Shown: positions 1 through 64,000 of the stretch, one piece after another
Numbering within the stretch: position 1 is the stretch's first letter
Layout of the letters: every line of letters begins with the position of its first letter
Source: Gemmatimonadota bacterium
Lineage (GTDB): Bacteria; Gemmatimonadota; Gemmatimonadetes; Gemmatimonadales; GWC2-71-9
Direction of reading: 5' to 3'
Assembly (NCBI GenBank): GCA_039590195.1
Contig: JBDHFY010000003.1
Span: forward strand, 4,241 to 68,240
Length of the DNA: 64,000 nucleotides
Notes under the pieces: generated by a model
The model's input: only the letters and a program-made list of their open reading frames with translations
What the model was told of the DNA's origin: nothing
Databases searched by the model: none
Made by a program: the position numbers and the translations under genes

Positions 1-174
1 CGGTACAAGGTGCCCGGTCCGAGGATGGCCGAGCCTCGCGCGCGCCCTTGCACGGCCTGCATGATCTCGAAACCGTGCCGCTCCGCTTCGCTCAGGACGA
101 GGGCGATGACGGACGCCACGGGGGGCATTCGGGTCAGCTCATGTGATGTCACTACGGCGTGGCTGAGGACCATA
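1..174 (-). CDS. PadR-family transcriptional regulator, N-terminal part (gene continues past the window edge)
   Basis: Not in the ORF track because it is open at the edge. The minus-strand ATG at ~172-174 reads MVLSHAVVTSHELTRMPPVASVIALVLSEAERHGFEIMQAVQGRARGSAILGPGTLY... This is the same winged-helix core (E.RHG[FY].IMQ.V...GPGTLY) as the adjacent PadR at 194-571. Confidence 0.55.
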
Positions 175-193
175 AACGCTCCTTGATCGTTAC

Positions 194-571
194 TCAGCGA
201 ACGACTTTAGGGTCGGACAGGAGATGGCCGGCTTCCGCATCGCGCACCAGCGCCGCCATGCGCGCCGCTTCGGCCGCCGCGACCTGTTTGCCGAACGGCG
301 TGATCCGGTAGTACCGCCGGCGCTCGTCGTCGGATTCGGCGGCGGGACGATGTGCGGACGGCTCGATGAGACCGAGTTGCTGCAGCTCTTTGAGCGTGCG
401 GTATAGCGTGCCCGGGCCCAGAACGGATCGTCCACTCGCACGCTTGGGCACCTCCTGCATGATGCCATAGCCGTGGCGCTCCTCCTCGTTGAGAATCAGC
501 AGGATGGCGAACACGACCGGCCTCAGCGGCGTGAGCGTCTCTGGGTCCGGCTGAGGGCCTTTGGCTGCCAT
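194..571 (-). CDS. PadR-family transcriptional regulator
   Basis: 125-aa ORF with PadR winged-helix signature: ILLILNEEERHGYGIMQEV...GPGTLYRTLKELQQLGLIE...RRYYRITPFG. Confidence 0.9.
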   Translation of the reverse strand: MAAKGPQPDPETLTPLRPVVFAILLILNEEERHGYGIMQEVPKRASGRSVLGPGTLYRTLKELQQLGLIEPSAHRPAAESDDERRRYYRITPFGKQVAAAEAARMAALVRDAEAGHLLSDPKVVR

Positions 572-600
572 GGCGCCTCCATTTCAGGAATCTTCGTCAG

Positions 601-628
601 TAGATATATCCGCTAGTGGATATATCCG
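601..628. promoter_or_regulatory. Candidate PadR operator / promoter element: duplicated GATATATCC palindrome
   Basis: The sequence tagATATATCCgctagtGGATATATCCgg holds two copies ~16 bp apart, and the second (GGATATATCC) is a perfect palindrome. It is an AT-rich island in GC-rich DNA, 30-60 nt upstream of the PadR ATG, in the PadR/DUF1326 divergent region. Confidence 0.3.
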
Positions 629-846
629 GTGGCGGCCATAATAGCTTCTTCTCGGCGTGGGGTCAAGGCGCGGGCTGCCAGTGGCCGGCTTCCTCCTGCC
701 AACCATCGCGCTGACAAGGTGCCACCCTGGCGGTCCGTTAGTTGTTGGAGTACAATGAGTTACGTGACTCACCCGGCTGCCGTATTCCTGGCGACCGTCG
801 CGCCGGGATGCACCGTTACGGCAATACGAGAACCGGAGGAGGGTGG

Positions 847-1485
847 ATGACGGCGACAAATCAAAGCGGACATACGGCGGGTTGGTGGGCCCGTGGCTTG
901 TTGTTCGAGAACTGCTCCTGCCAGGTGGTTTGCCCCGGCCACGTGCATTTCTCCCAGCTGTGCACCTACGACCCATGCGCCGGCTATTGGGCCGTTCGGT
1001 TTGAGGACGGGGAAATCGATGGCGTGTCGTTGGCTGGCGTCATTGCGGTGATTGTCTACACCAGTCCGCAACACATGATCGAGGGCAACTGGACGCAGGT
1101 GCTCCTCATCGATGAGACGGCTTCGCGCGAACAGCGGCGGGGTGTCGAACACATTCTCACCGGCAAGGTCGGTGGACCGTGGGCGGTGCTCGCGCAGTTT
1201 GTCGCGAAGCAACTCGACACGCGTTACGTGCCGATTCGTATCGACGACAACGGGAGTACCAAGTCCGTCATGATCGACGGACTACTCGACTCCAGCATCC
1301 AAGCCATCCGGGGTCGGGACAAATCGAAGACCGTGACGTTCGAGAACATGTTCAACCAGATTCACGCCCCGTCGCAGGTCATCGCGACGGGGGGCGCGCG
1401 ATATGACGACGGCGAGATCGTGGTGAAGAACGACCAGACGCACGCGCTCTACTCGAACTTTGACTGGGCCGTGTCGCCATCGTAG
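847..1485 (+). CDS. DUF1326 domain protein
   Basis: ORF 742-1485 with the start moved to the internal ATG (MTATNQSGH...). Cys/His-rich N-terminus WWARGLLFENCSCQVVCPGHVHF typical of DUF1326. It is followed by its usual partner, DUF2182. Confidence 0.7.
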   Translation: MTATNQSGHTAGWWARGLLFENCSCQVVCPGHVHFSQLCTYDPCAGYWAVRFEDGEIDGVSLAGVIAVIVYTSPQHMIEGNWTQVLLIDETASREQRRGVEHILTGKVGGPWAVLAQFVAKQLDTRYVPIRIDDNGSTKSVMIDGLLDSSIQAIRGRDKSKTVTFENMFNQIHAPSQVIATGGARYDDGEIVVKNDQTHALYSNFDWAVSPS

Positions 1486-1493
1486 GTGGTGGG

Positions 1494-2267
1494 ATGTCAA
1501 TGGGGATTTCGACTGCGGATCTGATGAAGCGAGATCGAAACATCCTGCTGGCATCGGCGGCAACCGTGTGCGTGCTGTCCTGGCTCTTTCTGGCATACCA
1601 GCACGCATCGTTCGCGTTCGTTCGCCATCCGCTCGGTGCGCCTCATGCCGTGGCGTTCGGGCCGGGCCCGTTAGCGTTGGCGTTCGTCATGTGGATGGTC
1701 ATGATGGTGGCCATGATGCTTCCGCCGGTGATGCCGTGGATCACGCTCTTTGCCACGATGAGCAGGAGTCAAACGGTCGGGGAACAACGGAACATACCGG
1801 TCGTGTTGTTTGGCGCCGGATATTTTGCCATCTGGGCGGCGTACAGCATGGGTGCGGCACTTCTTCAACTGACGCTACAGCAAAGCGATCTGCTGCGGTT
1901 TGTGGAGTTCGACACGGGAGCGCGGGTGGGGGGTGCGCTCATCGTGGTGGCCGGTCTCTTTCAGCTGACGCCTCTCAAGGCGGCGTGCCTCAAACACTGT
2001 CGCACGCCGCTCGGCTACTTTCTCTCGCATTGGCGGGACGGTCCCGTCGGTGCGTTCCAGATGGGGTTTCGCCACGGGGTCTTCTGTGTTGGGTGTTGTT
2101 GGGCATTGATGGGGCTGATGTTTGCGCTCGGTGTGATGAATCTGCTGTGGATGGCGGTGCTGACATTGATGGTCTGCGTCGAGAAGATCGCACCGCGTGG
2201 TCAAGTGCTGAGCCGGGTGTTCGGCTACCTGTTTGTTGGCTGGGGGATGTGGTTGGTGGCGATGTGA
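1494..2267 (+). CDS. DUF2182 family integral membrane protein (predicted metal-binding)
   Basis: 257-aa ORF starting 9 nt after DUF1326. It is multi-pass hydrophobic, with MWMVMMVAMMLPP and CLKHCRTPL / CVGCCWALM Cys motifs characteristic of DUF2182. Confidence 0.7.
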   Translation: MSMGISTADLMKRDRNILLASAATVCVLSWLFLAYQHASFAFVRHPLGAPHAVAFGPGPLALAFVMWMVMMVAMMLPPVMPWITLFATMSRSQTVGEQRNIPVVLFGAGYFAIWAAYSMGAALLQLTLQQSDLLRFVEFDTGARVGGALIVVAGLFQLTPLKAACLKHCRTPLGYFLSHWRDGPVGAFQMGFRHGVFCVGCCWALMGLMFALGVMNLLWMAVLTLMVCVEKIAPRGQVLSRVFGYLFVGWGMWLVAM

Positions 2268-2377
2268 AAGGGCCGCGTGCTTCCAGCGATCGGCTGTCGG
2301 CTGTGATGTGGCAACGACGGTTGAGGGCCGAGGAAAGCAGGATCGGGAGAGCAGAGACTAAGGTCTGGAGAATATCG

Positions 2378-2926
2378 TCAGATCGGCTTGAACAGATCGG
2401 GTAGCACGATCTCGAGCCCGTCGTCCACTCCCTCCGGCTTCCACCCCACCCGCTCCCGTTCAATCCCTGGAAACTCCGCTTGCGGCTCCCACACTTCAAC
2501 GAGGGCGGTCTCGGGATCGACTATCCAGTAGGTGGGAACTTTCACTTCCTGATACAGCCGGCGCTTCGTGAACCGGTCACCGCGGGCGGTCGACGGGCTC
2601 AGGACCTCGATGACGAGCAGCAGGTTTTGCATGTTGCGCCAGTCCATCGAGCGCGCCTCGTCAATGCGGACGACGAACACATCCGGCTGGACGAGCGTAT
2701 CGACGCTCCAGGAAATGTCCGCCGGCGAGTGAAACACGTGACCGATAGGATGCGTCTCGAGGTAGCCCCGTAGGGCGAGGTACAGGCGGCCCACTATCTC
2801 CTGGTGCCAGGCCCGCGGCGCAGGGGTCACCAACAGCTCGCCGCGGACAGTCTCGTAGCGCTTGCCGTCGTCGGGGAGGGCGCGGACCATCTCGGCCGAG
2901 TAATACGCGGGGACAGCCATGCCCAT
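2378..2926 (-). CDS. Uma2 (DUF820) family endonuclease
   Basis: ORF 2378-3109 trimmed to MGMAVPAYY... Motifs YETVRGELLVTPAP, PDVFVV, VIEVLSPST...D...K...Y...GV.EYWIVDP-like (VPTYWIVDP) match the Uma2 PD-(D/E)xK fold family. Confidence 0.75.
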   Translation of the reverse strand: MGMAVPAYYSAEMVRALPDDGKRYETVRGELLVTPAPRAWHQEIVGRLYLALRGYLETHPIGHVFHSPADISWSVDTLVQPDVFVVRIDEARSMDWRNMQNLLLVIEVLSPSTARGDRFTKRRLYQEVKVPTYWIVDPETALVEVWEPQAEFPGIERERVGWKPEGVDDGLEIVLPDLFKPI

Positions 2927-3198
2927 AAGCTCGCCTCGGCGGTGGGAGGGACGCAATACGGTGCCACGGCAAATGATGGTACCGCTGAGGCCCGGAAGCG
3001 TCACCAGTTTTCTGGGGCTAGTAGCGTTCTCACGCGGTAACGTTCTTGGCATGGGCGTGCGAGCCAGCCTGTTGAGTCCCGCGCTGAGAGGGCGGGCCCT
3101 TCGGCGCAAGCTTGAGCGACAGCCCGCCGAGCCGCGAGCTTAGTCGCGGTTGCAAAACCGCCGAGCGCGGGCTCTCAGCCCTGGACTCAACCCATCCC

Positions 3199-5874
3199 TC
3201 ACTCCACCCGCAACACCTTCATCGGATCGATGCGAGTCGCGCGCCGGGCCGGCACATAGTTGGCCAGCATGCCGATGATCCCGAGGATGGCCGGAACGCC
3301 GAGGAACGTCACGGGGTCGAGCGTACTGATCCCGAACACCAGGCTCTGGAGCAAGCGGCTCAGCAGGGCTGCGCCCGCGAGGCCCACGATGGCACCGAGC
3401 ACGACGAGTTTCCCCCCGTGGCTCAGTATCATGAGCCGCACGTGGCCGGCGCGGGCGCCCAAGGCCATGCGAATGCTGATCTCGCTCGCGCGTTGCGACA
3501 CAGCGTACGACATCACGCCGTAGATACCGACGGCGGCCATACACAGAGCAAAGACCGCGAACGCGACGAACAAGCTGATGAGGGCGTAACCGGTTGCCTC
3601 CGCGTCGTACAACGCCTGCTCCATCGTGCGCACGTCGTCGACAGGCTGATCGGGGTCGAGTGACCAGACGGCGTTGCGCACGGCGCCGCTGAGAGCCAGC
3701 GCGTCTCTCTGTGCCCGCGCGAGCACGACCAGTGTTGCCAGTGGGTTTTGCGCGAAGGGGAGGTAGATCATCGGCTGAACCCGCTCGTCGGAGGTGCTGC
3801 TGCGCGTATCGGCCACGACACCCACGATTTGCACCCACGGCGCGGTTTCGTCGACGCCGATACGGAAGCGCCGCCCGATTGGGTCCTCGTCCGGCCAATA
3901 CCGCCGGGCTGTTTCCTGGGCGATGACCGCGACCTCGAACGAAGCGTCGGTGTCGTTGGTCGTGAACGTGCGCCCGCTTACGGTAGGGATTCCCAAGACG
4001 TCGAAGTACTCCGGCGTCACGACGCTCGTGCGCCCGGTCGGCCGGTCCGCCTCGTCGACGGGAGGCTGGCCCTCGATCTCGAACGACCGGCGGGCCGCAT
4101 TTTCCGCCACCGGGCGAACAGTTGCCAGCGCCACGCTTGCGACGCCGGGCAGACCCTCGACGCGTTCCGTCAGTTGCTCGAAGAATTGTCGCCGAGCGTC
4201 ATCGTCGCCGTACTTGCTTTCGGGAAGGCCGATTCGCACGGACAGGATGTTCGTGGCATCGAAACCCAGCTCCCTCTGCTCCAACTGGATCACAGAGCGG
4301 ACGAGGAGGCCGGCCACAACCATGAGCATCAAAGCGAGCGATACTTGAGCGCCCACCAACACCCCCCGGGTCCGATTCCCCTTGCGCCCGCCACTCCGTG
4401 CGCTTCCCTCCTTCAACGCAGCTCCCACGTCCTCGGCCGACGTCTTGAGTGCCGGAAGGAGCCCGAAAGCTAGAGGAGTGATCAACGACACGATAAGCGT
4501 AAAGAACAGCACATTCCCGTCGATCTCGGCCATCATGAACACGACTTCGCGGCCATTCGAGATGGTGACGAGCCCTTGCATGAGGCCGCGAGAGAGACCC
4601 AATCCGATGGCGGCCGAAAGGCCAGCGATGACGAAGCTCTCGGTGAGCAGCTGCCGCACGAGGCGCACCCGGCCGGCCCCCAAGGCCGCGCGCACGGCCA
4701 TCTCGCGGCTGCGAGCCGACGCGCGCGCAAGCAACATGTTCGCGACGTTGGCACAGGCGATGAGGAGGACGAAACCCACCGTCAAAACCAGCAAGAGCAG
4801 AATGGTCTTGGCCTCGCTGTCCAGCAGCCCGTCCTCCGCAAGAAACGCGTGAGGCTCCCAGCCACGATGGGTGGCCGGATATTCCTCGGCGAGCCGTGCC
4901 CCGATGGCCAGGATTTCGTCGTAGGCCTGTTGGCCCGTCACCCCCTCCTTGAGACGACCTGTGAGGAACAGGTTGCGCTGCTCCCGGCTCACCTCGCTGG
5001 CTCGATCGAGATCGAGGGGAAGCCAGACTTCTGCTTCGGCGAGTTCGGCGAACTCCATCTCCGGTGATATCACACCCACGACCGTGTATTCGCGCCCATC
5101 GAGCCGGAGCTGAGATCCGACGACCTCTTCCCGCCCGGCGTACTGTCGAATCCAGAACCCGTGACTCAGCATGGCGACTGGCGGTGCCCCCGGCTGGTCC
5201 TCGCCTGGGAGGAAGCCTCTCCCCGTTACCGTCCCGAGTCGCCACACATCGAGAAGGTTGTCTGTCACCCGGTACCCGTCGACGCGCAACGGCTCGCCCC
5301 CGTTCGTGAGAGCCCACTGTCCGCCCCGCCACGCTGCGATGCCCTCGAAGCTCTGGCTCTGATCCCGGAAGTCGAGGAAGTCGGGGAAGGAAAACGATCC
5401 CCGCTCGATACCCAGCTGAGCGTTGGCATTCCGGAAGATCACTGCCGTCTCCGCCTCGTTCATGGGGAGATCGGCGAACACCAGGGCATTCACCAGGCTG
5501 AAAATGGCCGTGTTGACGCCTATAGCGAGCGCGAGCGTCACGGTGGACACGGCGGTGAAAGCCGGATTCTTGATGAGCGAACGAATACCGTAGCGCAGAT
5601 CCTGGAACACGGTTTCCATGGGCTGTTTACTCCGGGGTTTCGCCCCGCGCGGCGGGCGGGTACGGATCGCCAGGTTGGGGGCTGCGGACTTGACTACCTG
5701 CCGCCAGTACCACCGCCTGGCGGCGTCGGAACCGTCGGCCTCGCGGCGGGCGAGGAACGCCTCTTCGAGGTCCCCGAGCTGCTGATCCCGGTACGGACCG
5801 GCCGAGAGGAATGCGATGAGAAGACGCGCCAGGGCTGGTGGTGTGGCCTGCCTACGTCGGGGGAGGCGTATCAT
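3199..5874 (-). CDS. ADOP-type duplicated FtsX/MacB ABC transporter permease
   Basis: 891-aa ORF. A cytosolic prefix (LGDLEEAFLARREADGS...RRWYWRQVV) is followed by two TM-MacB_PCD-FtsX halves (FQDLRYGIRSLIKNPAFTAVS...; C-terminal ...YVPARRATRIDPMKVLRVE). Its start overlaps the PadR stop by 4 bp. Confidence 0.9.
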   Translation of the reverse strand: MIRLPRRRQATPPALARLLIAFLSAGPYRDQQLGDLEEAFLARREADGSDAARRWYWRQVVKSAAPNLAIRTRPPRGAKPRSKQPMETVFQDLRYGIRSLIKNPAFTAVSTVTLALAIGVNTAIFSLVNALVFADLPMNEAETAVIFRNANAQLGIERGSFSFPDFLDFRDQSQSFEGIAAWRGGQWALTNGGEPLRVDGYRVTDNLLDVWRLGTVTGRGFLPGEDQPGAPPVAMLSHGFWIRQYAGREEVVGSQLRLDGREYTVVGVISPEMEFAELAEAEVWLPLDLDRASEVSREQRNLFLTGRLKEGVTGQQAYDEILAIGARLAEEYPATHRGWEPHAFLAEDGLLDSEAKTILLLLVLTVGFVLLIACANVANMLLARASARSREMAVRAALGAGRVRLVRQLLTESFVIAGLSAAIGLGLSRGLMQGLVTISNGREVVFMMAEIDGNVLFFTLIVSLITPLAFGLLPALKTSAEDVGAALKEGSARSGGRKGNRTRGVLVGAQVSLALMLMVVAGLLVRSVIQLEQRELGFDATNILSVRIGLPESKYGDDDARRQFFEQLTERVEGLPGVASVALATVRPVAENAARRSFEIEGQPPVDEADRPTGRTSVVTPEYFDVLGIPTVSGRTFTTNDTDASFEVAVIAQETARRYWPDEDPIGRRFRIGVDETAPWVQIVGVVADTRSSTSDERVQPMIYLPFAQNPLATLVVLARAQRDALALSGAVRNAVWSLDPDQPVDDVRTMEQALYDAEATGYALISLFVAFAVFALCMAAVGIYGVMSYAVSQRASEISIRMALGARAGHVRLMILSHGGKLVVLGAIVGLAGAALLSRLLQSLVFGISTLDPVTFLGVPAILGIIGMLANYVPARRATRIDPMKVLRVE

Positions 5875-6215
5875 CGGCCGAACATTCCTGGGTCCAGGTC
5901 CAATCCCTCCTGGAGGTTCGCGATCATTTCATCGGAACGCCGGAGGGCCATCAAGCCGGACAACTCGAGCTGGTAGTAGCGCTTGGCCCGCCCACCCCGC
6001 TCAGGCGTGGGGTCGCCCAACGCGGAGGCCACATATCCCTTCCGCTCCATGCGATCCAGCGCCGAGTACACGGAGCCGATCCCCACTTCGCGGCCCGTCC
6101 GGGCCTCGATCTCCTCCCGGATGGCCATGCCGTAAGCACCGTCCCGAAGCCGAGCCAGCGCCAACAGGACGACCTGCTCGAACTCTCCTAGAAATCCGCC
6201 CTTGGGCATGGTCAC
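5871..6215 (-). CDS. PadR-family transcriptional regulator
   Basis: 114-aa ORF: FEQVVLLALARLRDGAYGMAIREEIE...GSVYSALDRMERKGYV...GRAKRYYQLE. Confidence 0.9.
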   Translation of the reverse strand: MTMPKGGFLGEFEQVVLLALARLRDGAYGMAIREEIEARTGREVGIGSVYSALDRMERKGYVASALGDPTPERGGRAKRYYQLELSGLMALRRSDEMIANLQEGLDLDPGMFGR

Positions 6216-6430
6216 CTCATTTTTTCGGCAAATTTGAGTAAATCTAGTATGGGACCTTACGGAGGAGTGCTCGGCAGGGTTTCAGGTGGAGGCTGGTGAG
6301 GAGTCGGACGGCGGTGTGGGCGTTGTCTGACGTTTAGCCGTGCTGCCATGGTCCCGAATCTGTCAATCACCCGGAGTGGTATAATTCCGTATGTCTGAGC
6401 GGATTGCCCACCCGAGCGAGTTAGATCGTC

Positions 6431-8854
6431 GTGGAACTGTTTGAGCAACTACAGCGCACCCTCGGTGCCGCCTACACCGTGAAAGAGGAACTCGGCGGCG
6501 GCGGCATGTCCCGGGTGTTCCTGGCCCACGACAACGAACTCGACCGGAAGGTCGCCGTTAAGGTACTCCACTCAGACCTCGTCGCCGGGGTTTCTGCCGA
6601 GCGGTTCAAGAGAGAGATCATGCTCTCGGCGAACCTCCAGCACCCTCACATCGTCGGTGTCATCAGCGCTGGCGAGACAGAGGGCTTGCCCTTCTTCGTC
6701 ATGCCGTTTGTGGAAGGCGAGTCACTCAGCTTGCGCCTGTCAGGAAAGCGCAAGCTCCCGGTGCGGGAGAGTGTCAGCATTCTCAAGGATGTTGCCCGCG
6801 CCCTCGCCTATGCCCACGAGCGGGGGATTGTCCATCGGGATGTGAAGCCGGGGAATGTTCTCCTGGCGGGGGGGTCAGCGGCGCTCGCCGATTTCGGAGT
6901 GGCCAAGGCCATCCATCAGGCCCAGCATTCGGACGAGGCGGGCTCTACCGACCAGCTCACGAGCGTCGGTATGTCCCTCGGCACACCAACCTACATGGCC
7001 CCCGAGCAGATCGCGGGTGACGCTGATACCGATCACCGCGCTGACATCTATGCTTTCGGCATCATGGCGTACCAGATGTTGGCGGGCGCGCCGCCTTTTG
7101 CCGAGCGAACGGGACGGGCAATCCTCGCCGCCCATGTTACGGAAGCCCCCGTGCCCGTCACCGCCGTGCGACCGGATATTTCCGAGGGTCTCGCCGATCT
7201 CGTCATGCGCTGCATCGAGAAGGACCCCGCACGCCGGCCCCAATCGGCCAGGGAGATCGTTGCTGTGCTGGACGATCCCGCGTTCGTGACGGGGTCGTCG
7301 CACGCACTCTCTTCACACGGTCTCGGCGTGGGTTTCGGACAGTTCGCCAAGCAGCGCCTCGTGGCCGGCCTGGCCGCCCTCGGCATCGTGGTAGCCGGAC
7401 TCGCTTACCTGCTTGGGTCAGGTTCGAACGGCGCCGGAGCGAGCGCGCCTCCACCCGGGGCCATTGCGGTGCTGCCGTTCGTCAACGTCGGCGGCGATGA
7501 GGATAACGACTATTTCGTGGACGGCATGACCGACGAGCTGATCAGTGCGCTCAACAAGGTACCGGGCCTGCGCCTGGCTTCCCGCACTGCAGCGTTTGCG
7601 TTCAAGGATACGCGTGCGACGCCTCGAGAGATTGGAGAAACGCTCAACGTGGCGACGCTACTCGAGGGCACCGTTCGCAAGGCCGGAACTCGGCTCCGCG
7701 TGACGGCGCAACTCGTTTCCAGCGAGGACGGACTCTCCGTGTGGTCCGACACCTACGATCGGGAGATGAGTGACGTCTTCACCGTACAGGACAATCTCGC
7801 CCGAGCGATTGTCGGAGCCCTGCGGGAGCGCCTCGGGGGAGATGTTGCAGGTGATGTTCACCTGCAGAGGGGGACTCGAGATCTCGCGGCTTACGATCTT
7901 TACCTGCGGGGCCGGTTCTTCTTCCAGAAGCGCGGCGACGAAGCACTGCACCGCGCTCTCGCGTACTTCGAGCAAGCCGTAGCGCAAGATTCCGTCTATG
8001 CGGCTGCGTTTGCGGGGATGGCTGACGTGTACGCGGTGTTGCCCCTCTACAGCAGCGCAGCCGGAGACTCGCTGCTGCCGCTCGCCCTGAGGGCGGTAGA
8101 CCGAGCCATTGCGCTGGACAGTATGTTGCCGGCAGCCTACACGTCGCGCGGCGGCATTCTCAACAGCAGCTGGCGTTGGGAAGCGGCGGCGCGGGACCTT
8201 CAACGGGCAATCGAACTCGATCCCAAGTACGTGACGGCCTATCAGTGGTACGGGGAGAATCTCCTCTTGAATGGGCGAGTCGAGGAGGCCATTGCCAATT
8301 TCCAGAGGGCGGCGGAGCTCGACCCTTTTTCCCCCATCGCAACGGCACTGCACGGTGTGGCCTTGGGTATCATCGGATCGTCAGACGAGGCGGTGCAGAC
8401 GCTGCATAGGGCTGTGGAAGTCGATTCTTCCCTCGCAGCGACCCGACTCATGCTCGGGACCGTGTATCTGTACGGGGGAAGAGGGACGGATGCCGTCCGT
8501 GAACTCGAGGCGGCCCGAGTGATCGGAGATGTCCCGGCGGTGCAGGGCATGTTGGGCTACGCCTACGCGGTGACGGGGCGGACCGAGGAGGCCCGCGCCC
8601 TGCTCGCGTCGCTCACGGCTGCAGGGCCCGGTTCCGGGCGTGCAGCCGCCGTCGCGCGGATCCATCTGGGACTCGGCGATCCTTCGGCGGCCCTCTCGTG
8701 GCTCGATCGGGCGGCGGACCTCAGAGATCCATTCTTCGGCTCGGAGCCGATCGCCTCGCCGATCTTCGATTCGCTGCGCGACGATCCCAGATTCACTGAG
8801 ATATTAAGGAAGGTGAACCTGGATGTCGGGCGTTTGACTAGGCCGAGATCCTAG
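6431..8854 (+). CDS. Ser/Thr protein kinase with periplasmic module and C-terminal TPR repeats
   Basis: 807-aa ORF with a GTG start. Hanks motifs GGGGMSRVF, VAVKVL, HRDVKPGNVLL, DFGVAK, YMAPE. One TM, then IAVLPFVNVGGDEDNDYFVDGMTDELI, then TPR-like repeats to the C-terminus. Confidence 0.9.
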   Translation: MELFEQLQRTLGAAYTVKEELGGGGMSRVFLAHDNELDRKVAVKVLHSDLVAGVSAERFKREIMLSANLQHPHIVGVISAGETEGLPFFVMPFVEGESLSLRLSGKRKLPVRESVSILKDVARALAYAHERGIVHRDVKPGNVLLAGGSAALADFGVAKAIHQAQHSDEAGSTDQLTSVGMSLGTPTYMAPEQIAGDADTDHRADIYAFGIMAYQMLAGAPPFAERTGRAILAAHVTEAPVPVTAVRPDISEGLADLVMRCIEKDPARRPQSAREIVAVLDDPAFVTGSSHALSSHGLGVGFGQFAKQRLVAGLAALGIVVAGLAYLLGSGSNGAGASAPPPGAIAVLPFVNVGGDEDNDYFVDGMTDELISALNKVPGLRLASRTAAFAFKDTRATPREIGETLNVATLLEGTVRKAGTRLRVTAQLVSSEDGLSVWSDTYDREMSDVFTVQDNLARAIVGALRERLGGDVAGDVHLQRGTRDLAAYDLYLRGRFFFQKRGDEALHRALAYFEQAVAQDSVYAAAFAGMADVYAVLPLYSSAAGDSLLPLALRAVDRAIALDSMLPAAYTSRGGILNSSWRWEAAARDLQRAIELDPKYVTAYQWYGENLLLNGRVEEAIANFQRAAELDPFSPIATALHGVALGIIGSSDEAVQTLHRAVEVDSSLAATRLMLGTVYLYGGRGTDAVRELEAARVIGDVPAVQGMLGYAYAVTGRTEEARALLASLTAAGPGSGRAAAVARIHLGLGDPSAALSWLDRAADLRDPFFGSEPIASPIFDSLRDDPRFTEILRKVNLDVGRLTRPRS

Positions 8855-8870
8855 GTAGGCTCAGGAGCGA

Positions 8871-8898
8871 CCAGCTCCCAGCTCCCCGCTCCCCGCTC
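8871..8898. repeat. Heptamer tandem repeat (CCAGCTC x2, CCCGCTC x2)
   Basis: Four phase-consistent 7-mers between the convergent kinase (stop 8854) and the CPBP gene (stop 8908). Confidence 0.7.
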
Positions 8899-8907
8899 TG
8901 TCTTTTG

Positions 8908-9789
8908 TCAACTTGCCCACCCCTGCCAAATTCCCAAATCGAGCAGGATGTTGAGCACCCAATGCACGAGGGTCACGGGGATGATGCTTCTTGACTCGAG
9001 CGCGATGGTGCCCGCGGTGATCCCCCAGAAAAGCGTGCCCCACAACTCCGGCAACGGCTTGCCCAGGTGCCACGCGGTGTAGGAGAGCATGGAGATGAAG
9101 ATGGCGTAGTAGCCGAAGACCAACGGTCCCTTCACACCCACCACCCCGGGTGGCGCGTCGCGATCCTTGAATTGGAATAGCCCGAACAACAGATAACCGC
9201 GAAACGTGAACTCGATCACCAGGAAGAACACGAACTGCCCAACGCCGGTGAAGTCCCGAAACAGTGGGTACGTTGCCTGCATACCGGCGTCACGCAAGCC
9301 GAAGAAGAACGCCGGCAAACTGACGGCGAAGAGGACACCGGCCGCGAGCCACGCGAGAGTTCTGCGCTCTTTGGGTGGGAGGCAGAGTCCGTAGTCTTTG
9401 AGATCCTGCTTCAGCACGAGCTTGATCAGCAGGATGGGGATGACCACCAGGAGAAACGCCCCAGCGAAGAAGCTGATCCACTCCTGATCCCATGGGATTC
9501 CCGGGATGATCTGAGCACGCGCGTCGGGATCGCTACCCGGGCCCTTCCATCCGTCCCACAGCACCGAAAGCCATGTGAGCTTCCCGTGCACGCCCCACAA
9601 CATGATCAGGACGAAGGCGCTGCCCAGGATGATTCCCACCGGGTCGTGGAAGAGGCGGAAGACGGTGTTCACGATGAGCTTGAGCAACGTCTTCAAGTTC
9701 GGCTTCTCGATCTCACTCTCCGGTACGTGGAGTAACCGAGGCCACCGATCGTCCGAGCGTTCCTGCGGCGGTTTACTGACGGTTTCCAT
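8908..9789 (-). CDS. CPBP-family intramembrane glutamic endopeptidase (CAAX protease/Abi-like)
   Basis: 293-aa polytopic ORF. Motifs VIEFTFRGYLLF (EExxxR-like), AWHLGK, LVHWVLNILLD (HxxxN/D). Last gene of the DUF362 operon. Confidence 0.7.
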   Translation of the reverse strand: METVSKPPQERSDDRWPRLLHVPESEIEKPNLKTLLKLIVNTVFRLFHDPVGIILGSAFVLIMLWGVHGKLTWLSVLWDGWKGPGSDPDARAQIIPGIPWDQEWISFFAGAFLLVVIPILLIKLVLKQDLKDYGLCLPPKERRTLAWLAAGVLFAVSLPAFFFGLRDAGMQATYPLFRDFTGVGQFVFFLVIEFTFRGYLLFGLFQFKDRDAPPGVVGVKGPLVFGYYAIFISMLSYTAWHLGKPLPELWGTLFWGITAGTIALESRSIIPVTLVHWVLNILLDLGIWQGWAS

Positions 9790-9824
9790 GAGCTACGCCC
9801 CCATCGTGTCCGAACGAGATTCCA

Positions 9825-11255
9825 TCAGCCGAGCCGCAGGCGCCGACGGTACAGCGCACCCACGAGAAAGTTGATGAGCAGCACCAACACGCCAGCGGGA
9901 ATGACGCCGGCGAGTAGCGCACCGACCCAGGGATTGTCGGGGACCGGCAAGGTGTCAAAGTACCAGAACATGTTGCCGCTTAGGTGATTGATCGTCTCGG
10001 CCGCAAACCCGACCGCTCCACCCAGCACGAATTGGACAATCGCCGGCAAGCCGGCGGACCAGAGTGCGATGGATGCCATGATGCCGCCGTAGATACCGAC
10101 GATGACGATGAAGATGATCCACCAAGGTGTGAAGTGGAACCAGTTGGCGAGCGCGGCCAAACCCTCGGTGAGTATGCCGAACAGGATGCCGAGGGAATAC
10201 GTCTTGATGGCGCGATCTCTGAGCGGTTCGTGGATGATCCGCCTGGCCTCTCCACGCTGCCGCCAATCGCGCACCGAGCGTCGCATGCCTTCCGGCAGGT
10301 CTACCTGGGCGGACCAGCCGAGATCCCGCTGTGCTGCCGCCGCGGTGGCGGCCCAGAAACGCTGGCGTATCTCGCGAACCTTGTCTCGCGTCAGCATGGG
10401 CCGTCCGCGAGTGAACTTGTGGAGCCACTCCACCAGCACGGCCATCACACTCAGCACGAAATGGGGCGTGATGAGCGGAATGCGAATCTTCTTGTTCAAT
10501 GCATCGGCGATGATGGAAATAGACTCCTTCGCACGACGAGGAATCGGGTCGGCGAAGAGGTACTTCTTGCCCACCACACCGTCGGTTTCAGCTGCCGCGA
10601 TGAGCCCTCGAACCAGGTCGCCCACGTAGACGAAGGAGAGAGTTTTCGTTTTGAATCCCACCCGGGGTGCCAGCCCGGCATTCACGGGCCCGAACGTTCC
10701 CCCGGAAAGATCCAATTCGCCCTCGCCGTACACGGCGACCGGTCTCGCAATCGTCACCGGTAGGCCCTTGTCAACGTACTCTCTGGCGACCGCTTCGGCG
10801 TCGAGCTTCGATTTGCCGTACCAGGAAACCGGATTGGCAGGCTTGTTTTCGTCAATCAGCGTATCGCCGGTCGCCGGTCCCCCCGCCGCCAGGCTCGATG
10901 TGAATACTACGCGACGGAGGCGGTCGGTCCGGTGTCTCGTGACGGCTTCGAACACGTTTCGGGTCCCGTCGACGTTGGCATCCCGAAATTCCTTTTCTGA
11001 GGTGCCGAGTAGCACGGCGGCCAGGTGAAATACGAACTCGACGTCCTCGAGCCCGACATCCAAGGATGCCGGATCCCGGATGTCTCCCATCACCAGTCGG
11101 AGGCGCGTTCCAAACCGATCGAATAGCGGCCTCAGCGAGCGCGTATCGCTCGTGGGGCGGACGAGCCCGACGACATAATCTCCCCTTTCCAGCAAAGCCG
11201 TGATGAGATGGGCTCCGATGAATCCGTTCGCACCCGTAACAAAAACCTTTGCCAT
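9825..11255 (-). CDS. NAD-dependent epimerase/dehydratase (extended SDR) fused to a C-terminal multi-TM domain
   Basis: ORF 9825-11282 trimmed to MAKVFVTGANGFIGAHL (Rossmann GxxGxxG). Catalytic YGKSK (YxxxK). The last ~130 aa form 4-5 hydrophobic helices (LGILFGILTEGLAALANWF...LVLLINFLVGALY). Confidence 0.8.
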   Translation of the reverse strand: MAKVFVTGANGFIGAHLITALLERGDYVVGLVRPTSDTRSLRPLFDRFGTRLRLVMGDIRDPASLDVGLEDVEFVFHLAAVLLGTSEKEFRDANVDGTRNVFEAVTRHRTDRLRRVVFTSSLAAGGPATGDTLIDENKPANPVSWYGKSKLDAEAVAREYVDKGLPVTIARPVAVYGEGELDLSGGTFGPVNAGLAPRVGFKTKTLSFVYVGDLVRGLIAAAETDGVVGKKYLFADPIPRRAKESISIIADALNKKIRIPLITPHFVLSVMAVLVEWLHKFTRGRPMLTRDKVREIRQRFWAATAAAAQRDLGWSAQVDLPEGMRRSVRDWRQRGEARRIIHEPLRDRAIKTYSLGILFGILTEGLAALANWFHFTPWWIIFIVIVGIYGGIMASIALWSAGLPAIVQFVLGGAVGFAAETINHLSGNMFWYFDTLPVPDNPWVGALLAGVIPAGVLVLLINFLVGALYRRRLRLG

Positions 11256-11259
11256 GTCT

Positions 11260-12009
11260 CTACTCGCCTCCGCGGTTCGCACCTTCTTTGAGAGTCTGCA
11301 TCCGGTGCGTATTCGAGATAATCGTCAGGCACTTCAAGACCGGCTGGAAGATCCGGCGTCGTCGCGCGGCCTTTTGCAGGATACGCCGCCTCGTGTGGGT
11401 ACCGAGGTCGCTGAACGGAATCGGGAGGCCCACGAGGATCGGCGCCACCCACTCCAGCAAGAAGAATCCGGCGCGGAGTTGGCCACGGGTCGTGTCCGCG
11501 CGCTTCGCCAGCTCATGGTCGGTGTCCACGGCCACTTGGATGGGATGATCATCGCTTTGACCCACCCGATGGATCATCACGTCGGCAAGCTGGATCATGG
11601 TCTCGAACTGCCGCGTGCTGAAAAAGCGGGGATTGTAGCGCGTCTTGACGGCGTGACGACGCGCGACCCATGCGAGAACTGCCGTCAAGGTGAGAACGGT
11701 ACCGACGCCGAGTCCTATCGCATGGAACGGAACGAGTCCTTTGACTAGCCAGCCCAAGGCCAGGAGAACCCACGTCACGAAGCCGACATCTAGCGCCGAG
11801 CGGTTCTGGCGAACGCCTCCGGCGCCAAGCAGAAGCACGCCGCCCACCAAGGCCGTTGCACCGGTCAACAGGCCACCGACAAAACCGTCGGGCGTCAGCC
11901 CCGAGCGCCACACGGTGGCCGCGGCGGCGAACACCACCATTGCCCACCCCACCCACCTGCTGAGATCGCCGACGAAGGCCTCGACGACGCCCATACCGTA
12001 TGGTCGCAT
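11260..12009 (-). CDS. Hypothetical membrane protein
   Basis: ORF 11260-12117 trimmed to MRPYGMGVV, 8 nt after the DUF362 stop. The N-terminal half has 4 TM helices. The C-terminal half (RFFSTRQFETMIQLADVMI...) only loosely resembles gluconate 2-dehydrogenase subunit-3-like proteins. Confidence 0.5.
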   Translation of the reverse strand: MRPYGMGVVEAFVGDLSRWVGWAMVVFAAAATVWRSGLTPDGFVGGLLTGATALVGGVLLLGAGGVRQNRSALDVGFVTWVLLALGWLVKGLVPFHAIGLGVGTVLTLTAVLAWVARRHAVKTRYNPRFFSTRQFETMIQLADVMIHRVGQSDDHPIQVAVDTDHELAKRADTTRGQLRAGFFLLEWVAPILVGLPIPFSDLGTHTRRRILQKAARRRRIFQPVLKCLTIISNTHRMQTLKEGANRGGE

Positions 12010-12017
12010 CTGCCCTG

Positions 12018-13130
12018 TCACACTGCCTCCCTGATTCGTTCGCGAATTGGTCGAGATTTCCTGGTGAGCAGCCGTTCTGTCAGCCGGGTGAGCCATTGGA
12101 AGACGCCAAAGAGCCACTGGAAGCGGGACACGGGCCGAAAGCGCTTGTCTTGTTGCGAAGCAAGGGCCCGTGAGAAGAACCGGCTGATCCAGTAGAACTC
12201 CTCCATCCAGGCAAGGGTTACCACCGGCAGACGACCCACGTTACGCCACGGGTACCACGGAGTCAGATCGCCCCGTCGCGTGACATTGATCGGGCCCCAC
12301 CGGTGCAGCGCTTCCTGTATCACGAAGTTGTGCGCCGGGTCGAGGCCCATCTTCTCGCCGGCGACCCAATCGAGGGCGAAGATGTTGTCGCTGGCAAAGA
12401 TCGTCTTGGTGGAATTCGGATTGGCATCTCGCACGTGGCCCGTGAAACCGTCTCCGCTCGTCCACGCATCGAGCAAACCGAAATGTACCGGAAGACGGTC
12501 GGCCATGAGCGCCGCCGTCTGGTAGTACTCGATGCCCTTGCCGTGATAGTGTTTCATCTTGTCCCACTCCGGCAGGCACCCGTACACATTCTTGATGCAG
12601 GCCGTATAGAAGCATTGCCAGTGAGTTTTGTTCTTGGCGAACGATATCCGGTGATCGGCATCGCGCCACGTCTTGCCGACGACGTGGCGACCGAGCACGC
12701 TCCCGTAGTCAAACGGCACTCTCTCTTCCGTGAGATCCACTATACGATAACCGTTAGCACTGTACCCCACCATCTCGGCCACGGCCGTCACGGAGCGCCC
12801 ACGATAGGCATAGTCGTACACGTTGTGGGATTCAACGATGGCAATATTGGTGAAACCCCGGTTCCGCATTCCGGCGATGAGACGCTCTACTAGCTCTGGA
12901 TCGGTGTACACCGGGGAGTCCGTCTCCCGCACGGATGCCGTCATGATATTCGGCTTGATGACGATCTGGAACGACTCTCGGCGTTTCTTGCTGTTCCGCC
13001 AGTGCGCTTCGAGATGATCGTAGAAGCGAGATTCGCCGAGTGCCGTCTCCAGGGCGTCGAGCTTGGTCGACCCGCCGACCAGGTGAACGGTGGCATCACG
13101 CGAATAGACGGGGTGTCTCGTGGCCGTCAC
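12018..13130 (-). CDS. DUF362 domain protein
   Basis: 370-aa ORF: VIKPNIM...(T)DPELVERLI...GYRIVDL...KNKTHWQCFYTACIKNVYGCLP...LLDAW.SGDG, typical of DUF362/COG2006. First gene of a four-gene minus-strand operon. Confidence 0.75.
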   Translation of the reverse strand: MTATRHPVYSRDATVHLVGGSTKLDALETALGESRFYDHLEAHWRNSKKRRESFQIVIKPNIMTASVRETDSPVYTDPELVERLIAGMRNRGFTNIAIVESHNVYDYAYRGRSVTAVAEMVGYSANGYRIVDLTEERVPFDYGSVLGRHVVGKTWRDADHRISFAKNKTHWQCFYTACIKNVYGCLPEWDKMKHYHGKGIEYYQTAALMADRLPVHFGLLDAWTSGDGFTGHVRDANPNSTKTIFASDNIFALDWVAGEKMGLDPAHNFVIQEALHRWGPINVTRRGDLTPWYPWRNVGRLPVVTLAWMEEFYWISRFFSRALASQQDKRFRPVSRFQWLFGVFQWLTRLTERLLTRKSRPIRERIREAV

Positions 13131-13622
13131 CGCCCGCCACCAAGAAGGACGGTCCGCCGGACGCCGTTCGATGTACGTCGCTGACGTTCATTGAGTTGCG
13201 GCCGCACGAGCGCCTGAGAACTGGCCGCCAAATAACTCGCCGATATCAGCAGCAGAGGCACCGTCGGTATCAAGAAATCGGTACGGATGGAAGCTGCGCA
13301 ACGTTAAGTCATGGCGTGTGAGCGCGCTAGGTTGGTATTGGGTCACCGACTGTTGTTATTGGGACACGCCACACGCCGTCGAAATCCCAGGGAAAACGCC
13401 GAGATTCGAGACTGATGGTCGCCATGTACTAACGTAACTCGCTGGAATGAACCTACTTAGAAAGACCCATCGCCTGACGCGGCGTCGCTCGTTGCCCTCG
13501 GCTTCCGTCGAACGACGGAGGAGTGCCACGTCTGTGCGGGGGCGAGAATGTGTGCGACTGCCGCCCTGGCTGTTCATAGGCCCGCGACCTATTTTGACAA
13601 CCTCACAGCCATCCCCATCCCC

Positions 13623-14438
13623 ATGACGCCGAATTATATAAAACAGTGGGTCCACGACTGGCTCTGGCGAATCGGACACTTGTGGATCGAGAACCCTTTG
13701 AGTCTCGCCACCTTCAGCCTTCGCCTGGTGCGGTCGCTCGCCTACTGGTTTGCGGACCTCGGCTCGAGGCGAGCCGCCGAGGTCGTGTGGATCGGCGTGC
13801 GGCAGACATTCAAGACGCTGTTGCGCGGCATTCTCGCCGTGATGGCACTGGGCCTTGCATTCGGCATCGGGCTCGGCATCGTCACGTCGGGTCTTGGGAG
13901 CGCCTTGCGACCGATCTTTGACGACACGGTGATGGCCGTCGTGATTCGCGACGCCTCACCACTCGGCCTCGCGGTCTTCCTGAGTGCGAGGACGGGAGGT
14001 ACCATAGCGGCAAAGTTGGCAATGGTTCCCCTGTTGCAGGACGAGCCGACCGTGTTCTTTTCGCCGCAGCGTTTGCAACAGCAGGTCGTTCCGAACCTCC
14101 TGGCGGCCCTGGTGACGTCGGGAGTTTTCTATGTTGTCTTGGCCTCGTGCATCCTCGGAGGCTACGCCAGTAACGGAGTGCTCGGGCGGCTCCCTCACGC
14201 CGACACCTTGGCCTTTGCGCGGGCACTCTCGGCGCCGTTTGCGTTCGGCGCGGTGAAGGCTATCCTGTTCGGTGGTATCGTCGTCTATGTCGCCTCGGCG
14301 TTCGGCGTGCAGGCTGCTGAACGGTACATCTCACGCGAAAAGGAAGCACGAGATCTGCACTATGCCGTGTGGGAGAGCACGGTGACGTCCGTGTTGGTCT
14401 GCACACTGCTCACCGTTCTATTCTGGAGGCCGCTGTGA
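13623..14438 (+). CDS. MlaE-like (DUF140) ABC transporter permease
   Basis: ORF 13548-14438 with the start moved to MTPNYIKQ. By eye, VIRDASPLGLAVFLSARTGGTIAAKLAMV aligns with MlaE [29 protein letters not shown]. The C-terminus is also similar (AILFGGIVVYVASAFG). It is divergent, so the family call is moderate. Confidence 0.55.
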   Translation: MTPNYIKQWVHDWLWRIGHLWIENPLSLATFSLRLVRSLAYWFADLGSRRAAEVVWIGVRQTFKTLLRGILAVMALGLAFGIGLGIVTSGLGSALRPIFDDTVMAVVIRDASPLGLAVFLSARTGGTIAAKLAMVPLLQDEPTVFFSPQRLQQQVVPNLLAALVTSGVFYVVLASCILGGYASNGVLGRLPHADTLAFARALSAPFAFGAVKAILFGGIVVYVASAFGVQAAERYISREKEARDLHYAVWESTVTSVLVCTLLTVLFWRPL

Positions 14439-15919
14439 CCGTGCCGAGGAGGGACGATCCAGTCGCACCCGTAGCGCCCCTGGTCAACGTGATTGCGGGT
14501 GCTGTTGTGCTCCTTGTAGTGGTGGGAGCCGTCATCGCGGCCGCAATCGCGTTTCGGTGGGATTGCGATGACGATGATGAACGATTCGTGGTTTTCCTGC
14601 CAGGTGAGTTGGAGCTCGACACGGCCTCGCCGGTGCGCTACCAGGGAAGATGTGTGGGGGGGATCGTCTCCGTGGAACCCGCCACCATGGCGCTGCAATT
14701 GCGGGTCGAGAAGTCCGGCGTTGCGCCGCTGGCCACCGTTGCCACGCTCGCAGCGTCCGACACAGCATCTCGCGCCCTCACCATCGACAACGTGCTGAGC
14801 GTTGCGACCGTCTCAGATACGCAAATGTCGATGCTCTGGTCCGATTCCCTCCGGCTGCGTCCGACATGGCAGGATCGTGGCGAATGGCGGGTCCCGATCG
14901 GCGATTCGCTTGCAGTTCGGATCGCAATCCCTGACGCGAGAGGCGGGCGGGCCCGGGGCGAGTCGTTCCGTCTTTACGACGGGGATGTGCTCGTGCTGGA
15001 AGCGGCCGACTTGGAGATCACATGGGGGGACCTCGAGCGGTTCGTGCGGGTCGAAGGCTATCTCGATACGACGGCGTTTCGCCGGATGGCCGAGGTGACG
15101 GGTGTGAGTCGGGCGACGGCCGACGCCCTGCTTGGTTCGGGCTCTGCCCTCGTCGTGTCGGGCCTCCCGGGTATCGGCAAACGTGAACTCACACTGCGGC
15201 CGTCCTATGTCGCCGACCGATTGGTGGCGCGCGTGCTGGGGCCCGAGCGGGAGCTGGTCCCAGATCTCGTGTTGGATCTGGAGTCCACCATTCGCGGCAG
15301 TGCGGACTTCCTCATGTCGCCGGCCAAGAGGCGCGCTCCACCGACGAACCGTTACGAGGAGCTCGTGGACAACGTCGGCCGGTCGCTCGGCGAGGTGGCG
15401 GCGGTGAGCGAGAATCTACGGGAGATCACCGATTCCGTGGCGGCTGTGGGACGTGAGGGAGCCCAAGGCCTGGCAGGGCGCCTCGTGTTCGACGAACCCA
15501 TGCTGGCGAATCTCGACAGCATCCTTCGAAGCATGGCGTCGGTTGTTCAGATCATCGACAGTGTAACCGATGAGCATCGGGGTGACGGTGTATTGGCGAG
15601 CTTACTGCTCACGGAAAGCGGCGCTGCATCATTGGATACAACTCTCGCCAACGTGGCAGGTGTCACTGAGAAGCTCGACTCGAGCCGGACACTTCTGGCC
15701 GGCATTGTTGGGGATAGCATGGAGCAGGACCTCAGGAGAACGACGGAGAGTCTGGCCAGCGTCGGAGCCAAGGCGGACAGTCTGGCCTCCCAGGCGGATT
15801 CTCTCCTCAAGGAACTCAAGGAAGGCGCCGAGCGCGGTGCCATGGGGGCGATCCTGTACGGCGTGCTCACGGCGGTGGCCCAGGTGGCGGCCGCCATTGC
15901 CCTGTGGGCCAAGCTTTGA
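14435..15919 (+). CDS. MCE/MlaD-like protein with long helical C-terminal region and C-terminal hydrophobic helix
   Basis: ORF 14369-15919. A GTG at 14435 overlaps the MlaE-like TGA (GTGA). An N-terminal TM (LVNVIAGAVVLLVVVGAVIAAAIA) is followed by an MCE-like beta region (FVVFLPGELELDTASPVRYQGRCVGGIVSVE), then ~250 aa of helical Leu/Ser/Ala-rich sequence. The C-terminus is AILYGVLTAVAQVAAAIALWAKL. Confidence 0.5.
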   Translation: MTVPRRDDPVAPVAPLVNVIAGAVVLLVVVGAVIAAAIAFRWDCDDDDERFVVFLPGELELDTASPVRYQGRCVGGIVSVEPATMALQLRVEKSGVAPLATVATLAASDTASRALTIDNVLSVATVSDTQMSMLWSDSLRLRPTWQDRGEWRVPIGDSLAVRIAIPDARGGRARGESFRLYDGDVLVLEAADLEITWGDLERFVRVEGYLDTTAFRRMAEVTGVSRATADALLGSGSALVVSGLPGIGKRELTLRPSYVADRLVARVLGPERELVPDLVLDLESTIRGSADFLMSPAKRRAPPTNRYEELVDNVGRSLGEVAAVSENLREITDSVAAVGREGAQGLAGRLVFDEPMLANLDSILRSMASVVQIIDSVTDEHRGDGVLASLLLTESGAASLDTTLANVAGVTEKLDSSRTLLAGIVGDSMEQDLRRTTESLASVGAKADSLASQADSLLKELKEGAERGAMGAILYGVLTAVAQVAAAIALWAKL

Positions 15920-16027
15920 GCTCGTTGGGAGGGCGGCCCACGTTATGGGTGTTCGATCGCTCGACTTTTACCACCAGGTCGACAATATTGCCCGCGAATC
16001 ACATCAACCGACAGCTGAGAAGGACGC

Positions 16028-17551
16028 ATGCTCACTGTGCTCGGATCTCCTGGGGTTGCGGCGCGGTTTGGTCGTCGGTCGTCTGCCATCCCCGTACTTG
16101 CATTCGCGCTCGCTCCGTGCATCACGGGATGTGGCGCCGACGGCCGCGACCTCGCCGCTCGAACGGTGGAATGGCTTCAATCGGCCGGTGACCGTGGTGC
16201 GTACGCTCCGCCGGGCACCCCGGCCGAGCTTGGCATTGCCGGCTACGCCAAAGTCCTCTGCTCGGCCGTTTTCGTCTCGGGTCGCGAACCCGAGGAGGCG
16301 GCTCGGAACAGCGGCTTCTTCATGCTCGCCGAGGCGGACCGGGACCGCATCACCGATATCACGGTCGACCGTAGGCGTCGAGTGGTCCACATGACCCTGA
16401 GCGATTCCATTACCCGCACCGCCAAGTTCTACGGCGACCAGGGCTGTGTGATTCATCCACAGGGTCAGGACAGCGTGTCTTTCTCTCCTGTTCCAGTCGA
16501 GACCACCCTTCCCGATGCCATGAGCCAAGACTGGCCTATGGGAGATGTCGAGCCGGACGAGCCGTTGCCGCCCGAGATCGACGAGGGGAAGCTCGCTGCC
16601 GCAGTCGACGCCGCCTTTGCGGATCCGGAAGCGTTGACGGCCGCATTTCTCGTGGTCCACAAAGGGCGGATCATTGCCGAGCGGTACATGCCCGGGATCG
16701 ACAAGGATACCCAGCTCGAGAGCTGGTCTATGGGGAAGAGCTTGACGGCGACGTTAGTGGGCATCCTCGTCGGGGAAGGCCACTTCAGCCTCTCCGATCC
16801 GGCGCCGGTTCCCGAGTGGCGCAAGGAGCCGGGGGATCCTCGGGCCAAGATCAGGATCGCCGACTTGCTACGCATGAGTAGCGGCCTGCGCTTCATCGCC
16901 ACGCAGGATCCGGATTACACGCCGGATCTAGGGTATCCCGATCACATGTACATCTATACCGGCGCGATTGATGCGTTCGAGCACTCGTATACGCGCCCGG
17001 TGCAGTTCCCGGTAAACACCGAAGGTAGGTATCGGAACTCCGATCCGCTGACGCTGGGATACCTCATCAAACAGGCAGTGACGGGTCGCGGGGAGGAGTA
17101 TCTGACTTTTCCCCAGCGGGCGCTCTTCGATCGGATCGGGATTCGCAGACAAGTTCTCGAACCGGACCCGCACGGCAATTTTCTGCTGACCGGCTACGAT
17201 TACGGCACGGCGAGAAACTGGGCGCGATTGGGTCTGCTCTACCTGTGGGACGGTGTCTGGCTGGGCGACAGAATCCTGCCAGAGGGATGGGTGGCGTTCG
17301 TGAGTTCACCCGCTCCCGCGTGGGATGAGCCCCGCTATGGCGGGTTATTCTGGCTGAACGGCACCGGTCAGTGGAATCTCCCCCGGGATGCTTACTTCAT
17401 GGCCGGTGGTGGTGGGCAGCTGACCCTCATTGTCCCGTCCCTCGACCTGGTGGTCGTGCGCCTGGGGCATTTTCGTGGCAACGCGCCGGGGCGGCGAGCG
17501 CTCAACGAGGCGCTCGCACTGTTGACCGATGCGATTGAGGTTGACCCATGA
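16028..17551 (+). CDS. Beta-lactamase-fold serine hydrolase, lipoprotein
   Basis: 507-aa ORF. Lipobox LAPCITGC. SxxK nucleophile motif SMGKSLTATLVGILVGEG in a beta-lactamase-related context. Confidence 0.75.
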   Translation: MLTVLGSPGVAARFGRRSSAIPVLAFALAPCITGCGADGRDLAARTVEWLQSAGDRGAYAPPGTPAELGIAGYAKVLCSAVFVSGREPEEAARNSGFFMLAEADRDRITDITVDRRRRVVHMTLSDSITRTAKFYGDQGCVIHPQGQDSVSFSPVPVETTLPDAMSQDWPMGDVEPDEPLPPEIDEGKLAAAVDAAFADPEALTAAFLVVHKGRIIAERYMPGIDKDTQLESWSMGKSLTATLVGILVGEGHFSLSDPAPVPEWRKEPGDPRAKIRIADLLRMSSGLRFIATQDPDYTPDLGYPDHMYIYTGAIDAFEHSYTRPVQFPVNTEGRYRNSDPLTLGYLIKQAVTGRGEEYLTFPQRALFDRIGIRRQVLEPDPHGNFLLTGYDYGTARNWARLGLLYLWDGVWLGDRILPEGWVAFVSSPAPAWDEPRYGGLFWLNGTGQWNLPRDAYFMAGGGGQLTLIVPSLDLVVVRLGHFRGNAPGRRALNEALALLTDAIEVDP

Positions 17552-17664
17552 TCCTGAAAACTTCTTGAAGCGCTACGTTATTGGGACTTGTTGCTCTCAC
17601 CCACGCGCCGTGGGACCCGCTGACTGCTGCGCAACCACATTCGTACCGAAAGGTATGACCTCAC

Positions 17665-19305
17665 GTGACGGATAGCGATGAATCTTCCGTGAATGGATCT
17701 GAGCCGGATACCGAAATCCAGGAGCAGCTTGCCAAGGCCCTGGGGGATAAGTACGAAGTTCGAGAGCTTCTTGGCCGTGGCGGTTTCGCCGAGGTGTACG
17801 AGGCTTGGGACAAGGACCTGGAGCGTCGACTTGCCATCAAGGTGCTTCACCCAGAGGTCTCGTGGACCTCCGGGATGTTGGCGCGGTTTCGCCAGGAAAC
17901 CAAAACGATCGCCCGCCTCAACCACCCGAACATCATCCCCATCCACTTTGTCGCCGAGGGTGAGGGTCTCCTCTACTACGCCATGCCGTTCATCGAAGGC
18001 AAATCGCTCGGCGACGTCCTCAGGGACACCGGAGCGCTGGGCGTGGATGGGACCATCAGCGTGATGCGCCCGATTCTCGAGGCCCTGCAGCATGCCCATG
18101 AGCGGGGGTTGGTCCACCGGGACATCAAACCGGACAACGTGATGATCGACCATACGACGGGTCGACCTCTCCTGATGGATTTCGGCATCGCCAAGCAATT
18201 GGGAGGAGGGCAATCGCAAACCCAGACTGGCTTTGTGGTCGGGACGCCCCAGTATATGAGTCCCGAACAGGCACTTGGCCAGAAGGATCTGGATGCCAGG
18301 ACCGACCTGTATGCTATCGGCGCCGTGCTGTTCCAGATGGTCACGGGATCACCACCTTTTGAAGGGGAGACTTCACAGGAGGTCGTCGCCAAACACATCA
18401 ATGAGGAGCCGCCGGTGCCCATGGACCGGAACGCCGGCATACCGAAGTGGCTCTCCAACGTGATCCTGCGCTGCCTGGCCAAAAAGCCGAAAGAGCGATA
18501 CCAGTCGGCCAAGGCGGTCGTGGAAGCCCTCGACAAGGGAAGAGGCGTTAGTCCACAGGACGTCGCGAAAGCGGAGAGCGTACTCCGGCCCCTCTCGGGC
18601 GAAGAGGAGGCTACGGCGCTGCTCCCGAGCGAGGAGACGCCGGCGACCAGGCTCTCGCCAACCGAAGCTCGGCGGGCGGGGCGGCGGAAGATGTTGGTCT
18701 CCCTCGCCGTGGGACTCGGGTTGATCGGTGGCGGTATCGGTGGCTATCTCCTCTTTGGCGGCCCGTCACTCGTGATCGAGAATCGGTTGATCGCACCGAT
18801 TCAGATCACGGTCAACGGCCAAGAAGTCTCAGTGGTCGAGCCTGGTGCACGATTCAGCATGGGCCTCGAGCAGGGAAGAGACCTGGTCGCCCATTGGTCC
18901 GTCGTACAACCCACGACACCGGCCGGTGTCGCGATGGGCGTGCCGGTCGAGGGAGTGATCGTGGAAGCCAATCCCCGGGGAACGATCCGCGGGACAGCCA
19001 ACAACTGGCCGGCGGATTCGGCCTTCTTCGCACCCCTCATCACGAATGCGACGGATCAGTCCCTCGAGGTGATCGTCAATGCGGGACTCGCGTTCTCGCA
19101 ATCGTGCGAGTGCATTGTGTCGCCCGGGGTGGTGAGAGCAAGCATCGGGTACTATCGGCTGTTTCAGAACAGCACCGTGCAAGTCAAGGATTCCCAGGGC
19201 CGCACGGCGATGTTCAGCGACCTCGCTGCGAGCGTGGAGCCGGTGACCGGCACAGTAGGCCTACGGTTCGAGAGCGCCGACCTGCGGACTCCCGGACGCC
19301 GCTGA
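17665..19305 (+). CDS. Ser/Thr protein kinase, single-pass membrane, with extracytoplasmic C-terminal domain
   Basis: 546-aa ORF with a GTG start. Motifs GRGGFAEVY, AIKVLH, HRDIKPDNVMI, DFGIAK, YMSPEQ. TM is MLVSLAVGLGLIGGGIGGYLLF. Confidence 0.9.
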   Translation: MTDSDESSVNGSEPDTEIQEQLAKALGDKYEVRELLGRGGFAEVYEAWDKDLERRLAIKVLHPEVSWTSGMLARFRQETKTIARLNHPNIIPIHFVAEGEGLLYYAMPFIEGKSLGDVLRDTGALGVDGTISVMRPILEALQHAHERGLVHRDIKPDNVMIDHTTGRPLLMDFGIAKQLGGGQSQTQTGFVVGTPQYMSPEQALGQKDLDARTDLYAIGAVLFQMVTGSPPFEGETSQEVVAKHINEEPPVPMDRNAGIPKWLSNVILRCLAKKPKERYQSAKAVVEALDKGRGVSPQDVAKAESVLRPLSGEEEATALLPSEETPATRLSPTEARRAGRRKMLVSLAVGLGLIGGGIGGYLLFGGPSLVIENRLIAPIQITVNGQEVSVVEPGARFSMGLEQGRDLVAHWSVVQPTTPAGVAMGVPVEGVIVEANPRGTIRGTANNWPADSAFFAPLITNATDQSLEVIVNAGLAFSQSCECIVSPGVVRASIGYYRLFQNSTVQVKDSQGRTAMFSDLAASVEPVTGTVGLRFESADLRTPGRR

Positions 19306-19384
19306 GCGACGACTTGGCGCGACGGTTGCTAACCGTCCCTCACCGCCGAGGTCATTCCTCCGGCCCCATCATTTCATTGAGGAC

Positions 19385-20347
19385 TCACGGCGATGTGAAA
19401 CGCGCCGTGATGCGTTTCTGGTTCGTGCCGTCGACGTCGATCACGAATATGGCCTCGCCGTCGTCCCGTTCCGACGTGAACAGCAGTTTCCTGCCGTCTG
19501 GGGACCACATGGGTAGGTGGTCTGTGCCAGGATGGTTCGTCAGTCGGGTTCGGTGCGTGCCGTCGGCGTGCACCACGTAGATGTCGTGGCTACCGTCCCG
19601 TTCACTGTTGAATGCGAGCATGCGGCCGTCCGGTGACCATGACACACCGTATAGACTGGTACCGTCGTGCGTGAGCTGGACCCTGTTCGAACCATCGAAG
19701 TCAGCGACATACAGCTCGCCGCCGCTGGTGAGATCCGACAAGAAGGCGACTTTCGATCCGTCGGGTGACAGCCGCCCCTCCGACGCGCCCGCTTCCCAGG
19801 CGAGTAAGGTTTCGGATGATGTCCCGTCGGCGGCTGACTTCCATACCTGACGCGGTTCCCCGTCCACGGCGTAGGTGTACAGGATGTGATGTCCGTCGGG
19901 GGACCACGTGGGAACGTACTTTCCGTGGGGGCCGCTCGTGATAGCAGTTTCTCGATGGGTTTCGAGGTGGAGCACGTAGATCTGACTCGTGCCCTTTCCA
20001 TCTGATCGCCAAAAGGCCAACCGCTTGCCGTCGGGGGACCAATCCGGATACCACTCACCGTTGGGGTCGTCGGTCAGGCGGTGTGCTTTTCGAGACTCGA
20101 GGTCCATGCTATAAATGGCCCAGGTGCCGTCTCGATCGGACATGAAAACGACATACTCCCCATCTGGTGACCAGATCGGCCGATGATAGTTGATAGGTGT
20201 CGACTTCTGCGCAACGAGAACGGGGCTCACGGCCACGAAGGTCAGGATAGCTAGGCAGAAGTGGCGGAGGCGATTGATGGGTGGCACGGTGTGTTCTCCG
20301 GTTTGGCGTGGAGGATCGTGGATCGATTTCCTGGTTGGCGTTGGCAA
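19385..20347 (-). CDS. PD40/TolB-like beta-propeller repeat protein
   Basis: 320-aa ORF with a signal peptide and repeated WSPDG..(I/L)(A/V)F.S.RDG....IY motifs (at least 6 blades). Confidence 0.85.
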   Translation of the reverse strand: MPTPTRKSIHDPPRQTGEHTVPPINRLRHFCLAILTFVAVSPVLVAQKSTPINYHRPIWSPDGEYVVFMSDRDGTWAIYSMDLESRKAHRLTDDPNGEWYPDWSPDGKRLAFWRSDGKGTSQIYVLHLETHRETAITSGPHGKYVPTWSPDGHHILYTYAVDGEPRQVWKSAADGTSSETLLAWEAGASEGRLSPDGSKVAFLSDLTSGGELYVADFDGSNRVQLTHDGTSLYGVSWSPDGRMLAFNSERDGSHDIYVVHADGTHRTRLTNHPGTDHLPMWSPDGRKLLFTSERDDGEAIFVIDVDGTNQKRITARFTSP

Positions 20348-20360
20348 CTGTGTCGAGGAC

Positions 20361-22718
20361 CTACGGTCGCCACGCGTATCCCAGTTTCATGAAGAACGTG
20401 CGGCTAGACTGCCTGAGGGGGATCGTTTGGAAACTCTCGTCGGTGGAGCCGAGCCGGGTGTCAGTGTAACCGAGGAAGGCCACCGTCTGAGGATTCACCT
20501 TGTAGGAAAACAGGAATTGCGTGAACAGATTCTGTTCACCGCGATTCACTTCGTCCCCGTACAGAGCAGGGTTCCGATCGGTGTTGCGGAACTGTACGAT
20601 CGCCCGCACGAACGTTCGGGGGTTGAAGTTGTACACCGTACGGACTTGAGTGAGATTGGCTGTGAAGATCTCGGTTCCTTTGGTGGAGAGCCGCTGCAAG
20701 CGATGCGAGAGCCGGAGGTCGACGTGCCGGCCGAGCCGGAGATCGACGGATGGGTTGAGCTCCAGCCGGAATGCCTTCTGCGCGTTGGTGAAGTCGATGG
20801 CATCCCCAGTGTTGAATTGCAGATTCACTCCGACGTTCCCGCTGGGTCGGATGCCCCATCCGCTCCAGAGTCGGGTCTGGGTAAAGATCTGACCCTCGAA
20901 GAACTCGCTGACACGGTCGGGGTTGATCCAAAAGAACGTTTGGAGCGGCCCCTCGAAGTAGATATTGCCCCATACGCCTTCCGTGGTCAGCCGTCCGTCG
21001 AGGTTTTCGTCGCGCCACACCCCTCCGTTCAGCGCGATCTGGGAAAACCCTCCGCCAGGCCGTCCCCAGAACTTGCGCTGGCCCCAAAAGTTGAAGCTGC
21101 GCAGATCCACCTGGTTGATGAACCCCGCATCGGCGCGGAACCCGGGATCGAGCCTTTGATAAAAACCCTGAAATAGCCAGTTGCGCGTCGAGTATTTGAC
21201 GCGCGCTGTGAGCGCATTTCCTCCGAGACCGCGAGTGGCCTGGTCGTTTTCCTCTGCCAGCGAATCCGGATAGTCGGTTCCGGCACGAAGATATTGGAAC
21301 TGGACGGTGAGAGGATTCCACGGCCGGAGGAATCCATCCACGCCACCCACACGGTTGTGGTAAGCGTCGCCTTCCCGGCCGGTGTAGAGTACGCCGAGGG
21401 TCGATGAGGCACCTACGTCTCGGCGAAACCGCGCCACCACGGTCGTCATGTCTTGTTCCAACGAGGCACTGGAAGAGCCCTGGTTACCCGGAAACACGAA
21501 ATTGCTCGTCCGGTCTCGCGCGACGATCGTACCAACCGCATTCGCACCCGTCTTGCCCGTGAGCTTGGTGCCGACGAGCGGGTCGGCGATGGTGCGGGTG
21601 AACACGGCCCGCAGCGGCGTGCTGAAGAAGTCTGCCCCCTCCAAGAAGAAGGGACGCTTCTCTGGAAAGAAGAGCGCGAAGCGGTTATTCACGTCGAGCT
21701 GAGCGACATCGGCTTCGACTTGGGAGAAATCGGGATTCACCGTCGTATTGACGGTAAGATCCGACGTGATTCCCCAGCGAAGATCCAATCCCGGCTCGGC
21801 GTCTAGCGAGCCCCGCGCGAGCGGGTCTGTTGGAAACTCGTCCCGGCTGTCGGTACGGGAGCTGGTAATTGTCGGCACCAGCTCGAGGTTGACTCCTGGC
21901 GAAATGCCCTGAAAGCCGGTGGCCAGGTTGGCCTGGCACAGCATGCAGCTGTTGTTGCGATCGAGCCGCATGGAGCGAAACTCGACCGCCTCGCTCCTGG
22001 GCCACTGCCGCCACGCAAAGATGCCCCATGTCTGAATGCCAGCCGAGCTCGGAAATCGCAGCGAGCGAAACGGGATCGCCGCTTCCACGATGTAGCCGCT
22101 ATCGGTGATGCGGCCGGCCGAAGTCCAGATGGCGTCCCAGGACCGATCGGTCCAGCCCTGTTGCTGGTCGAATACCCCATCGGACTGAACCCCCAACGCC
22201 GTGATGCCGAACTCGAAGGCGCGGCGGGTGTCGTTGAACGGATCGATGGTGAAGCCCACCCGGTCGTGTTCGTCCACATCATCGCGGTCCGTGACGAACG
22301 CGCGGATGCTCGCGGGGTCAGGATCGAAGGCCTCGCACGCCAAATAGAGGTTGGCATCGTCGTACGTGACGTGACAGCGCGTTTCCGCTCTGGCGGGCGT
22401 GTTGTCGCCCGGTGACGTCTCGAACGGCAGCGACAACCGCATGGCGGATGTCCAGGCGGCCTCGTCGAGAGCACCGTCCACGCGAATCGTCGATTCAGCG
22501 CGATCCACCAGGAACTCCTCGCGGGCAGAGGAGGCGAAGATCGGGGGTTCCATCGATGCCTCGGTCTGGGCGGCGGCGGCTGCCGGAAGGCCGGCGGTCA
22601 GGCTGACCGCGACGCTCAGGAGCACGAACGAGCTGGAACTCGCCAGAGCGAGATCTCGACCCCGCGAGGTTGAAGGTGCCAGAGGCACCTGGCCCTGCGC
22701 CTGTTGATCCCTAATCAC
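20361..22718 (-). CDS. DUF5916 outer-membrane protein with N-terminal CBM9-like domain
   Basis: ORF 20361-22898. The start is provisionally moved to the GTG at 22718, which has GGAGAGGAG 8 nt upstream. Signal peptide ...SFVLLSVAVSLTAGLPAAAAAQ. It has a CBM9-like region (IRVDGALDEAAW...YDDANLYLACEAFD...DRVGFTIDPFND) and ends in the beta-barrel-like FMKLGYAWRP. The start is uncertain. Confidence 0.75.
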   Translation of the reverse strand: MIRDQQAQGQVPLAPSTSRGRDLALASSSSFVLLSVAVSLTAGLPAAAAAQTEASMEPPIFASSAREEFLVDRAESTIRVDGALDEAAWTSAMRLSLPFETSPGDNTPARAETRCHVTYDDANLYLACEAFDPDPASIRAFVTDRDDVDEHDRVGFTIDPFNDTRRAFEFGITALGVQSDGVFDQQQGWTDRSWDAIWTSAGRITDSGYIVEAAIPFRSLRFPSSAGIQTWGIFAWRQWPRSEAVEFRSMRLDRNNSCMLCQANLATGFQGISPGVNLELVPTITSSRTDSRDEFPTDPLARGSLDAEPGLDLRWGITSDLTVNTTVNPDFSQVEADVAQLDVNNRFALFFPEKRPFFLEGADFFSTPLRAVFTRTIADPLVGTKLTGKTGANAVGTIVARDRTSNFVFPGNQGSSSASLEQDMTTVVARFRRDVGASSTLGVLYTGREGDAYHNRVGGVDGFLRPWNPLTVQFQYLRAGTDYPDSLAEENDQATRGLGGNALTARVKYSTRNWLFQGFYQRLDPGFRADAGFINQVDLRSFNFWGQRKFWGRPGGGFSQIALNGGVWRDENLDGRLTTEGVWGNIYFEGPLQTFFWINPDRVSEFFEGQIFTQTRLWSGWGIRPSGNVGVNLQFNTGDAIDFTNAQKAFRLELNPSVDLRLGRHVDLRLSHRLQRLSTKGTEIFTANLTQVRTVYNFNPRTFVRAIVQFRNTDRNPALYGDEVNRGEQNLFTQFLFSYKVNPQTVAFLGYTDTRLGSTDESFQTIPLRQSSRTFFMKLGYAWRP

Positions 22719-22975
22719 TTGTGGTCTCCTCTCCCAACGGAGTTCGCCTTCGGCACCAACCCACCGCTGCAGTCCACTCGGTGGGCCCTGACGCATACCA
22801 GCATGGAGCCGAAGGACCCGGACGAATGGAGGGGGCTTCATCGGGATCCCAGTGCAGTTACAGAAATGAACCTTAGTGCTCATTAAGAGTATACTCATGA
22901 TGAGTGTAGGAGTTCCCGGCGGCCGGGCCGGTGAAGCTGGCTGTTTGGTGGGGGATGAGGGTGTTATTATCTGAT

Positions 22976-22992
22976 ATGCTCAAAACGAGCAT
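22976..22992. promoter_or_regulatory. Candidate PadR operator (ATGCTC-N5-GAGCAT inverted repeat)
   Basis: Perfect 6-bp arms about 60 nt upstream of the PadR ATG at 23050. The architecture resembles the ATGT-N8-ACAT PadR operators described for other family members. Confidence 0.3.
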
Positions 22993-23049
22993 TTGGGGTC
23001 GGTTCGCCGGCTCTCACGTGGAAACGACTCGCTGCTCTTGGGGTATTGC

Positions 23050-23412
23050 ATGGTCGCACGTATTCGCAGTGAGGACATCGAAAGCCATTTGCCGTTGAGG
23101 CCGGTCGAGTTCTTCGTGCTGGCGGTCTTGAAGGACGGCCCGCTGCACGGCTACGGCATTGTCCAGGAGGTGGGCCGGCGCACGACTGACCGGATCCGCA
23201 TCCGGCCGGGGAACCTGTACCGGGTGCTCGATCGCATGATGGAACGAGACCTCCTCGAGGTAGCGGAACGGCGGGTGGTCCACGACCTGGACGCCGAGCG
23301 TAGGACGTACTATCGGATCACACCGCTTGGGCGGCGGGTCGTTGCCGCCGAGGCGGAGATGCTTGGAGAGTTTGTAGCGGACGTCACCGGCAAGGCATTT
23401 CGACAGGTTTGA
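23050..23412 (+). CDS. PadR-family transcriptional regulator
   Basis: ORF 22993-23412 trimmed to MVARIRSEDIE... Motifs FFVLAVLKDGPLHGYGIVQEV...GNLYRVLDRMMERDLL...RRTYYRITPLG. Confidence 0.9.
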   Translation: MVARIRSEDIESHLPLRPVEFFVLAVLKDGPLHGYGIVQEVGRRTTDRIRIRPGNLYRVLDRMMERDLLEVAERRVVHDLDAERRTYYRITPLGRRVVAAEAEMLGEFVADVTGKAFRQV

Positions 23413-26165
23413 TGAATCGACCCACGCCTTGGAGTGAACGGGTTCTCCGGTTCCTCCTCGTCGTCTATCCTCCGCACTTCAGAGAGCGGCACCAGCGGGA
23501 GCTGGTGGAGCTCTATCGCGACGCGTACGACACGGGCGGTCCGCTTGGGCGGCTGCGGCTGTGTCTGAGAGTCGGATGGGACACCGTAGTCTGCGGCGTG
23601 CCGGCCAGATGGGACGCCCTCTGGAGCCGTCGTCGCCGCAGGGGATCTCGGCCTGTGGTCTTTCCACGGGCCGCCGTCCATCCCTGGCGTTCTCACAGAA
23701 GCGGTTTCGGGGAGATGCTGTGGCACGACAGCCGTTACGCTCTCCGGACGCTCCTGAAGCAGCCAGGGTATGCCCTTGTGGTGCTGCTCACGCTCGCCCT
23801 CGGCATCGGTGCGAACTCGGCGATCTTCAGCGTAGTCAACGGCGTGTTGCTGCGGCCGCTCCCGTATGATGGTGGAGAGCGGGTGGTGCGGCTCCAGCAG
23901 TCGGTGCGGCGGACAACGGTTGCAGAGATGGGATTCTCTGTGCCGGAGGTAGCCGACTACCGGGATGAGACATCGACGCTCGACGGCGTGGTGGAGTATC
24001 ACACTCTGTGGTTCACCCTCGTCAATGCGGGAGATCCCGAGAGGGTCCAGACCGGGGTCGTTTCCTGGAACTACTTTGATGTCCTGGGGGTCCGACCGCT
24101 GTACGGACGTGCGCTCGTCGAGGCAGACGATCATCCAGGGGCAGCGCCGGTTCTGGTGTTGAGCCACCACTATTGGAAACGGCGCTTTGGGGGCGATCCG
24201 GAGGTCGTGGGCAAGACGGTCAAACTCAATGGCATGCCCCACCTGATCGTCGGCGTTCTTCCCCCTATCCCGCGGTACCCCAATGCAGCCGATGACGTGT
24301 ACATGCCGGCGTCGGCTTGCCCGTTCCGCACGCCGGAGTGGCTCGATAACCGCGACATCAGGGCGCTGACGGTCTTCGGCCGCATCAAGGGGGGTGCCAC
24401 GATCGATGGCGCGCGTCGCGACATCGAGCGCGTCGCGATCCGCTTGCGTCACCGGCATCCCGATTCGTATCCCCCGGCCGGGGAACACACCATCGCGGCG
24501 ACTCCCCTCTATGAGGAATTGACCCAGGAGGCACGTCCCACGCTGGTCATGCTGTTGGCGACCGCTGGATTCGTGCTCCTGATTGTGTGCGCCAACGTGG
24601 CAAACCTCACCCTGGCCCGGCTCATGCGGCGTGGGCGCGAGATCACGATACGCTCGGCGCTCGGGGCGGGGCGACGGCGGCTGATGCAGCAGTTGTTGAC
24701 CGAGAGTTGTGTGCTTGCGCTGCTCGGCGGAGGGCTCGGCCTGTTGCTCGCCATTGCCGGCTTGGATCTGCTGGTGGACTTCGCAGGCCGCTTCACGGTG
24801 AGGACGGAGGAGATCGGTGTCGACGGAACAGTGGCTGCCTTCACGCTCGTGATATCGCTCGCCACGGGTGTAGCCGTCGGGTTAGTGCCGGCCCTGCCGC
24901 GACACCCGCTGTTACAAGAGGGGCTCAAGGAGGGGGGAGCGCGAGTCTCGGCCGGCGGGCGTGTCCATCGTATGCGCAGCGCGCTCATCGTGGCGCAACT
25001 TGCCGTGTCATTTATCCTCTTGTCCGGCGCCGGCCTGATGGTCCGCAGCCTGCTCAAGCTCCAGGATGTGGATCCTGGCTTCAATGCGGCCAATGTCCTC
25101 ACGATGCGGCTCGACCTCGATTTCTTCCGCTACACCCCCCAGGGTCGAGTCCGGATCGGCAGAGATTCGACGGGTCCGGGACCCATCGATTTCTACGCAA
25201 CGTTGTTGGATCGACTTCGTTGGCGCAGAGGCATCGAATCGTACGCGCTCGCTGGCGACGTCCCACTCCAGGGCGGGCTGCCCACGGTGGGGTTTTGGGT
25301 CGATCACTCGCTCTCCGGTGACGAAGTTGCCGAACCGGCGCAGTTGAATGTTGTCAGCGAAGATTATTTCCGCACGGTCGGTGTGAGCCTGCTTACGGGA
25401 CGCACTTTCAAGAAGAGTGATCGCCAAGGCACCCAACGGGTGGCGGTGGTCAACCGAGGTATGGCTGTGCGCCATTGGGGGTTGGACAAGGCAGTGGGAC
25501 AACGAATCTCCATGGACCGCGAGAACTGGATCACGGTCGTCGGCGTCGTCAATGACGTCAGGCAGGACGGCCTGGCCAGTACGGCTCCCGATCAGGTCTA
25601 TTTCCCGCTGCGGCAATCTTCCTGGGAAGGAGCTACCCTCTTTGTGCGGGCCGCCTGCGAGGCCACGGCGTTGACGGGAGATATTGTCAGCACCGTGCGC
25701 CAGGTGGACCCGCAGCAGCCCGTGGCGTTCGTTCGGACTCTCGCGCAGGTTCGCGACGATTCCCTAGCTTCTTCGCGGTTGTCCGCGGTGCTGCTCGGGA
25801 TGTTTGCCTCGCTGGCTCTGATCATATCGGCGGCGGGGATCGCCGGCGTGATAGGCTACGCGGTCACGCAGCGGACCCATGAGATCGGGATCCGGATCGC
25901 TCTTGGGGCGGGGCAGGGGCGGGTGATCACCATGGTGCTGCGGCAGGGGGCGATGCTCATCGCGATCGGGCTGGGGCTCGGCGCGCTGGGTTCGCTCGCG
26001 CTCACGCAGCTCATGGGCTCACTGCTCTTCGAGGTGAAGCCGACCGACCCGCTTACCTACGTTGCTGTCATGGCGACGCTTGCGGGCGTCGCCGCCGTCG
26101 CCGTTCTCCTCCCCGCCCGCCGCGCGATCTCCATCGATCCCGTGCGCGTGTTGTCCAGCGAGTAG
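23409..26165 (+). CDS. ADOP-type duplicated FtsX/MacB ABC transporter permease
   Basis: 918-aa ORF whose start overlaps the PadR stop by 4 bp. It has the same architecture as 3199-5874 (prefix domain, LWHDSRYALRTLLKQPGYALV..., C-terminal LLPARRAISIDPVRVLSSE). Confidence 0.9.
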   Translation: MMNRPTPWSERVLRFLLVVYPPHFRERHQRELVELYRDAYDTGGPLGRLRLCLRVGWDTVVCGVPARWDALWSRRRRRGSRPVVFPRAAVHPWRSHRSGFGEMLWHDSRYALRTLLKQPGYALVVLLTLALGIGANSAIFSVVNGVLLRPLPYDGGERVVRLQQSVRRTTVAEMGFSVPEVADYRDETSTLDGVVEYHTLWFTLVNAGDPERVQTGVVSWNYFDVLGVRPLYGRALVEADDHPGAAPVLVLSHHYWKRRFGGDPEVVGKTVKLNGMPHLIVGVLPPIPRYPNAADDVYMPASACPFRTPEWLDNRDIRALTVFGRIKGGATIDGARRDIERVAIRLRHRHPDSYPPAGEHTIAATPLYEELTQEARPTLVMLLATAGFVLLIVCANVANLTLARLMRRGREITIRSALGAGRRRLMQQLLTESCVLALLGGGLGLLLAIAGLDLLVDFAGRFTVRTEEIGVDGTVAAFTLVISLATGVAVGLVPALPRHPLLQEGLKEGGARVSAGGRVHRMRSALIVAQLAVSFILLSGAGLMVRSLLKLQDVDPGFNAANVLTMRLDLDFFRYTPQGRVRIGRDSTGPGPIDFYATLLDRLRWRRGIESYALAGDVPLQGGLPTVGFWVDHSLSGDEVAEPAQLNVVSEDYFRTVGVSLLTGRTFKKSDRQGTQRVAVVNRGMAVRHWGLDKAVGQRISMDRENWITVVGVVNDVRQDGLASTAPDQVYFPLRQSSWEGATLFVRAACEATALTGDIVSTVRQVDPQQPVAFVRTLAQVRDDSLASSRLSAVLLGMFASLALIISAAGIAGVIGYAVTQRTHEIGIRIALGAGQGRVITMVLRQGAMLIAIGLGLGALGSLALTQLMGSLLFEVKPTDPLTYVAVMATLAGVAAVAVLLPARRAISIDPVRVLSSE

Positions 26166-26219
26166 CGGGGAGTAGGGCCGCGTGGAGCGGACGGAGCCCT
26201 GTCGGAACATCGCAACGTC

Positions 26220-27221
26220 TCACACAGCTTCGAGGATTCTTCGGAGCTGCTCCCCGTAGCGTGCGCTCTCCGCGTCGTCTGTCACGATCTCGATCGCGTC
26301 AGGTCCATTGATGCCGATGCCAAGCTCCACGGCGCGGGCGATCTGCTCCAAACCAAAGATCGTACCTTGCGACACTTCTGGCGTAGTACCCTTCTCTCTG
26401 AGAATGGCTACACCCACCGCGTCGATGGCCACCCGGTCGGTGGATGCCAGGACGACATTGGGCCGGGCGGTGGGGCCAGCGTCTGGTCCGCGGCTCGTGA
26501 AGCAGTCGATCGCGTCCATCACGATCAACGCGGGCGTGTAGGCGAGGTTTAGCTCCGCGATCATGTGCCGTTGGAAGCTCGAGCCGTGTAGCTCCTGCAT
26601 GAAGTCGTGCTCGATTCCCGGGACTGTCTTCGCAACCATGCCCACACTGTTCTTCAGCGACATGGTGAAATGGCCGCCGTACCGGTGGGTCTTGAGACAG
26701 CAGGTCTGCACGATGGCATCGACATCCTGGAACACCCGACCCAGGTAGAAGCCCTGTTGCCAGTGCAGGTCGCGATGCGTCACGTGACTCCACTGCTCGG
26801 CGGGCAAGTTCACGAGAGGGAGTGTCTCGAATCCGATGGCGTTCGCCATCTCCAACACGCCCTTCCTTCGCATCACCCGTCCCGCATCTCCCATTCCGCT
26901 GCGGTCGGCCACGGTGATCCGATTCGCCCCGAAACTCTTGAGCAGCCGGACGAGTGCGTTCAGGGTGTCGTTGTGGGTCGATCCTGGGAAGTCGTCGGCG
27001 CTGTTGAAGTTGGGTTTGACGGCCACCCACTTGCCGGCTATCTGCGGCGCGCCGATCAACTCGATCGCTTTGCGAATGGCGGGCTCGCGGCCGCCGGATC
27101 CGGCGTGTACAAGGCTTACTCGGGCGGTGGGCGGTGACGGCCAGCCGAGCTTCCCTGTGGTGAAGGCTGCGAGGCCGACGGTGGATGTCTTGACGAAATC
27201 TCTGCGGCTCCAATGACTCAT
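26220..27221 (-). CDS. DUF362 domain protein with Tat signal
   Basis: ORF 26220-27269 trimmed to MSHWSRRDFVKTSTVGLAAFTTG (twin-arginine motif). DUF362 core AVKPNFNSAD...CLKTHRYGGHFTMSLKNSVG. Confidence 0.8.
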   Translation of the reverse strand: MSHWSRRDFVKTSTVGLAAFTTGKLGWPSPPTARVSLVHAGSGGREPAIRKAIELIGAPQIAGKWVAVKPNFNSADDFPGSTHNDTLNALVRLLKSFGANRITVADRSGMGDAGRVMRRKGVLEMANAIGFETLPLVNLPAEQWSHVTHRDLHWQQGFYLGRVFQDVDAIVQTCCLKTHRYGGHFTMSLKNSVGMVAKTVPGIEHDFMQELHGSSFQRHMIAELNLAYTPALIVMDAIDCFTSRGPDAGPTARPNVVLASTDRVAIDAVGVAILREKGTTPEVSQGTIFGLEQIARAVELGIGINGPDAIEIVTDDAESARYGEQLRRILEAV

Positions 27222-27241
27222 GTTAGCCTCCTCGCCCTGAT

Positions 27242-27275
27242 CCCCCCCATCCCCCCCCCAAGAGGTCACCCACCC
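27242..27275 (-). other. G-run cluster (G-quadruplex-type motif) on the sense strand just upstream of the DUF362 RBS
   Basis: The minus strand reads GGGTGGGTGACCTCTTGGGGGGGGGATGGGGGGGATCAGGGCGAGGAGGCTAACATG. That gives four or more G3+ runs within ~35 nt, ending ~20 nt before the ATG at 27221. Confidence 0.5.
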
Positions 27276-27385
27276 ATCACCAAACGGTCAAGGGGAGTCC
27301 GGGATCTCGAGAGTACAGCACAATACCATGCGACTCCGCACGTGAAAGGTTCATGAATAACCGATGAACTAGAGTGACCACTCCG

Positions 27386-28207
27386 TCACAAGATGTATGC
27401 CTTGTGCTCGGCGTGTTGGGTCCTCGCCCGCACTCTCCAGAACCAGTAGGCCACAACCAGGGATATGATTGCCAGCGCCGCTCCGAACTCGCCGGTGATG
27501 TACTCCGTGATGCCGACGTCCGTCGTGACCTGATCGAAAAACCCCTGGATGTACAGGTTGTGGCTCGCGTGGAGGAACATCGCAGTCCACACGCTGCCGG
27601 CCACTAGGCGGATCCATGCGAACGCGAAGCTGATCCCCACGACCATGATGGTAAAACACAACAGCCCGTACACCGCCGGTGTTCCGGCGTTATAGTCGGC
27701 GAAGAGCAGCACCGGGTAATGCCACACCGACCAGATGATGCCGCTCAATAACGACGTGTTGCGGAAGCTCGTGAGCTTCGCCAGCTCCGGAACGAGGAGA
27801 CCCCGCCAGCCGATCTCCTCGCCGAGGGCGTAGAGGCACGACATCAGCGTCCCAAGAGCTACGAACCGCAGGGGGTTGACTGAAAACCCCCGGCTGATGC
27901 CGCCAAGGCCCACGAGCCACACAATGCCATAGGCCACGAGCGCGTAGCCGATGGGCAGCAAGTAACTAAGCGCCTGATAGCGTGTCTTGCCCCATCCCCA
28001 GCCCATGCCCCGCAGGTTCTTCTGATACGCCAAACGCGTAATGATCGCGGCGATGCCTGGGCACCACATCAAGCCGAGCACAAAGAGGCCGCTGCCCGCC
28101 CCCAGCGTGCCAGCAGAGATGATCAGGTAGTAGAAGATGGAACTCAGGGCGAGGGTGAGTATGAGGAACGTCACAACGTTGCGGCGGGTCTCGTTGGGAG
28201 GTGTCAT
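27386..28207 (-). CDS. CPBP-family intramembrane glutamic endopeptidase
   Basis: 273-aa polytopic ORF with the three CPBP motifs: LGEEIGWRGLL (EExxxR), IWSVWHYP (FxxxH-like) and FLHASHNLYIQ (HxxxN). Confidence 0.85.
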   Translation of the reverse strand: MTPPNETRRNVVTFLILTLALSSIFYYLIISAGTLGAGSGLFVLGLMWCPGIAAIITRLAYQKNLRGMGWGWGKTRYQALSYLLPIGYALVAYGIVWLVGLGGISRGFSVNPLRFVALGTLMSCLYALGEEIGWRGLLVPELAKLTSFRNTSLLSGIIWSVWHYPVLLFADYNAGTPAVYGLLCFTIMVVGISFAFAWIRLVAGSVWTAMFLHASHNLYIQGFFDQVTTDVGITEYITGEFGAALAIISLVVAYWFWRVRARTQHAEHKAYIL

Positions 28208-28313
28208 TTCTTCTTTCTCGTCATCGTGTGTTCGTGACGGGCGTCAGAGCCTGCCGGCGGCAGGTGGCCAGCTTTCGCATGGCGTATTGCGTGGAAGGAT
28301 AGCCACCCCGTTC

Positions 28314-28934
28314 TCACTCGATCTTGGGGCGGGGCAGGATGATGGTCTTGCCCAACAACGCGTAGGCGCTGGCCCACAGGCGGGCTACGGGCTTGAGCGA
28401 TTCCGTCTCGACGCTGCGTGTGCCCGACACGAAGTGAAGGGCCGAGTCCAAGCGTATCATGAACACCTCGCCGATCACAAAGGCATTCGATGCGCCCCGC
28501 AGTTCGACCTCTTGGAAGAGCCGGCACTCGAACACCGCTGGACAGTCCGCCACGTACGGCGCATGGATCGACTCCGCGCGGGCCATGGATAGCCCGGCCA
28601 CGCGAAACTCGTCGATGTCCGCCGGATAGTCTCCCGATGTCGCGTTCATGGCTTCGAGGTGAGGTTCCGTCACGACGTTCACCGTGAAGGCACCCGTCTC
28701 CCGAACGTTGGTCAGCGTGTCCTTCGCCTCCCCCTTCCGTTGGCCTATCGATGCCCCCACCAGCATGGGCGTCGCGGAGAGGGCCGCGTAAAAGCTGAAA
28801 GGAGCGAGATTCGGCACGCCGGCCTTGGAGAATGTGCCAAGCCACCCGATGGGTCGAGGAACGACGAGGGAGGAGAGGAGCTGGTAGCGCTCCTTGGTGG
28901 AGATTGTATCGGTGCGGATGATTGAAGTTTCCAT
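28314..28934 (-). CDS. Flavin reductase-like FMN-binding domain protein
   Basis: 206-aa ORF: LVVPRPIGWLGT...G.PNLAPFSFY...P.LVGASIG.....KDTL.N..ETG.FTVNVV, typical of the flavin reductase (HpaC/NADH:FMN) family. Confidence 0.8.
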   Translation of the reverse strand: METSIIRTDTISTKERYQLLSSLVVPRPIGWLGTFSKAGVPNLAPFSFYAALSATPMLVGASIGQRKGEAKDTLTNVRETGAFTVNVVTEPHLEAMNATSGDYPADIDEFRVAGLSMARAESIHAPYVADCPAVFECRLFQEVELRGASNAFVIGEVFMIRLDSALHFVSGTRSVETESLKPVARLWASAYALLGKTIILPRPKIE

Positions 28935-29147
28935 GGTGTCTCAGGGGAATAACAGTTCCAACAACTGTAATCATGTAGGATACGTGAGCCGTCCGCGAGG
29001 GGTGGGTGCGGTGATCACCAGGCCGGAACAAAGGGGAGGGAGGAGCCAGGAGACAGGAGGATAACAGAATGCTTTCGTTCACATTGCCGGCAAATATGGC
29101 TCGGCACCCACGCAGTGACACATCGGCGGCGCATGTAAGCAAGAGCT

Positions 29148-29175
29148 GCCGGCCGCTGGCAGCCGGCCGCCGGCA
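29148..29175 (+). repeat. Heptamer repeat GCCGGCC GCTGGCA GCCGGCC GCCGGCA (GCYGGCM family)
   Basis: Four phased 7-mers immediately 3' of the cheR-like stop (29195). The outer arms GCTGCCGGC...GCCGGCAGC can pair, and the array is followed by CCCTTTTC. About 23 nt are identical to the reverse complement of 32495-32517. Confidence 0.7.
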
Positions 29176-29194
29176 GCCCTTTTCACGGCCGGAC

Positions 29195-30010
29195 TCAACA
29201 TTTCCGATAAACCCCCGCCTCCCCCACCCACTCCTCCACGCCGCCGGCCCCGTCGGTCAGCGTTTCCTTGAAGCCAATCACCAGCGCACCACCGGCCCGG
29301 AGCGTCGCGAGCACTCGCTCCAGCGTCTTGAGCTGTGCGGATGGATCGAAATACGTAAATGCCAGGTTGCGACAAAGGACGAGATCGAACGGTCCGTCGG
29401 GTGTGCGCGTGCGGATGTCCTGTACGTGAAACTCGACCGGCTTGCGGAATGCCGCGCGAATCACGTACCACTCACCGGAACGGGTAAAAGCAACGTCGAT
29501 CCAGTGTGATGGCAGCTCTTTCAGACTGCTCTTGCGGTACTGACCCGTGAGGGCCCGGTCCAAGAGTTGTTCGTCAATCTCCGTAGCGACGACGTGAAGC
29601 CGTAGAGCAGGGAACCGCTCCGCCAGCTCGAGCTTCCACAGCATGTTCAGGCTGTAGGGCTCTTCCCCTGACGCACAGCCTATGCTCCAGCAGCTGAGTT
29701 CCGTATCACCGCGCGCCTCCGCCTCGGACGCGAGATGCGGCAGGACCTCGGCGGCAAGCCGGTCGAACACTGTTCGGTCGCGCCCAAATCGGGAGATGGA
29801 GATCCGGCAAAACGAATCCAAGACGCCCCACTCATCGGGGTGTGATTCGAGGTAGGTGCGATACGCCGCCGGGTTTGGCAGGTGGAGCTCCTGCAAGCGG
29901 CGGGCGATGCGCTTGCACACCTGATGATGCACCCGCCGAAATCCCTCCCAGTGGAGGTGGAGTCTGGGAAGCGCCCACTTAAGGAATTCAACGCACGCCG
30001 AAGCAGCCAT
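29195..30010 (-). CDS. CheR-type SAM-dependent protein-glutamate methyltransferase-like protein (orphan)
   Basis: ORF 29195-30133 trimmed to MAASACVEFLKW... Motif LSCWSIGCASGEEPYSLNMLW (CheR SAM pocket, cf. R(I/V)WSAGCSTGEEPYS), plus FDLVLCRNLAFTYF. No other che genes lie nearby. Confidence 0.75.
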   Translation of the reverse strand: MAASACVEFLKWALPRLHLHWEGFRRVHHQVCKRIARRLQELHLPNPAAYRTYLESHPDEWGVLDSFCRISISRFGRDRTVFDRLAAEVLPHLASEAEARGDTELSCWSIGCASGEEPYSLNMLWKLELAERFPALRLHVVATEIDEQLLDRALTGQYRKSSLKELPSHWIDVAFTRSGEWYVIRAAFRKPVEFHVQDIRTRTPDGPFDLVLCRNLAFTYFDPSAQLKTLERVLATLRAGGALVIGFKETLTDGAGGVEEWVGEAGVYRKC

Positions 30011-30050
30011 GTCTCCTGCAACATGACAGCCCCGGCCTTGTGCGACTACT

Positions 30051-30245
30051 CCCCCCCACACCCCCACCCCTCCCGCTGCCCGCTGCCGGCTGCCGGCTGC
30101 CGGCTGCCAGCCGCCGTTTCCGTGGCAAACCACCTCTCACCTCTCACGTCTCACCTCTCACCACCTCTACACCCTACACCCTACACCCTATTCCCTAAGC
30201 CCTAAGCCCCAAGCCCCAAGCCCCAAGCCCCACGCCCCAATCCCT
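30051..30245. repeat. Mosaic array of ~25 phased heptamers (C-runs; GCTGCCG x6; CACCTCT x4-5; ACACCCT x3; AAGCCCY x6...)
   Basis: Read directly: gctgccc gctgccg gctgccg gctgccg gctgcca gccgccg tttccgt ggcaaac cacctct cacctct cacgtct cacctct caccacc (tct) acaccct acaccct acaccct attccct aagccct aagcccc aagcccc aagcccc aagcccc acgcccc aatccct. The array lies in the divergent region between the cheR-like gene (start 30010) and the lipoprotein gene (start 30403). Confidence 0.85.
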
Positions 30246-30402
30246 ATACCGACTCGCTCTATCGACATTGTGAGATAGATTGCGAATTCAGTGATGCGGC
30301 CGGATCATTGTGTCACATCGCGGGTAACAGATTCGTTCCACGATAGAGGCGACAAGCCCGCGATCTAGCCAGCCCTTTCTCCTCCTTTGGGGGCGCGCGA
30401 TC

Positions 30403-30843
30403 ATGCGTTCTTCGTGCCGAACGGTTCGTGCAAAGAACCCTTGGCTCTTCCGAGTTCGTGACCTTGTTTTGACAAGTTGTGTCCTGGTCACGGCGTTCTT
30501 CGCGTGCACCCCTGAGCCCACGGGTCCCGGCCCCCCGGGCGTGCTCCACGCCGTGCTCACCTCCCCGGCGGGCGCCGAGGGTGCAGCCGTACTCGAGCTG
30601 ACCAGCGCCGGATTGGGAGAGGTCACGCCCGTGGAGGGAAGGGTGTTTGCAAGGCAGGGAGCCGGCGTAGTCACGCTTATCATCATTCTCGATGAGCCGG
30701 GCGAGATCACCTTTCGTGTGAGCGTTGCCGATATCCGCTCGCCTCCCACGGTGACGGTGCTCGAGGTCGCCGACGGCGACGACCAGTTGAGAGCATCGCT
30801 CGAAGGCTACGAGGTGCAGTTTGACCTCGAGGAGACCTTGTAG
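30403..30843 (+). CDS. Hypothetical lipoprotein
   Basis: 146-aa ORF. Lipobox LVTAFFAC followed by a Pro/Gly linker (TPEPTGPGPPG). No recognisable family. First gene of a three-gene plus-strand operon. Confidence 0.55.
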   Translation: MRSSCRTVRAKNPWLFRVRDLVLTSCVLVTAFFACTPEPTGPGPPGVLHAVLTSPAGAEGAAVLELTSAGLGEVTPVEGRVFARQGAGVVTLIIILDEPGEITFRVSVADIRSPPTVTVLEVADGDDQLRASLEGYEVQFDLEETL

Positions 30844-30847
30844 CCAT

Positions 30848-32482
30848 ATGCCCCTTCCCATGAAGGTCCTGCAACCCTCTACCCTGATAACCGTTGCCGG
30901 TCTGCTCACGGTGTTGCCGCGGCCGGTGTACGGCCAGGATATCGAGATGACGGCACACGTGATGGGTCAGCAGGTCCCGGCCGAGTACTACCAGATCATC
31001 CAACGGCAACCCGATTTCTTCGAGGTCAAGCGCGGCTGGATCGGCAAGCTCGAAAACGCACCAGTCACGGGCACGCTGCCCATGGTGATTGTGCAGGCCC
31101 TCTTCGGTGATTCGCCGGAACCTCGCTTCACTCGTGAAGAAATCCAGCAGGTGCTGTTCGACGGACCGGCGCCGTACGGGACGCTCACCGATTTTTACGA
31201 TGAGGTGTCGGGTGGACGGCTCACGGTGGAGGGGCAGGTGCTCCCCTGGGTGCGCACCGAGATCACGCTGGCCGCGACACAAGGTGGTGCGCGGATTGGG
31301 GATGGGACCCCCACTTACATGGAGCAGGCGCTGAGGGAGGCCGACAGCTTCACCGATTTCGGGCAGTTCGACAACGATGGGCCCGACGGTCTTCCGAACA
31401 GCGGTGATGACGATGGGCACGTTGACGCCCTGGCCTTTCAGTACATCGAGGAAGCGGCATCGTGTGGGGGTCCCGCTCCCTGGCCCCACCGGTCGCGCAT
31501 CTCCAATTGGACGGGAGATCCCTTCGCCACCGATGACCTGCGACCGAACGGCGAACCCGTTTTAGTCAATGACTACATCATGCAGAGCACGGTCACGTGC
31601 GAAACGCTGGAGCTCCTGAACGCGAGCGTTGTCGCCCACGAGATGGGACACATGCTGGGCCTCCCCGACCTGTACGACAACACGGAGGGTTCGCTGCCGG
31701 CGTTTCGCGCCTGGGTGGCCGGCTGCTGGTCGTTGATGGCTGGAGGCACGTGGGGTTGTGGTGACGGCAGCGCCAGGACGGTGACGAGGCGCCCGCCGCA
31801 CATGGGTCCGTGGGAGAAGAGCGAGCTGGGGTGGCTGTCCGAAGAGCAAGTGGTGGGGGAGGGGCTGAATCAGGAATTCGTGCTCGAGCCGGTGATCACG
31901 TCGGGGAAGGTTCTTCGGGTACCGCTCAGCGACAGTGAATACTTCCTTGTCGAGTTTCGCGAACGCGCGGGGTTCGATCAGGATCTTCCGCTCCCCGGCG
32001 TGTTGGTCTACCACGTCGACGTCAACCGACCGCGACGGCCGTGCCGCTCATGTGAGAAGATCTATCATGTGCACGTCGTCGAGGCCGACGGGGACGAGGC
32101 GCTCCTCCGCAGCTCATTCGACGGCGGTGATCGGGGCGTGCCGGGAGATGTCTTCGGGGCATCAGGCCCGCAGCGATTGTCCAACGTGACGACGCCCTCC
32201 ACCCGGCTCCACTCGGGCGCGGCGTCGCCGGTGACGTTCTACTCGATTTCACTCGAGGATGGTTTGGCGAGAATTGTGTTGTCGACCACCACCCTTTCTC
32301 TCGAGCAGCTCCTCAGCCCCTTCACCGACGGAGGAGGTCTGCTGCTCTCGGTGCAGGAAGCCGAGTGCCTCGATTCACTCGGTAATCACAACGGCCATTA
32401 CGACGTGGGTGACCTGCGCCGGTATCTCAAGGAGCACCCGTCGGTGGTGGTGGCGGCTGGGCAAGTCGGGGGGCAACGGTGA
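30848..32482 (+). CDS. M6-family (immune inhibitor A-like) zinc metalloprotease
   Basis: ORF 30821-32482 trimmed to MPLPMKVLQ... Signal peptide. M6 N-terminal pattern (GTLPMVIVQALFGDSP...TDFYDEVSGGRLTVEGQVLPWV). Zinc site VVAHEMGHMLGLPDLYD. Confidence 0.8.
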   Translation: MPLPMKVLQPSTLITVAGLLTVLPRPVYGQDIEMTAHVMGQQVPAEYYQIIQRQPDFFEVKRGWIGKLENAPVTGTLPMVIVQALFGDSPEPRFTREEIQQVLFDGPAPYGTLTDFYDEVSGGRLTVEGQVLPWVRTEITLAATQGGARIGDGTPTYMEQALREADSFTDFGQFDNDGPDGLPNSGDDDGHVDALAFQYIEEAASCGGPAPWPHRSRISNWTGDPFATDDLRPNGEPVLVNDYIMQSTVTCETLELLNASVVAHEMGHMLGLPDLYDNTEGSLPAFRAWVAGCWSLMAGGTWGCGDGSARTVTRRPPHMGPWEKSELGWLSEEQVVGEGLNQEFVLEPVITSGKVLRVPLSDSEYFLVEFRERAGFDQDLPLPGVLVYHVDVNRPRRPCRSCEKIYHVHVVEADGDEALLRSSFDGGDRGVPGDVFGASGPQRLSNVTTPSTRLHSGAASPVTFYSISLEDGLARIVLSTTTLSLEQLLSPFTDGGGLLLSVQEAECLDSLGNHNGHYDVGDLRRYLKEHPSVVVAAGQVGGQR

Positions 32483-32517
32483 AGTCAGCTACCAGCGGCC
32501 GGCTGCCAGCGGCCGGC
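32483..32517 (-). repeat. Heptamer repeat, minus-strand reading GCCGGCC GCTGGCA GCCGGCC GCTGGTA GCTGACT
   Basis: Five phased 7-mers directly after the M6 protease stop. It is an inverted copy of the 29148-29175 element. Confidence 0.7.
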
Positions 32518-32553
32518 GATAGCGCTGCATGCTCGACTGACGAGAGCCTTGGT

Positions 32554-33606
32554 GTGGTGGAAGGGAGGAACTACAACGTCCTCGGCGTTCCTCCGCGTTC
32601 CTCCGCGGCTCAATTCACCCTGGCGTGGTTGCTTACCGCTGGCATTCTCGGGGCTGCGTGCTCCGATGCCCTCGGTCCCGAAGACGCCGAGGCGTGGATG
32701 GCGTTCGAGAGCCTCCGCGACGGGAACCGCGAGATCTACGTAGTGAACCTCGACGGTTCGGTACACAACGTCACCAACGACCCAGGGCGCGACCGGAATC
32801 CGGTGTGGTCTCCGGACGGTCGCGTACTGGCGTTTGTGAGTGACCGCGAGGGCAACGATGAAGTGTACGTGATGCGGCTCAATGGGCGGATCGTCAATGT
32901 GAGCAACAGCGAGGCGCGCGACGACCAGCCTACCTGGGGACCCGATGGCCGGCTCGCCTTCACGAGCGATCGGGACGGAAACTCCGAGATCTATGTGGTC
33001 GATGGGCAGGGGAATGGTCTCGAGAATCTCACCAACCATCCTGAGCATGACACGGATCCGGCGTGGTCCCCTGACGGCTCACGGATCGCCTTCACGAGCA
33101 CGCGGATCCCACGCGCTGGTGTCTTTGTCATGAACGCTGACGGTAGCGACGTCGTCAATCTCACGAGCGATCCCGATGGGGACGATTTCTCCCCGGTTTG
33201 GTCGCCGGACGCCTCCCGGATTGCCTTCGAGACCAATCGTGACGGCGTTTCAGAGATCTATGTCGTCAATGCCGACGGCACCGGCATCGCCAATGTCACG
33301 AGCAACGATCGGCAAGACGCCGGCTCGGCGTGGTCACCGGACGGCACGCGCATTGCGTTTCAAAGCGACCGCAGCGGAGATTGGGAGATTTACGTGATGA
33401 ACGCGGACGGCAGCGGGGTCGTCAACGTCACGAACCTGGGGTCGCACGACAGCCGACCTGTCTGGTCACCTGATGGGTTGCGGATCGCGTTCGAGAGCAA
33501 TAGAACCGGCGACTGGGAGATCCTGTCGATGCTCCCAGACGGAAGCGGTCTCGCCAACGTCACGCAGCACCCGTCGAGCGAAGCGGTTCCGGTGTGGCGA
33601 CCGTAG
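32554..33606 (+). CDS. PD40/TolB-like beta-propeller repeat lipoprotein
   Basis: ORF 32479-33606. A GTG at 32479 overlaps the upstream TGA, but that would put the heptamer repeat and ~35 non-signal residues before the lipobox (ILGAAC). I prefer the GTG at ~32554, so the start is uncertain. Seven or more repeats of D..P.WSPDG.(R/L)IAF.S.RDG..EIYV(M/V)NADGS...N(V/L)T. Confidence 0.8.
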   Translation: MVEGRNYNVLGVPPRSSAAQFTLAWLLTAGILGAACSDALGPEDAEAWMAFESLRDGNREIYVVNLDGSVHNVTNDPGRDRNPVWSPDGRVLAFVSDREGNDEVYVMRLNGRIVNVSNSEARDDQPTWGPDGRLAFTSDRDGNSEIYVVDGQGNGLENLTNHPEHDTDPAWSPDGSRIAFTSTRIPRAGVFVMNADGSDVVNLTSDPDGDDFSPVWSPDASRIAFETNRDGVSEIYVVNADGTGIANVTSNDRQDAGSAWSPDGTRIAFQSDRSGDWEIYVMNADGSGVVNVTNLGSHDSRPVWSPDGLRIAFESNRTGDWEILSMLPDGSGLANVTQHPSSEAVPVWRP

Positions 33607-33651
33607 CCGGCTCCCGGGCTCTCCCCCGCCCTTAGATCTGCAGGAAATCAC

Positions 33652-34770
33652 TCAATAAAGGTGCATCCAGCTTCGCTCGCCCAAGGGGATGGCGAAAGCG
33701 GTTCCCTGGAGCGACTGCTGCACGGCACAGCTCGAGTAGTGAAACTGCGCGTTCCCGCCGATGTCATTTTCGTCATCGAATCCGTTCGCGGCGATCACGG
33801 CACCGTTGAATTTTTGTCCGGTGCCCGTCGTCTTGAACCGTCCGCGTACAATTACGACCCCAAAGAATTCGAAGTTTCCCGCAACGCTGAGGTCGCCATC
33901 GACGAGAAGCAGACCCTGACCCTGCCGGCCATTGATCCTCGCATCTCCCGAGATGTAGATGGTGGGGAAGTACTTGCCGCATGCAGAAGAGGGGTCTTTT
34001 CCGTCACCCCAGTTCTGGGGATCAGCGAGGTTGCATTGGGTGCCGACGAAGCTGGGCTGGATCTGAGTGTAGGTGCCCGGACCCAGTGCCGTCGTGGCAA
34101 TCGCTGCCAATGCGTCGAAGTTGTCGTCGCCGAAGGTTGTCAGGGCGGCCTCGTCGATCGTCGCATCGCCGAGAACTGGGGGAACACCATCTAGCTCGTA
34201 AGAGTTGCCCGAGGTGCTGATGTTGGTAGCATCGTCGACCAGGATCCCTGGGAGCGAGGTCCCAAGCGGAGGACAGTCGGACCACCCGGGCGGCAGGTGG
34301 TCGTGGCCGTCGATGTCGGAGTTTCCGCGGACCCTCACATCTCCCTTTGTCTTGAACGCCGCATCGATGTCGATCTCGAAGGGACGGAGGCGAGCCAAGA
34401 GCCCTACATGTTGGTGTGTCGAGGAGTCCGCGCTGAAGCCCTGCGCGTCGACCAGGTACAGCATGGTGTTCATGCGGCGCAGGGTGCGCCGGTACCAGCC
34501 GGTGCCATCGTCCATCCACCCCTCGTCGGTGAGCGTCGAGCCGGCGGCGATGCTGTTGTACCGGAAGGCATCCCAGTCCGCCAAGAGATATTCAGCGGCT
34601 CCGTCCGCCGTGTTAAAAGCGTGCTGTGCCTTGACGGTGCTGCGTCCCAACCGCTGCTCCTGCATCCCGACGAAGAAAGCGCCGGAAATCAACCCGCCGA
34701 TCAGCAGAAGGGCGAACACGGCGGTCACCAGCGCTACACCGCGTTCATCCGTTCGGTTTGCCATCATCAT
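33652..34770 (-). CDS. PilX_N-type pilus assembly protein, paralog 2
   Basis: ORF 33652-34812 trimmed to MMMANRTDERGVALVTAVFALLLIGGLISGAFFVGMQEQRLG, the PilX N-terminal domain pattern (ERG.AL + hydrophobic helix, no G/F cleavage site). Clearly paralogous along its whole length to 35691-36833. Confidence 0.7.
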   Translation of the reverse strand: MMMANRTDERGVALVTAVFALLLIGGLISGAFFVGMQEQRLGRSTVKAQHAFNTADGAAEYLLADWDAFRYNSIAAGSTLTDEGWMDDGTGWYRRTLRRMNTMLYLVDAQGFSADSSTHQHVGLLARLRPFEIDIDAAFKTKGDVRVRGNSDIDGHDHLPPGWSDCPPLGTSLPGILVDDATNISTSGNSYELDGVPPVLGDATIDEAALTTFGDDNFDALAAIATTALGPGTYTQIQPSFVGTQCNLADPQNWGDGKDPSSACGKYFPTIYISGDARINGRQGQGLLLVDGDLSVAGNFEFFGVVIVRGRFKTTGTGQKFNGAVIAANGFDDENDIGGNAQFHYSSCAVQQSLQGTAFAIPLGERSWMHLY

Positions 34771-34852
34771 GGACTCAGCTCGCTCGAGGGCTCTAGCTCG
34801 CCCGCGCCCCAAGTCCGTGATCGAGCAACCACTTGGGGCAGTGAAGCTCCGA

Positions 34853-34887
34853 GCTGGCAGCTAACAGCTAATAGCTGTTAGCTCCTC
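34853..34887. repeat. Heptamer repeat GCTGGCA GCTAACA GCTAATA GCTGTTA GCTCCTC forming a palindrome (possible terminator/attenuator)
   Basis: The centre TAACAGCTA-T-TAGCTGTTA is a perfect 9-bp inverted repeat. It is located between the REC-HTH regulator stop (34890) and the PilX-like paralog 2 start. Confidence 0.65.
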
Positions 34888-34889
34888 CC

Positions 34890-35489
34890 TCATGCGTTGA
34901 GATGATAACTCTTGATCTTCTTGATTAACGTCGTCCGCGCAATCCCGAGTTCGCGCGACGCGTGCGTGCGATTGCCCCGGTGATGTCGCAGGACCTCTTC
35001 GATGTGCTCGCGCTCGAAGTCATCGAGCGTACGGGGAAGGTGATCGGCCTCTGCTGCGACACCGGCGAGATACTCACCGCTTCTCCGCTGCTCGAGCTCG
35101 GCCTCCAGCGTTGCCAACTGATTCTTCAGTAGCTCTCGTTCCTCGGCTTGACGAATGGTGAGCGCCAGCTGGTCCGGGCGGAATGGTTTGGCGAGGTAAT
35201 CGTACGCACCCCACTCCATCGCCTGAATCGCGGCGTCCTCATCCGAGTATGCGCTCATCATGATCACCAGCGCTGCGCCGCCCGCTGACTTGTAGCGACG
35301 CAGGAAGTCAGGACCCGTCAGGTCCGGCATCTGGACGTCGCAGAGGATGAGGTCGAAAGGCTCGTGTGTCGCCAGGTTGAGCGCCTGGACGGGGGAGCCT
35401 TCTGCCTGCACGTCGTGTCCATCGAACTTGAGCAGACGGACGAGAGAATCTCTGAGACCAGGGTCGTCGTCAATGATGAGGAGTTTCAT
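34890..35489 (-). CDS. Response regulator, REC + Fis-type HTH, lacking the sigma-54 AAA+ module
   Basis: 199-aa ORF. By eye, its REC domain is about two-thirds identical to the REC of the NtrC-type regulator at 38627-39982 (MKLLIIDDDPGLRD...PFDLILCDVQMP...GGAALVIMMSAY...GAYDYLAKPFRPD). The coiled linker (LATLEAELEQ) joins directly to the HTH (NRTHASRELGIARTTLIKKIK). It has no Walker A and no GAFTGA. Confidence 0.85.
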   Translation of the reverse strand: MKLLIIDDDPGLRDSLVRLLKFDGHDVQAEGSPVQALNLATHEPFDLILCDVQMPDLTGPDFLRRYKSAGGAALVIMMSAYSDEDAAIQAMEWGAYDYLAKPFRPDQLALTIRQAEERELLKNQLATLEAELEQRRSGEYLAGVAAEADHLPRTLDDFEREHIEEVLRHHRGNRTHASRELGIARTTLIKKIKSYHLNA

Positions 35490-35690
35490 GATCCCTTCCG
35501 AACCAGATCCGATTGTGTGGATGCGGACCAGTTACCGGTCCGGTGCCAGCGTTGCTCCAAACCTTTCCGGTGAGGAAGCCGGCGTTCACGTGGGGAATTC
35601 AGCAGGGCATCTCTCTATCAACTGAGATGCAACCGCGGCCTTAGCGTTTCTTCCTATCCTCAACGGCCCCCGGCGCCGCGAGGAGGTTGC

Positions 35691-36833
35691 TCAGTATAGG
35701 TTCACCCAACTTCGCTCGCCGAAGGGAATCGCAAGTGCGGTTCCCTGGAGCGAACGCTGAATGGCGCAGCTCGAGTAGTAGAGTTTCGCGTTTCCAGCGA
35801 CGTCGTTGAGTCCGTTGCCGTTATTGGCGGCGATCACCGCGCCGTGGAACTTCTGGCCGGTCCCCTCCGTCGAGAACCGTCCGCGCACGATGATCACGCC
35901 GAAGTACTCGAAATTGCCCTTTACCAAGAGGTCGCCGTCCACGAGGAGGAGGCCCTGGCCCTGCCAGTTGCGGACCTCTGCGTCCCCCTTGATATGCGTG
36001 ATAGGGTAGTACGTCCCGCAAGGCGATAACGGGTTCTGCCCGTCGCCCCAGTTCTTGGGATCCGCGAGATTGCATTCGCCGCCGACCAGGCTTGGCTGAA
36101 GCTGAGCGTACAATCCAGGAGCCAGCACCTTCGTCGCCTCGGCGGCCAGGGCATCAAAGTCGGTGTCCCCAAACGTGGTGAGCTCGGCTAGGTCGATCTC
36201 CGAATCTTCGTCGATGCGCGGGTTGCCGTCGATGATGTGTGCCCCACCTTCTTCTGTGACGTTCGCCATATCGTCCACCAGCAGTCCGGGAGCCCCAGCA
36301 TCGAGCGAGGGGCAATCGAGCCACCCGGGCGGCGTGCGATCGTGGCCATTTATTTCGGACTGTCCACGAGCCTTCACGTTGCCGCGCGTCTTGAAGGCGG
36401 CGTTGGCGTTGACTTCCACCAGATTGAGCCGGGCCAGGAGGCCGACGTGTTGCTGTGTCGAGCTGTCCGCACTGAAGCCCTCCACCTCGACCAAGAACTG
36501 CATCGTGTTCAGCCTGCGTAGCGTGCTGCGGTACCAGCCCGTGCCGTCGTCCATCCACCCATTCTGGGTGAGTGTCGAGCCGATCTGGAGGTTGTTGTAC
36601 CGAAACGCATCCCAGTCCGCCACGAGATATTCAGCGGCTCCGTCGGCTGTGTTAAAGGCCTGCTGCGCCTTGAGCGTGGTGCGGCCCACCCGCTGCTCCT
36701 GCATTCCGACGAAGAAAGCGCCGGAAATCAACCCGCCGATCAGCAGAAGGGCGAACACGGCACCAGCTAGGGCCATACCGCGTTCGTTTCTTCGGTTCGC
36801 CATCATCGGACTCCTTCGCGGGCTGTTCGTCAC
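35691..36833 (-). CDS. PilX_N-type pilus assembly protein, paralog 1
   Basis: 380-aa ORF whose ATG overlaps the PilW-like stop (ATGA). An internal MMANRRNERGMALAGAVFALLLIGGLISGAFFVGMQEQRVG is an alternative start (36806). The C-terminal region is conserved with paralog 2 (GQGLLLVDGDL.V.GNFE.FGV.IVRGRF.T.GTGQKF.GAVIAAN). Confidence 0.7.
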   Translation of the reverse strand: MTNSPRRSPMMANRRNERGMALAGAVFALLLIGGLISGAFFVGMQEQRVGRTTLKAQQAFNTADGAAEYLVADWDAFRYNNLQIGSTLTQNGWMDDGTGWYRSTLRRLNTMQFLVEVEGFSADSSTQQHVGLLARLNLVEVNANAAFKTRGNVKARGQSEINGHDRTPPGWLDCPSLDAGAPGLLVDDMANVTEEGGAHIIDGNPRIDEDSEIDLAELTTFGDTDFDALAAEATKVLAPGLYAQLQPSLVGGECNLADPKNWGDGQNPLSPCGTYYPITHIKGDAEVRNWQGQGLLLVDGDLLVKGNFEYFGVIIVRGRFSTEGTGQKFHGAVIAANNGNGLNDVAGNAKLYYSSCAIQRSLQGTALAIPFGERSWVNLY

Positions 36834-37681
36834 GGGTTGTTCCTGAGAGCAACTTGAGTCGTCAGGGAGTCCATCAGATATCCCGTCGTCCCCAACGACG
36901 TTCGCACACGCTGAGCGCTCCGGCTGGTGAGCGCGATGCCGATCCGAGTCACTTCAGCCGGTGTGGCCGTCGCTCCCCCTGCTGCGTCGAAGTAGCTCAA
37001 GGTGAGTCCGGATGCGGTGAGTGGACCGGCGATCTGCTGGAGGTCGTCCCACGCGCCGGCGCCCTTGTCGAAGGCGTGGCCTCCCAGCCACCAGTCGTCC
37101 GCCGCGTCCTTGTAGAGCTGGACCTCGACGACCTCAAAGCTCCGCACGGGAGACCAGGCGGTGACCCCGCCCAGGTCTGGCCCGTTGTTGATCGTCACAT
37201 CCAGGCTCGCCGCCCCGCCGGGGCAGTTGTTGCCTGGTGATGCACTTTCCAAATCCACGTGCAGCCATTGGTCGTCGTCATCGGTCGTGCTGTCGGCGTC
37301 CACGAAGATCAAGGCCGAGTCCCGGCCCGGGTCCAGCGGTCGGAGACCGAGCCCATTGGTGGACGCGAGAAAGAGCTGCTGGCTCCCGGTGACGCCCGCA
37401 ACGCAAGTCGTGTAGAGGTTGCGCATCGCTTTGTACATCAGCGACGTGCTCGTCATGGCAATGATGTCACTGCCGGTGACGTCGCCGGCGTTGAGCTCGC
37501 GAAGCTCGGTCGGCAACACCGACATCCCCGACCGCACGTTGTCCGTCACCTTGACGCGCTGTGTTTGGCTCATGTATAACCGCTGGCCGTTGACCAGGAC
37601 CGTGAAGATGGCCGCGGTGACAATGGCCGTGAGAACCATTCCCACGATCAGCTCGATCAGCGTGAATCCACGGGAATTCAT
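36830..37681 (-). CDS. PilW-like type IV minor pilin (prepilin-type N-terminal methylation domain)
   Basis: ORF 36830-37795 trimmed to MNSRGFTLIELIVGMVLTAIVTAAIF (class III signal G|FTLIE). Size and position match pilW. 4-bp overlaps on both sides. Confidence 0.75.
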   Translation of the reverse strand: MNSRGFTLIELIVGMVLTAIVTAAIFTVLVNGQRLYMSQTQRVKVTDNVRSGMSVLPTELRELNAGDVTGSDIIAMTSTSLMYKAMRNLYTTCVAGVTGSQQLFLASTNGLGLRPLDPGRDSALIFVDADSTTDDDDQWLHVDLESASPGNNCPGGAASLDVTINNGPDLGGVTAWSPVRSFEVVEVQLYKDAADDWWLGGHAFDKGAGAWDDLQQIAGPLTASGLTLSYFDAAGGATATPAEVTRIGIALTSRSAQRVRTSLGTTGYLMDSLTTQVALRNNP

Positions 37682-38028
37682 GTACACCTCACAACCGTGG
37701 AAAACGTATCGGTGCGCGAGCCCTTGGGCGTCGGCGAAATGACGTTCACGCTGATCTTGGTAGCCTTCCCCGTCGGCAGCAGCTCGTCCGACCAACTGAC
37801 TGTGTACCGCCCGACCGGTTCCGACCCAGGCGATAGAGTCGCGCAGTCCTGACTTCGAAGAAGTTCGAAGCGGTCAGCGGCGAGCGTACTCGCGTAGGTG
37901 TGCTGCCTGCCCTCGGCGACCAGCTGGGTCGTCGCGGCGGCGGTGGCCAAGAGTCCCATCATACCCAGCGAGAGCATGAGGATGGCCACAATGGCTTCAA
38001 CGGTAGCAAACCCGTTCTGGTTCTTCAT
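37678..38028 (-). CDS. PilV-like type IV minor pilin
   Basis: 116-aa ORF, MKNQNGFATVEAIVAILMLSLGMMGLL (G|FxxxE prepilin motif). Small size and position are as for pilV. Confidence 0.7.
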   Translation of the reverse strand: MKNQNGFATVEAIVAILMLSLGMMGLLATAAATTQLVAEGRQHTYASTLAADRFELLRSQDCATLSPGSEPVGRYTVSWSDELLPTGKATKISVNVISPTPKGSRTDTFSTVVRCT

Positions 38029-38474
38029 CGCATGACCCTCCCCATCGGCGAGATCCTCAGCGAGTCGCTGTATGCACCCGTGCTGAGGTAGATGGCAGCG
38101 ATACCGGCGTTCATCGGGCCTAGGCCCCGGCCGTCGAACATCAGGGAATCGTGTGTGGACATGACCGCCACGCCAAAGCGCCGGTGCATGCTCTCGATGA
38201 CGCCCACGGTTTCCGTCGCACCCGAAACCGGGTTCGTGGAGCGGATCTCCAGCGTATCGCCACGGAAATGCAGGAACGTGGTCTTTCCCCGCTGCATGGC
38301 TGTCGCTCGAGCCTTGGCGTGGATGGTGACGATGGCATCCTTTGCTGCCCGCACCTGGTATCCAGCGTACGCTCTGGAGAATTTCGGAAAGGCAACGCCC
38401 GCCAGAATACCCATCAGGGCAAGGGCGTTTGCGATCTCGATGAGGGTGAAGCCTCGGTTCTTCATTGTCGTCAT
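38025..38474 (-). CDS. FimT/GspH-like minor pilin (pseudopilin)
   Basis: ORF 38025-38537 trimmed to MTTMKNRGFTLIEIANALALMGILAGVAFP. The second ATG at 38465 is equally possible. First gene behind the sigma-54 promoter. Confidence 0.7.
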   Translation of the reverse strand: MTTMKNRGFTLIEIANALALMGILAGVAFPKFSRAYAGYQVRAAKDAIVTIHAKARATAMQRGKTTFLHFRGDTLEIRSTNPVSGATETVGVIESMHRRFGVAVMSTHDSLMFDGRGLGPMNAGIAAIYLSTGAYSDSLRISPMGRVMR

Positions 38475-38500
38475 CTCTCTGCGGTCGGCACCGATAGTGG

Positions 38501-38516
38501 CAATTGACGTGCCAAC
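38501..38516 (-). promoter_or_regulatory. Sigma-54 (-24/-12) promoter of the minor-pilin operon
   Basis: The minus strand reads gatgtTGGCACGtcaaTTGCcact. This matches the TGGCACG-N4-TTGC consensus exactly, ~27 nt upstream of the ATG at 38474 and directly downstream of a sigma-54 enhancer-binding protein gene. Confidence 0.75.
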
Positions 38517-38626
38517 ATCTAACTGTAATGGCGACAATGGGTTAACGTGTTTGCGACGAGTCTCTGAGGATGCAAGATCTTACAGAGGTGCAAATTGGTG
38601 CAGGCGGGGCCCGCGAGCTTACAGGA

Positions 38627-39982
38627 CTAGATGGCGTGTTGCTTGAGCTTGTAGAACAGGCTGCGGATGCTCACGCCCAGGATCTTGGCGGCTTCGGCAC
38701 GGTTGCGGCCTGCCGCGCTGAGCGCCGCCTGAATGGCTTCGCGCTCGGCGCGACTGACGGCCACCTTGAGGGGGAGGGGGCCCCGATCCTGGCCGTTCTG
38801 CCCGTTGCCCGATGCAGCGGAGGGAGCCTCGGCAGACGCCGCGAACGCCTCAGCAGGCACCTTACCGTTGGGGGAGAGCACGACAGCCCGCTCGATGGCG
38901 TTTTCCAGCTCGCGCACGTTTCCGGGCCAGGGTCGCTGGCAGATCGCCGCCAGGACTTCCGGCGTGACGGTGACTCGTTGTCCGGTGCGTTCCATGCTCC
39001 GCTGGAAGAGGGCGAAGACGAGGGGCTCCAGGTCTTCCTGTCGCTCCCTGAGCGGCGGTACATGAATGCGGATCACATTCAGGCGGTAGTACAAATCCTC
39101 GCGAAACAGCCCCGCCTCGACGTCTTGCTCGAGGTCGCGGGCGGTGGCCGCCACGACCCTGACATCAACTTTGCGGACACCGGGGTGGCCCACGGGACGG
39201 ATCTCGCCCTCTTGCAGAACGCGAAGGAGCTTGACCTGGAGGGGCAACGGGAGGTCACCGATCTCGTCGAGTAGGAGCGTGCCGCCGTCGGCTTCCTCGT
39301 ACAGCCCGCGCCGCTTGGAGGTGGCCCCGGTGAAGGCGCCCTTGGCGTGTCCGAACAACTCGGATTCGAGCAGGGACTCCGGGATGGCTCCGCAATTGAG
39401 CGCCACGAACGGGCCCTCGCAGCGGGGGCTCATCGCGTGGATCTTGCGTGCTAATACTTCCTTGCCAGTCCCACTTTCGCCGGTCACGAGGACGGTGGTC
39501 GTGTGGGGCGCGACCCGGGCGGCCAGCTCCATCACGCGGCGCATGGCAGGAGACTGGGCGACCAGGTCGTGGTCCCGCCACTTAGCGAGCTCGGCCTCGA
39601 GCGAGGCCACCTGATCCCGCAACTGCTCCCGTTCCTGTGCCTTGCGGAGCGTAAGCGTAACCTCATCCGGGCGGAACGGCTTCGACAAGTAGTCATACGC
39701 GCCCCGCTTCATGGCCTCGATCGCCGCGTCCTCGGTGCCGTACGCACTCATCATGATGACGAGTGCCGCACCGCCTGCCTCCTTGTAGCGACGCAGGAAT
39801 TCCGGGCCGTCCATCTCGGGCATTCGTACGTCGCACAGGATGAGGTCGAACGGAGCTTGTCGGGTAAGGTCGAGGGCATCAACCGGTGAATTCTGAGCGA
39901 CCACGTTGTAGCCCTCGAGCTTCAGAAACCTGGATAGCCCGTCACGCAATCCGGGATCGTCGTCGACGATCAGAACCTTCAT
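38627..39982 (-). CDS. Sigma-54-dependent response regulator (NtrC/PilR-type enhancer-binding protein)
   Basis: ORF 38627-40231 trimmed to MKVLIVDDDPGLRD, whose ATG overlaps the kinase stop by 4 bp. Domains are REC, AAA+ (GESGTGKEV, GHAKGAFTGA, LLLDEIGDL, RVVAAT, RELEN) and a Fis-type HTH (NRAEAAKILGVSIRSLFYKLK). Confidence 0.9.
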   Translation of the reverse strand: MKVLIVDDDPGLRDGLSRFLKLEGYNVVAQNSPVDALDLTRQAPFDLILCDVRMPEMDGPEFLRRYKEAGGAALVIMMSAYGTEDAAIEAMKRGAYDYLSKPFRPDEVTLTLRKAQEREQLRDQVASLEAELAKWRDHDLVAQSPAMRRVMELAARVAPHTTTVLVTGESGTGKEVLARKIHAMSPRCEGPFVALNCGAIPESLLESELFGHAKGAFTGATSKRRGLYEEADGGTLLLDEIGDLPLPLQVKLLRVLQEGEIRPVGHPGVRKVDVRVVAATARDLEQDVEAGLFREDLYYRLNVIRIHVPPLRERQEDLEPLVFALFQRSMERTGQRVTVTPEVLAAICQRPWPGNVRELENAIERAVVLSPNGKVPAEAFAASAEAPSAASGNGQNGQDRGPLPLKVAVSRAEREAIQAALSAAGRNRAEAAKILGVSIRSLFYKLKQHAI

Positions 39983-40932
39983 TGGCCGCACGGTAGGAAC
40001 ACTTTGAACGCCGCTCCCCCCTCGCGCGCCCGGTCTACCCAGGCGATTCCGCCCAGTTCGTGCGCGGTTCGCTGCACCAAGGCGAGGCCGAGTCCTGTTC
40101 CTTTGCCCGGTTCCTTGGTCGTGAAGAAGGGGTCGAACACGTTCTCGGAGTCGTTGTTGCGAATGCCGGGGCCCGAGTCGGCGACGTACAGGAGGACACC
40201 GCGGCTGCCCGGCGGGAGTTCCGGCCGCCATGGACGCCGCGTGGCCGGTCTGGTCGAAACTGGACGCCGACGGTTGTCACCGCGCCGCCGCAGCGCATCA
40301 CCGTGAGGTTGGTACCCGGCTGCAAGTGCGCCCACGGCAATCGAGATGTTGGGTGCCGCGTCCACCGCATTGAGGAGCAGGTTCACCATCAGCTGTTCGA
40401 GGGCGTGGGCATTTCCACGCACCTTCGGCAATTTAGGGTCGCACTCGAACACCAGATTGGCGCGTTTGAGCACACCCTGTTGCTTCAACAGCTCGATGGC
40501 GGACCGCACCATCGCAGCCATGTCGATCTCGCTGACTGACTCCCTGTGAGTGTGAGCGTAATCCAGCAGGCTCCGCACGATGCGATCGATGCGCTCCGTT
40601 TCGCGTGAAAGCGCCTCGACGATCTCGCCGTCCGCGTCGGTGCGCTCGAGGAGACCGATGTAGGTCTTGATGGCCGAAAGGGGATTGCCGACCTCATGGG
40701 CAATCCCTGCGGCCATCCTCCCGATGCTCGCGAGCTTCTCCGCTCGCGCGAGTTGGCGCTGGACGTCCTCGCTCTGGGCGATCATACCGCAAACACTCTC
40801 CACATAACGTCTCGGCCCGGTGGATGTCCAGGACCAAGCCGAGCGACGTACACCGTTCGCCTCGAGCCCTCGACTATCCGTGCCGGTAGCTGCCGGATCA
40901 CCACTTCCCTCAACGACAGACACTCCGGCCAT
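39979..40932 (-). CDS. Cytoplasmic sensor histidine kinase (DHp + CA only; no TM or HAMP)
   Basis: 317-aa ORF. H-box RMAAGIAHEVGNPL, N-box LMVNLLLNAVDA, G1 DSGPGI, G2 GKGTGLGLA. There are only ~55 aa before the DHp helix. It is paralogous to the TM/HAMP kinase at 48492-49607. Confidence 0.85.
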   Translation of the reverse strand: MAGVSVVEGSGDPAATGTDSRGLEANGVRRSAWSWTSTGPRRYVESVCGMIAQSEDVQRQLARAEKLASIGRMAAGIAHEVGNPLSAIKTYIGLLERTDADGEIVEALSRETERIDRIVRSLLDYAHTHRESVSEIDMAAMVRSAIELLKQQGVLKRANLVFECDPKLPKVRGNAHALEQLMVNLLLNAVDAAPNISIAVGALAAGYQPHGDALRRRGDNRRRPVSTRPATRRPWRPELPPGSRGVLLYVADSGPGIRNNDSENVFDPFFTTKEPGKGTGLGLALVQRTAHELGGIAWVDRAREGGAAFKVFLPCGQ

Positions 40933-41500
40933 GGCAACCGGGACGGAAACACGGGATCACCGTGTGCCGAAGTTGTCGGTTAGCCGCATCGTGAGCGGCC
41001 TTGTTCCGGATGACCAACGCGGTATCCAACGCCGGCGAATACAGGCGTGCACCATGGAGTGTTGACGAGCGCACGGTCCTCCGGATTCAATGTCAGCATC
41101 ACACCACCCACCACACCGTCCATGGGGCATTAAGTTGGGACGATTGGTGGCATGATTTCTGTGAGCCACGTCATTTTCACCCAAACACTGAGGATCAGCT
41201 CGGCACAATCACCGATTCTATGGGCTTTGCGCCGTTGCGAGCGGGCGCTGGGATGACGCAAATCACACAAAAGTAGATCGGCTTCTGGTGGAACCGAGGC
41301 CGCTCGGCGGGTGCGGTGGCGTGCTATTTGGGAGTGCAATGTGCTGCAGGCACCGCTCGCGTTGCGTAATGGAAAGACGGTGTTTGTGGCGCGCTGCGGT
41401 GTTGCCGAACAACGGGAGAGCGAAACGGCCGGTCATATGTGAGGCAGCTCACCAAACCCCCTTTCTCCTCGCCGGTTCCGCGATGCGATGACTCCGGAGA

Positions 41501-42691
41501 TCAGCTTGCCAGTGCGTGGGCGGCCACGCGTGCCGTTTCGGCCAGGACGGCGGCCCCCACGAAGATGCTCTCCTCTGCCGGAAAGAAACGGGGAGTGTGG
41601 GCGGGAATGACCTCACCGCCAGGTTCGCGGGCGCCTATTCGCAGGAAACAACCGGGAATCTCCTCGAGATAAAACGCGAAATCTTCGCCGGCCATGTTGA
41701 GGAACCCAAGGGGTACAAGGGCGGCCTCGCCCATGAGCGCCGCAACCGCCTTTCTCGCCCAGGCAACGGGCCGCTCTTCGTTGATGATTGGCGGTGTGCC
41801 GAGGCTCAGGTCCAAGGTTGCCCGCACCCCGTGCGCCTGTGCGGTATGCTCGACTATTCGCCGAACCTCGTCGTGCAGGAGTTGGCGCACCGCCGGTTCC
41901 ACCGTTCGAAGGGTCCCGCCGAGCGTGGCGGAATCAGGGATCACATTCGGAGCAGTGCCCGCATGGATGCTGCCGATGGTGACGACGCCGCATTGGGCGG
42001 GGTTCAACCGTCGTGACACTATTGTCTGCAGTGCACCGATCAATGCGCCGGCCGCGACGATGGGGTCGGCGGCCTCGTGGGGCCGGGCCCCGTGCGCCCC
42101 GCTTCCCTCGAGTTCGACGATGAACGCATCAGAAGCGGCCGCGAGGGGGCCGGTGTCTGCGACGACTTCCCCCAAGGCGAATCGGCGGTCGACATGGGCG
42201 CCAAAGATGGCGCTGGCGCCCTCGAGAGCACCGGTCTCGAGAATGGCCGGTGCTCCTTTGCCCGTCTCCTCCGCAGGCTGCAACACGACGAGCACGTCCC
42301 CCAGGGCCGGTTCGTGGGAGAGTAGGTGTGCGGCGCCCACTGCCCAGGTTGCGTGTACGTCGTGCCCGCAGGCGTGCATGACTCCGGCGTGCTCGGAGCT
42401 GAACGCCAGCCCGCTATTCTCCTGGATCGGTAGAGCGTCGATATCACCCCTGATTGCTACCACGGGGCCGGTTGGATCTTTCCCTTTGATCCGGGCCACG
42501 ACACCTGTGTCCGCCACCCGCTTCAGGTAAACGGGCTCGAGCTCGGATAGCTCGTCGTGAAGCCGCTGGGCCGTCCGCCCCTCCTCGAACGAGAGTTCCG
42601 GATGTTGGTGGAGGTCTCGCCGAAGCGTAACCAGCCGATCTCGCAGGGTTGGTGCAAACCGTTGCTGCAATTGAGTGAGCGCCGAAGCCAA
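41501..42691 (-). CDS. M20-family amidohydrolase (N-acyl-L-amino-acid amidohydrolase / hippurate hydrolase-like)
   Basis: The 642-aa ORF in the track runs through the upstream gene. The start is re-assigned to the TTG at 42691, which has AGGAGG 7 nt upstream. Motifs LHQHPELSFEE, IRGDIDALPI, MHACGHDVH, QPAEE, and a C-terminal dimerisation domain. Confidence 0.8.
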   Translation of the reverse strand: MASALTQLQQRFAPTLRDRLVTLRRDLHQHPELSFEEGRTAQRLHDELSELEPVYLKRVADTGVVARIKGKDPTGPVVAIRGDIDALPIQENSGLAFSSEHAGVMHACGHDVHATWAVGAAHLLSHEPALGDVLVVLQPAEETGKGAPAILETGALEGASAIFGAHVDRRFALGEVVADTGPLAAASDAFIVELEGSGAHGARPHEAADPIVAAGALIGALQTIVSRRLNPAQCGVVTIGSIHAGTAPNVIPDSATLGGTLRTVEPAVRQLLHDEVRRIVEHTAQAHGVRATLDLSLGTPPIINEERPVAWARKAVAALMGEAALVPLGFLNMAGEDFAFYLEEIPGCFLRIGAREPGGEVIPAHTPRFFPAEESIFVGAAVLAETARVAAHALAS

Positions 42692-42804
42692 GTCGTCGCC
42701 TCCTGTTGATCGGATGTTTCGAGGACGGCACCTGTCAGGAGCAATAATAATCCGAGGGGTTGCAGAAGGTGAGCGCTGAATGACGGATGGGTCCCGACCA
42801 GGGA

Positions 42805-44328
42805 CTACGGCTGCTCGATCCTCTCGGGTATTCGGGAGAAGCTGGCGAACCCCTCGAGGTTCACCTCGGCGACACCAGCCTGGCTGTCGAGCACGAACTG
42901 CACCAGCGTCTTGCCGACGCGGCGGTCGCGCCATGTGACTCGAAAAGTATCGAAATGCCAGTGCTCGAGCTCGCCGACGAGGGCTCCACCTTGTCGGACG
43001 ACCAGAGAACCATCGTGGGGTAGGACCTCGAGTTGTCCATACACGCTGTCCCCATACACGCCGACATACGCATCCAGGGGTAGGGAAGGAGTGGTGCCGG
43101 GGATGCGGGCTTCCTCGATCGCCTTGCGTTGCTTCGACTCCTGCTCTTGCTGATCCTCGAACGCCGTGAAGAGCTCGGAGCTCCAGTCCCGTTCGATGTG
43201 GCCGAGCCACAGATCGAAGATCCAATTCGTGAGGGCGTGGGGGAAGAGCGTGCCCTCCATGTTCGTCAATATGACGACGCCCAACCGGAGCTCCGGCATC
43301 ATGGCCACGACGGCGGTCATTCCGTCGATGTTGCCTCCGTGTTGTACGGCCATCCGTCCCCGGTAATCGAGGAGATACCAGCCGAGTCCGTAGCTGAGAA
43401 AGCGCGCTTCCGGCGCGAGGAGGACCCACTCCCCTTCTTTGCGAACCACCGTTTGAGGTGTCTGCGACTCCCTCACGCCCTCAGCACTGATGACTTGCAC
43501 CCCGCCAAGCGCACCTTCACCCAGATGCAACCGCACCCATTGAGCCATTTCGATGGCGTTGGAGTTGATGGCCACGGCTGGAGCGATGTTGTCGACGTTG
43601 CGCCAGGGAACGGTTACAATCCTTCCATCGATCCTGGCATGGGGGGTGGCCACGTTGACCCGGTCGGCAAAGAGATCGACTGAGGTGCCACTCCGAGACA
43701 TTCCCAGAGGATCGAAGATGCGTTGCTTGACGAACTCATCCCAGGTCAGACCGGCAACGGCCTCAATGACGCTCCCGGCCGCGAGAAACATGATGTTCTG
43801 GTAGCCGAACCGCGAGCGGAAGCTCCAGCTTGGCTTCAAAAAGCGAATGCGCCGCAGAATCTCGTCACGGGAGAATTCCGTTCCGTACCAGAGCCGATCC
43901 CCCCGAGCCAAGCCGCTACGGTGGCTGAGGAGGTCGCGCACCGTGATTTCGCGAGTTATGTACGGATCGTGGAGCTGAAAGCCGGGAAGATAATCCGTGA
44001 CCCGATCATCCCATTTCAGGCGACCCTCGTCCACCAACATCGCAATGGACGCTGCGGTGAAGGCCTTTGAGGCGGACCCGATCGCGAAGTTGGTGAATTC
44101 GTCGACTGGTGTGGGTTCGCCGACCTCTCGACGGCCATAACCCTTGGCGAAGATGATGGAGTCGTCTTTAACGATGGAGATGGCGAGACCGGGGATCTTC
44201 CATTCCCGAAGCCCGTCCTGGATGTACCGATCCAGCCCCCTGAGTGGGCCGGTCTGTCCCGGGAGGGTCGCCGTTGGGAGGAAGAGAGCGATCAACGGGG
44301 AAAGGCGCAGGGCTGATACCGATTTCAT
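42805..44328 (-). CDS. Beta-lactamase-fold serine hydrolase (class C/PBP4*-like) with C-terminal extra domain
   Basis: 507-aa ORF with a signal peptide. SxxK motif FAIGSASKAFTA, plus SHRSGL. The C-terminal ~110 aa are lipocalin-like (DUF3471-type, assigned from memory of this architecture). Confidence 0.8.
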   Translation of the reverse strand: MKSVSALRLSPLIALFLPTATLPGQTGPLRGLDRYIQDGLREWKIPGLAISIVKDDSIIFAKGYGRREVGEPTPVDEFTNFAIGSASKAFTAASIAMLVDEGRLKWDDRVTDYLPGFQLHDPYITREITVRDLLSHRSGLARGDRLWYGTEFSRDEILRRIRFLKPSWSFRSRFGYQNIMFLAAGSVIEAVAGLTWDEFVKQRIFDPLGMSRSGTSVDLFADRVNVATPHARIDGRIVTVPWRNVDNIAPAVAINSNAIEMAQWVRLHLGEGALGGVQVISAEGVRESQTPQTVVRKEGEWVLLAPEARFLSYGLGWYLLDYRGRMAVQHGGNIDGMTAVVAMMPELRLGVVILTNMEGTLFPHALTNWIFDLWLGHIERDWSSELFTAFEDQQEQESKQRKAIEEARIPGTTPSLPLDAYVGVYGDSVYGQLEVLPHDGSLVVRQGGALVGELEHWHFDTFRVTWRDRRVGKTLVQFVLDSQAGVAEVNLEGFASFSRIPERIEQP

Positions 44329-44442
44329 GGCAGCCTCTCCAAGCGTCGGCGCACGGGCGGCTGGGGCGGGGAAAGGCTAATCCCGACTTCGAACCCGCCG
44401 AATCCCCCAATCCGATCCCTGGCTATTGATAACCTTGTTCCG

Positions 44443-45897
44443 TCACGGCGTTCCCCGCACGGGCTGCCCCGGGCGCACGGACTCCTTCAACTCACCCCCG
44501 TCGACGACCACCACACCGTTCACCAGCACATACGTGAATCCCTCTGAGTACTGAGCTGGATCTTGATACGTGGCCCGCTCGCGCACCTGGCTTGGATCGA
44601 AAACGACGATATCAGCGTCGGCCCCTTCCGACAAACGTCCCTTGCGTCGCATCACCGGCGCGGCCTGGACGAGACGCTGCGCCGGCATGTAGCTCATGCG
44701 TCGGATGGCATCCATCAACGTGAGATGTCCTTCTTCACGCACGTACATCGCCAGCATCTTCCCGTACGTCCCCGCGCCCCTCGGATGGCCTCGCCCATTT
44801 GAGATGCCACCGTCACTGCCCACCATGACATACGGGCTCGTCAGCGCCATCACGTTGCCGCGCTTCGGTACGAAGTGGATGACGACAGGCGTGGGTGTAC
44901 CGTCCTCGCGATACCGCCGGAAGGTTTCCTCGGTGAGCCGTTCACCGTTGGACACCAGTTCGATATCCCTGTACGAGATCTGCATGCGCTCCTGCCATCC
45001 GGGGTCGAACACCGCCGACTCGAGACCGGTGGAGCCCGCTTCCCACGGGTACGCATCAGCCGTCACGTCGATCCCGTGCGCCTGTGCGCCTGCGATCAAC
45101 TTGAGGGAGATGTCCATCTCGTGGCCCGCCACGGAGTTGATGTGAACGATCTGCGCAGCGGCTCCTGTGGCGGCGGCGTTGGCGATAACCTCCTGAATGC
45201 CCTTTGCACTGTTCTCGGGCGGATGGGGTCCCAGAAAGCGGATGTGGAGGTGACACGGGACTCCGGTCTCACCGCAAACGCGGAACAACTCGAATACTTC
45301 GTCGGCAGACGCTCCGGGAACGTATTGCACACCGAATCCGATGCCGACAGCCCCTTCGCGGATCGCTCGCTTCGCCAGCGTCACCATGCCCTCGATCTGG
45401 GCGGTCGTCGCAGGGACGTTGCGGTCCTCGATCCCGACGGCCACGCGCAACGCGCCATGTCCCACTGTCGTGCCGTAGTTGATGATACGCCCCTCGCCCG
45501 AGAGAGAGTCGTACCAGCGCCCCACTTCCACGGGGCCCCCGTGCATGCGGAGAATGGTCGTGACGCCATCCATCACCTTGTAGCGATTTCCCTCGATAGA
45601 GAAGCCACTGCTCAAGATGTCGATGAATCCGGGAGCAACAACCTTGCCCTCTGCGTCGATGACCCGATCACCGTCGATCGCAGCGACCGTCACGACGGCG
45701 ACTCGACCGTTGGAGATTCCGACATTGGCCCTGCTGTCGTAACCGGTTTCTGGATCCATCACCCGCCCGCCGCGGATCACGATGTCGTAGGGTGCCTCCT
45801 GAGCCAGAGCTGAATGCGCGAGGCTAGCGGAGAGGACGGGGGAAAGTCCTACCACCACCATTCGGCTCACTCCATGTAGACCTCTGTAATTCTTCAT
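44443..45897 (-). CDS. Amidohydrolase-superfamily protein, N-acyl-D-amino-acid deacylase-like
   Basis: 484-aa ORF with a signal peptide. The D-aminoacylase-like N-terminus is YDIVIRGGRVMDPETGYDSRANVGISNGRVAVV...VVAPGFID. Later metal-site-like segments are CHLHIRF, VHINSV and VGSDGG. The HxH normally following PGFID is replaced by ILS, so activity is uncertain. Confidence 0.6.
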   Translation of the reverse strand: MKNYRGLHGVSRMVVVGLSPVLSASLAHSALAQEAPYDIVIRGGRVMDPETGYDSRANVGISNGRVAVVTVAAIDGDRVIDAEGKVVAPGFIDILSSGFSIEGNRYKVMDGVTTILRMHGGPVEVGRWYDSLSGEGRIINYGTTVGHGALRVAVGIEDRNVPATTAQIEGMVTLAKRAIREGAVGIGFGVQYVPGASADEVFELFRVCGETGVPCHLHIRFLGPHPPENSAKGIQEVIANAAATGAAAQIVHINSVAGHEMDISLKLIAGAQAHGIDVTADAYPWEAGSTGLESAVFDPGWQERMQISYRDIELVSNGERLTEETFRRYREDGTPTPVVIHFVPKRGNVMALTSPYVMVGSDGGISNGRGHPRGAGTYGKMLAMYVREEGHLTLMDAIRRMSYMPAQRLVQAAPVMRRKGRLSEGADADIVVFDPSQVRERATYQDPAQYSEGFTYVLVNGVVVVDGGELKESVRPGQPVRGTP

Positions 45898-45931
45898 CGA
45901 CGCCTCCTCGACTGTTTCTCTCTCAAACGTC

Positions 45932-45973
45932 TGGTGCAGCTAACAGCTAATGGCTAACAGCTAGCAGCTGCAT
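45932..45973 (+). repeat. Heptamer repeat TGGTGCA GCTAACA GCTAATG GCTAACA GCTAGCA GCTGCAT
   Basis: Six phased 7-mers filling the gap between the class-A-like gene stop (45973) and the upstream gene start (45897). Confidence 0.7.
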
Positions 45974-46983
45974 CACGGATTAAAGAGGAAATAATCGTGG
46001 ATTGCTCTTGCGATATGGGCTATGGCCAGCTCGCGTTCGGACCCTTCGAGATCTGACTCCTTGACGAGCACCACCGTCACGACATGTCCGGCTTCGTTGG
46101 GAAGCGTGACGATGCCCACGTCGTTGGTGGTACCACCGATCGTTCCGGTCTTGTGAAAGACTTCCGTGTCCGGCGGCAACAGGCCCTTGATCCGCGCACG
46201 TCCGGTCGTGCTTCGTCGCATGATGTCCAGCAGTAGGTCGGAGCTCTGCTCACTGAGAATCTCCTTGCGCCAGATGCGCGCTAGGAGATCGGCCATGGCG
46301 TGCGGCGTGGCCGTATCCCGGGTATCTCGCTCGAACGCCTCGCCCGCTCGTTCCCTCACCTCATCCGGAATGCTGTCGGCGAGCTCGGAGAAATCGTGGG
46401 GCGTCACGTCACCGCTGGGTGGCAGGCCCTCCACGCCGATCCAGTCGCCGATCAAATGGACCGTTGGCCGATTCACGTCGATACCATCGATGCCGAGGGC
46501 TCGCATCCTGGCCGTCACGGCCTCCCCTCCACCGGCGGCGGTGAGAACCATGTCCGTTGCCGAGTTGTCACTGATGAGAAGCATGAGTTCAGTGAGATTT
46601 CGCAGCGAGAGGATGACTCCGGGGTCGTCGAAAAGTCGAGAGAGTGTTCCGCTTCCTGGATGCAGGTCGACCTGCCGGACCTCTATCATGGAGTCTAGGC
46701 TGATCTCGCCCGCGTCAACGCGGGTGAAGAGTTGCACGGCTATGGGCACCTTGTAGGTACTGGCCATGCCGAATCGCTCCCCGCCGTTGTGAGACACACG
46801 TCGCCCCGTCTCGAGGTGGATGGCCGCCACCCCGACCGGTCCTCCCGCCAGCTCGGCAAGCCGGGCGATTTCCGCTTCCAAATGTTGCAGGTGCGGGTCG
46901 GTCTGTGCATCGAGCGGTGTGGAGGGCAGGGCCACCGCAATGCAGATGTACGTAGCAGCGAGCAACTTACTCCGTACGGTCAT
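45973..46983 (-). CDS. Class A beta-lactamase-family serine hydrolase
   Basis: 336-aa ORF with a signal peptide. All three class A motifs are in order: STYK (SxxK), SDN, KTG (FHKTGTIGG). Confidence 0.8.
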   Translation of the reverse strand: MTVRSKLLAATYICIAVALPSTPLDAQTDPHLQHLEAEIARLAELAGGPVGVAAIHLETGRRVSHNGGERFGMASTYKVPIAVQLFTRVDAGEISLDSMIEVRQVDLHPGSGTLSRLFDDPGVILSLRNLTELMLLISDNSATDMVLTAAGGGEAVTARMRALGIDGIDVNRPTVHLIGDWIGVEGLPPSGDVTPHDFSELADSIPDEVRERAGEAFERDTRDTATPHAMADLLARIWRKEILSEQSSDLLLDIMRRSTTGRARIKGLLPPDTEVFHKTGTIGGTTNDVGIVTLPNEAGHVVTVVLVKESDLEGSERELAIAHIARAIHDYFLFNP

Positions 46984-47014
46984 GGCATTTGCTCCTTGGT
47001 TGTAGCCGTAGATG

Positions 47015-47035
47015 GCTGGCAGCCGGCAGCTGGCC
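47015..47035 (+). repeat. Heptamer repeat GCTGGCA GCCGGCA GCTGGCC
   Basis: Three phased 7-mers about 30 nt upstream of the class-A-like gene start (46983). Same family as 29148, 34853 and 53424. Confidence 0.6.
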
Positions 47036-47185
47036 CGGCGCGCGCGTGAGGGAGGTCGCGCCTCAGGTCCTCGGTGGCGCCCGCGACCGGGGCGTCTCCA
47101 CGGAGCGATCTCCCCCCGCGCGCGCCCTGAACCGGAAGCTGAACGCCGGGGTGGGCACCTGATTCACAACCGGGTGCCCGCTTTG

Positions 47186-47213
47186 CTAAGCCCCAACCCC
47201 TAAGCCCTGAGCT
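47186..47213. repeat. Heptamer repeat TAAGCCC CAACCCC TAAGCCC TGAGCTC
   Basis: Four phased 7-mers of the C-rich class overlapping the 3' end and stop of the racemase-family gene. A GGGCACC...GGTGCCC hairpin lies just upstream (47155-47180). Confidence 0.55.
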
Positions 47214-48321
47214 CCTCCGAGCGCACCGTCAGCTCGTCGACGCGGGCGACGTCCACCGTGACTCCGATGCCCGGCTTGTCCCGTGGCACGGACACCATCC
47301 CCTGCGCGGTCATGGTCCATTCAGGTGTCACGATGTCACGCGCCCAGTATCGAGCGCTTGGGCTCAGGTCGCCCGGCAGCGTGAAATTGGGCAGTGATGC
47401 AAGCGACACGTTGTACGCTCGTCCCACTCCGCTCTCCAGCATGCCGCCACACCACACGGGAACGTCGTGGTGTGCACAGAGGTCGTGGATAGCCTTGGAC
47501 ACCGTGATGCCGCCGACCCTTCCGGGTTTGATATTGATGATCTTGCCGCTGCCAAGGGTGATCATGTCTTGCGCCCTGGCCACGTTCGTGATCGACTCGT
47601 CGAGGCAGATCGGCGTCTTGAGCCGTCGTTGGAGTTCGGCGTGTTGCACGACGTCGTCCCACGCGAGAGGCTGCTCGATCATCAACAGGTCAAATTCGTC
47701 GAGTCGAGTCAAATGATCGAAATCGTCGCGCGTATAGGCGTTGTTGGCGTCGGCCATCAGCGAGACGACTGAGCCCAGCTCCTCACGGACCGCGCTGACG
47801 TACTCCATGTCCGAGCCCGGAGCGATCTTGATCTTGATCTTGCGGTAGCCCGCCTCGTGTGCGCTGCGCGCCTTTTCCACCAACGCGGCGGGGCTCGGCT
47901 GGATGCCGAGAGATATGCCGGTGCCGATCTCCGTGCGTGTTCCGCCAATGAGTTCGGACAGGCTCATGCGCCGGCATTCTGCTTCGAGGGCCCACATGCC
48001 CATCTCCACTGCGGCCTTCGCCATGTTGTGACCTCGGAAATCTCGTTCCAAGACATCATGCACCTGAGCCGCTCGTTCGAAGGCTACGCCGAGAACCCGC
48101 GGTGCTACCCATAGAGAAATGGCTAACCAGGCGGTGTCGATGGTTTCGGGAGAGTAGTTGGGCTGCTCATCCGCTACGCACTCGGACCAAGCCGTGCGGC
48201 CGCCGGCGTCGTGGAGTTCCAGCAGCAGAATCCTCCGGACGCTCAACGTCCCTGAGGAGATCTTGAACGGTTCGCGGAGCGGGAGGTGGATTTCGCGGAG
48301 GGTAAGGCGTTCGATTCTCAC
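47200..48321 (-). CDS. Enolase-superfamily o-succinylbenzoate synthase / N-acyl(succinyl)amino acid racemase family protein
   Basis: 373-aa ORF with a GTG start. MLE-subgroup catalytic pattern KIKIKIAPG (KxK), MADANNAY (D), MIEQPL (E), CLDES (D), NIKPGRVGG (K). Confidence 0.8.
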   Translation of the reverse strand: MRIERLTLREIHLPLREPFKISSGTLSVRRILLLELHDAGGRTAWSECVADEQPNYSPETIDTAWLAISLWVAPRVLGVAFERAAQVHDVLERDFRGHNMAKAAVEMGMWALEAECRRMSLSELIGGTRTEIGTGISLGIQPSPAALVEKARSAHEAGYRKIKIKIAPGSDMEYVSAVREELGSVVSLMADANNAYTRDDFDHLTRLDEFDLLMIEQPLAWDDVVQHAELQRRLKTPICLDESITNVARAQDMITLGSGKIINIKPGRVGGITVSKAIHDLCAHHDVPVWCGGMLESGVGRAYNVSLASLPNFTLPGDLSPSARYWARDIVTPEWTMTAQGMVSVPRDKPGIGVTVDVARVDELTVRSEELRA

Positions 48322-48491
48322 AGCGTAGCTCGTAAGTGCAAGTGTTCAGCGCGACGGCAGAGGATGGGGATTGCGTAAAACATCCGATCTGAAGCCGGCT
48401 TTTGGACTCCCAGCTCTTCCTGGGCGTGGTGACGCAACAATTCTATTGCATGAACCGTCATGGAGCCATGACCTTCTCCCGTTCTCGTAGC

Positions 48492-49607
48492 CTATTCCGG
48501 GGGGATGTCTTGCGCGCTCGGTAGGAAGACTTTGAACGCTGCACCGCCTTCCCGGGCCCGATCGACCCACGCAATGCCACCCAAGTCGAACGCCGTACGC
48601 TGGACGATGGCAAGACCTAACCCCGTTCCTTTCCCGGCGTCCTTCGTGGTATAGAAGGGCTCAAAGATGTGCTCCACGTATTCCTCGGGGACACCGACAC
48701 CAGAGTCAGCCACGCAGATCAACACCCCTGGGCTCCCCGGGAGCAACTCGGGGCGCCAGGGCCTCCGTACGCGCGGGCGCGTGTGGACGGGGCGATCACG
48801 GGCATCTCCCCTCCGGCGCAACGCGTAGCCCAACGGTCGATAGTGCGCCGAGAGCGTTGCCACAGTGATCGACCCCGCTGGGGCGGCGTCCACCGCGTTC
48901 AAGATCAGATTGACCATCAACTGCTCGAGAGTGTGGACCTGCGCGACAATGTGTGGTAGCTCAGGGTCGCGCTCCACAACGATGGTGATATTCTTCAACA
49001 CACCCTGCTGAGTCAGGAGTTCGATCGCGGCTTGCGCGACTGCCCCCAAATCAACCTCGGTCAGGGAGTCCCGCCTAGTGCGGCCGGAGTCCAGCAAGCC
49101 TCGGACAATGCGATCGATCCGGTCCATCTCGCGCGTAATCGCCTGGACGATTTCTGGATCGGGCTCGCCCTGTTCCAGCAGTGCTAAGTATGTCTTCATG
49201 GCCGCCAAGGGATTCCCAATTTCGTGAGCGATGCCAGCGGCCATTCTCCCGATGGCGGCCAACTGCTCGGCGCGTCCGAACTGTCTCTGGACGTCCGCCA
49301 CGTGCTCGGTCATGCTGTTGAATCGGTTAGCCAAGACGGCAAATTCGCGACTCGCGGCTTGTGGAGCACGGTGAGTAGGATCGCCCGCGGCGAGGGCGTT
49401 CGCGGTCGCTGCCAGTGATTCGAGCGGACCGATGACCAGCTTGCGAACCAGATGTTTTCCGTATGCGAGTGTTGCCGTGGCACAAGCGACGAGCGCGAGT
49501 GCGACGGCTAGCACGCCGAAGAGGGGTAGCGCAGGTGCCAGCCACACTGAGATCGCCAAGGCGATGCTGAGAGCTACGACAGGTGCTGCCAGGCGGGAGA
49601 GGAGCAC
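48492..49607 (-). CDS. Membrane sensor histidine kinase (2 TM + HAMP + DHp + CA)
   Basis: ORF 48492-49805 overlaps the upstream GNAT gene, so the start is provisionally the GTG at 49607. TM helices (AAPVVALSIALAISVWLA / LFGVLAVALALVACATATLAY), a HAMP-like linker, H-box AAGIAHEIGNPL, N-box LMVNLILNAVDA, DSGVGV, GKGTGLGLA. No response regulator is adjacent. Confidence 0.8.
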   Translation of the reverse strand: MLLSRLAAPVVALSIALAISVWLAPALPLFGVLAVALALVACATATLAYGKHLVRKLVIGPLESLAATANALAAGDPTHRAPQAASREFAVLANRFNSMTEHVADVQRQFGRAEQLAAIGRMAAGIAHEIGNPLAAMKTYLALLEQGEPDPEIVQAITREMDRIDRIVRGLLDSGRTRRDSLTEVDLGAVAQAAIELLTQQGVLKNITIVVERDPELPHIVAQVHTLEQLMVNLILNAVDAAPAGSITVATLSAHYRPLGYALRRRGDARDRPVHTRPRVRRPWRPELLPGSPGVLICVADSGVGVPEEYVEHIFEPFYTTKDAGKGTGLGLAIVQRTAFDLGGIAWVDRAREGGAAFKVFLPSAQDIPPE

Positions 49608-49686
49608 TCTCTCGAGGCGCGGCTGGGTTCCAGTGGCTTCAGTCGCACTGGCACCCCAGGCATCGGCCTCACCGATCCGCGTTTGT

Positions 49687-50538
49687 TTACTGGCGCTCGA
49701 GGAGATAGAAGCCACGATTGCCCTTATCCAAGTGGAAACCCTGAACTTGGTACCCCTTTTCCAGGTACCAGAGAAACGCTGTCCTGGTCGTCCTGCGCCA
49801 GGCATTGGCGGATTCCAAGGAGACGGACTTCACACGCTGGATGTCTCCCGGAATCTCGATCCTGACCGACGCGTGAGTGGGTAATGTCGTTCCCGCCGGC
49901 AGGGGCTCCCCTTCGCTGTTGGTGTTCACGACCGCCACCTTGCTGAATTCGGGTCGCGGCGAAGCCCGGGAGCCGGCCAGTGATTGCTCGACCCGAGGAT
50001 GGTTAAAATCCCATCGAACGACGAACCGATCGGTGCCCAGCCCGCTGTGGAGATCGCTTCCCGTGTCGTCACCGTACATTTCGGGGACGTACTCGACGGG
50101 GAGCGCTCCGAGGCGGTTGACATTGAGATTGGCGTTGCGGGCTTCGAGGGGGTCGTACGTCCAATAGGCAACCTCGACACCGCGGCTGAGCAGAAGCTGG
50201 CGTTGGTACTCCTTGAGGCGTCGTCCCAAACCTGAGCCCTGAGCTTCTGCTCGGACCGCCAGCATGTGAGACCAGTGTGCAGGTTGGCCGTCTCGGATTC
50301 CCGTCAAGCCGAACACGAATCCGATGAGCTGACCGCTACCGTCGAACGCCCCGGCCGCGATCCCCCCCGCCTTTTGGCTAATCATGAGGATGCTGGAGGG
50401 AACACACTCGGTGAATTCCTGGCCCCAGGTATCGCGTTGGAGCGCCTTGCATTGTTCGTAATCATCAAACGAATGGAATTCGCGGAGCGTCATGCCGTGG
50501 AATGAGGTGGACGAAGAGGTTGATGAAGGCGGTACCAT
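49687..50538 (-). CDS. GNAT-family acyltransferase (two-lobed, COG3375-like)
   Basis: 283-aa ORF whose ATG overlaps the upstream transporter TGA (ATGA). Acyl-CoA pocket-like segment HMLAVRAEAQGSGLGRRLKEYQ (Q/RxxGxG/A). Confidence 0.65.
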   Translation of the reverse strand: MVPPSSTSSSTSFHGMTLREFHSFDDYEQCKALQRDTWGQEFTECVPSSILMISQKAGGIAAGAFDGSGQLIGFVFGLTGIRDGQPAHWSHMLAVRAEAQGSGLGRRLKEYQRQLLLSRGVEVAYWTYDPLEARNANLNVNRLGALPVEYVPEMYGDDTGSDLHSGLGTDRFVVRWDFNHPRVEQSLAGSRASPRPEFSKVAVVNTNSEGEPLPAGTTLPTHASVRIEIPGDIQRVKSVSLESANAWRRTTRTAFLWYLEKGYQVQGFHLDKGNRGFYLLERQ

Positions 50539-51644
50539 CAGAGCGACTTCCGAGCCTGCCCTCGCATCTTCCAGATTCCGAGCGTCAGGATCGGCACGAC
50601 AAACACGGCGAGGAAGAACCAGGTAATCGTTCCGTATCCTCTGGCAATGAGGCCGATCAATCCGAATCGGGCGATGATCGAGCCGGCGATGAGGAGACCG
50701 AGCGCGACCGCCGGACGGAGGTAAATGGGCATCGTGACATTCCGTTCACTGAACGCACCGGCGATCCGCTCGTTGAGCCCGTGGATCATGCCTGTGCCGG
50801 TCTCGATGAGCGTTCCGAAGAGCACGATCTGGAATACGAGCTGGAACGCTCGCGAGCCAAGGATGTCCAGCAGGAAGTTGGCAGGAACGGCGTGCTCCAG
50901 CACCTGAGGGTATTGGCCTACCATCGAAAGATAGAAAAGGAAACCTGGAATGATGGCGATTGGGCCCGCCAGAATCCCCGCCGTGACAGCTTCGCGTCGC
51001 GTGTCGACGTGCCGCACGCAGAAGAGCAACGCCGGAATGAGCGAGAGATTGTAACCGGCGTACTTTACGCCACCGACGATCCAACGCGCGCCCGGGGGCT
51101 CGCTGCCCAGGCTCGATACGATGTCGCCGCCAAATCGGCTGAGACACCACACGAAAAAGACGGCGTACACACCGTAGAGCACAAATGACCAGCTGGCCAG
51201 AAACTTCTCGATGAGGCCCGTTCCGCGGAAGACCAGAAAGCCAACAGCCGCCATGATGCCCACGACTCCCAGATCGTGAGGTAGTCCGAAGGACTCTTGC
51301 AGGATGGCGCCCGCGGCGGCCGCAATGACCGCCAGCACCAGGAGAAGCTGGGCGACATACAGCGGCTCGTAGAGAAACCAGCCTCTTCCAAGCAAGTGCT
51401 TGAAGAAGCTGCGATAGTCGTAGCTTCTGAAGAGCCGGGAGAACTCAAAACTAGAGGCGCACACGGCACTCCAGATGGTCGTGGACACCAGAATCATGGC
51501 GAGGAGGCCGCCGAGCGGCCCGTACGTGAGAAAAAACTCCGCCAACTCGCGGCCGGTCCCGTAGCCCCCCGCGATCACCACCGACTGAAACACGAAGCCA
51601 GGCAACAGGTACTTCTGAAAGAACACTGATTTCACCGATTCCAT
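50538..51644 (-). CDS. Polytopic membrane protein, YkvI/amino-acid-transporter-like
   Basis: ORF 50538-52520 trimmed to MESVKSVFFQKYLLPGFVFQSVVIAGGYGTGRELAEFF (GAAGGA RBS). About 11 TM segments. The upstream 292 codons of the track ORF are repeat-derived (PAPPAPP) and non-coding. Confidence 0.6.
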   Translation of the reverse strand: MESVKSVFFQKYLLPGFVFQSVVIAGGYGTGRELAEFFLTYGPLGGLLAMILVSTTIWSAVCASSFEFSRLFRSYDYRSFFKHLLGRGWFLYEPLYVAQLLLVLAVIAAAAGAILQESFGLPHDLGVVGIMAAVGFLVFRGTGLIEKFLASWSFVLYGVYAVFFVWCLSRFGGDIVSSLGSEPPGARWIVGGVKYAGYNLSLIPALLFCVRHVDTRREAVTAGILAGPIAIIPGFLFYLSMVGQYPQVLEHAVPANFLLDILGSRAFQLVFQIVLFGTLIETGTGMIHGLNERIAGAFSERNVTMPIYLRPAVALGLLIAGSIIARFGLIGLIARGYGTITWFFLAVFVVPILTLGIWKMRGQARKSL

Positions 51645-51810
51645 TCCTTCGAGAGGCCGGAGCAGGGGATCCAGCCGGCGTGGAGAGTCCTGCCCCGACT
51701 TGGTGTCATTCCCACAACTACGATCGCAATGGGGTAGCGCCCGCTGCTCGAGCTTGGGCGCGGTCGGTGAGCAATAGCATATCACAATGTAGGGTTTTGT
51801 CCATGTGGGT

Positions 51811-51918
51811 GGAGGGGCAGGAGGGGCAGGAGGGGCAGGAGGGGTAGGAGGGGCAGGAGGGGCAGAAGGGGCAGGAGAGGCAGGAGAGGCAGGAGACGAA
51901 AAGGGGGCAGAAGAGGCA
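51811..51918 (+). repeat. 9-bp tandem repeat GGAGGGGCA (about 12 increasingly degenerate copies); G-quadruplex motif
   Basis: ggaggggca x3, ggaggggta, ggaggggca x2, gaaggggca, ggagaggca x2, ggagacgaa, aagggggca, gaagaggca. It lies in the divergent region between the transporter (start 51644, minus) and the dipeptidase (start 52042, plus). There are seven GGGG runs with 5-nt spacers on the plus strand. Confidence 0.85.
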
Positions 51919-52041
51919 GCAGAAGGTGCCGGGGCAGAGGCGCCAGACGAGCGGTTGCGCTCCGCCGCCGTGCAAGCTAATAGACGCAGAAGAAATCGCC
52001 CTTGCCGCGAGGCATTCGGGCCAACGTCTGGAGAGTGCAAC

Positions 52042-53373
52042 ATGCGACCTGGCGGCTGCGTGCTGGTTATGGCAATGCTCGGCTTCATCCATTCCACCAA
52101 GGCCCAAGAGCCCTGGCCGGAGCCCGGCCCGGAGCTGTTGAGCCGGGCCAGAGCGCTTCTCTCCCAGGTGCCGCTCATAGACGGACACAACGATCTCCCG
52201 TCAACGCTGCTGGAGACCGTGGGCGGCGATTTGAATCGGGCCGACATCGCCCTCCGCCAGCCGCAGCAGTCGGCCGATCTGCCACGGTTGCGGGAAGGGA
52301 TGGTCGGAGGGCAGTTCTGGTCGGCACATGCGCCGGCCGAGACCATGTTCACAGGAGACGCGCTAGCGCGATCCCTCCAGCAGATCGACATGGTCCACCG
52401 CCTGGTGGCGCGATATCCGGATCTGGAGCTTGGCCGTACGGCTGAGGATGTCGAACGGATCCACACGGAGGGGAAGATTGCGTCTATGATCGGGGTCGAG
52501 GGTGGGCACATGATCGACAACTCCCTCGCGGCGCTCAGGATGTTCTACAGGCTCGGCGGCCGCTACATGACGCTGACCCACTTTCGAACCACCGACTGGG
52601 CGGATGCCGCCACGGACGTGCCCCGACATGGTGGGCTCTCGGAGTTTGGTGAAGAAGTCGTACGGGAGATGAACCGACTTGGAATGTTTGTCGACCTTTC
52701 GCACGTCAGTGTCGAGACGATGAGAGACGCGCTCCGAGTTAGCCGCGCGCCCGTGATTTTCTCACACTCTAACGCTCTCGCGGTCAACATACACCCTCGC
52801 AACGTCCCGGATGACGTGCTTGGGATGGTGGCGGAGAATGGGGGAGTGGTGATGGTGAACTTCATCGCCGGCTACGTTCCGCCGACGCCGCCGGAATGGC
52901 GTAGCCTGACGGGCAGCGCCGCGGCAACATTCCATCTCCAGGCAGGGCAATCCGCCGACGAGCCCGTGTGGAACGCCCGCCGCATCGAGGTGGTGGAAGG
53001 GCTTCGGGCGGAGCTGGATGATGACGCGGAGATCACGCGGCGTCTCGCCGAGTGGGTACGGCAGAATCCTCCACCCAGGGGAACGGTGGGGGACGTGGCG
53101 GATCACATCGACCACATCCGGAACGTGGCCGGCATCGACCACATCGGAGTAGGGTCAGATTTCTATGATGCCGGCGGGCCCTCGATGGCGGCCGGCCTCG
53201 AGGATGTCAGCAAGTTCCCCGTGCTGTTCGCGGAACTGTTGCGGCGAGGTTACAGTGACGAGGATATCAAGAAGATCGCCGGCCTAAACATGTTGCGGGC
53301 GATGCGAGAGATGGAACGGGTTGCCCAGGAATTGCGCCGTGACCATGGCCCGTCGCTCGCCGAGCTGCGGTAG
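52042..53373 (+). CDS. M19-family membrane (renal-type) dipeptidase
   Basis: ORF 51805-53373 trimmed to MRPGGCVLVMAMLGF (signal). Signature VPLIDGHNDLP, GGQFWS, IEGGH, MTLTH, VDLSHVS, IFSHSN. Confidence 0.85.
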   Translation: MRPGGCVLVMAMLGFIHSTKAQEPWPEPGPELLSRARALLSQVPLIDGHNDLPSTLLETVGGDLNRADIALRQPQQSADLPRLREGMVGGQFWSAHAPAETMFTGDALARSLQQIDMVHRLVARYPDLELGRTAEDVERIHTEGKIASMIGVEGGHMIDNSLAALRMFYRLGGRYMTLTHFRTTDWADAATDVPRHGGLSEFGEEVVREMNRLGMFVDLSHVSVETMRDALRVSRAPVIFSHSNALAVNIHPRNVPDDVLGMVAENGGVVMVNFIAGYVPPTPPEWRSLTGSAAATFHLQAGQSADEPVWNARRIEVVEGLRAELDDDAEITRRLAEWVRQNPPPRGTVGDVADHIDHIRNVAGIDHIGVGSDFYDAGGPSMAAGLEDVSKFPVLFAELLRRGYSDEDIKKIAGLNMLRAMREMERVAQELRRDHGPSLAELR

Positions 53374-53423
53374 CCAAGGAGTACAAACTGATGGAAGCAG
53401 TCTACCGAACCACTCTGGTGCGA

Positions 53424-53479
53424 GCCGGCCGCCGGCAGCCGGTACCTAACAGCTGACGGCTAACAGCTAACAGCTACAG
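53424..53479 (+). repeat. Heptamer repeat, 8 phased units: GCCGGCC GCCGGCA GCCGGTA CCTAACA GCTGACG GCTAACA GCTAACA GCTACAG
   Basis: It occupies the gap between the convergent dipeptidase (stop 53373) and asparaginase. The asparaginase TAG stop lies inside the last unit. Confidence 0.8.
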
Positions 53480-54433
53480 GTCGCGCGCGATTACGGCTCG
53501 TACGTCGTCATCCAACGGATTTCCGGTGATGCGGCCCCCGGGAACGCGGGAGGCGATGGCCAGTGCTGTGCTCCGTCGGGAGGCTTCGCGTAGCGCCCTT
53601 CGAGCGCCGGCGCTCATCCGCCCGCCGGCAAAGGTCGTCACGACAAGCCCACTGATTCTCTTTTCCATCCAGTAGTCGATCGCGGATCCGTCGAAGCCGG
53701 CATAGTCCGCGACGATCTCCACCCGGGGCAGCTCGGTCAACTGAATGACGTCAAACGCTGAGTGCGCCGTGTGGCGCCGCAACGGCGCCCGGTAGAACAC
53801 GACGGTGTCTGGATCGGCGAAGCCCAGGACCCCCAACTCTGGAGTGCGGAACGTCTGCACTCGGCGGTTGTCAGTCTTCCACACGTCGCGGGCGCTGCTG
53901 ATCTCCTCATTGAGGACGACGAGAACGCCCTTCCCGCCTGCTTCCGGCGATACGACTACGCGCACCGCGTTCAGAAGGTTGGCCGGACCATCGGCGGAGA
54001 TCTCCGTTGCCGAGCGCATGGAACCCACCATGACGACCGGCCGTGAGTCCCGGATCGTGAGGTGGAGAAAGTAAGCTGTCTCCTCCAGGGTGTCGGTGCC
54101 GTGCGTGACAACGACACCCGCGAGATCCGGCTGCTCGCCGAACAACGCGTTGATCCGCTTGGCGAGGCGGAGCCAATGTGGGGGCGTCATCTGCGATGAC
54201 CCGATGCGGCTGAACTCCTCCACAGAGACGTCGGCGTGGTCCAGAAGCTCGGGAACCGCCTGCACGAGCGCGGGCCCCTCCATGATTGGGGCCCCTGCGC
54301 GACTGGCAATCGTTCCGCCGGTCGTGACGATCACGACCTTGGGCATGGGTCGGGACTGCCCGCTGACGCCGGAAGGTCCCCATGCCATGCCGAAGCCCGC
54401 ACCGACCACCGTTACAAGAGTCCGGAACCTCAC
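53474..54433 (-). CDS. Type II (periplasmic) L-asparaginase family protein
   Basis: 319-aa ORF with a signal peptide. Active-site motifs VTTGGTIAS and VVTHGTDTLEETAYFL. Confidence 0.85.
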   Translation of the reverse strand: MRFRTLVTVVGAGFGMAWGPSGVSGQSRPMPKVVIVTTGGTIASRAGAPIMEGPALVQAVPELLDHADVSVEEFSRIGSSQMTPPHWLRLAKRINALFGEQPDLAGVVVTHGTDTLEETAYFLHLTIRDSRPVVMVGSMRSATEISADGPANLLNAVRVVVSPEAGGKGVLVVLNEEISSARDVWKTDNRRVQTFRTPELGVLGFADPDTVVFYRAPLRRHTAHSAFDVIQLTELPRVEIVADYAGFDGSAIDYWMEKRISGLVVTTFAGGRMSAGARRALREASRRSTALAIASRVPGGRITGNPLDDDVRAVIARDL

Positions 54434-54685
54434 GGCCTACCTCCCCGTTCCGTTTCCGAGAATATCGTCCGAAGCGACCGCACACGGCGCTGTGACATCA
54501 ACGGTGACATCGACGCTTGAAGATCGCAAGGCGCCACTCACGACTCGTGATCATCCCGAGTGGACACGTTCCTTGCGGCCTGCAACGCGCCCCGTAAGAT
54601 TACGCGTGGATTGGCAGGACCGCTGTTAGCCTTTTGCGAGACGAGATCGCTGTACACTTCTCGGGTTGGATCAAAGGAGCTGAGA

Positions 54686-57052
54686 ATGCTTGAACGGGGA
54701 AGGCGGGTTGTCGGTGCCGCGCTGGTTGTCATTGCCGGTGCCTTCGCCTGTGGACGACAGGCGGCGGATGTTCCTCCGCGGCAGGACTATGCGGAAGCCG
54801 CGGAGCGTCTCGCAGCTTTTGTTGAGCACGAGATGGCGGACAAATCACTGCCGGCTATCTCCATCGTCCTCGTGGACGATCAGGAGATCGTCTGGGCTCG
54901 CGGTTTCGGTTATGCTGATCCGGAAGACAGCGTGGAGGCCACAGCTGCGACGGTGTACCGGGTGGGATCGGTCTCGAAGCTCTTCACCGACCTTGGGATC
55001 ATGCAACTCGTGGAGCGAGGAGAGATCGATCTCGACGCGCCCGTGACGGATTACCTGCCGGATTTTCGTCCCGAGAGCCGGTTCGAGGAAGGCGTGACCC
55101 TGCGGCAACTCATGTCGCACCGCTCCGGGCTCGTGCGAGAACCGCCGGTTGGCCACTACTTCGATGACACCGACGCCTCTCTCGAAGCCACGGTCGCTAG
55201 CCTCAACCAAACAGCGGCCGTGTACGAGCCGGAGTCGCGCACGAAGTACTCGAATGCAGGAATTGCCTCGGTGGGATATGCGCTCGAACGTACGAAGGGA
55301 GAACCGTTCGCAGACTATCTGAAGCACGCAGTCCTCGACCCATTGGGCATGGATCGAAGCGCATTTGATCCTGATGCCTCCATCGCGCGCAGGCTGGCGC
55401 GCGCATATATGTGGACGTACGACGGCCGCACCTTTGAGGCTCCCGGATTTCAGTTGGGGATGGCCCCCGCCGGAAGCATGTACGCTCCCGTGACCGATCT
55501 GGGTCTGTTCATGAGCGCGCTCTTCGCGGACGGTGTGGGCGCGCGTGGTCAGGTAGTGTCGTCTGAAACTCTCGCGGAGATGCTCACACCGCAGTTCGCG
55601 CCGAGTGATGCCACCACCGGGTACGGCATCGGATTCCGCCTGTCGGAGTTCGATGGCCACCGTGCGATCGGCCATGGTGGAGCGATCTATGGATTTGCGA
55701 CGGACCTCGCGGCGCTGCCCGACGAGAAGCTCGGAGCGGCTGCAGTGACCACGATGGACGGCGCGAACGCCGTCGTTGAGCGGATCACGAGGTACGCCCT
55801 GAGGCTGATGCTGGCCGTGCGCGAAGGGCGCCCCCTTCCTGAAGCGGAAGTGACGGAAGACGTGCCTCTGGATGTGTTCGACCGGATCGCCGGCCGGTAT
55901 GGCCGCGGCGACCGGCAGATCGACATCACAACCCGCGGAGGGGAGGCACGTGCGTGGGTGCGCCGGCCAGGCCTACGCCTCCGGCTCATGGCCCGCGGCG
56001 ACACCCTGATCGTGGACGATCGGCTCGCGTATGGGACGCGGATCATTCCGGTCGAAGGCGGAATTGTCGTCGACGGCGACAGGCTCGAGCGAGTTACGGT
56101 GCCCAAGCCGCCGCGGGCTCCGACGGAATGGCTGGAACTCTTGGGCGAGTACGGTTGGGATCACAACACCCTCTACATCCTGGAAAGGGATCGCCAGCTT
56201 CACGCGTTGATCGAGTGGTTCTTCCTGTACCCGCTCGAGGAGATCTCCCCGGACGTGTTTGCGTTCCCCTCATGGGGCCTGTACGACGGTGAGCGGTTGC
56301 TCTTCTCCCGAGATGCAGATGGACGGGCAACTGGCGTCGAGGCTGCGAGTGTGGTGTTCGCGCGCAGGGAGGTCGGCACGGAGGCAGGGGTCACGTTCAC
56401 CATCGAGCCCGTTCGCCCGGTGGACGAGCTTCGTGGCGAGGCGCTGGCGGCGAGCCCGCCGGAAGAGGTGGGCGAGTTTCGAGACCCAGACCTGGCCGAA
56501 CTCAAGACTCTCGAACCGACCATCGAGTACGACATCCGTTATGCCAGCACCAACAACTTCATGCAATCGGTGTTCTACGACCAGCCAAAGGCATTCATGC
56601 AGCGGTCAGCTGCGGAGGCGTTGGTCGGGGCACACGGCAAGTTGCGGGAACGAGGGTACGGTCTGCTGATTCATGACGCGTACCGACCGTGGTATGTGAC
56701 GAAGATGTTCTGGGATGCGACACCCGAGGACATGAAGATTTTCGTCGCTGACCCAGCAAGCGGGTCGCGTCACAACCGCGGTGCGGCGGTGGACCTCACG
56801 CTGTACGACGTGCGCACGGGCCGACCCATTGAGATGGTCGGGGGATACGATGAATTCTCGGATCGCTCGTTTCCCGATTACGTTGGCGGCACATCGCTCG
56901 AGCGCTGGCACCGAGATCTCTTGCGGGATGCGATGGAAGCGGAAGGATTTCAGGTGTACGAGTTCGAGTGGTGGCATTTCGACTACGGTCATTGGTCACG
57001 ATATCCGATTATGAATGTGACATTTGATGAGATAGGGAGAGGGGAGAGGTGA
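54686..57052 (+). CDS. Fusion lipoprotein: beta-lactamase-fold serine hydrolase + middle domain + VanX/DdpX-type D-Ala-D-Ala dipeptidase (M15D)
   Basis: ORF 54560-57052 trimmed to MLERGRRVVGAALVVIAGAFAC (AAAGGAG RBS, lipobox). The N-terminal domain has YRVGSVSKLFT (SxxK) and SHRSGL. The C-terminal ~176 aa (about 56522-57049) carry the VanX zinc motifs SRHNRGAAVD (SxHxxGxAxD) and EWWHF. Confidence 0.8.
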   Translation: MLERGRRVVGAALVVIAGAFACGRQAADVPPRQDYAEAAERLAAFVEHEMADKSLPAISIVLVDDQEIVWARGFGYADPEDSVEATAATVYRVGSVSKLFTDLGIMQLVERGEIDLDAPVTDYLPDFRPESRFEEGVTLRQLMSHRSGLVREPPVGHYFDDTDASLEATVASLNQTAAVYEPESRTKYSNAGIASVGYALERTKGEPFADYLKHAVLDPLGMDRSAFDPDASIARRLARAYMWTYDGRTFEAPGFQLGMAPAGSMYAPVTDLGLFMSALFADGVGARGQVVSSETLAEMLTPQFAPSDATTGYGIGFRLSEFDGHRAIGHGGAIYGFATDLAALPDEKLGAAAVTTMDGANAVVERITRYALRLMLAVREGRPLPEAEVTEDVPLDVFDRIAGRYGRGDRQIDITTRGGEARAWVRRPGLRLRLMARGDTLIVDDRLAYGTRIIPVEGGIVVDGDRLERVTVPKPPRAPTEWLELLGEYGWDHNTLYILERDRQLHALIEWFFLYPLEEISPDVFAFPSWGLYDGERLLFSRDADGRATGVEAASVVFARREVGTEAGVTFTIEPVRPVDELRGEALAASPPEEVGEFRDPDLAELKTLEPTIEYDIRYASTNNFMQSVFYDQPKAFMQRSAAEALVGAHGKLRERGYGLLIHDAYRPWYVTKMFWDATPEDMKIFVADPASGSRHNRGAAVDLTLYDVRTGRPIEMVGGYDEFSDRSFPDYVGGTSLERWHRDLLRDAMEAEGFQVYEFEWWHFDYGHWSRYPIMNVTFDEIGRGER

Positions 57053-57061
57053 CTAGGGAGC

Positions 57062-57092
57062 GGGGAGTGGGGAGCGGGTACCTCCACTCCCC
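57062..57092. terminator. Hairpin GGGGAGTGG-N13-CCACTCCCC between convergent genes
   Basis: Perfect 9-bp stem within a GGGAGCG/GGGAGTG heptamer context, 10 nt after the fusion-gene stop. Confidence 0.45.
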
Positions 57093-57129
57093 GGCGACAC
57101 GCCGAATGGCGCATTGACGAGGCAGCTGG

Positions 57130-57639
57130 TCAGCGCCGTATCTCGCAGTGGAATTCCGACAGAGCGTCCGAAATCTCGGTGGCCGATGCCTGTGGCGCCA
57201 TTAGCCAGATTGTGGTGAGATGTGTGAGCAAAGTGTGATGGAGCGCCTGTCTGAGTAGTTCGGCAAAACGTCTGGGCTCCAGGGATCCATGGATCGTCCC
57301 CAGCATTGGAAGGGCAATCGACTCGAGCTCCAGTTCCTCAACCTTCAAGAAGATTTCGCGCAGGGCGCTTCCCACCCATTCTTCCTTCCATGAAGGATCT
57401 TCGTTCAAGTCGTGCACAATGGCCAGGAACCGCAGCGGAGAATCCCCCCGCACGAGGATGGTGCCCGGGATCTCCGGTTCGACTTCTCGCGCGCGGGCCA
57501 ACAAGCGCTCAGGCCGTTCGTGGGTTTCCTTGGGCTCCGGGTCGGCACTCAGGACGAGGAAGGTGTCTTCCTCCGCAACGACGGCATCCACGGATGTCGG
57601 CAGTGTGGAAGCAGGTGCAACGATGACGATGGAGAACAT
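57130..57639 (-). CDS. Hypothetical protein, possibly a divergent macro-domain-like fold
   Basis: ORF 57130-57648 trimmed to MFSIVIV... There is weak resemblance to macro domains (VDAVVAEED near the N-terminus, LRFLAIVHDL, SIALPMLGTIHGSL cf. SIAFPxISTGxxG). It is cotranscribed with DUF1028. The family call is tentative. Confidence 0.3.
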   Translation of the reverse strand: MFSIVIVAPASTLPTSVDAVVAEEDTFLVLSADPEPKETHERPERLLARAREVEPEIPGTILVRGDSPLRFLAIVHDLNEDPSWKEEWVGSALREIFLKVEELELESIALPMLGTIHGSLEPRRFAELLRQALHHTLLTHLTTIWLMAPQASATEISDALSEFHCEIRR

Positions 57640-57668
57640 GGGGCACACGCCGCGCTCAATGGCGACCG

Positions 57669-58430
57669 TTACCTCCTCCTGTGCCGGTTGCGGCGTTCCT
57701 CGGCTATCTCCACGAGCCGGCGGAGTTCCTGAATCGGCTCCGGGTTGTCATCCACCTGCAGTCGGAGTACCACATCGTTGTTGAGCCAGACTCCCCCGTC
57801 CTCTTTTACAACTAGCATTGCGGCAGATTGCATCCCTCGGGTGTCACCCCCGGCCGCGTGACCTGCTTCGAGCGCTGCAAGGAGGCGAAGGGACAGATGG
57901 CCCGTCGTTTCATGGAATGCGGTGACCATATCGGTGACGACGGCCTCGCCCGCGAGAATGTTGCCCTGTGCCGCAACGTGTCGAGCGATCTTGTGACCCG
58001 CCCATTCGTTGGCTCGGGGGCCAGTATAGACGGCGATCTCACCACGGGCGTTCATCACGGCAAACTGGCGCCCGTACTTTGACCACCTCTCCGGGCGTGG
58101 ATCAGGGTCCGCTTCCCATACTCGGCGCACCACGTCGTCCGGCGAATGTCCCTGACGCAGCAGCTCCAACGCTTGAGGACCGTAGCTGACGTCGACGATC
58201 GCCTGCGTTGCCACCATCCCCACGCCCGCCTCCCCCCACAACACGCCGTTACCCACCGAAAACACGCGCGACTGCACGGCGCCTCCGATTTCACCACTTT
58301 CGGCGTCGTAGGCGAGAATGGAAAACGTTCCTACCGGGTCCCCCTGGGAGACGCCTTCCCGTTGGGCCAGGACGGTGGCAGGCAGGAATGCGGCAAGGCT
58401 TGCGAGCACCGTGACTGATCTCAGCCTCAT
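57669..58430 (-). CDS. DUF1028 (Ntn-hydrolase fold) protein
   Basis: 253-aa ORF with a signal peptide, then TFSILAYDAESGEIGGAVQSRVFSVG, the characteristic DUF1028 N-terminus (nucleophile Thr right after signal cleavage). Confidence 0.8.
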   Translation of the reverse strand: MRLRSVTVLASLAAFLPATVLAQREGVSQGDPVGTFSILAYDAESGEIGGAVQSRVFSVGNGVLWGEAGVGMVATQAIVDVSYGPQALELLRQGHSPDDVVRRVWEADPDPRPERWSKYGRQFAVMNARGEIAVYTGPRANEWAGHKIARHVAAQGNILAGEAVVTDMVTAFHETTGHLSLRLLAALEAGHAAGGDTRGMQSAAMLVVKEDGGVWLNNDVVLRLQVDDNPEPIQELRRLVEIAEERRNRHRRR

Positions 58431-58522
58431 AAGCCCTCCTTTTCGTCAAGTCTGCAGTAGCTTACTCCCGTTCCGCCGTCGCGCATAGGCCTGTGCGGGC
58501 CGCCACGCCGTCGTCCGGTGGC

Positions 58523-58562
58523 TTGACGGCCTCGTTCTTATTGTAGTAAGGTATTAGTACAA
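58523..58562 (+). promoter_or_regulatory. Candidate promoter (TTGACG) plus GntR/YtrA-type operator TTGTAGTAA-N4-TTAGTACAA
   Basis: ggcTTGACGgcctcgttcttaTTGTAGTAAggtaTTAGTACAAtgagagg. The inverted repeat has 8 of 9 pairing positions and contains the GT...AC core typical of GntR operators. A TACAAT/TAAGGT -10-like hexamer lies inside it. It sits ~85 nt upstream of the GntR start. Confidence 0.4.
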
Positions 58563-58644
58563 TGAGAGGTGTATTGCGCGAACTCCCTGCCACAGGCAGT
58601 GGGCACAATACTGATCGCCGCGCTGATAACTCCAGGAAACCGCC

Positions 58645-59022
58645 GTGTTCCATGTAAGGCCGGAGTCAGGCGAGCCCATCTACCGGCAACTGACCCGTCA
58701 GATCAAACATGCCATTACCACTGGCGCGCTCAAATCTGGGGACAAGTTGCCCACAGTGCGCCAACTCGCCGTTGATTTGGTCATCAACCCCAACACAGTT
58801 GCCCGAGCGTACCGCGAGCTCGAGCATATGGGACTCTTGGAGAGCGGTCCGCGACGCGGCACCTTCGTCAAATTCTCGCCTCCCGGCATGTTGTTGGAAG
58901 AACGTCGCCGCCGGTTGCAGCCGCACATCGACGGCTTGATCGCGGAGGCCACCGTGTTGGGTTTCACGGTAGACGAGCTCGTCGCGCTGCTTCGCAAAGC
59001 CGCGCGGTCAAAGGAGAAGTAA
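58645..59022 (+). CDS. GntR-family transcriptional regulator, YtrA subfamily (short C-terminal domain)
   Basis: 125-aa ORF: PIYRQLTRQIKHAITTGALKSGDKLPTVRQLAVDLVINPNTVARAYRELEHMGLLESGPRRGTFV. Followed by ABC ATPase and membrane genes, as in ytrABC-type operons. Confidence 0.9.
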   Translation: MFHVRPESGEPIYRQLTRQIKHAITTGALKSGDKLPTVRQLAVDLVINPNTVARAYRELEHMGLLESGPRRGTFVKFSPPGMLLEERRRRLQPHIDGLIAEATVLGFTVDELVALLRKAARSKEK

Positions 59023-59029
59023 CCGCGTC

Positions 59030-59965
59030 ATGGATGAACCAAGCGCCAGCAAGACGGTGGTCGAGGCTGCGAATCTCACGAAGTACTTCGGAACGGTCTG
59101 TGCTGTCGACCACGTAAATTGGGATGTGGATGACGGCACGATAGTGGGCTTGCTCGGCCCCAACGGTGCCGGCAAGACCACCCTGCTGAAAATCCTCCTC
59201 GGCATTGCACATCCGACTTCGGGGGCCGCCACCGTTTTGGGATTGGACGCGGAGAGGTTCTCGGTCTTGATTCGGGAAGCGGTCGGCTTCGTCCCGGAAG
59301 ACAAGTTGTTGTATGACCGCATGCGGGTCGATGCATTTCTCAGATTTTACGGCGCTTTCTTTTCCAGCTGGGACGCGAGGTTTGCCGAGGATCTTCTCGC
59401 CCGGTGGAGCATTCCTTCGTTCAAGACGATCGGGCAACTCTCGAAGGGCATGCGCGCGAAGCTGATGCTTGCGGTGGTCCTCGCACGGCAGCCGCACCTG
59501 TTGCTCATGGACGAACCTACGCTGGATCTCGATCCGGCGAGTGTGGACGAAATCTTCTCGGTCTTCGTACAGTGGGTCTCCGATGGCAAAAGGGCGATCG
59601 TGCTGGCCACCCACCGCCTGGATGAGGTGGAGCGTATCTGCGATCACGTGACGATCATGGACCGGGGCGGGATCGTGGCGCACGGCGACCTCGACGACAT
59701 GCGGGCCAACTGGAAGACCTTCAAAGTCGTAGGTGACCTTCCGCACGACGAGATCAGGCAGTGGAAAGAGATTCGGCGGATTGACGCAAAAGGTAAGGCC
59801 ACTTCGATCGTCAGCGATGCGGATCCGTTGAAGATGACTCGACGCCTTGCGGCGTTTTCGCCGACCACTGTGGAAGTGCTCGACATGAATCTTCGGAACA
59901 TTTATCTCGCCGCCATTGGCTACAAACGAGGCAGGCTCGATGGTGTATTGGAAAGCATGGTTTGA
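59030..59965 (+). CDS. ABC transporter ATP-binding protein
   Basis: 311-aa ORF. Walker A GPNGAGKTT, signature LSKGMRAKL, Walker B LLLMDEPTLDLD, H-loop ATHRLDE. Confidence 0.9.
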   Translation: MDEPSASKTVVEAANLTKYFGTVCAVDHVNWDVDDGTIVGLLGPNGAGKTTLLKILLGIAHPTSGAATVLGLDAERFSVLIREAVGFVPEDKLLYDRMRVDAFLRFYGAFFSSWDARFAEDLLARWSIPSFKTIGQLSKGMRAKLMLAVVLARQPHLLLMDEPTLDLDPASVDEIFSVFVQWVSDGKRAIVLATHRLDEVERICDHVTIMDRGGIVAHGDLDDMRANWKTFKVVGDLPHDEIRQWKEIRRIDAKGKATSIVSDADPLKMTRRLAAFSPTTVEVLDMNLRNIYLAAIGYKRGRLDGVLESMV

Positions 59966-60704
59966 CGTACGTGGCCGCTTTTTCCTGAGCCTGGCGATCG
60001 TCACGCTATTGGTGCTCCCCCAGGCCATCGTGTTCGCCTCGAGAACGCTCGAGGCGAACCGAGGGGAACCGGGTGATGCGACGGCAGCTCAGGAGGCCCC
60101 CGCAGATGAGCGACGCGGGCAGGACGAGCGGGGGATGATGGGTTGGGATGGGTTCGTGCGGGCGTGGTACGACGAAAGCGCGGGAATGATCTTCGCCATC
60201 ATGTCCGTGGTGCTGGCCGTTGGCGGGACGGTGGCGGAATCAAATGCACGGTCCAACGTGCTCTCGCTGAGCCTCCCGGTGCGACGCAGCCGCTGGCTCA
60301 CGGCCCGGGCGTCCATGGCTATCCTGCTGACGTTCGCCCTGGCGGCCTACGTGGCTGTCGTTCTTGCCGCCGTCGCCCTTGTCTTTGGACACTCGTTTCC
60401 GATGCGTATCGCTGTCATTGGCTCACTTCTGGTGGCGCTCAGTGTGGTGGCGTGGGTGGGTCTGAGCCTCCTCAGTACATCGCTCACGCGAGAGTCCGTT
60501 CGCGCTGCTCTGCTGGTGGTCGGTGTCATCATCGTCCTGGAGTTCCTCGGGCGATCTGTGCTGGAGGCGTGGAGCCCATGGCAGGTGAGTAGAGTGGCCG
60601 CGTGGGAAGGTGGGGCTCCGTGGCGGTCATTGTTCGTCGTCGCCGTGCTTGGCTTGGGAGGAGCTGCGATGGCGGTCAGACGGTTCGAGAGGGCGGACTA
60701 CTGA
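59940..60704 (+). CDS. Hypothetical ABC-2-like membrane protein
   Basis: ORF 59916-60704. The start is either 59916 or MVYWKAWFDVRGRFF at 59940, and both overlap the ATPase 3' end. There are 5-6 TM helices and an acidic/basic loop after TM1. Confidence 0.6.
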   Translation: MVYWKAWFDVRGRFFLSLAIVTLLVLPQAIVFASRTLEANRGEPGDATAAQEAPADERRGQDERGMMGWDGFVRAWYDESAGMIFAIMSVVLAVGGTVAESNARSNVLSLSLPVRRSRWLTARASMAILLTFALAAYVAVVLAAVALVFGHSFPMRIAVIGSLLVALSVVAWVGLSLLSTSLTRESVRAALLVVGVIIVLEFLGRSVLEAWSPWQVSRVAAWEGGAPWRSLFVVAVLGLGGAAMAVRRFERADY

Positions 60705-60707
60705 GGT

Positions 60708-60777
60708 GAGAAGGGCGAAGGGGAATCCGTAGGGGCGCAGCATGCTGCACCCCTACCTAATTCCCCTTCTCCCTCTC
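60708..60777. terminator. Long imperfect inverted repeat (about 34-nt arms) between convergent genes; bidirectional terminator candidate
   Basis: gagaagggcgaaggggaatccgtaggggcgcagc-at-gctgcacccctacctaattccccttctccctctc. The central GTAGGGG(C)GCAGC/GCTGC(A)CCCCTAC stem is nearly perfect. The arms are themselves built from G-rich/C-rich heptamers. Confidence 0.6.
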
Positions 60778-60779
60778 CC

Positions 60780-62078
60780 TTAACTCATCTCCGCGATCAC
60801 CTCTGCCACCCGTTCTACTTCCTGCATCGTGTTGTAGATGTGCGGGCACAAGCGGATGCCCGTGAACTCCCCTCCGCGAGCCGCGCCCGCAATGTGGTGC
60901 TCGTGGTACAGCTTACCGTAAGCCTCTGGCACATCCATCCCCGGCGGGTGGGCGACGACGACACCGCCGCTGAACTCGGGTTCCATAGGGGTGTGGATCT
61001 TGATACCGGGGATTTGATCCTGCAGCCCCTTCTTCAGGGCCCAAGCGAGGTCGCGGATCCGTGCCTCGATTCGCTCCGGGCCGATCGTGTTGTGGAAATC
61101 GACGGTCGTGCCCATCGCCGCTACCGCTGAGTCATCCCGTTGACCGAGCGTCTCAAATTTGCGGGCTCCATTGTCGACGGCGCTCTGCCAGCCGACTCCC
61201 ACATCGCTCGCCCAGAGATCAGCGGCCCGCTCCCTTCGCACGTAGAGGACCCCCGCCTCCTTGGGGCCCACGAACCACTTGTGGCCGCTTCCCGTGTAGA
61301 AGTCGCAGCCCATCTCGTGCAAGTTCACCTGCATGGCCCCGAAGCTCTGGGCGCCGTCCACGAGAGTGAGGGCGCCGCGGTCCCGCACCAGGCGGCAGAT
61401 GGCTTTCGCGGGCACCGCGATACCGGAGGTGTTGGAGATATGGCTGAACGCCACGACTCTGGTGCTTCCACTCATTGCGTCCCGGAACGGCTTGATTAGG
61501 TCATCGGCCGTACGAGGATCGGGCGGTGTTTTCACCCGCTTGACCGTAAACCCGTACCGCGTGGCCCGAACGTCCCAGGCGATGTTGTTGGTCGGGTGGT
61601 TCTGATCCCAGATCACCACCTCGTCGCCCGGGCCGAGGTCCAGGCCGTTCACCACCGTGTTGTTCCCCTCGCTCGTGTTGCGCGTGATGGCGATTTCGTC
61701 GGGATCAGCGCCCAGATACGCAGCCAGGCCCACCCTGGCCTTTTCCCGCAGCCGGCCGAACTTGGCCCGGTTTTGGAACGATGCGTCCAGGTCCACGTCG
61801 CGGGTCAGCCGAAAGACTGCTCGCTGGACCGGGTACGGCGAGGGACAGAGGTTGGCCGCGTTCATGAGAATGAGGTCGGAGCGGAGAGGGAATTGTCCCT
61901 TCACGAGATGCCAGAACGGCTCATCACCTGGGTCGTCGGCGAAGAGCGGTTCCGTGGCTCGGCGGAGCGCACGGGAGGACGGTATTGGGCGGGCGCTCAC
62001 CGCCGTGGGAAAGGCTGCCGCCGCGGCCACGCCTCCTAGCAGTCGCCCGAGAAACCGACGTCGATCGTGAACGTTCAT
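60780..62078 (-). CDS. Class V aminotransferase-fold PLP enzyme (cysteine desulfurase / isopenicillin-N-epimerase-like) with Tat signal
   Basis: 432-aa ORF: MNVHDRRRFLGRLLGGVAAAAAFPTAVSA (twin-arginine). PLP lysine context SGHKWFVGPKEAG. HISNTSG. Confidence 0.8.
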   Translation of the reverse strand: MNVHDRRRFLGRLLGGVAAAAAFPTAVSARPIPSSRALRRATEPLFADDPGDEPFWHLVKGQFPLRSDLILMNAANLCPSPYPVQRAVFRLTRDVDLDASFQNRAKFGRLREKARVGLAAYLGADPDEIAITRNTSEGNNTVVNGLDLGPGDEVVIWDQNHPTNNIAWDVRATRYGFTVKRVKTPPDPRTADDLIKPFRDAMSGSTRVVAFSHISNTSGIAVPAKAICRLVRDRGALTLVDGAQSFGAMQVNLHEMGCDFYTGSGHKWFVGPKEAGVLYVRRERAADLWASDVGVGWQSAVDNGARKFETLGQRDDSAVAAMGTTVDFHNTIGPERIEARIRDLAWALKKGLQDQIPGIKIHTPMEPEFSGGVVVAHPPGMDVPEAYGKLYHEHHIAGAARGGEFTGIRLCPHIYNTMQEVERVAEVIAEMS

Positions 62079-62285
62079 GGTGGTTGAACCCCGCTGTGTG
62101 GGAGGGTGGTGAGGTCACAGACTAAGATATGGGCCGACCGGGTGGCCCGGGAGGGTGCTGCTACTCCCGGGCCCTACCAGCAGGGTCCCCCAGACAGGGT
62201 CGAGGGCCTAAGCGCGCTTGCCGCCCTTGGTGCGGATCGTATCTTTCCCCCATACCTTTTCGTAGCACCCGATTCGGAGGCCCCC

Positions 62286-62453
62286 ATGGACGAGAAGACC
62301 GACACGCAGGGGGAGAATCAGAAAGAGGGCTCTCAGCAGGCCAAGCCGAGTGGCGCTGCCGCCTATTGGGCTCTCATGAACGAGCAGGAAGAGATGCTCA
62401 AGAAGTTCAAAAAGGTGGCGCACAAAGACGACGAAAGCGCCGACGAGAGCTGA
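62286..62453 (+). CDS. Small hydrophilic hypothetical protein (55 aa)
   Basis: Internal ATG of ORF 62106-62453, preceded by GGAGG 5 nt upstream. Reads MDEKTDTQGENQKEGSQQAKPSGAAAYWALMNEQEEMLKKFKKVAHKDDESADES. Codon usage is GC3-rich like its neighbours. No family recognised. Confidence 0.45.
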   Translation: MDEKTDTQGENQKEGSQQAKPSGAAAYWALMNEQEEMLKKFKKVAHKDDESADES

Positions 62454-62647
62454 ATTCCCGCCCACCCCGTATTTCAACAACTCGAGGTTGCCTGTCCGAC
62501 TGAGGCCCCGGTTGGCGGCCCGCTGGTGCGTCTGCGCTTGACCTCGACGTTCCTTATTGCTCACTTCCATCGGCACCACCGGCCCCCTTCACGCGCATCA
62601 GCCGCCCTCCATTCCCGAATAAAATGCACGCTCGTGTGTAGTGATTC

Positions 62648-63280
62648 ATGAACGACCGCGAGTCGCGAAGGGAGAGCGATGCAGTGGACCTTGCCTTGGG
62701 CGGTGAAAGCGGAGGTGCTGAGCGTGCCCTGGTCCTCAGAGCCCGCGAGGGGGACCGCCAGGCGTTCGGCGACCTCGTCACCCGCTACATGCGCCGGGCG
62801 TATTACCAGGCTCTGGGGCTCGTCGGCTCCCACGAGGACGCCCTGGATCTGTCGCAGGAGGCCTTCGCCCGAGCGTTTCGTGCGCGCCGGTCCTTGGATC
62901 CGGAGCGGCCGTTCTACGCCTGGCTGTACCAGATTCTGCGCAGGCTCTGCTTCAATTTCCTGCGAGACCGTCGGACGCGGACCCAGAAGCTGGCGGCGGC
63001 CGCGGGATGGCTCGCGGAGGAAGCCAGTGCTCGCGCCGCCGCGGGTGACCCGAGCCGGATCGCTATCCGGGCCGAGCTCCGCGCCAGAGTCGCAGCGGCG
63101 ATCGACGCCCTACCGGACCGGGAGCGTGAGGTGTTGGTCCTAAAGGAGTTCGAGGGGTTGCGGTACCGAGAGATCGCCGAGCTGCTCGGGATCCCGATGG
63201 GCACGGTCATGTCCCGACTGTACGCCGCCCGCCGGAGACTCGCAGCAACCCTGGGTGAAGATGGGGGATTCGACTCGTGA
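62648..63280 (+). CDS. ECF-type RNA polymerase sigma-70 factor
   Basis: 210-aa ORF. Region 2 (FGDLVTRYMRRAYYQALGLVGSHEDALDLSQEAFARAF...AWLYQILRRLCFNFLRDR) and region 4 (LPDREREVLVLKEFEGLRYREIAELLGIPMGTVMSRLYAARRRL). Confidence 0.9.
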   Translation: MNDRESRRESDAVDLALGGESGGAERALVLRAREGDRQAFGDLVTRYMRRAYYQALGLVGSHEDALDLSQEAFARAFRARRSLDPERPFYAWLYQILRRLCFNFLRDRRTRTQKLAAAAGWLAEEASARAAAGDPSRIAIRAELRARVAAAIDALPDREREVLVLKEFEGLRYREIAELLGIPMGTVMSRLYAARRRLAATLGEDGGFDS

Positions 63281-63738
63281 GCGAGCCCGGCACCCGTGAC
63301 GAACGTGCCCAGCACCTCTTGATGGGAGGGCTGGATGGAGAACTGTCGGCTGAGGAGCGTGAGGAGCTGAATCGTCTCCTCGACGCCGACCCGAGCCTCC
63401 GCGCCGAATGGAAACGCCTCACGAGGGTAAAGGAGGTAACAAAGACCATGACCATGCGAACGCCCCCCGATGAGATCTGGGAGGATTACTGGACTTCCGT
63501 GTACAACCGCATCGAGCGTTGGGTGGGGTGGATCTTTGTATCCCTCGGCGCGATTGTGCTGCTGTCCTACGTCCTGTGGCAGGCTGTCCAGGAGTTCCTC
63601 GCCGACGCCTCGCTGCCCGGGTTCGTGAAGATCGCTGTTCTGATAACCGTTGTTGGCGTCGCGGCGCTCGTGGTATCCGTATTTCGGGAGAAGCTCTCTC
63701 TTCGCCGGAACGACCCCTACAAGGAAATCCAACGATGA
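63277..63738 (+). CDS. Putative anti-sigma factor, membrane-anchored
   Basis: 153-aa ORF overlapping the sigma gene stop by 4 bp. N-terminal LLMGGLDGELSAEEREELNRLLDADPSLRAEWKRL (anti-sigma N-terminal pattern) and two TM helices. Confidence 0.7.
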   Translation: MSEPGTRDERAQHLLMGGLDGELSAEEREELNRLLDADPSLRAEWKRLTRVKEVTKTMTMRTPPDEIWEDYWTSVYNRIERWVGWIFVSLGAIVLLSYVLWQAVQEFLADASLPGFVKIAVLITVVGVAALVVSVFREKLSLRRNDPYKEIQR

Positions 63739-64000
63739 TCATCACTCCAGCTTCGACCATCGTCGGTCACCGAGTCGTCAAGACCCTCGGTCTCGTACGT
63801 GGTAACACCATACGCGCCCGGCACGTCGGGAAAGACATCCTCGCCGTTCTGAAGAACGTGGTCGGGGGGGAGATCGAGGAGTACACCAAAATGATTGCGG
63901 AGGCGCGGGAGCAGGCGGTCGACCGAATGATCGCCCAGGCGAAGGACATGGGTGCCGACGCCATCACCGATGTGAACTTCTCCACCGCCTATGTCATGGG
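63735..64000 (+). CDS. YbjQ/UPF0145-family protein (partial, runs off the window end)
   Basis: Not in the ORF track (no stop in the window). An ATG overlapping the anti-sigma TGA (ATGA) reads MIITPASTIVGHRVVKTLGLVRGNTIRARHVGKDILAVLKNVVGGEIEEYTKMIAEAREQAVDRMIAQAKDMGADAITDVNF..., the YbjQ signature. Confidence 0.75.
   Translation, partial: MIITPASTIVGHRVVKTLGLVRGNTIRARHVGKDILAVLKNVVGGEIEEYTKMIAEAREQAVDRMIAQAKDMGADAITDVNFSTAYVM

Follow-up and report, generated by a model that had tools for sequence, protein, structure and literature searches.

A G-rich 9-nt repeat separates the ykvI and M19 dipeptidase genes

In the 64-kb window (the whole stretch of DNA that was analysed), two divergently oriented genes, encoding a YkvI-family membrane protein and an M19 membrane dipeptidase, flank a spacer that carries a tandem array of the G-rich 9-nt unit GGAGGGGCA (Table 1). 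The array occupies window positions 51811-51918 and consists of 12 in-register units, five of them perfect, two with one mismatch and an intact GGGG run, and five decayed. Read from 51811, the order is GGAGGGGCA three times, GGAGGGGTA, GGAGGGGCA twice, GAAGGGGCA, GGAGAGGCA twice, GGAGACGAA, AAGGGGGCA and GAAGAGGCA. TRF reported positions 51811-51895 with period 9, 9.4 copies and 93% matches, and the score of 142 was the maximum for the window (among 41 rows). These data bear out the original prediction of about 12 copies of a G-rich 9-mer with seven evenly spaced GGGG runs between divergent genes; the runs follow the 9-nt periodicity and are separated by 5-nt gaps. The predicted distances were also right, as the array lies 124-231 nt from the dipeptidase ATG 52042 and 167-274 nt from the ykvI ATG 51644.

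Table 1. Features of the ykvI-M19 dipeptidase locus (window coordinates)
Feature	Position	Strand	Description
YkvI-family membrane protein gene, 368 aa	50538..51644	-	start ATG 51644
Candidate sigma-70-type ykvI promoter	51776..51803	-	TGGACA-16 nt-TG-n-TATGCT, extended -10
Array core	51811..51873	+	seven GGGG-keeping 9-nt units: 5 x GGAGGGGCA, GGAGGGGTA, GAAGGGGCA
Decayed units, same register	51874..51918	+	GGAGAGGCA x2, GGAGACGAA, AAGGGGGCA, GAAGAGGCA
Purine-rich tail GCAGAAGGTGCCGGGGCAGAGGCGCCAGACGAGCGG	51919..51954	+	links array to dipeptidase promoter; alignment, composition
Candidate M19 dipeptidase promoter	51955..51983	+	TTGCGC-17 nt-TAATAG; conservation (four aligned relatives and L214)
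M19 membrane dipeptidase gene, 443 aa	52042..53373	+	Pfam PF01244, E = 3.5e-111

The pattern GGGG-N5-GGGG-N5-GGGG-N5-GGGG matched the window four times, in the array only, with an expectation of 0.00 from 100 dinucleotide shuffles, and a two-unit 18-mer with up to three mismatches matched eight times, again in the array only (0.14 expected). On the plus strand, the 151 nt separating the boxes of the two candidate promoters are 57% G and 83% purine, and GC skew reaches +0.69.

The relatives used for comparison are Gemmatimonadota from Bohai Sea sediment metagenomes and metagenome-assembled genomes (MAGs) (PMC11316326), and their contigs are referred to below by L numbers. Nearly all of the best 120 of 3298 YkvI homologues, which carry the JGI label 'uncharacterized membrane protein YkvI', are 356-392 aa long, in agreement with the start at ATG 51644, and an identical 368-aa YkvI-family product is called in contig L001. 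The dipeptidase ATG is preceded by a Shine-Dalgarno sequence, GGAGAG, at 52030-52035, and the N-terminus read from this ATG, MRPGGCVLVMAMLGFIHSTKA, is signal-peptide-like. Public calls for this dipeptidase have 443 aa in both L001 and L002; the product called in L214 is 432 aa long. NCBIfam gave no name for either the YkvI-family protein or the dipeptidase, and no public record was found for the window's own dipeptidase with a start at either ATG 52042 or GTG 51805.

The gene content of the wider region at 44443-57052 suggests a cluster for the salvage of peptides and D-amino acids. Encoded here are a D-aminoacylase-like amidohydrolase, a protein resembling class A beta-lactamases, an enolase-superfamily enzyme resembling OSBS or N-acylamino-acid racemase, a sensor histidine kinase, a GNAT protein, YkvI, the M19 dipeptidase and an asparaginase, as well as a fusion of a beta-lactamase-fold protein to an M15 D-Ala-D-Ala dipeptidase. 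Since the genes flanking the array, a membrane protein and a dipeptidase in a salvage neighbourhood, are functionally related, it is plausible that they are controlled jointly through the spacer.

Non-coding status of the array

Both strands have open frames across the array, and the long ORFs read GAGGAGG.. in the direction of the dipeptidase and ..PAPPAPP.. upstream of YkvI, as had been noted in the original prediction. The repeat could accordingly be translated as a low-complexity N-terminal extension of either protein. Against this, contig L002 (the same contig as L212) has a 4-nt deletion within the array, which would frameshift any ORF crossing it and breaks both frames, and L214 has merely 35 nt at the array position. 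The short starts fit the homologue lengths and the public gene calls, and no called product on record corresponds to either of the long forms. The PF01244 domain begins at residue 118 of the long ORF, i.e., at residue 39 from ATG 52042, and in the extended protein the signal-peptide-like segment would end up 79 residues inside. Moreover, the GC3-GC2 values of the flanks of the array-spanning frame are close to zero (-0.02 and 0.10), which is not coding-like. Thus, the translated-repeat reading is already effectively refuted, and several independent kinds of evidence show that the earlier view of both stretches as non-coding extensions was right.

Location of the array between two candidate promoters

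A consensus scan of positions 51500-52200 yielded a single promoter-like site (0.1 expected), the candidate ykvI promoter, the -35 box of which ends 7 nt from the first repeat unit. The spacer was aligned between the window and four syntenic relatives, and a fifth relative, L214, was compared as well. The block of the ykvI promoter is conserved in the alignment, and the scan recovered the same architecture in L004 and L003 too. In L214 the -35 box is TGCACA, which is under the scan threshold, and the conserved block is retained. On the strand of the dipeptidase gene, the alignment reveals a second conserved block, GGTTGC...AGCTAATAGACGC. In this block, GGTTGC (51955-60) and, 17 nt further, TAATAG (51978-83) followed by ACGC are arranged in such a way that both hexamers are conserved and the sequence between them is variable while its length is constant. 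Conserved hexamers with a variable spacer of constant length are the classical footprint of a promoter. The match to the sigma-70 consensus is poor (3/6 and 3/6) and the candidate falls under the threshold of the consensus scan, so that it is conservation on which the assignment of the M19 promoter rests. The purine-rich tail that joins the array to this block is missing from L003, L004 and L214 according to the alignment.

A short G+C-rich hairpin is located at 51997-52014, just 3' of the candidate M19 promoter, and would span about +7 to +25 in the predicted mRNA. Although its bases have changed, three lineages retain it, namely as TGCCTCGCGGCAAGGGCG in the window, CGCCTCGCTGCGAGGGCG in L003 (47-64) and CGCCCCACGGCGAGGGCG in L214 (2096-2113), and it has a terminator-like score on the opposite strand. 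This hairpin could serve to stabilise the 5' end of the mRNA or to terminate antisense transcripts.

As judged from the predicted boxes, the spacer that the array fills is bounded by two conserved candidate promoters placed back to back, and because of this location the array is probably upstream of both transcription starts. It overlaps neither candidate core promoter, does not separate a -35 from a -10 element, and probably belongs to neither 5' UTR. If it were nevertheless transcribed, within a long M19 leader that starts at an unrecognised promoter further upstream or as a separate small RNA, it might act as an RNA G-quadruplex (G4), for which the predicted energy is -31.3 kcal/mol with RNA parameters, or through SD-like GGAGG or CAGGA sites, which are present in every unit and would bind ribosomes or a CsrA-like protein. 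Most of the G-rich simple-sequence repeats (SSRs) of Xanthomonas are transcribed (PMC4692102), and the heptamers of Beggiatoaceae have been proposed as sites of post-transcriptional regulation (PMC4679880). However, the scan detected no plus-strand promoter-like site 5' of the array and no terminator 3' of it, the conserved promoter-like block of the M19 gene lies downstream of the array, and L214 has almost no array. In addition, Rfam covariance models gave no match up to E = 1 in positions 51300-52300, and a structured RNA or riboswitch in the spacer was rejected on the same grounds. We therefore consider an RNA-level function of the array highly improbable.

Repeat number and spacer length vary among strains and lineages

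The original prediction had proposed looking for copy-number polymorphism in relatives, and such polymorphism was found. Among three haplotypes with about 99.5-99.7% identity across 4-9 kb, the array is present as three alleles: the reference, one of +9 nt and one of -4 nt. In L001, one additional GGAGGGGCA is present within the perfect left-hand run, whereas L002 lacks TAGG in the array, a deletion that is out of period. Both indels map to the array core, which is at the same time its G4-capable part. L002 also has a plus-strand A>G substitution at 51896, in a decayed unit. Repeat-number polymorphism of the kind found in SSR-mediated phase variation is thus present as three alleles in metagenome assemblies, in which an assembler error within the repeat is possible.

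Besides the array alleles, the indels between the strains comprise one 1-nt intergenic indel and two larger deletions of 94 and 130 nt. The window lacks, at 53476/53477, 94 nt that are present in L001 (1066-1159), exactly at the end of a CTAACAG array. With this segment the L-asparaginase gene has lost roughly its final 30 codons, and Pfam Asparaginase_C matches the window's copy only over positions 1-69 of 114; the loss is either a real deletion beside a repeat or an assembly artefact. The other deletion is in L212, near position 5960, where 130 nt (window 46232-46361) are missing from the class A beta-lactamase-like gene, giving a product of 289 aa compared with 336 aa in the window and L213. 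The heptamer arrays at 45937 and 47176 were considered as equally unstable candidates and rejected, since they differ by substitutions only and their copy number is unchanged in L212 and L213. In the CAGCTAA array at 45951-45965 there are four clustered substitutions relative to L212 at the same length, with four perfect units in L212 and two in the window, which suggests homogenisation of units within arrays.

Over a larger evolutionary distance (78-87% identity in ykvI DNA, four lineages), the distance from one -35 box to the other is 35 nt in L214, 79 nt in L003, 80 nt in L004, 147 nt in L002, 151 nt in the window and 160 nt in L001, and these lengths share no common helical phase. The tract has about 3 units in L214, is degenerate in L003 and has about 5 units in L004; the five longer tracts are 56-58% G. 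Because all versions are built from CAGGAGGGG-like units, a short seed appears to predate the split of the lineages and to have expanded in the lineage of the window. Among 80 GTDB loci with a YkvI homologue, the divergent ykvI-M19 arrangement was found in none beyond the partial contig L131 (the L003 contig), so that the comparison is limited to four lineages. In L005-L010, which encode a 77% identical protein, the context is different and there is no repeat, and L211 offers only 87 nt of upstream sequence.

The length series also bears on the possibility that the units are direct-repeat sites for a DNA-binding regulator, or for a nucleoid protein that prefers G-rich DNA, co-controlling the transporter-like gene and the dipeptidase gene. 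Identical 9-mers are iterated between the divergent promoters of functionally related genes, and a sensor histidine kinase gene is found two genes away. Still, with a 9-nt period neighbouring sites would not share a face of the helix, relatives have anywhere from about 3 to 13 units, which decay freely, and no regulator gene is adjacent. Considering also that the same 27-mer of three units occurs in at least 120 unrelated metagenome contigs in mixed contexts, we regard such a binding-site array as very unlikely.

The array is probably a tolerated product of replication slippage

Taken together, the array is a real, statistically unmistakable, non-coding, G4-capable and copy-number-polymorphic 9-nt repeat in a divergent-promoter spacer. 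We consider it most probable, with a likelihood of roughly two in three, that it is a non-coding variable-number tandem repeat (VNTR) generated by slippage and tolerated by the spacer, with at most a modulatory effect. According to this explanation, the locus would be a simple-sequence repeat of the unit GGAGGGGCA placed between back-to-back promoters, that of ykvI directed leftwards and that of the periplasmic M19 dipeptidase rightwards. A short purine-rich seed of about 3 units would have been enlarged by replication slippage, units would still be gained and lost in the perfect, ykvI-proximal part, and the distal units would decay through point mutation. Slipped-strand mispairing fits the difference between the perfect and the decayed end of the array and the fact that a complete unit was gained where the perfect run is longest. 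Once single-stranded, the G-rich strand could fold into G-quadruplexes. At most the array might modulate the promoters via their distance, via helical phase, or via non-B DNA that forms when divergent transcription generates negative supercoiling. Since the promoter blocks are conserved whether 35 or 160 nt separate them, the array is most likely a tolerated filler.

Some of the observations speak against this explanation. A G-rich and purine-rich tract persists at exactly this position in all four lineages, which could reflect either selection or concerted evolution by slippage, and the functional relatedness of the flanking genes makes shared control plausible. The alleles come from metagenome assemblies, where they may be errors of the assembler, and both promoters are predictions, the M19 one with a poor match to the consensus.

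G-quadruplex capacity and the possibility of a regulatory switch

The claim of a G4 motif and the suggestion to score it with G4Hunter both proved well founded, as the array satisfies the canonical sequence definitions. The canonical motif (at least four G-tracts of at least three G with loops of 1-7 nt) is matched by regular expression at 51807-51871 with 5-nt loops. The G4Hunter score is 2.16 for 51811-51871, 1.63 for the full 108 nt and 1.77 for an 84-nt tract, which is the longest tract at or above 1.5 in the window; the usual thresholds of 1.5-2.0 are thereby exceeded. ViennaRNA with G-quadruplex energies predicted two G4s on the G strand, one of them four-layer, with an energy of -27.5 kcal/mol with DNA parameters, and without the gquad option gave no meaningful hairpin on either strand. 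At the same time, the canonical motif was present in 50-89% of the shuffles of each relative's tract. At 57% G and with such shuffle rates, the G4 capacity follows from composition and is not separately conserved. L214 has only two G-runs and would thus be unable to form an intramolecular G4, yet it retains both genes and both promoter blocks. Hence, a retention of G4 motifs in the orthologous promoters beyond what composition explains was not observed in L214 or in the shuffle comparison.

It had been proposed that the array is a G4/i-motif element or a repeat-number-dependent switch for one or both divergent promoters. Mechanistically, negative supercoiling between the divergent polymerases would cause the plus strand to extrude G4s and the minus strand to extrude i-motifs, and these structures or the number of units would tune the promoters. 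Such a role draws on the seven GGGG runs, the canonical motif and G4Hunter score, the predicted DNA G4 energy with no competing hairpin, and the array directly abutting the ykvI -35 box. Copy number also varies between strains, modulation from upstream of a core promoter has a precedent in the TAAA tract of nadA (PMC2791445), and G4 effects in Escherichia coli, as far as they are cited in PMC4692102, vary with position and strand. However, neither promoter has the array between its -35 and -10 boxes, the genes and promoter blocks persist in L214 without the G4 motif, the spacers have no common helical phase, the out-of-period 4-nt deletion is tolerated, and the motif is expected from composition alone. 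Moreover, similar arrays occur at non-promoter sites genome-wide, and for the best-studied class of G4-forming SSRs no regulatory role was found. The findings in L214, the shuffle rates and the absence of a common helical phase therefore disfavour a mechanism that depends on G4 formation, a fixed unit number or a fixed helix face.

Phase variation by SSRs involves a repeat within a coding sequence, between the -35 and -10 elements, or on a known operator; this array lies outside the ORFs and the core promoters. Changes by 9-nt units could not cause a frameshift in any case. With the array outside the core promoters and spacings of 35-160 nt, we found no supporting evidence for the switch as originally suggested, and the 4-nt out-of-period deletion, L214 without a G4 and similar arrays at non-promoter spacers are further evidence against it. 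A functional G4 or copy-number switch appears possible, but the comparative data do not favour it and we consider it unlikely. The comparison of relatives suggests that the array is an ordinary slippage-prone repeat and not a proven switch.

Similar arrays elsewhere in the window and in other genomes

Arrays of at least four copies of a 7-9-nt unit are confined to non-coding DNA: all 10 of those in the window are located in the approximately 11% that is non-coding, these fractions being approximate because the gene map consists of longest ORFs corrected by hand. As they are mostly at gene 3' ends or between convergent genes, these arrays are not promoter-linked. Some of the units recur: those of the CAGCTAA type are found at 34858, 45937 and 53446, those of the CCCCAAG type at 30193 and 47183. 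Other Gemmatimonadales MAG loci likewise have 7-8-nt arrays with up to 21 copies.

CAGCNNN heptamers (CAGCTAA, CAGCCGG, CAGCTGG, GCTGCCG) occupy many spacers, mostly right after stop codons or between convergent genes, at 29148-29178, 30075-30116, 34858-34876, 45937-45969, 47014-47035 and 53423-53476. Three copies of CAGCTAA provide TAA in three frames and TAG in three frames of the opposite strand. The array at 34858 flips into a perfect 12-nt palindrome, AGCTAACAGCTA-A-TAGCTGTTAGCT. The CAGCNNN arrays resemble the dispersed heptamer families of Beggiatoaceae, cyanobacteria and Xanthomonas. A 215-nt intergenic block at 30039-30253 contains GCTGCCG x6, CACCTCT x4.6, CACCCTA x4 and CCCCAAG x7.4 in succession; its plus strand is C-rich (G4Hunter -1.7) and has two C-strand G4 motifs, and the CCCTAAG/CCCCAAG units are telomere-like. 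Two inverted repeats with G-rich and C-rich arms between convergent genes, one at 57056-57095, GGGGAGTGG...CCACTCCCC, and one at 60711-60780, GAAGGGGAAT..GTAGGGG..CCCCTAC..ATTCCCCTTC, are similar to bidirectional terminator hairpins and are behind several of the G4Hunter matches. In the other Gemmatimonadales MAGs, the arrays include TCTCACG x17, CCGTCTGC x21 and CCCGACC x14, found in L170 (CBDFJJ010000011) at 4992-5112 and 6910-7080, in L200 at 4172-4272 and in L177 at 2821-2856. TRF reports the 8-nt unit CCGTCTGC in two of the MAGs, L170 and L177, which hints at repeat families common to several genomes.

The unit GGAGGGGCA itself is at a single locus in the window. The exact 27-mer (GGAGGGGCA)x3 was matched by at least 120 contigs from metagenomes, in mixed contexts; many of these contigs have 62-72% G+C and are repeat-rich. 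Among the matches listed, the G+C content of the contigs ranges from 20 to 77%, 36 arrays are at contig ends, and of the 84 loci that have sufficient flanking sequence, 32 lack an open frame across the array; some of the arrays may encode Gly-Gly-Ala repeats. A homologous element family was rejected as an explanation of these matches, given the heterogeneity of G+C content and context, and none of the matches listed corresponds to the present locus.

The array might also combine both properties, i.e., it could belong to a lineage-wide set of dispersed intergenic 7-9-nt repeat families in marine-sediment Gemmatimonadota, similar to the heptamer families of Xanthomonas, Nostoc and Beggiatoaceae, and at the same time be a supercoiling-sensitive G4/i-motif element, the slippage-set unit number of which tunes and couples expression of the divergent pair in natural populations. 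We consider this combination rather improbable.

Relationship to described bacterial repeats

Our search for literature on tandem repeats in Gemmatimonadetes found nothing relevant. The closest described class, to which the array belongs in our best reading, is that of the G4-forming heptamer SSRs of Xanthomonas and Nostoc (GGGAATC and GGGGA(C/T)T), of which the non-coding DNA of these bacteria contains many (Rehm et al. 2015, PMC4692102). They form G4s and i-motifs in vitro, vary extensively in length between relatives with no regulatory role found, and are under-represented between divergent ORFs, supposedly through promoter interference (PMC4692102). The array agrees with this class in being a variable-length, non-coding tandem repeat with a G-rich unit of 6-9 nt, and it shares with it one G-tract per unit, a free-living bacterial host, a host genome rich in other 7-nt SSRs, variation in length and sequence at the same intergenic position between close relatives, and a function not demonstrated in either case. 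In contrast to the 7-nt units with GGG(G) and the preference for four units and co-oriented ORFs in Xanthomonas and Nostoc, the array has 12 units of 9 nt with GGGG, is situated between divergent ORFs in a member of the Gemmatimonadota, and has its unit at one locus in the 64-kb window.

Long-unit SSRs that arise from slipped-strand mispairing are, according to the work cited in PMC4692102, a feature of large, high-G+C genomes of non-pathogens. With bacterial VNTR and long SSR loci the array has in common the head-to-tail tandem units, the decay gradient, the addition of a complete unit where the perfect run is longest, and the intergenic location in a high-G+C environmental organism. Nothing essential differs; the array adds the high G and purine content and the G4 capacity.

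In Neisseria meningitidis, the TAAA tract upstream of the nadA core promoter modulates expression, and defined NadR and IHF sites flank or overlap this AT-rich tetranucleotide tract in the promoter of a surface adhesin gene of a host-adapted pathogen (PMC2791445). As in nadA, the tract described here is upstream of the -35, its unit changes shift the spacing between distal elements and the core promoter, and copy number is strain-variable. Unlike in nadA, the tract is G-rich with a 9-nt unit, has no known operator sites, and separates metabolic genes of a sediment bacterium.

Intergenic heptamer direct repeats (TAACTGA) are abundant in marine Beggiatoaceae, Cyanobacteria and Bacteroidetes (PMC4679880). 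The recurrence of units at intergenic loci of the window, CAGCTAA at three sites and CCCCAAG-like units at two, is reminiscent of these heptamers and of cyanobacterial STRR. In contrast to the TAACTGA heptamers, which are mostly just 5' of start codons, the array is a 9-mer, present once in the window and located between promoters.

Implications

If the array is a product of slippage and nothing more, its practical value is confined to that of a hypervariable strain marker for an uncultured Gemmatimonadota population of the Bohai Sea type, of a likely assembly breakpoint, and of a warning for gene callers, since both long ORFs across it are artefacts. If the regulatory reading were true, the locus would represent a natural G4-forming repeat between bacterial divergent promoters and a test bed for supercoiling-driven non-B DNA in the control of bacterial genes. 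For research on repeat families, the 7-9-nt arrays with recurring units that are confined to the small non-coding fraction of the window may be the more useful lead.

Follow-up and report, generated by a model that had tools for sequence, protein, structure and literature searches.

Tandem heptanucleotide arrays in the intergenic DNA of an uncultured Gemmatimonadota bacterium

What are the heptamer arrays that recur between genes in a 64-kb stretch of Gemmatimonadota DNA (the window, analysed at its full length of 64,000 nt), and why do they lie where they do? The bacterium is an uncultured, soil-type organism. The focal array, beside an asparaginase gene, is one of several that a sequence-only reading had grouped as a REP/STRR-like family, with terminators, mRNA stabilisers or six-frame stop cassettes as possible roles.

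Period-7 arrays and their location

A strict self-match scan of the window found five arrays with period 7 and five with period 14, all intergenic, and zero or one at each of the remaining periods from 4 to 15. A relaxed scan of its 8,218 nt of intergenic DNA found seven period-7 arrays against 0.03 expected from 100 dinucleotide-preserving shuffles, none of which held more than one; other periods gave zero or one array in the same DNA. Within the window, the suspected enrichment over shuffled intergenic DNA is therefore borne out. The sequence GCYRRCAGCYRRCA, allowing at most one mismatch, has 22 matches where 1.6 are expected, a number reached in none of 100 shuffles, and TRF also calls period-7 arrays at the array sites.

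Altogether the window has about 14 arrays of period 7. They are spread over 11 of 41 spacers and make up 7% (~560 nt) of its intergenic DNA. Every site named in the sequence-only reading carries one; the CACCTCT array at 30131–30162 (A4) had been overlooked. The unit types in the window are GCYGGCA, GCTAACA, CCCCAAG, CACCTCT, CACCCTA, CCAGCTC and GGGAGNG, and the arrays are as follows.

A1, 8871–8898: CCAGCTC/CCCGCTC x4, the minus strand being G-rich (GGGGAGC); in the convergent spacer 8855–8907 between the stops of a Ser/Thr kinase gene (8854) and an Rce1-like gene (8908); identical in strain contig L082; no special fold.
A2, 29148–29178: GCCGGCC GCTGGCA GCCGGCC GCCGGCA, self-complementary (inverted repeat I6); between the CheR stop (29195), 16 nt upstream, and a flavin reductase start (28934), 213 nt downstream.
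A3, 30072–30116, minus-strand reading: GCTGGCA (GCCGGCA)x3 GCGGGCA GCGGG; in a 609-nt divergent spacer upstream of CheR; the copy in contig L085 is identical.
A4, 30131–30162, plus strand: CACCTCT x4.6; in a divergent spacer, as are A5-A6; identical in L084 and L085.
A5-A6, 30167–30245, plus strand: a single array in one register, its unit drifting from CCTACAC through CCTATTC, CCTAAGC, CCCAAGC and CCCACGC to CCCAATC; on the minus strand this gives (CTTGGGG)n, a candidate G-quadruplex-type motif, and no structure is seen on the plus strand; L084 and L085 carry identical copies.
A7, 32483–32517: AGCTACC AGCGGCC GGCTGCC AGCGGCC GGC; begins 0–5 nt past the TGA of an M6-peptidase gene (32480–32482), its end 36 nt short of the next start; the L084 and L085 copies are identical.
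A8, 34853–34887: GCTGGCA GCTAACA GCTAATA GCTGTTA GCTCCTC, with a hairpin and stops in six frames; 2 nt after a response-regulator stop (34890–34892), with the next start 82 nt further on.
A9, 45932–45973: GCTAACA GCTAATG GCTAACA GCTAGCA, with stops in six frames; abuts the TGA of a class-A beta-lactamase-like gene (45973–45975).
A10, 47015–47035: three units, GCTGGCA GCCGGCA GCTGGCC; 31 nt upstream of a beta-lactamase-like start codon; no special fold.
A11, 47186–47213, minus strand: cagggct TAGGGGT TGGGGCT TAG on the gene's strand; overlaps the last three codons and stop codon of an enolase-superfamily gene, whose TAG (47200–47202) opens a repeat unit.
A12 (focal), 53423–53479, minus strand: eight units in one register, on the asparaginase strand TAGCTGT TAGCTGT TAGCCGT CAGCTGT TAGGTAC CGGCTGC CGGCGGC CGGCTCG; stops in six frames; in a convergent spacer with an M19 dipeptidase gene (stop 53373).
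A13, 57035–57092, plus strand: GGGAGAG GGGAGAG GTGACTA GGGAGCG GGGAGTG GGGAGCG, then inverted CCTCCACTCCCC; a partial hairpin whose 3' half is the inverted complement of its first half; the TGA of a beta-lactamase/M15 gene (57050–57052) lies within a diverged unit; identical in L083.
A14, 60708–60777: a 70-nt palindrome with GAAGGGN-like arms (inverted repeat I1), filling the convergent spacer 60705–60779; single-copy in the window; one SNP in L001.

Some of these descriptions revise the sequence-only reading. The palindrome at 34862–34880 in A8, previously given a central T, reads TAACAGCTA-A-TAGCTGTTA, with A as its central base; A13, previously started at 57053, begins upstream of the TGA, within the last codons of its gene; and A14, listed as a plain heptamer array, is a palindrome whose arms are only heptamer-like. 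That the arrays lie outside coding sequence holds in general, with the qualification that A11 and A13 overlap the last codons of genes: all window arrays are intergenic or overlap a gene by at most its last few codons. Gene boundaries in the window were checked against independent gene calls made on four near-identical contigs. Scans of the window gave no Rfam match and no tRNA.

The excess of period 7 extends to related DNA. In 120 metagenomic loci there are 205 period-7 arrays and no more than 10 at any other period, and 143 of 167 arrays are intergenic although 83% of this DNA is coding. Gene models for these loci came from a codon-usage model trained on the window, and checked against independent gene calls in the window only; it was used in place of a third-position G+C gene finder, which matched 30 of 53 window stop codons. 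In 80 GTDB loci, 16 arrays have period 7, against 0–3 at each period divisible by neither 3 nor 7.

Register with stop codons, and stops in six frames

The arrays tend to begin where the upstream gene stops, in register with its stop codon, both in the window and in the 120 metagenomic loci. In nine of the 11 array-bearing window spacers an array is no more than 16 nt from a stop codon, and five of six arrays in co-directional spacers adjoin a stop, A10 being the only one nearer a start; A7 and A9 abut stop codons yet are out of register with them. Among metagenomic arrays chosen by search pattern, 16 are at most 4 nt from a stop where 6.3 are expected (p = 2e-4); for arrays unselected by the pattern the figures are 13 and 3.6 (p = 3e-5). 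The heptamer containing the stop codon is in array register in about 25 of 49 arrays (about 11 of 20 unselected ones), where one in seven is expected (p = 1e-9 and 2e-5, respectively). In-register anchoring is also found in named Acidobacteriota genomes.

A12, the focal array, repeats AGC TAC TAG, the Ser-Tyr-stop end of the asparaginase, and the full-length allele in contig L083 has cagctac TAGCTAC additionally ahead of it. Relative to three other assemblies the window contig has lost 94 bp, the junction being at 53476..53477. The deletion takes out the last 29 asparaginase codons, the native TAG and the first array unit, and joins codon 319 to a TAG within A12. The asparaginase TAG does lie inside the array, at 53474–53476, as the sequence-only reading had it, though solely owing to this deletion; and because the array supplies a stop codon, the window asparaginase looks like a complete reading frame. 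Five of five other homologues read (64–71% identity) keep a C-terminus of the form ...KARxLLMLALT...IFD(S/T/R)Y, and judging by this comparison the truncated protein, without the conserved segment, is probably impaired. Arrays can conceal truncated alleles in this way, and a practical use for annotation is that they mark gene 3' ends. They can also break short-read assemblies: contig L084 terminates inside A3.

Three or more GCTAACA units put TAA in each plus-strand frame, and their complement TGTTAGC puts TAG in each minus-strand frame, 7 being coprime to 3. The arithmetic, pointed out in the sequence-only reading, is true, but applies to A8, A9 and A12 only (three of 14 arrays); GCCGGCA-type arrays have no stop in any frame. 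Six-frame stops occur in none of the 6,246 (35 nt) and 5,514 (56 nt) non-array intergenic windows. The arrays might be selected as stop cassettes, catching read-through or frameshifted ribosomes or capping frames after 3' deletions. This would suit the three arrays named, the immediate capping of the 94-bp asparaginase deletion by an array TAG, and metagenomic arrays in L137, L180 and L213, which keep TAG or TGA in many units. It is nevertheless improbable. Related metagenomic arrays mostly keep the stop in the first unit alone (TAG, then CAG or TGG), which is the reverse of what back-up stops predict and makes selection for multiple stops unlikely; most window arrays have no stop-bearing units; it is hard to see what a stop on the non-transcribed strand would do; and the asparaginase capped by the array has lost its conserved end. 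We read the six-frame stops as a by-product of arrays starting at a stop codon.

Relation to described heptanucleotide repeats

Rather than a new type of element, the arrays are a further case of a repeat class known from several bacteria, cyanobacteria and Xanthomonas among them. Short tandem heptamers of the STRR type were reportedly described by Mazel and colleagues in 1990, in heterocystous cyanobacteria; their units are CCCCAGT, TTGGTCA and CAACAGT. The STRR-like label of the sequence-only reading is apt, the arrays being tandem heptanucleotides, dispersed and intergenic, and as in STRR several unit types occur per genome and some arrays are compound. The units found here (GCYGGCA, GCTAACA, CCCCAAG, CACCTCT, GGGAGNG) do not match the canonical STRR units, however, and the organism is not a heterocystous cyanobacterium and has a G+C content of 62%.

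More broadly, among the long simple-sequence repeats of most bacterial genomes those with heptanucleotide units are the most abundant, which was attributed to polymerase slippage, in the accounts given of Mrazek (2007) by PMC4679880 and PMC4692102. As summarized there, the long simple-sequence repeats of Mrazek, Guo and Shah (2007), with units of 5–11 nt, are heptamer-dominated, longer than chance, intergenic, sporadic and explained by slippage. The window arrays likewise are tandem repeats above chance expectation, predominantly of period 7 and excluded from coding sequence. What differs is the lineage, the proteins here being closest to those of Gemmatimonadota and Vicinamibacteria. Among the matches listed, the closest named relatives of the asparaginase are from Gemmatimonadota/Gemmatimonadales at ~70% identity; a genome scan with it listed none closer than 70% and no shared gene order, and no relative at 72–99% identity appeared among 5.8 billion proteins. 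The closest named relative of the dipeptidase is from Vicinamibacteria (69%). Its closest relatives overall (81% and 73%) have another gene order and lack heptamer arrays.

Two further described systems share some features with the arrays. Rehm et al. (2015) reported G-quadruplex-forming heptamers, GGGAATC in Xanthomonas and GGGGAYT in Nostoc (PMC4692102). Like some arrays here, these are G-rich, form inverted pairs between convergent genes, are scarce within genes, and change in length and sequence between close relatives. The similarity is confined to what had been called the C-rich class (A1, A5-A6, A11, A13, A14), since GCYGGCA and GCTAACA arrays have no G-tracts. MacGregor (2015) described TAACTGA direct repeats in Beggiatoaceae, cyanobacteria and Bacteroidetes, for the most part sited a few nt ahead of start codons and with a suggested role in translation (PMC4679880). 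Those repeats too are intergenic and occur in unrelated phyla; their unit bears a stop, so that forward arrays stop three frames and overlap is possible only with the very end of a gene. That system, however, has a single start-proximal unit, whereas the arrays here have many units and mostly come directly after stops.

The sequence-only reading knew of no such family in this kind of genome. For this lineage that stands, but an excess of heptamers, their closeness to stop codons and their stops in every frame are published for other bacteria (PMC4692102, PMC4679880). Neither anchoring in register with the stop nor drift of the units along an array is found in the heptamer accounts of these two papers. 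The present data extend an unexplained heptamer excess to a lineage with proteins closest to Gemmatimonadota and Acidobacteriota, and add a testable detail: arrays open at the stop codon and in its register, and their units decay with distance from it. If true genome-wide, this pattern would constrain models for the origin of heptamer repeats, without overturning current views.

Origin and possible roles

The reading we favour, at a probability of about 0.65, is that these are STRR-type heptanucleotide long simple-sequence repeats, arising by duplication and slippage in place and tolerated in non-coding DNA. Units of 7 nt would be tandemly duplicated where they stand and multiplied by replication slippage, and would persist only where a 7-nt change is harmless, that is, in non-coding DNA. 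The most upstream duplication that leaves the protein unaltered would be one containing the stop codon, which could explain why the first unit is a stop codon plus 4 nt. Selection would hold that unit, while later ones would be free to drift towards G+C (TAG to CAG or TGG), producing within-array gradients and apparent unit "families". Growth would halt where constraint resumes, for instance at a ribosome-binding site, at a promoter or where a facing gene has its stop codon. On this account, six-frame stops would follow from TAG-bearing units without defining the class; hairpins would arise from palindromic GCCGGC/AGCT units, or from the meeting of two inverted arrays in a convergent spacer; and G-rich arrays would yield G-quadruplex-type runs.

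In this history, slippage, the direction of seeding and near-neutrality are inferred, and the period-7 excess, intergenic location, in-register abutment on stops, unit gradients and a two-unit strain difference are observed. Stepwise change of unit without loss of register is seen in A5-A6, A12 and the metagenomic L147, L169, L186 and L008, and GCCGGC-type units grade into GCTAACA-type units along one array with the register unchanged. The strain difference concerns a (GGAGTAG)n array just outside the window, with five units in L258 and L001 and seven in L259. Together, the gradients and the exact two-unit difference point to slippage in place. Diversity is high, with 47 distinct units among 76 arrays on related metagenomic contigs, so neither a sequence-specific factor nor a mobile element is needed. 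Unit number is unchanged in nine array regions (A1, A3-A8, A12-A14) across one or two further strains at 99.5–99.9% identity, which suggests that slippage is slow for short imperfect arrays. The GCTAACA unit recurs at three window sites and also in viral contigs that are unrelated, which would not be expected if seeding were purely local.

A functional role at the RNA level was considered for the same arrays. By ViennaRNA, in a mode that excludes quadruplexes, five of 12 array regions form much stronger folds than their shuffles and seven fold no better, the z scores being -3.8 for A2 (either strand), -5.4 / -4.5 for A8, -2.4 / -3.3 for A9 and -8.1 / -8.7 for A14; the plus-strand fold of A4-A6 has only -1.5 kcal/mol over 124 nt. 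Runs compatible with putative quadruplexes (at least four of at least three G, with short loops between them) occur on the A6 minus strand, (CTTGGGG)x5, and in A13, GGGAGCGGGGAGTGGGGAGCGGG. For arrays with an assignable upstream gene, the strand of that gene has more G than C in 28 and fewer in 12 (p = 0.017). The opposite composition would be needed for Rho-loading (rut) sites as a general account of the C-rich arrays, and A4-A6 moreover sit in a divergent spacer; that idea was rejected.

The arrays could then be 3'-end elements, either terminators without a U-tract or REP-like hairpins or G-quadruplexes that protect mRNA. The nine spacers in which an array lies within 16 nt of a stop speak for this, as do the strong folds, the G-rich gene strand, a SNP in L001 that improves pairing in A14, and the inverted pairs in convergent spacers (A13, A14, L162, and L258 at 6747–6814), which Xanthomonas has likewise (PMC4692102). 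The seven unremarkable folds tell against it, as does the fact that some arrays precede genes (A3-A6, A10, the GGAGTAG array) and their absence from the closest relatives. Nor did a scan for hairpin-plus-T-run terminators report any array: canonical terminator-like sites numbered 11 and 12 in two regions against 11.5 and 11.0 expected, which is chance level. The terminator or mRNA-stabiliser role raised in the sequence-only reading is therefore possible for the well-folding subset, with none fitting the hairpin-plus-T-run form, and as an account of the arrays as a whole we consider it doubtful, if the strongest of the alternatives. The G bias and the strong hairpins of A2, A8 and A14 could reflect some selection for an RNA-level role. 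A less likely reading, for this and many other soil bacteria, is that an undescribed process, linked to translation ends or to the ribosome-free beginning of the 3' UTR, repeatedly duplicates the stop heptamer, the arrays then being kept as frame caps and 3' structures; the in-register anchoring would be its footprint.

REP elements are conserved imperfect palindromes of 20–40 nt tied to a dedicated transposase. Those of proteobacteria, with BIMEs, resemble the arrays in being intergenic, often after genes or between convergent genes, and in some forming stable hairpins. The arrays are also dispersed, some are palindromic, and some units are common to several sites, so that a mobile or transposase-dependent family might be suspected. 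They are 7-nt direct repeats, however, without a conserved core of that length; their units are diverse and grade within a single register; neither a Y1 nor any other transposase is present among the window proteins (64 kb of genome); and the Rfam scan gave no match. A14 was rejected as a member of a REP-like family, being the only long palindrome and single-copy in the window. The REP-like part of the earlier label is not supported, and we give a mobile family almost no credence.

The arrays might also be phase-variable contingency loci, with copy number switching the expression of a neighbouring gene. The GGAGTAG array, with its five or seven units, is 35 nt upstream of a start codon, and a 9-mer array upstream of the dipeptidase gene varies in unit number between strains. 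All nine comparable array regions inside the window are nevertheless unchanged across strains, and most arrays follow stop codons, where length should leave expression unaffected, so phase variation seems very improbable. The genes beside the arrays are ordinary metabolic and regulatory ones, which again does not favour contingency loci. The window also carries PadR genes paired with MacB/FtsX-type permease genes.

Heptamer arrays of the window

The window (62% G+C) contains some 14 tandem arrays of period 7, distributed over 11 of its 41 intergenic spacers and totalling ~560 nt, or 7% of its non-coding DNA. Numbered by position, they are:

A1, 8871-8898
A2, 29148-29178
A3, 30072-30116
A4, 30131-30162
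A5-A6, 30167-30245
A7, 32483-32517
A8, 34853-34887
A9, 45932-45973
A10, 47015-47035
A11, 47186-47213
A12 (focal array), 53423-53479
A13, 57035-57092
A14, 60708-60777

A gene model built on codon usage gives 53 genes at 87% coding density, with gene ends concordant with independent calls on near-identical contigs; a tRNA scan and an Rfam search of the 64 kb returned no tRNA genes and no Rfam matches. The heptamer arrays described in the sequence-only reading are confirmed, a period-7 array being present at every site it listed, and the corrections are minor: A4 had been overlooked; A13 had been started at 57053, while its true start is within the last codons of a gene; the palindrome at 34862-34880 is centered on A, not T; and A14, listed as a plain array, is a palindrome of 70 nt.

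A strict self-match scan found five arrays at period 7, five at period 14, and none or one at each remaining period in the range 4-15, all of them intergenic. A relaxed scan of 8,218 intergenic bases found seven period-7 arrays; in 100 dinucleotide-preserving shuffles of intergenic DNA, a comparison the sequence-only reading had called for, the mean was 0.03 and the maximum one. For its motif (two GCYRRCA units, at most one mismatch), there are 22 occurrences where 1.6 would be expected.

In nine of the 11 array-bearing spacers, the distance from an array to a stop codon is at most 16 nt. Of the six arrays in co-directional spacers, five adjoin the stop of the upstream gene and not the start of the next one, at stop/start distances of 16/213, 0/36, 2/82, 0/at least 35, and stop-overlapping/216 nt. 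Three arrays, A11, A12, and A13, incorporate the stop codon into a repeat unit, in the register of the array. The metagenomic contig L084 ends within A3, at its match to window position 30077; heptamer arrays of this kind appear to break short-read assemblies.

Unit drift, folding, and length variation

Units shift gradually within single arrays while keeping register. A5-A6 runs CCTACAC, CCTATTC, CCTAAGC, CCCAAGC, CCCACGC, CCCAATC; A12 grades from TAGCTGT units into CGGCTGC and CGGCGGC by way of TAGGTAC. Such stepwise change in one register makes the GCTAACA and GCCGGCA types opposite ends of one gradient. Their grouping in the sequence-only reading is supported to this extent, but they are drift products in place and not copies of one element; REP-like mobility is not supported. 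Its six-frame stops are arithmetically correct, but they hold only for A8, A9, and A12; GCCGGCA-type arrays have stops in no frame, and a selected role as stop cassettes is unlikely.

In the folding comparison it had also proposed, hairpins of A2, A8, A9, and A14 are much more stable than those of shuffles (z -3.3 to -8.7), and A13 forms a partial hairpin; A1, A3, A4-A6 (plus strand), A7, A10, A11, and A12 fold no better than shuffles. The hairpin-forming subset could possibly have a role at mRNA 3' ends, although no array fits a hairpin-plus-T-run terminator model, and such sites are at chance level in the scanned regions. The complement of A6, (CTTGGGG)n, is by its sequence a textbook G-quadruplex motif.

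An 80.8-kb contig present in NCBI and JGI includes the window, and contigs of 99.5-99.9% identity come from two MAG assemblies (GCA_039587735.1, GCA_039589555.1) and three JGI metagenomes (3300041077, 3300041079, 3300041086). In every near-identical contig the unit numbers of A1, A3-A8, and A12-A14 are constant, one SNP in A14 being the sole difference in these arrays. This argues against phase variation, which is not supported. Whole-unit changes do occur elsewhere. A (GGAGTAG)n array ~860 nt past the window end (L258 4855-4891; L259 3504-3554), which precedes the start codon of a TPR-protein gene by 35 nt, has five units in two assemblies and seven in a third; no other heptamer array was seen to differ in length among strains. 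A 9-mer tandem array (GGAGGGGCA, 9.4 copies, 51811-51895), which lies ~147 nt ahead of the M19 dipeptidase gene (start at 52042), has one unit more in the near-identical L083 and only ~2.5 units at the matching place in L256 (81% identity), and is thus a variable-number repeat expanded in this lineage. Together these suggest slippage-prone sequences, but no hypervariable switches.

Some strain differences lie outside the arrays. Similarity between L082 (6786-7465) and the window (2521-3200) ends just past the stop codon of an 891-residue permease gene, making the segment with a Uma2-family gene (2378-2926) strain-specific; L082 also differs by a 24-nt in-frame indel at ~9232, in an Rce1-like gene (8908-9789, minus strand). 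In L085, the gene at 33652-34770 (372 residues) is called as two genes owing to a 13-nt deletion (34228-34240), a frameshift variant within the population. That gene and its neighbor (35691-36776), both of unknown function, are paralogues, as judged from ~390-nt segments (34387-34776 and 36426-36813) that are 83% identical.

The asparaginase gene end

In three other assemblies of the same species the asparaginase has 348 residues and ends in ...KARVLLMLALTRTQEVREIQRMFDSY; this C-terminal motif and the final Tyr are found in five of five other homologues (64-71% identity). The full-length allele ends cagctac TAGCTAC TAGCTGT TAGCTGT ..., so that A12 repeats the gene's own last two codons plus stop, and can be taken as the clearest evidence for the seeding of an array from a gene's end. 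Relative to these three assemblies, the window gene (53474-54433, minus strand) has a 94-bp deletion (junction 53476|53477, without microhomology), with which the last 29 codons (PAHKARVLLMLALTRTQEVREIQRMFDSY, conserved), the native stop, and the first unit of the array are lost, and codon 319 is fused to a TAG of the array. The asparaginase TAG noticed inside the array is thereby borne out and accounted for. Either the deletion is genuine, a minority variant, or it is an artifact of assembly; in the former case the window allele is truncated and probably impaired.

Other loci, origin, and host lineage

The wider sample consists of 120 loci from one metagenome scan for (GCYGGCA)x3 (median G+C 66%). 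Period-7 arrays number 205 in them, whereas no other period exceeds 10, and many contigs have three to seven arrays each, with differing and drifting units (47 unit types in 76 arrays). By a gene model trained on the window, 143 of 167 arrays fall between genes, at a coding density of 83%. Compared with uniform placement in the spacer, arrays within 4 nt of a stop codon are in excess both among those selected by the search pattern (16 vs. 6.3 expected) and among those not selected by it (13 vs. 3.6). A heptamer starting with the stop codon is in array register in ~25 of 49 cases (~11 of 20 for unselected arrays; 1/7 expected). On the strand of the upstream gene, 28 arrays are G-rich and 12 C-rich. 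Examples at stops are:

TAGTCGC CAGTCGC CAGTCGC
TGAGCCG TGAGCTA TGAGCTA
TAGCCGG (four copies), then CAGCCGG

Decay is visible in a named Vicinamibacterales genome: TAGTTCC TAGTCCC TGATTCC TAGCTCC TATCTCC TGTCTCC TGCCTCC.

The window arrays belong to the STRR type of heptanucleotide simple-sequence repeats, not previously described from this lineage. The sequence-only reading knew of no such family; its main points all have precedents, including work of Mrazek et al. (as summarized in PMC4679880), G-rich heptamers in Xanthomonas and Nostoc (PMC4692102), and TAACTGA arrays, whose stops in all three frames confine overlap to the very end of a gene (PMC4679880). Two points go beyond these accounts: the in-register start at a stop codon with decay away from it, and a natural case of an array supplying the stop codon after a deletion. 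Most likely, stop codons would nucleate the arrays, which would form in place by duplication and slippage, within limits set by selection; the unit sequence would then account for six-frame stops, hairpins, and quadruplex motifs.

Over 4-21 kb, heptamer arrays are absent from the Gemmatimonadota loci and from the nearest dipeptidase relatives (81 and 73% identity); a Burkholderiales locus and several from Acidobacteriota do contain them. Their abundance thus varies patchily between lineages, as the literature has it for such repeats. Viral DNA has such arrays too: among IMG/VR contigs, 50 (35-70% G+C) carry GCTAACA, GCCAACA, or GCCAGCA arrays of 4-15 units. The Burkholderiales MAG locus (L025, 11.4 kb), from an unrelated phylum, has five separate GGGGTCA/GGGTCAT arrays, all intergenic by the window-trained model; in L258 (6747-6814), the spacer between two convergent stop codons consists of a long C-run followed by (GGGAGGN)n, a further inverted heptamer structure rich in G/C.

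Among the matches listed, the closest named relatives of the asparaginase are Gemmatimonadota (~70% identity); those of the dipeptidase are Vicinamibacteria (69%). A cyanobacterial host was rejected on these protein relatives, with which the PadR-permease pairs agree, pairing of PadR with MacB/FtsX-type permeases being typical of Acidobacteriota and Gemmatimonadota. Two of the three PadR genes are directly coupled to very long permease genes of this type, and a fourth pair immediately precedes the window (L260):

194-571, PadR regulator gene
5871-6215, PadR regulator gene, with permease gene 3199-5874 (891 residues)
23050-23412, PadR regulator gene, with permease gene 23409-26165 (918 residues)

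AT-rich palindromes at 605-640 (TATATCCGCTAGTGGATATATC) and 22879-22904 (CTCATTAAGAGTATACTCATGATGAG), in spacers upstream of PadR genes, are plausible as putative operator sites. The permease stop codon at 3199 is closely followed by a large 3' stem-loop without heptamer structure (3071-3191), whose inverted arms of 34 nt are separated by 53 nt.
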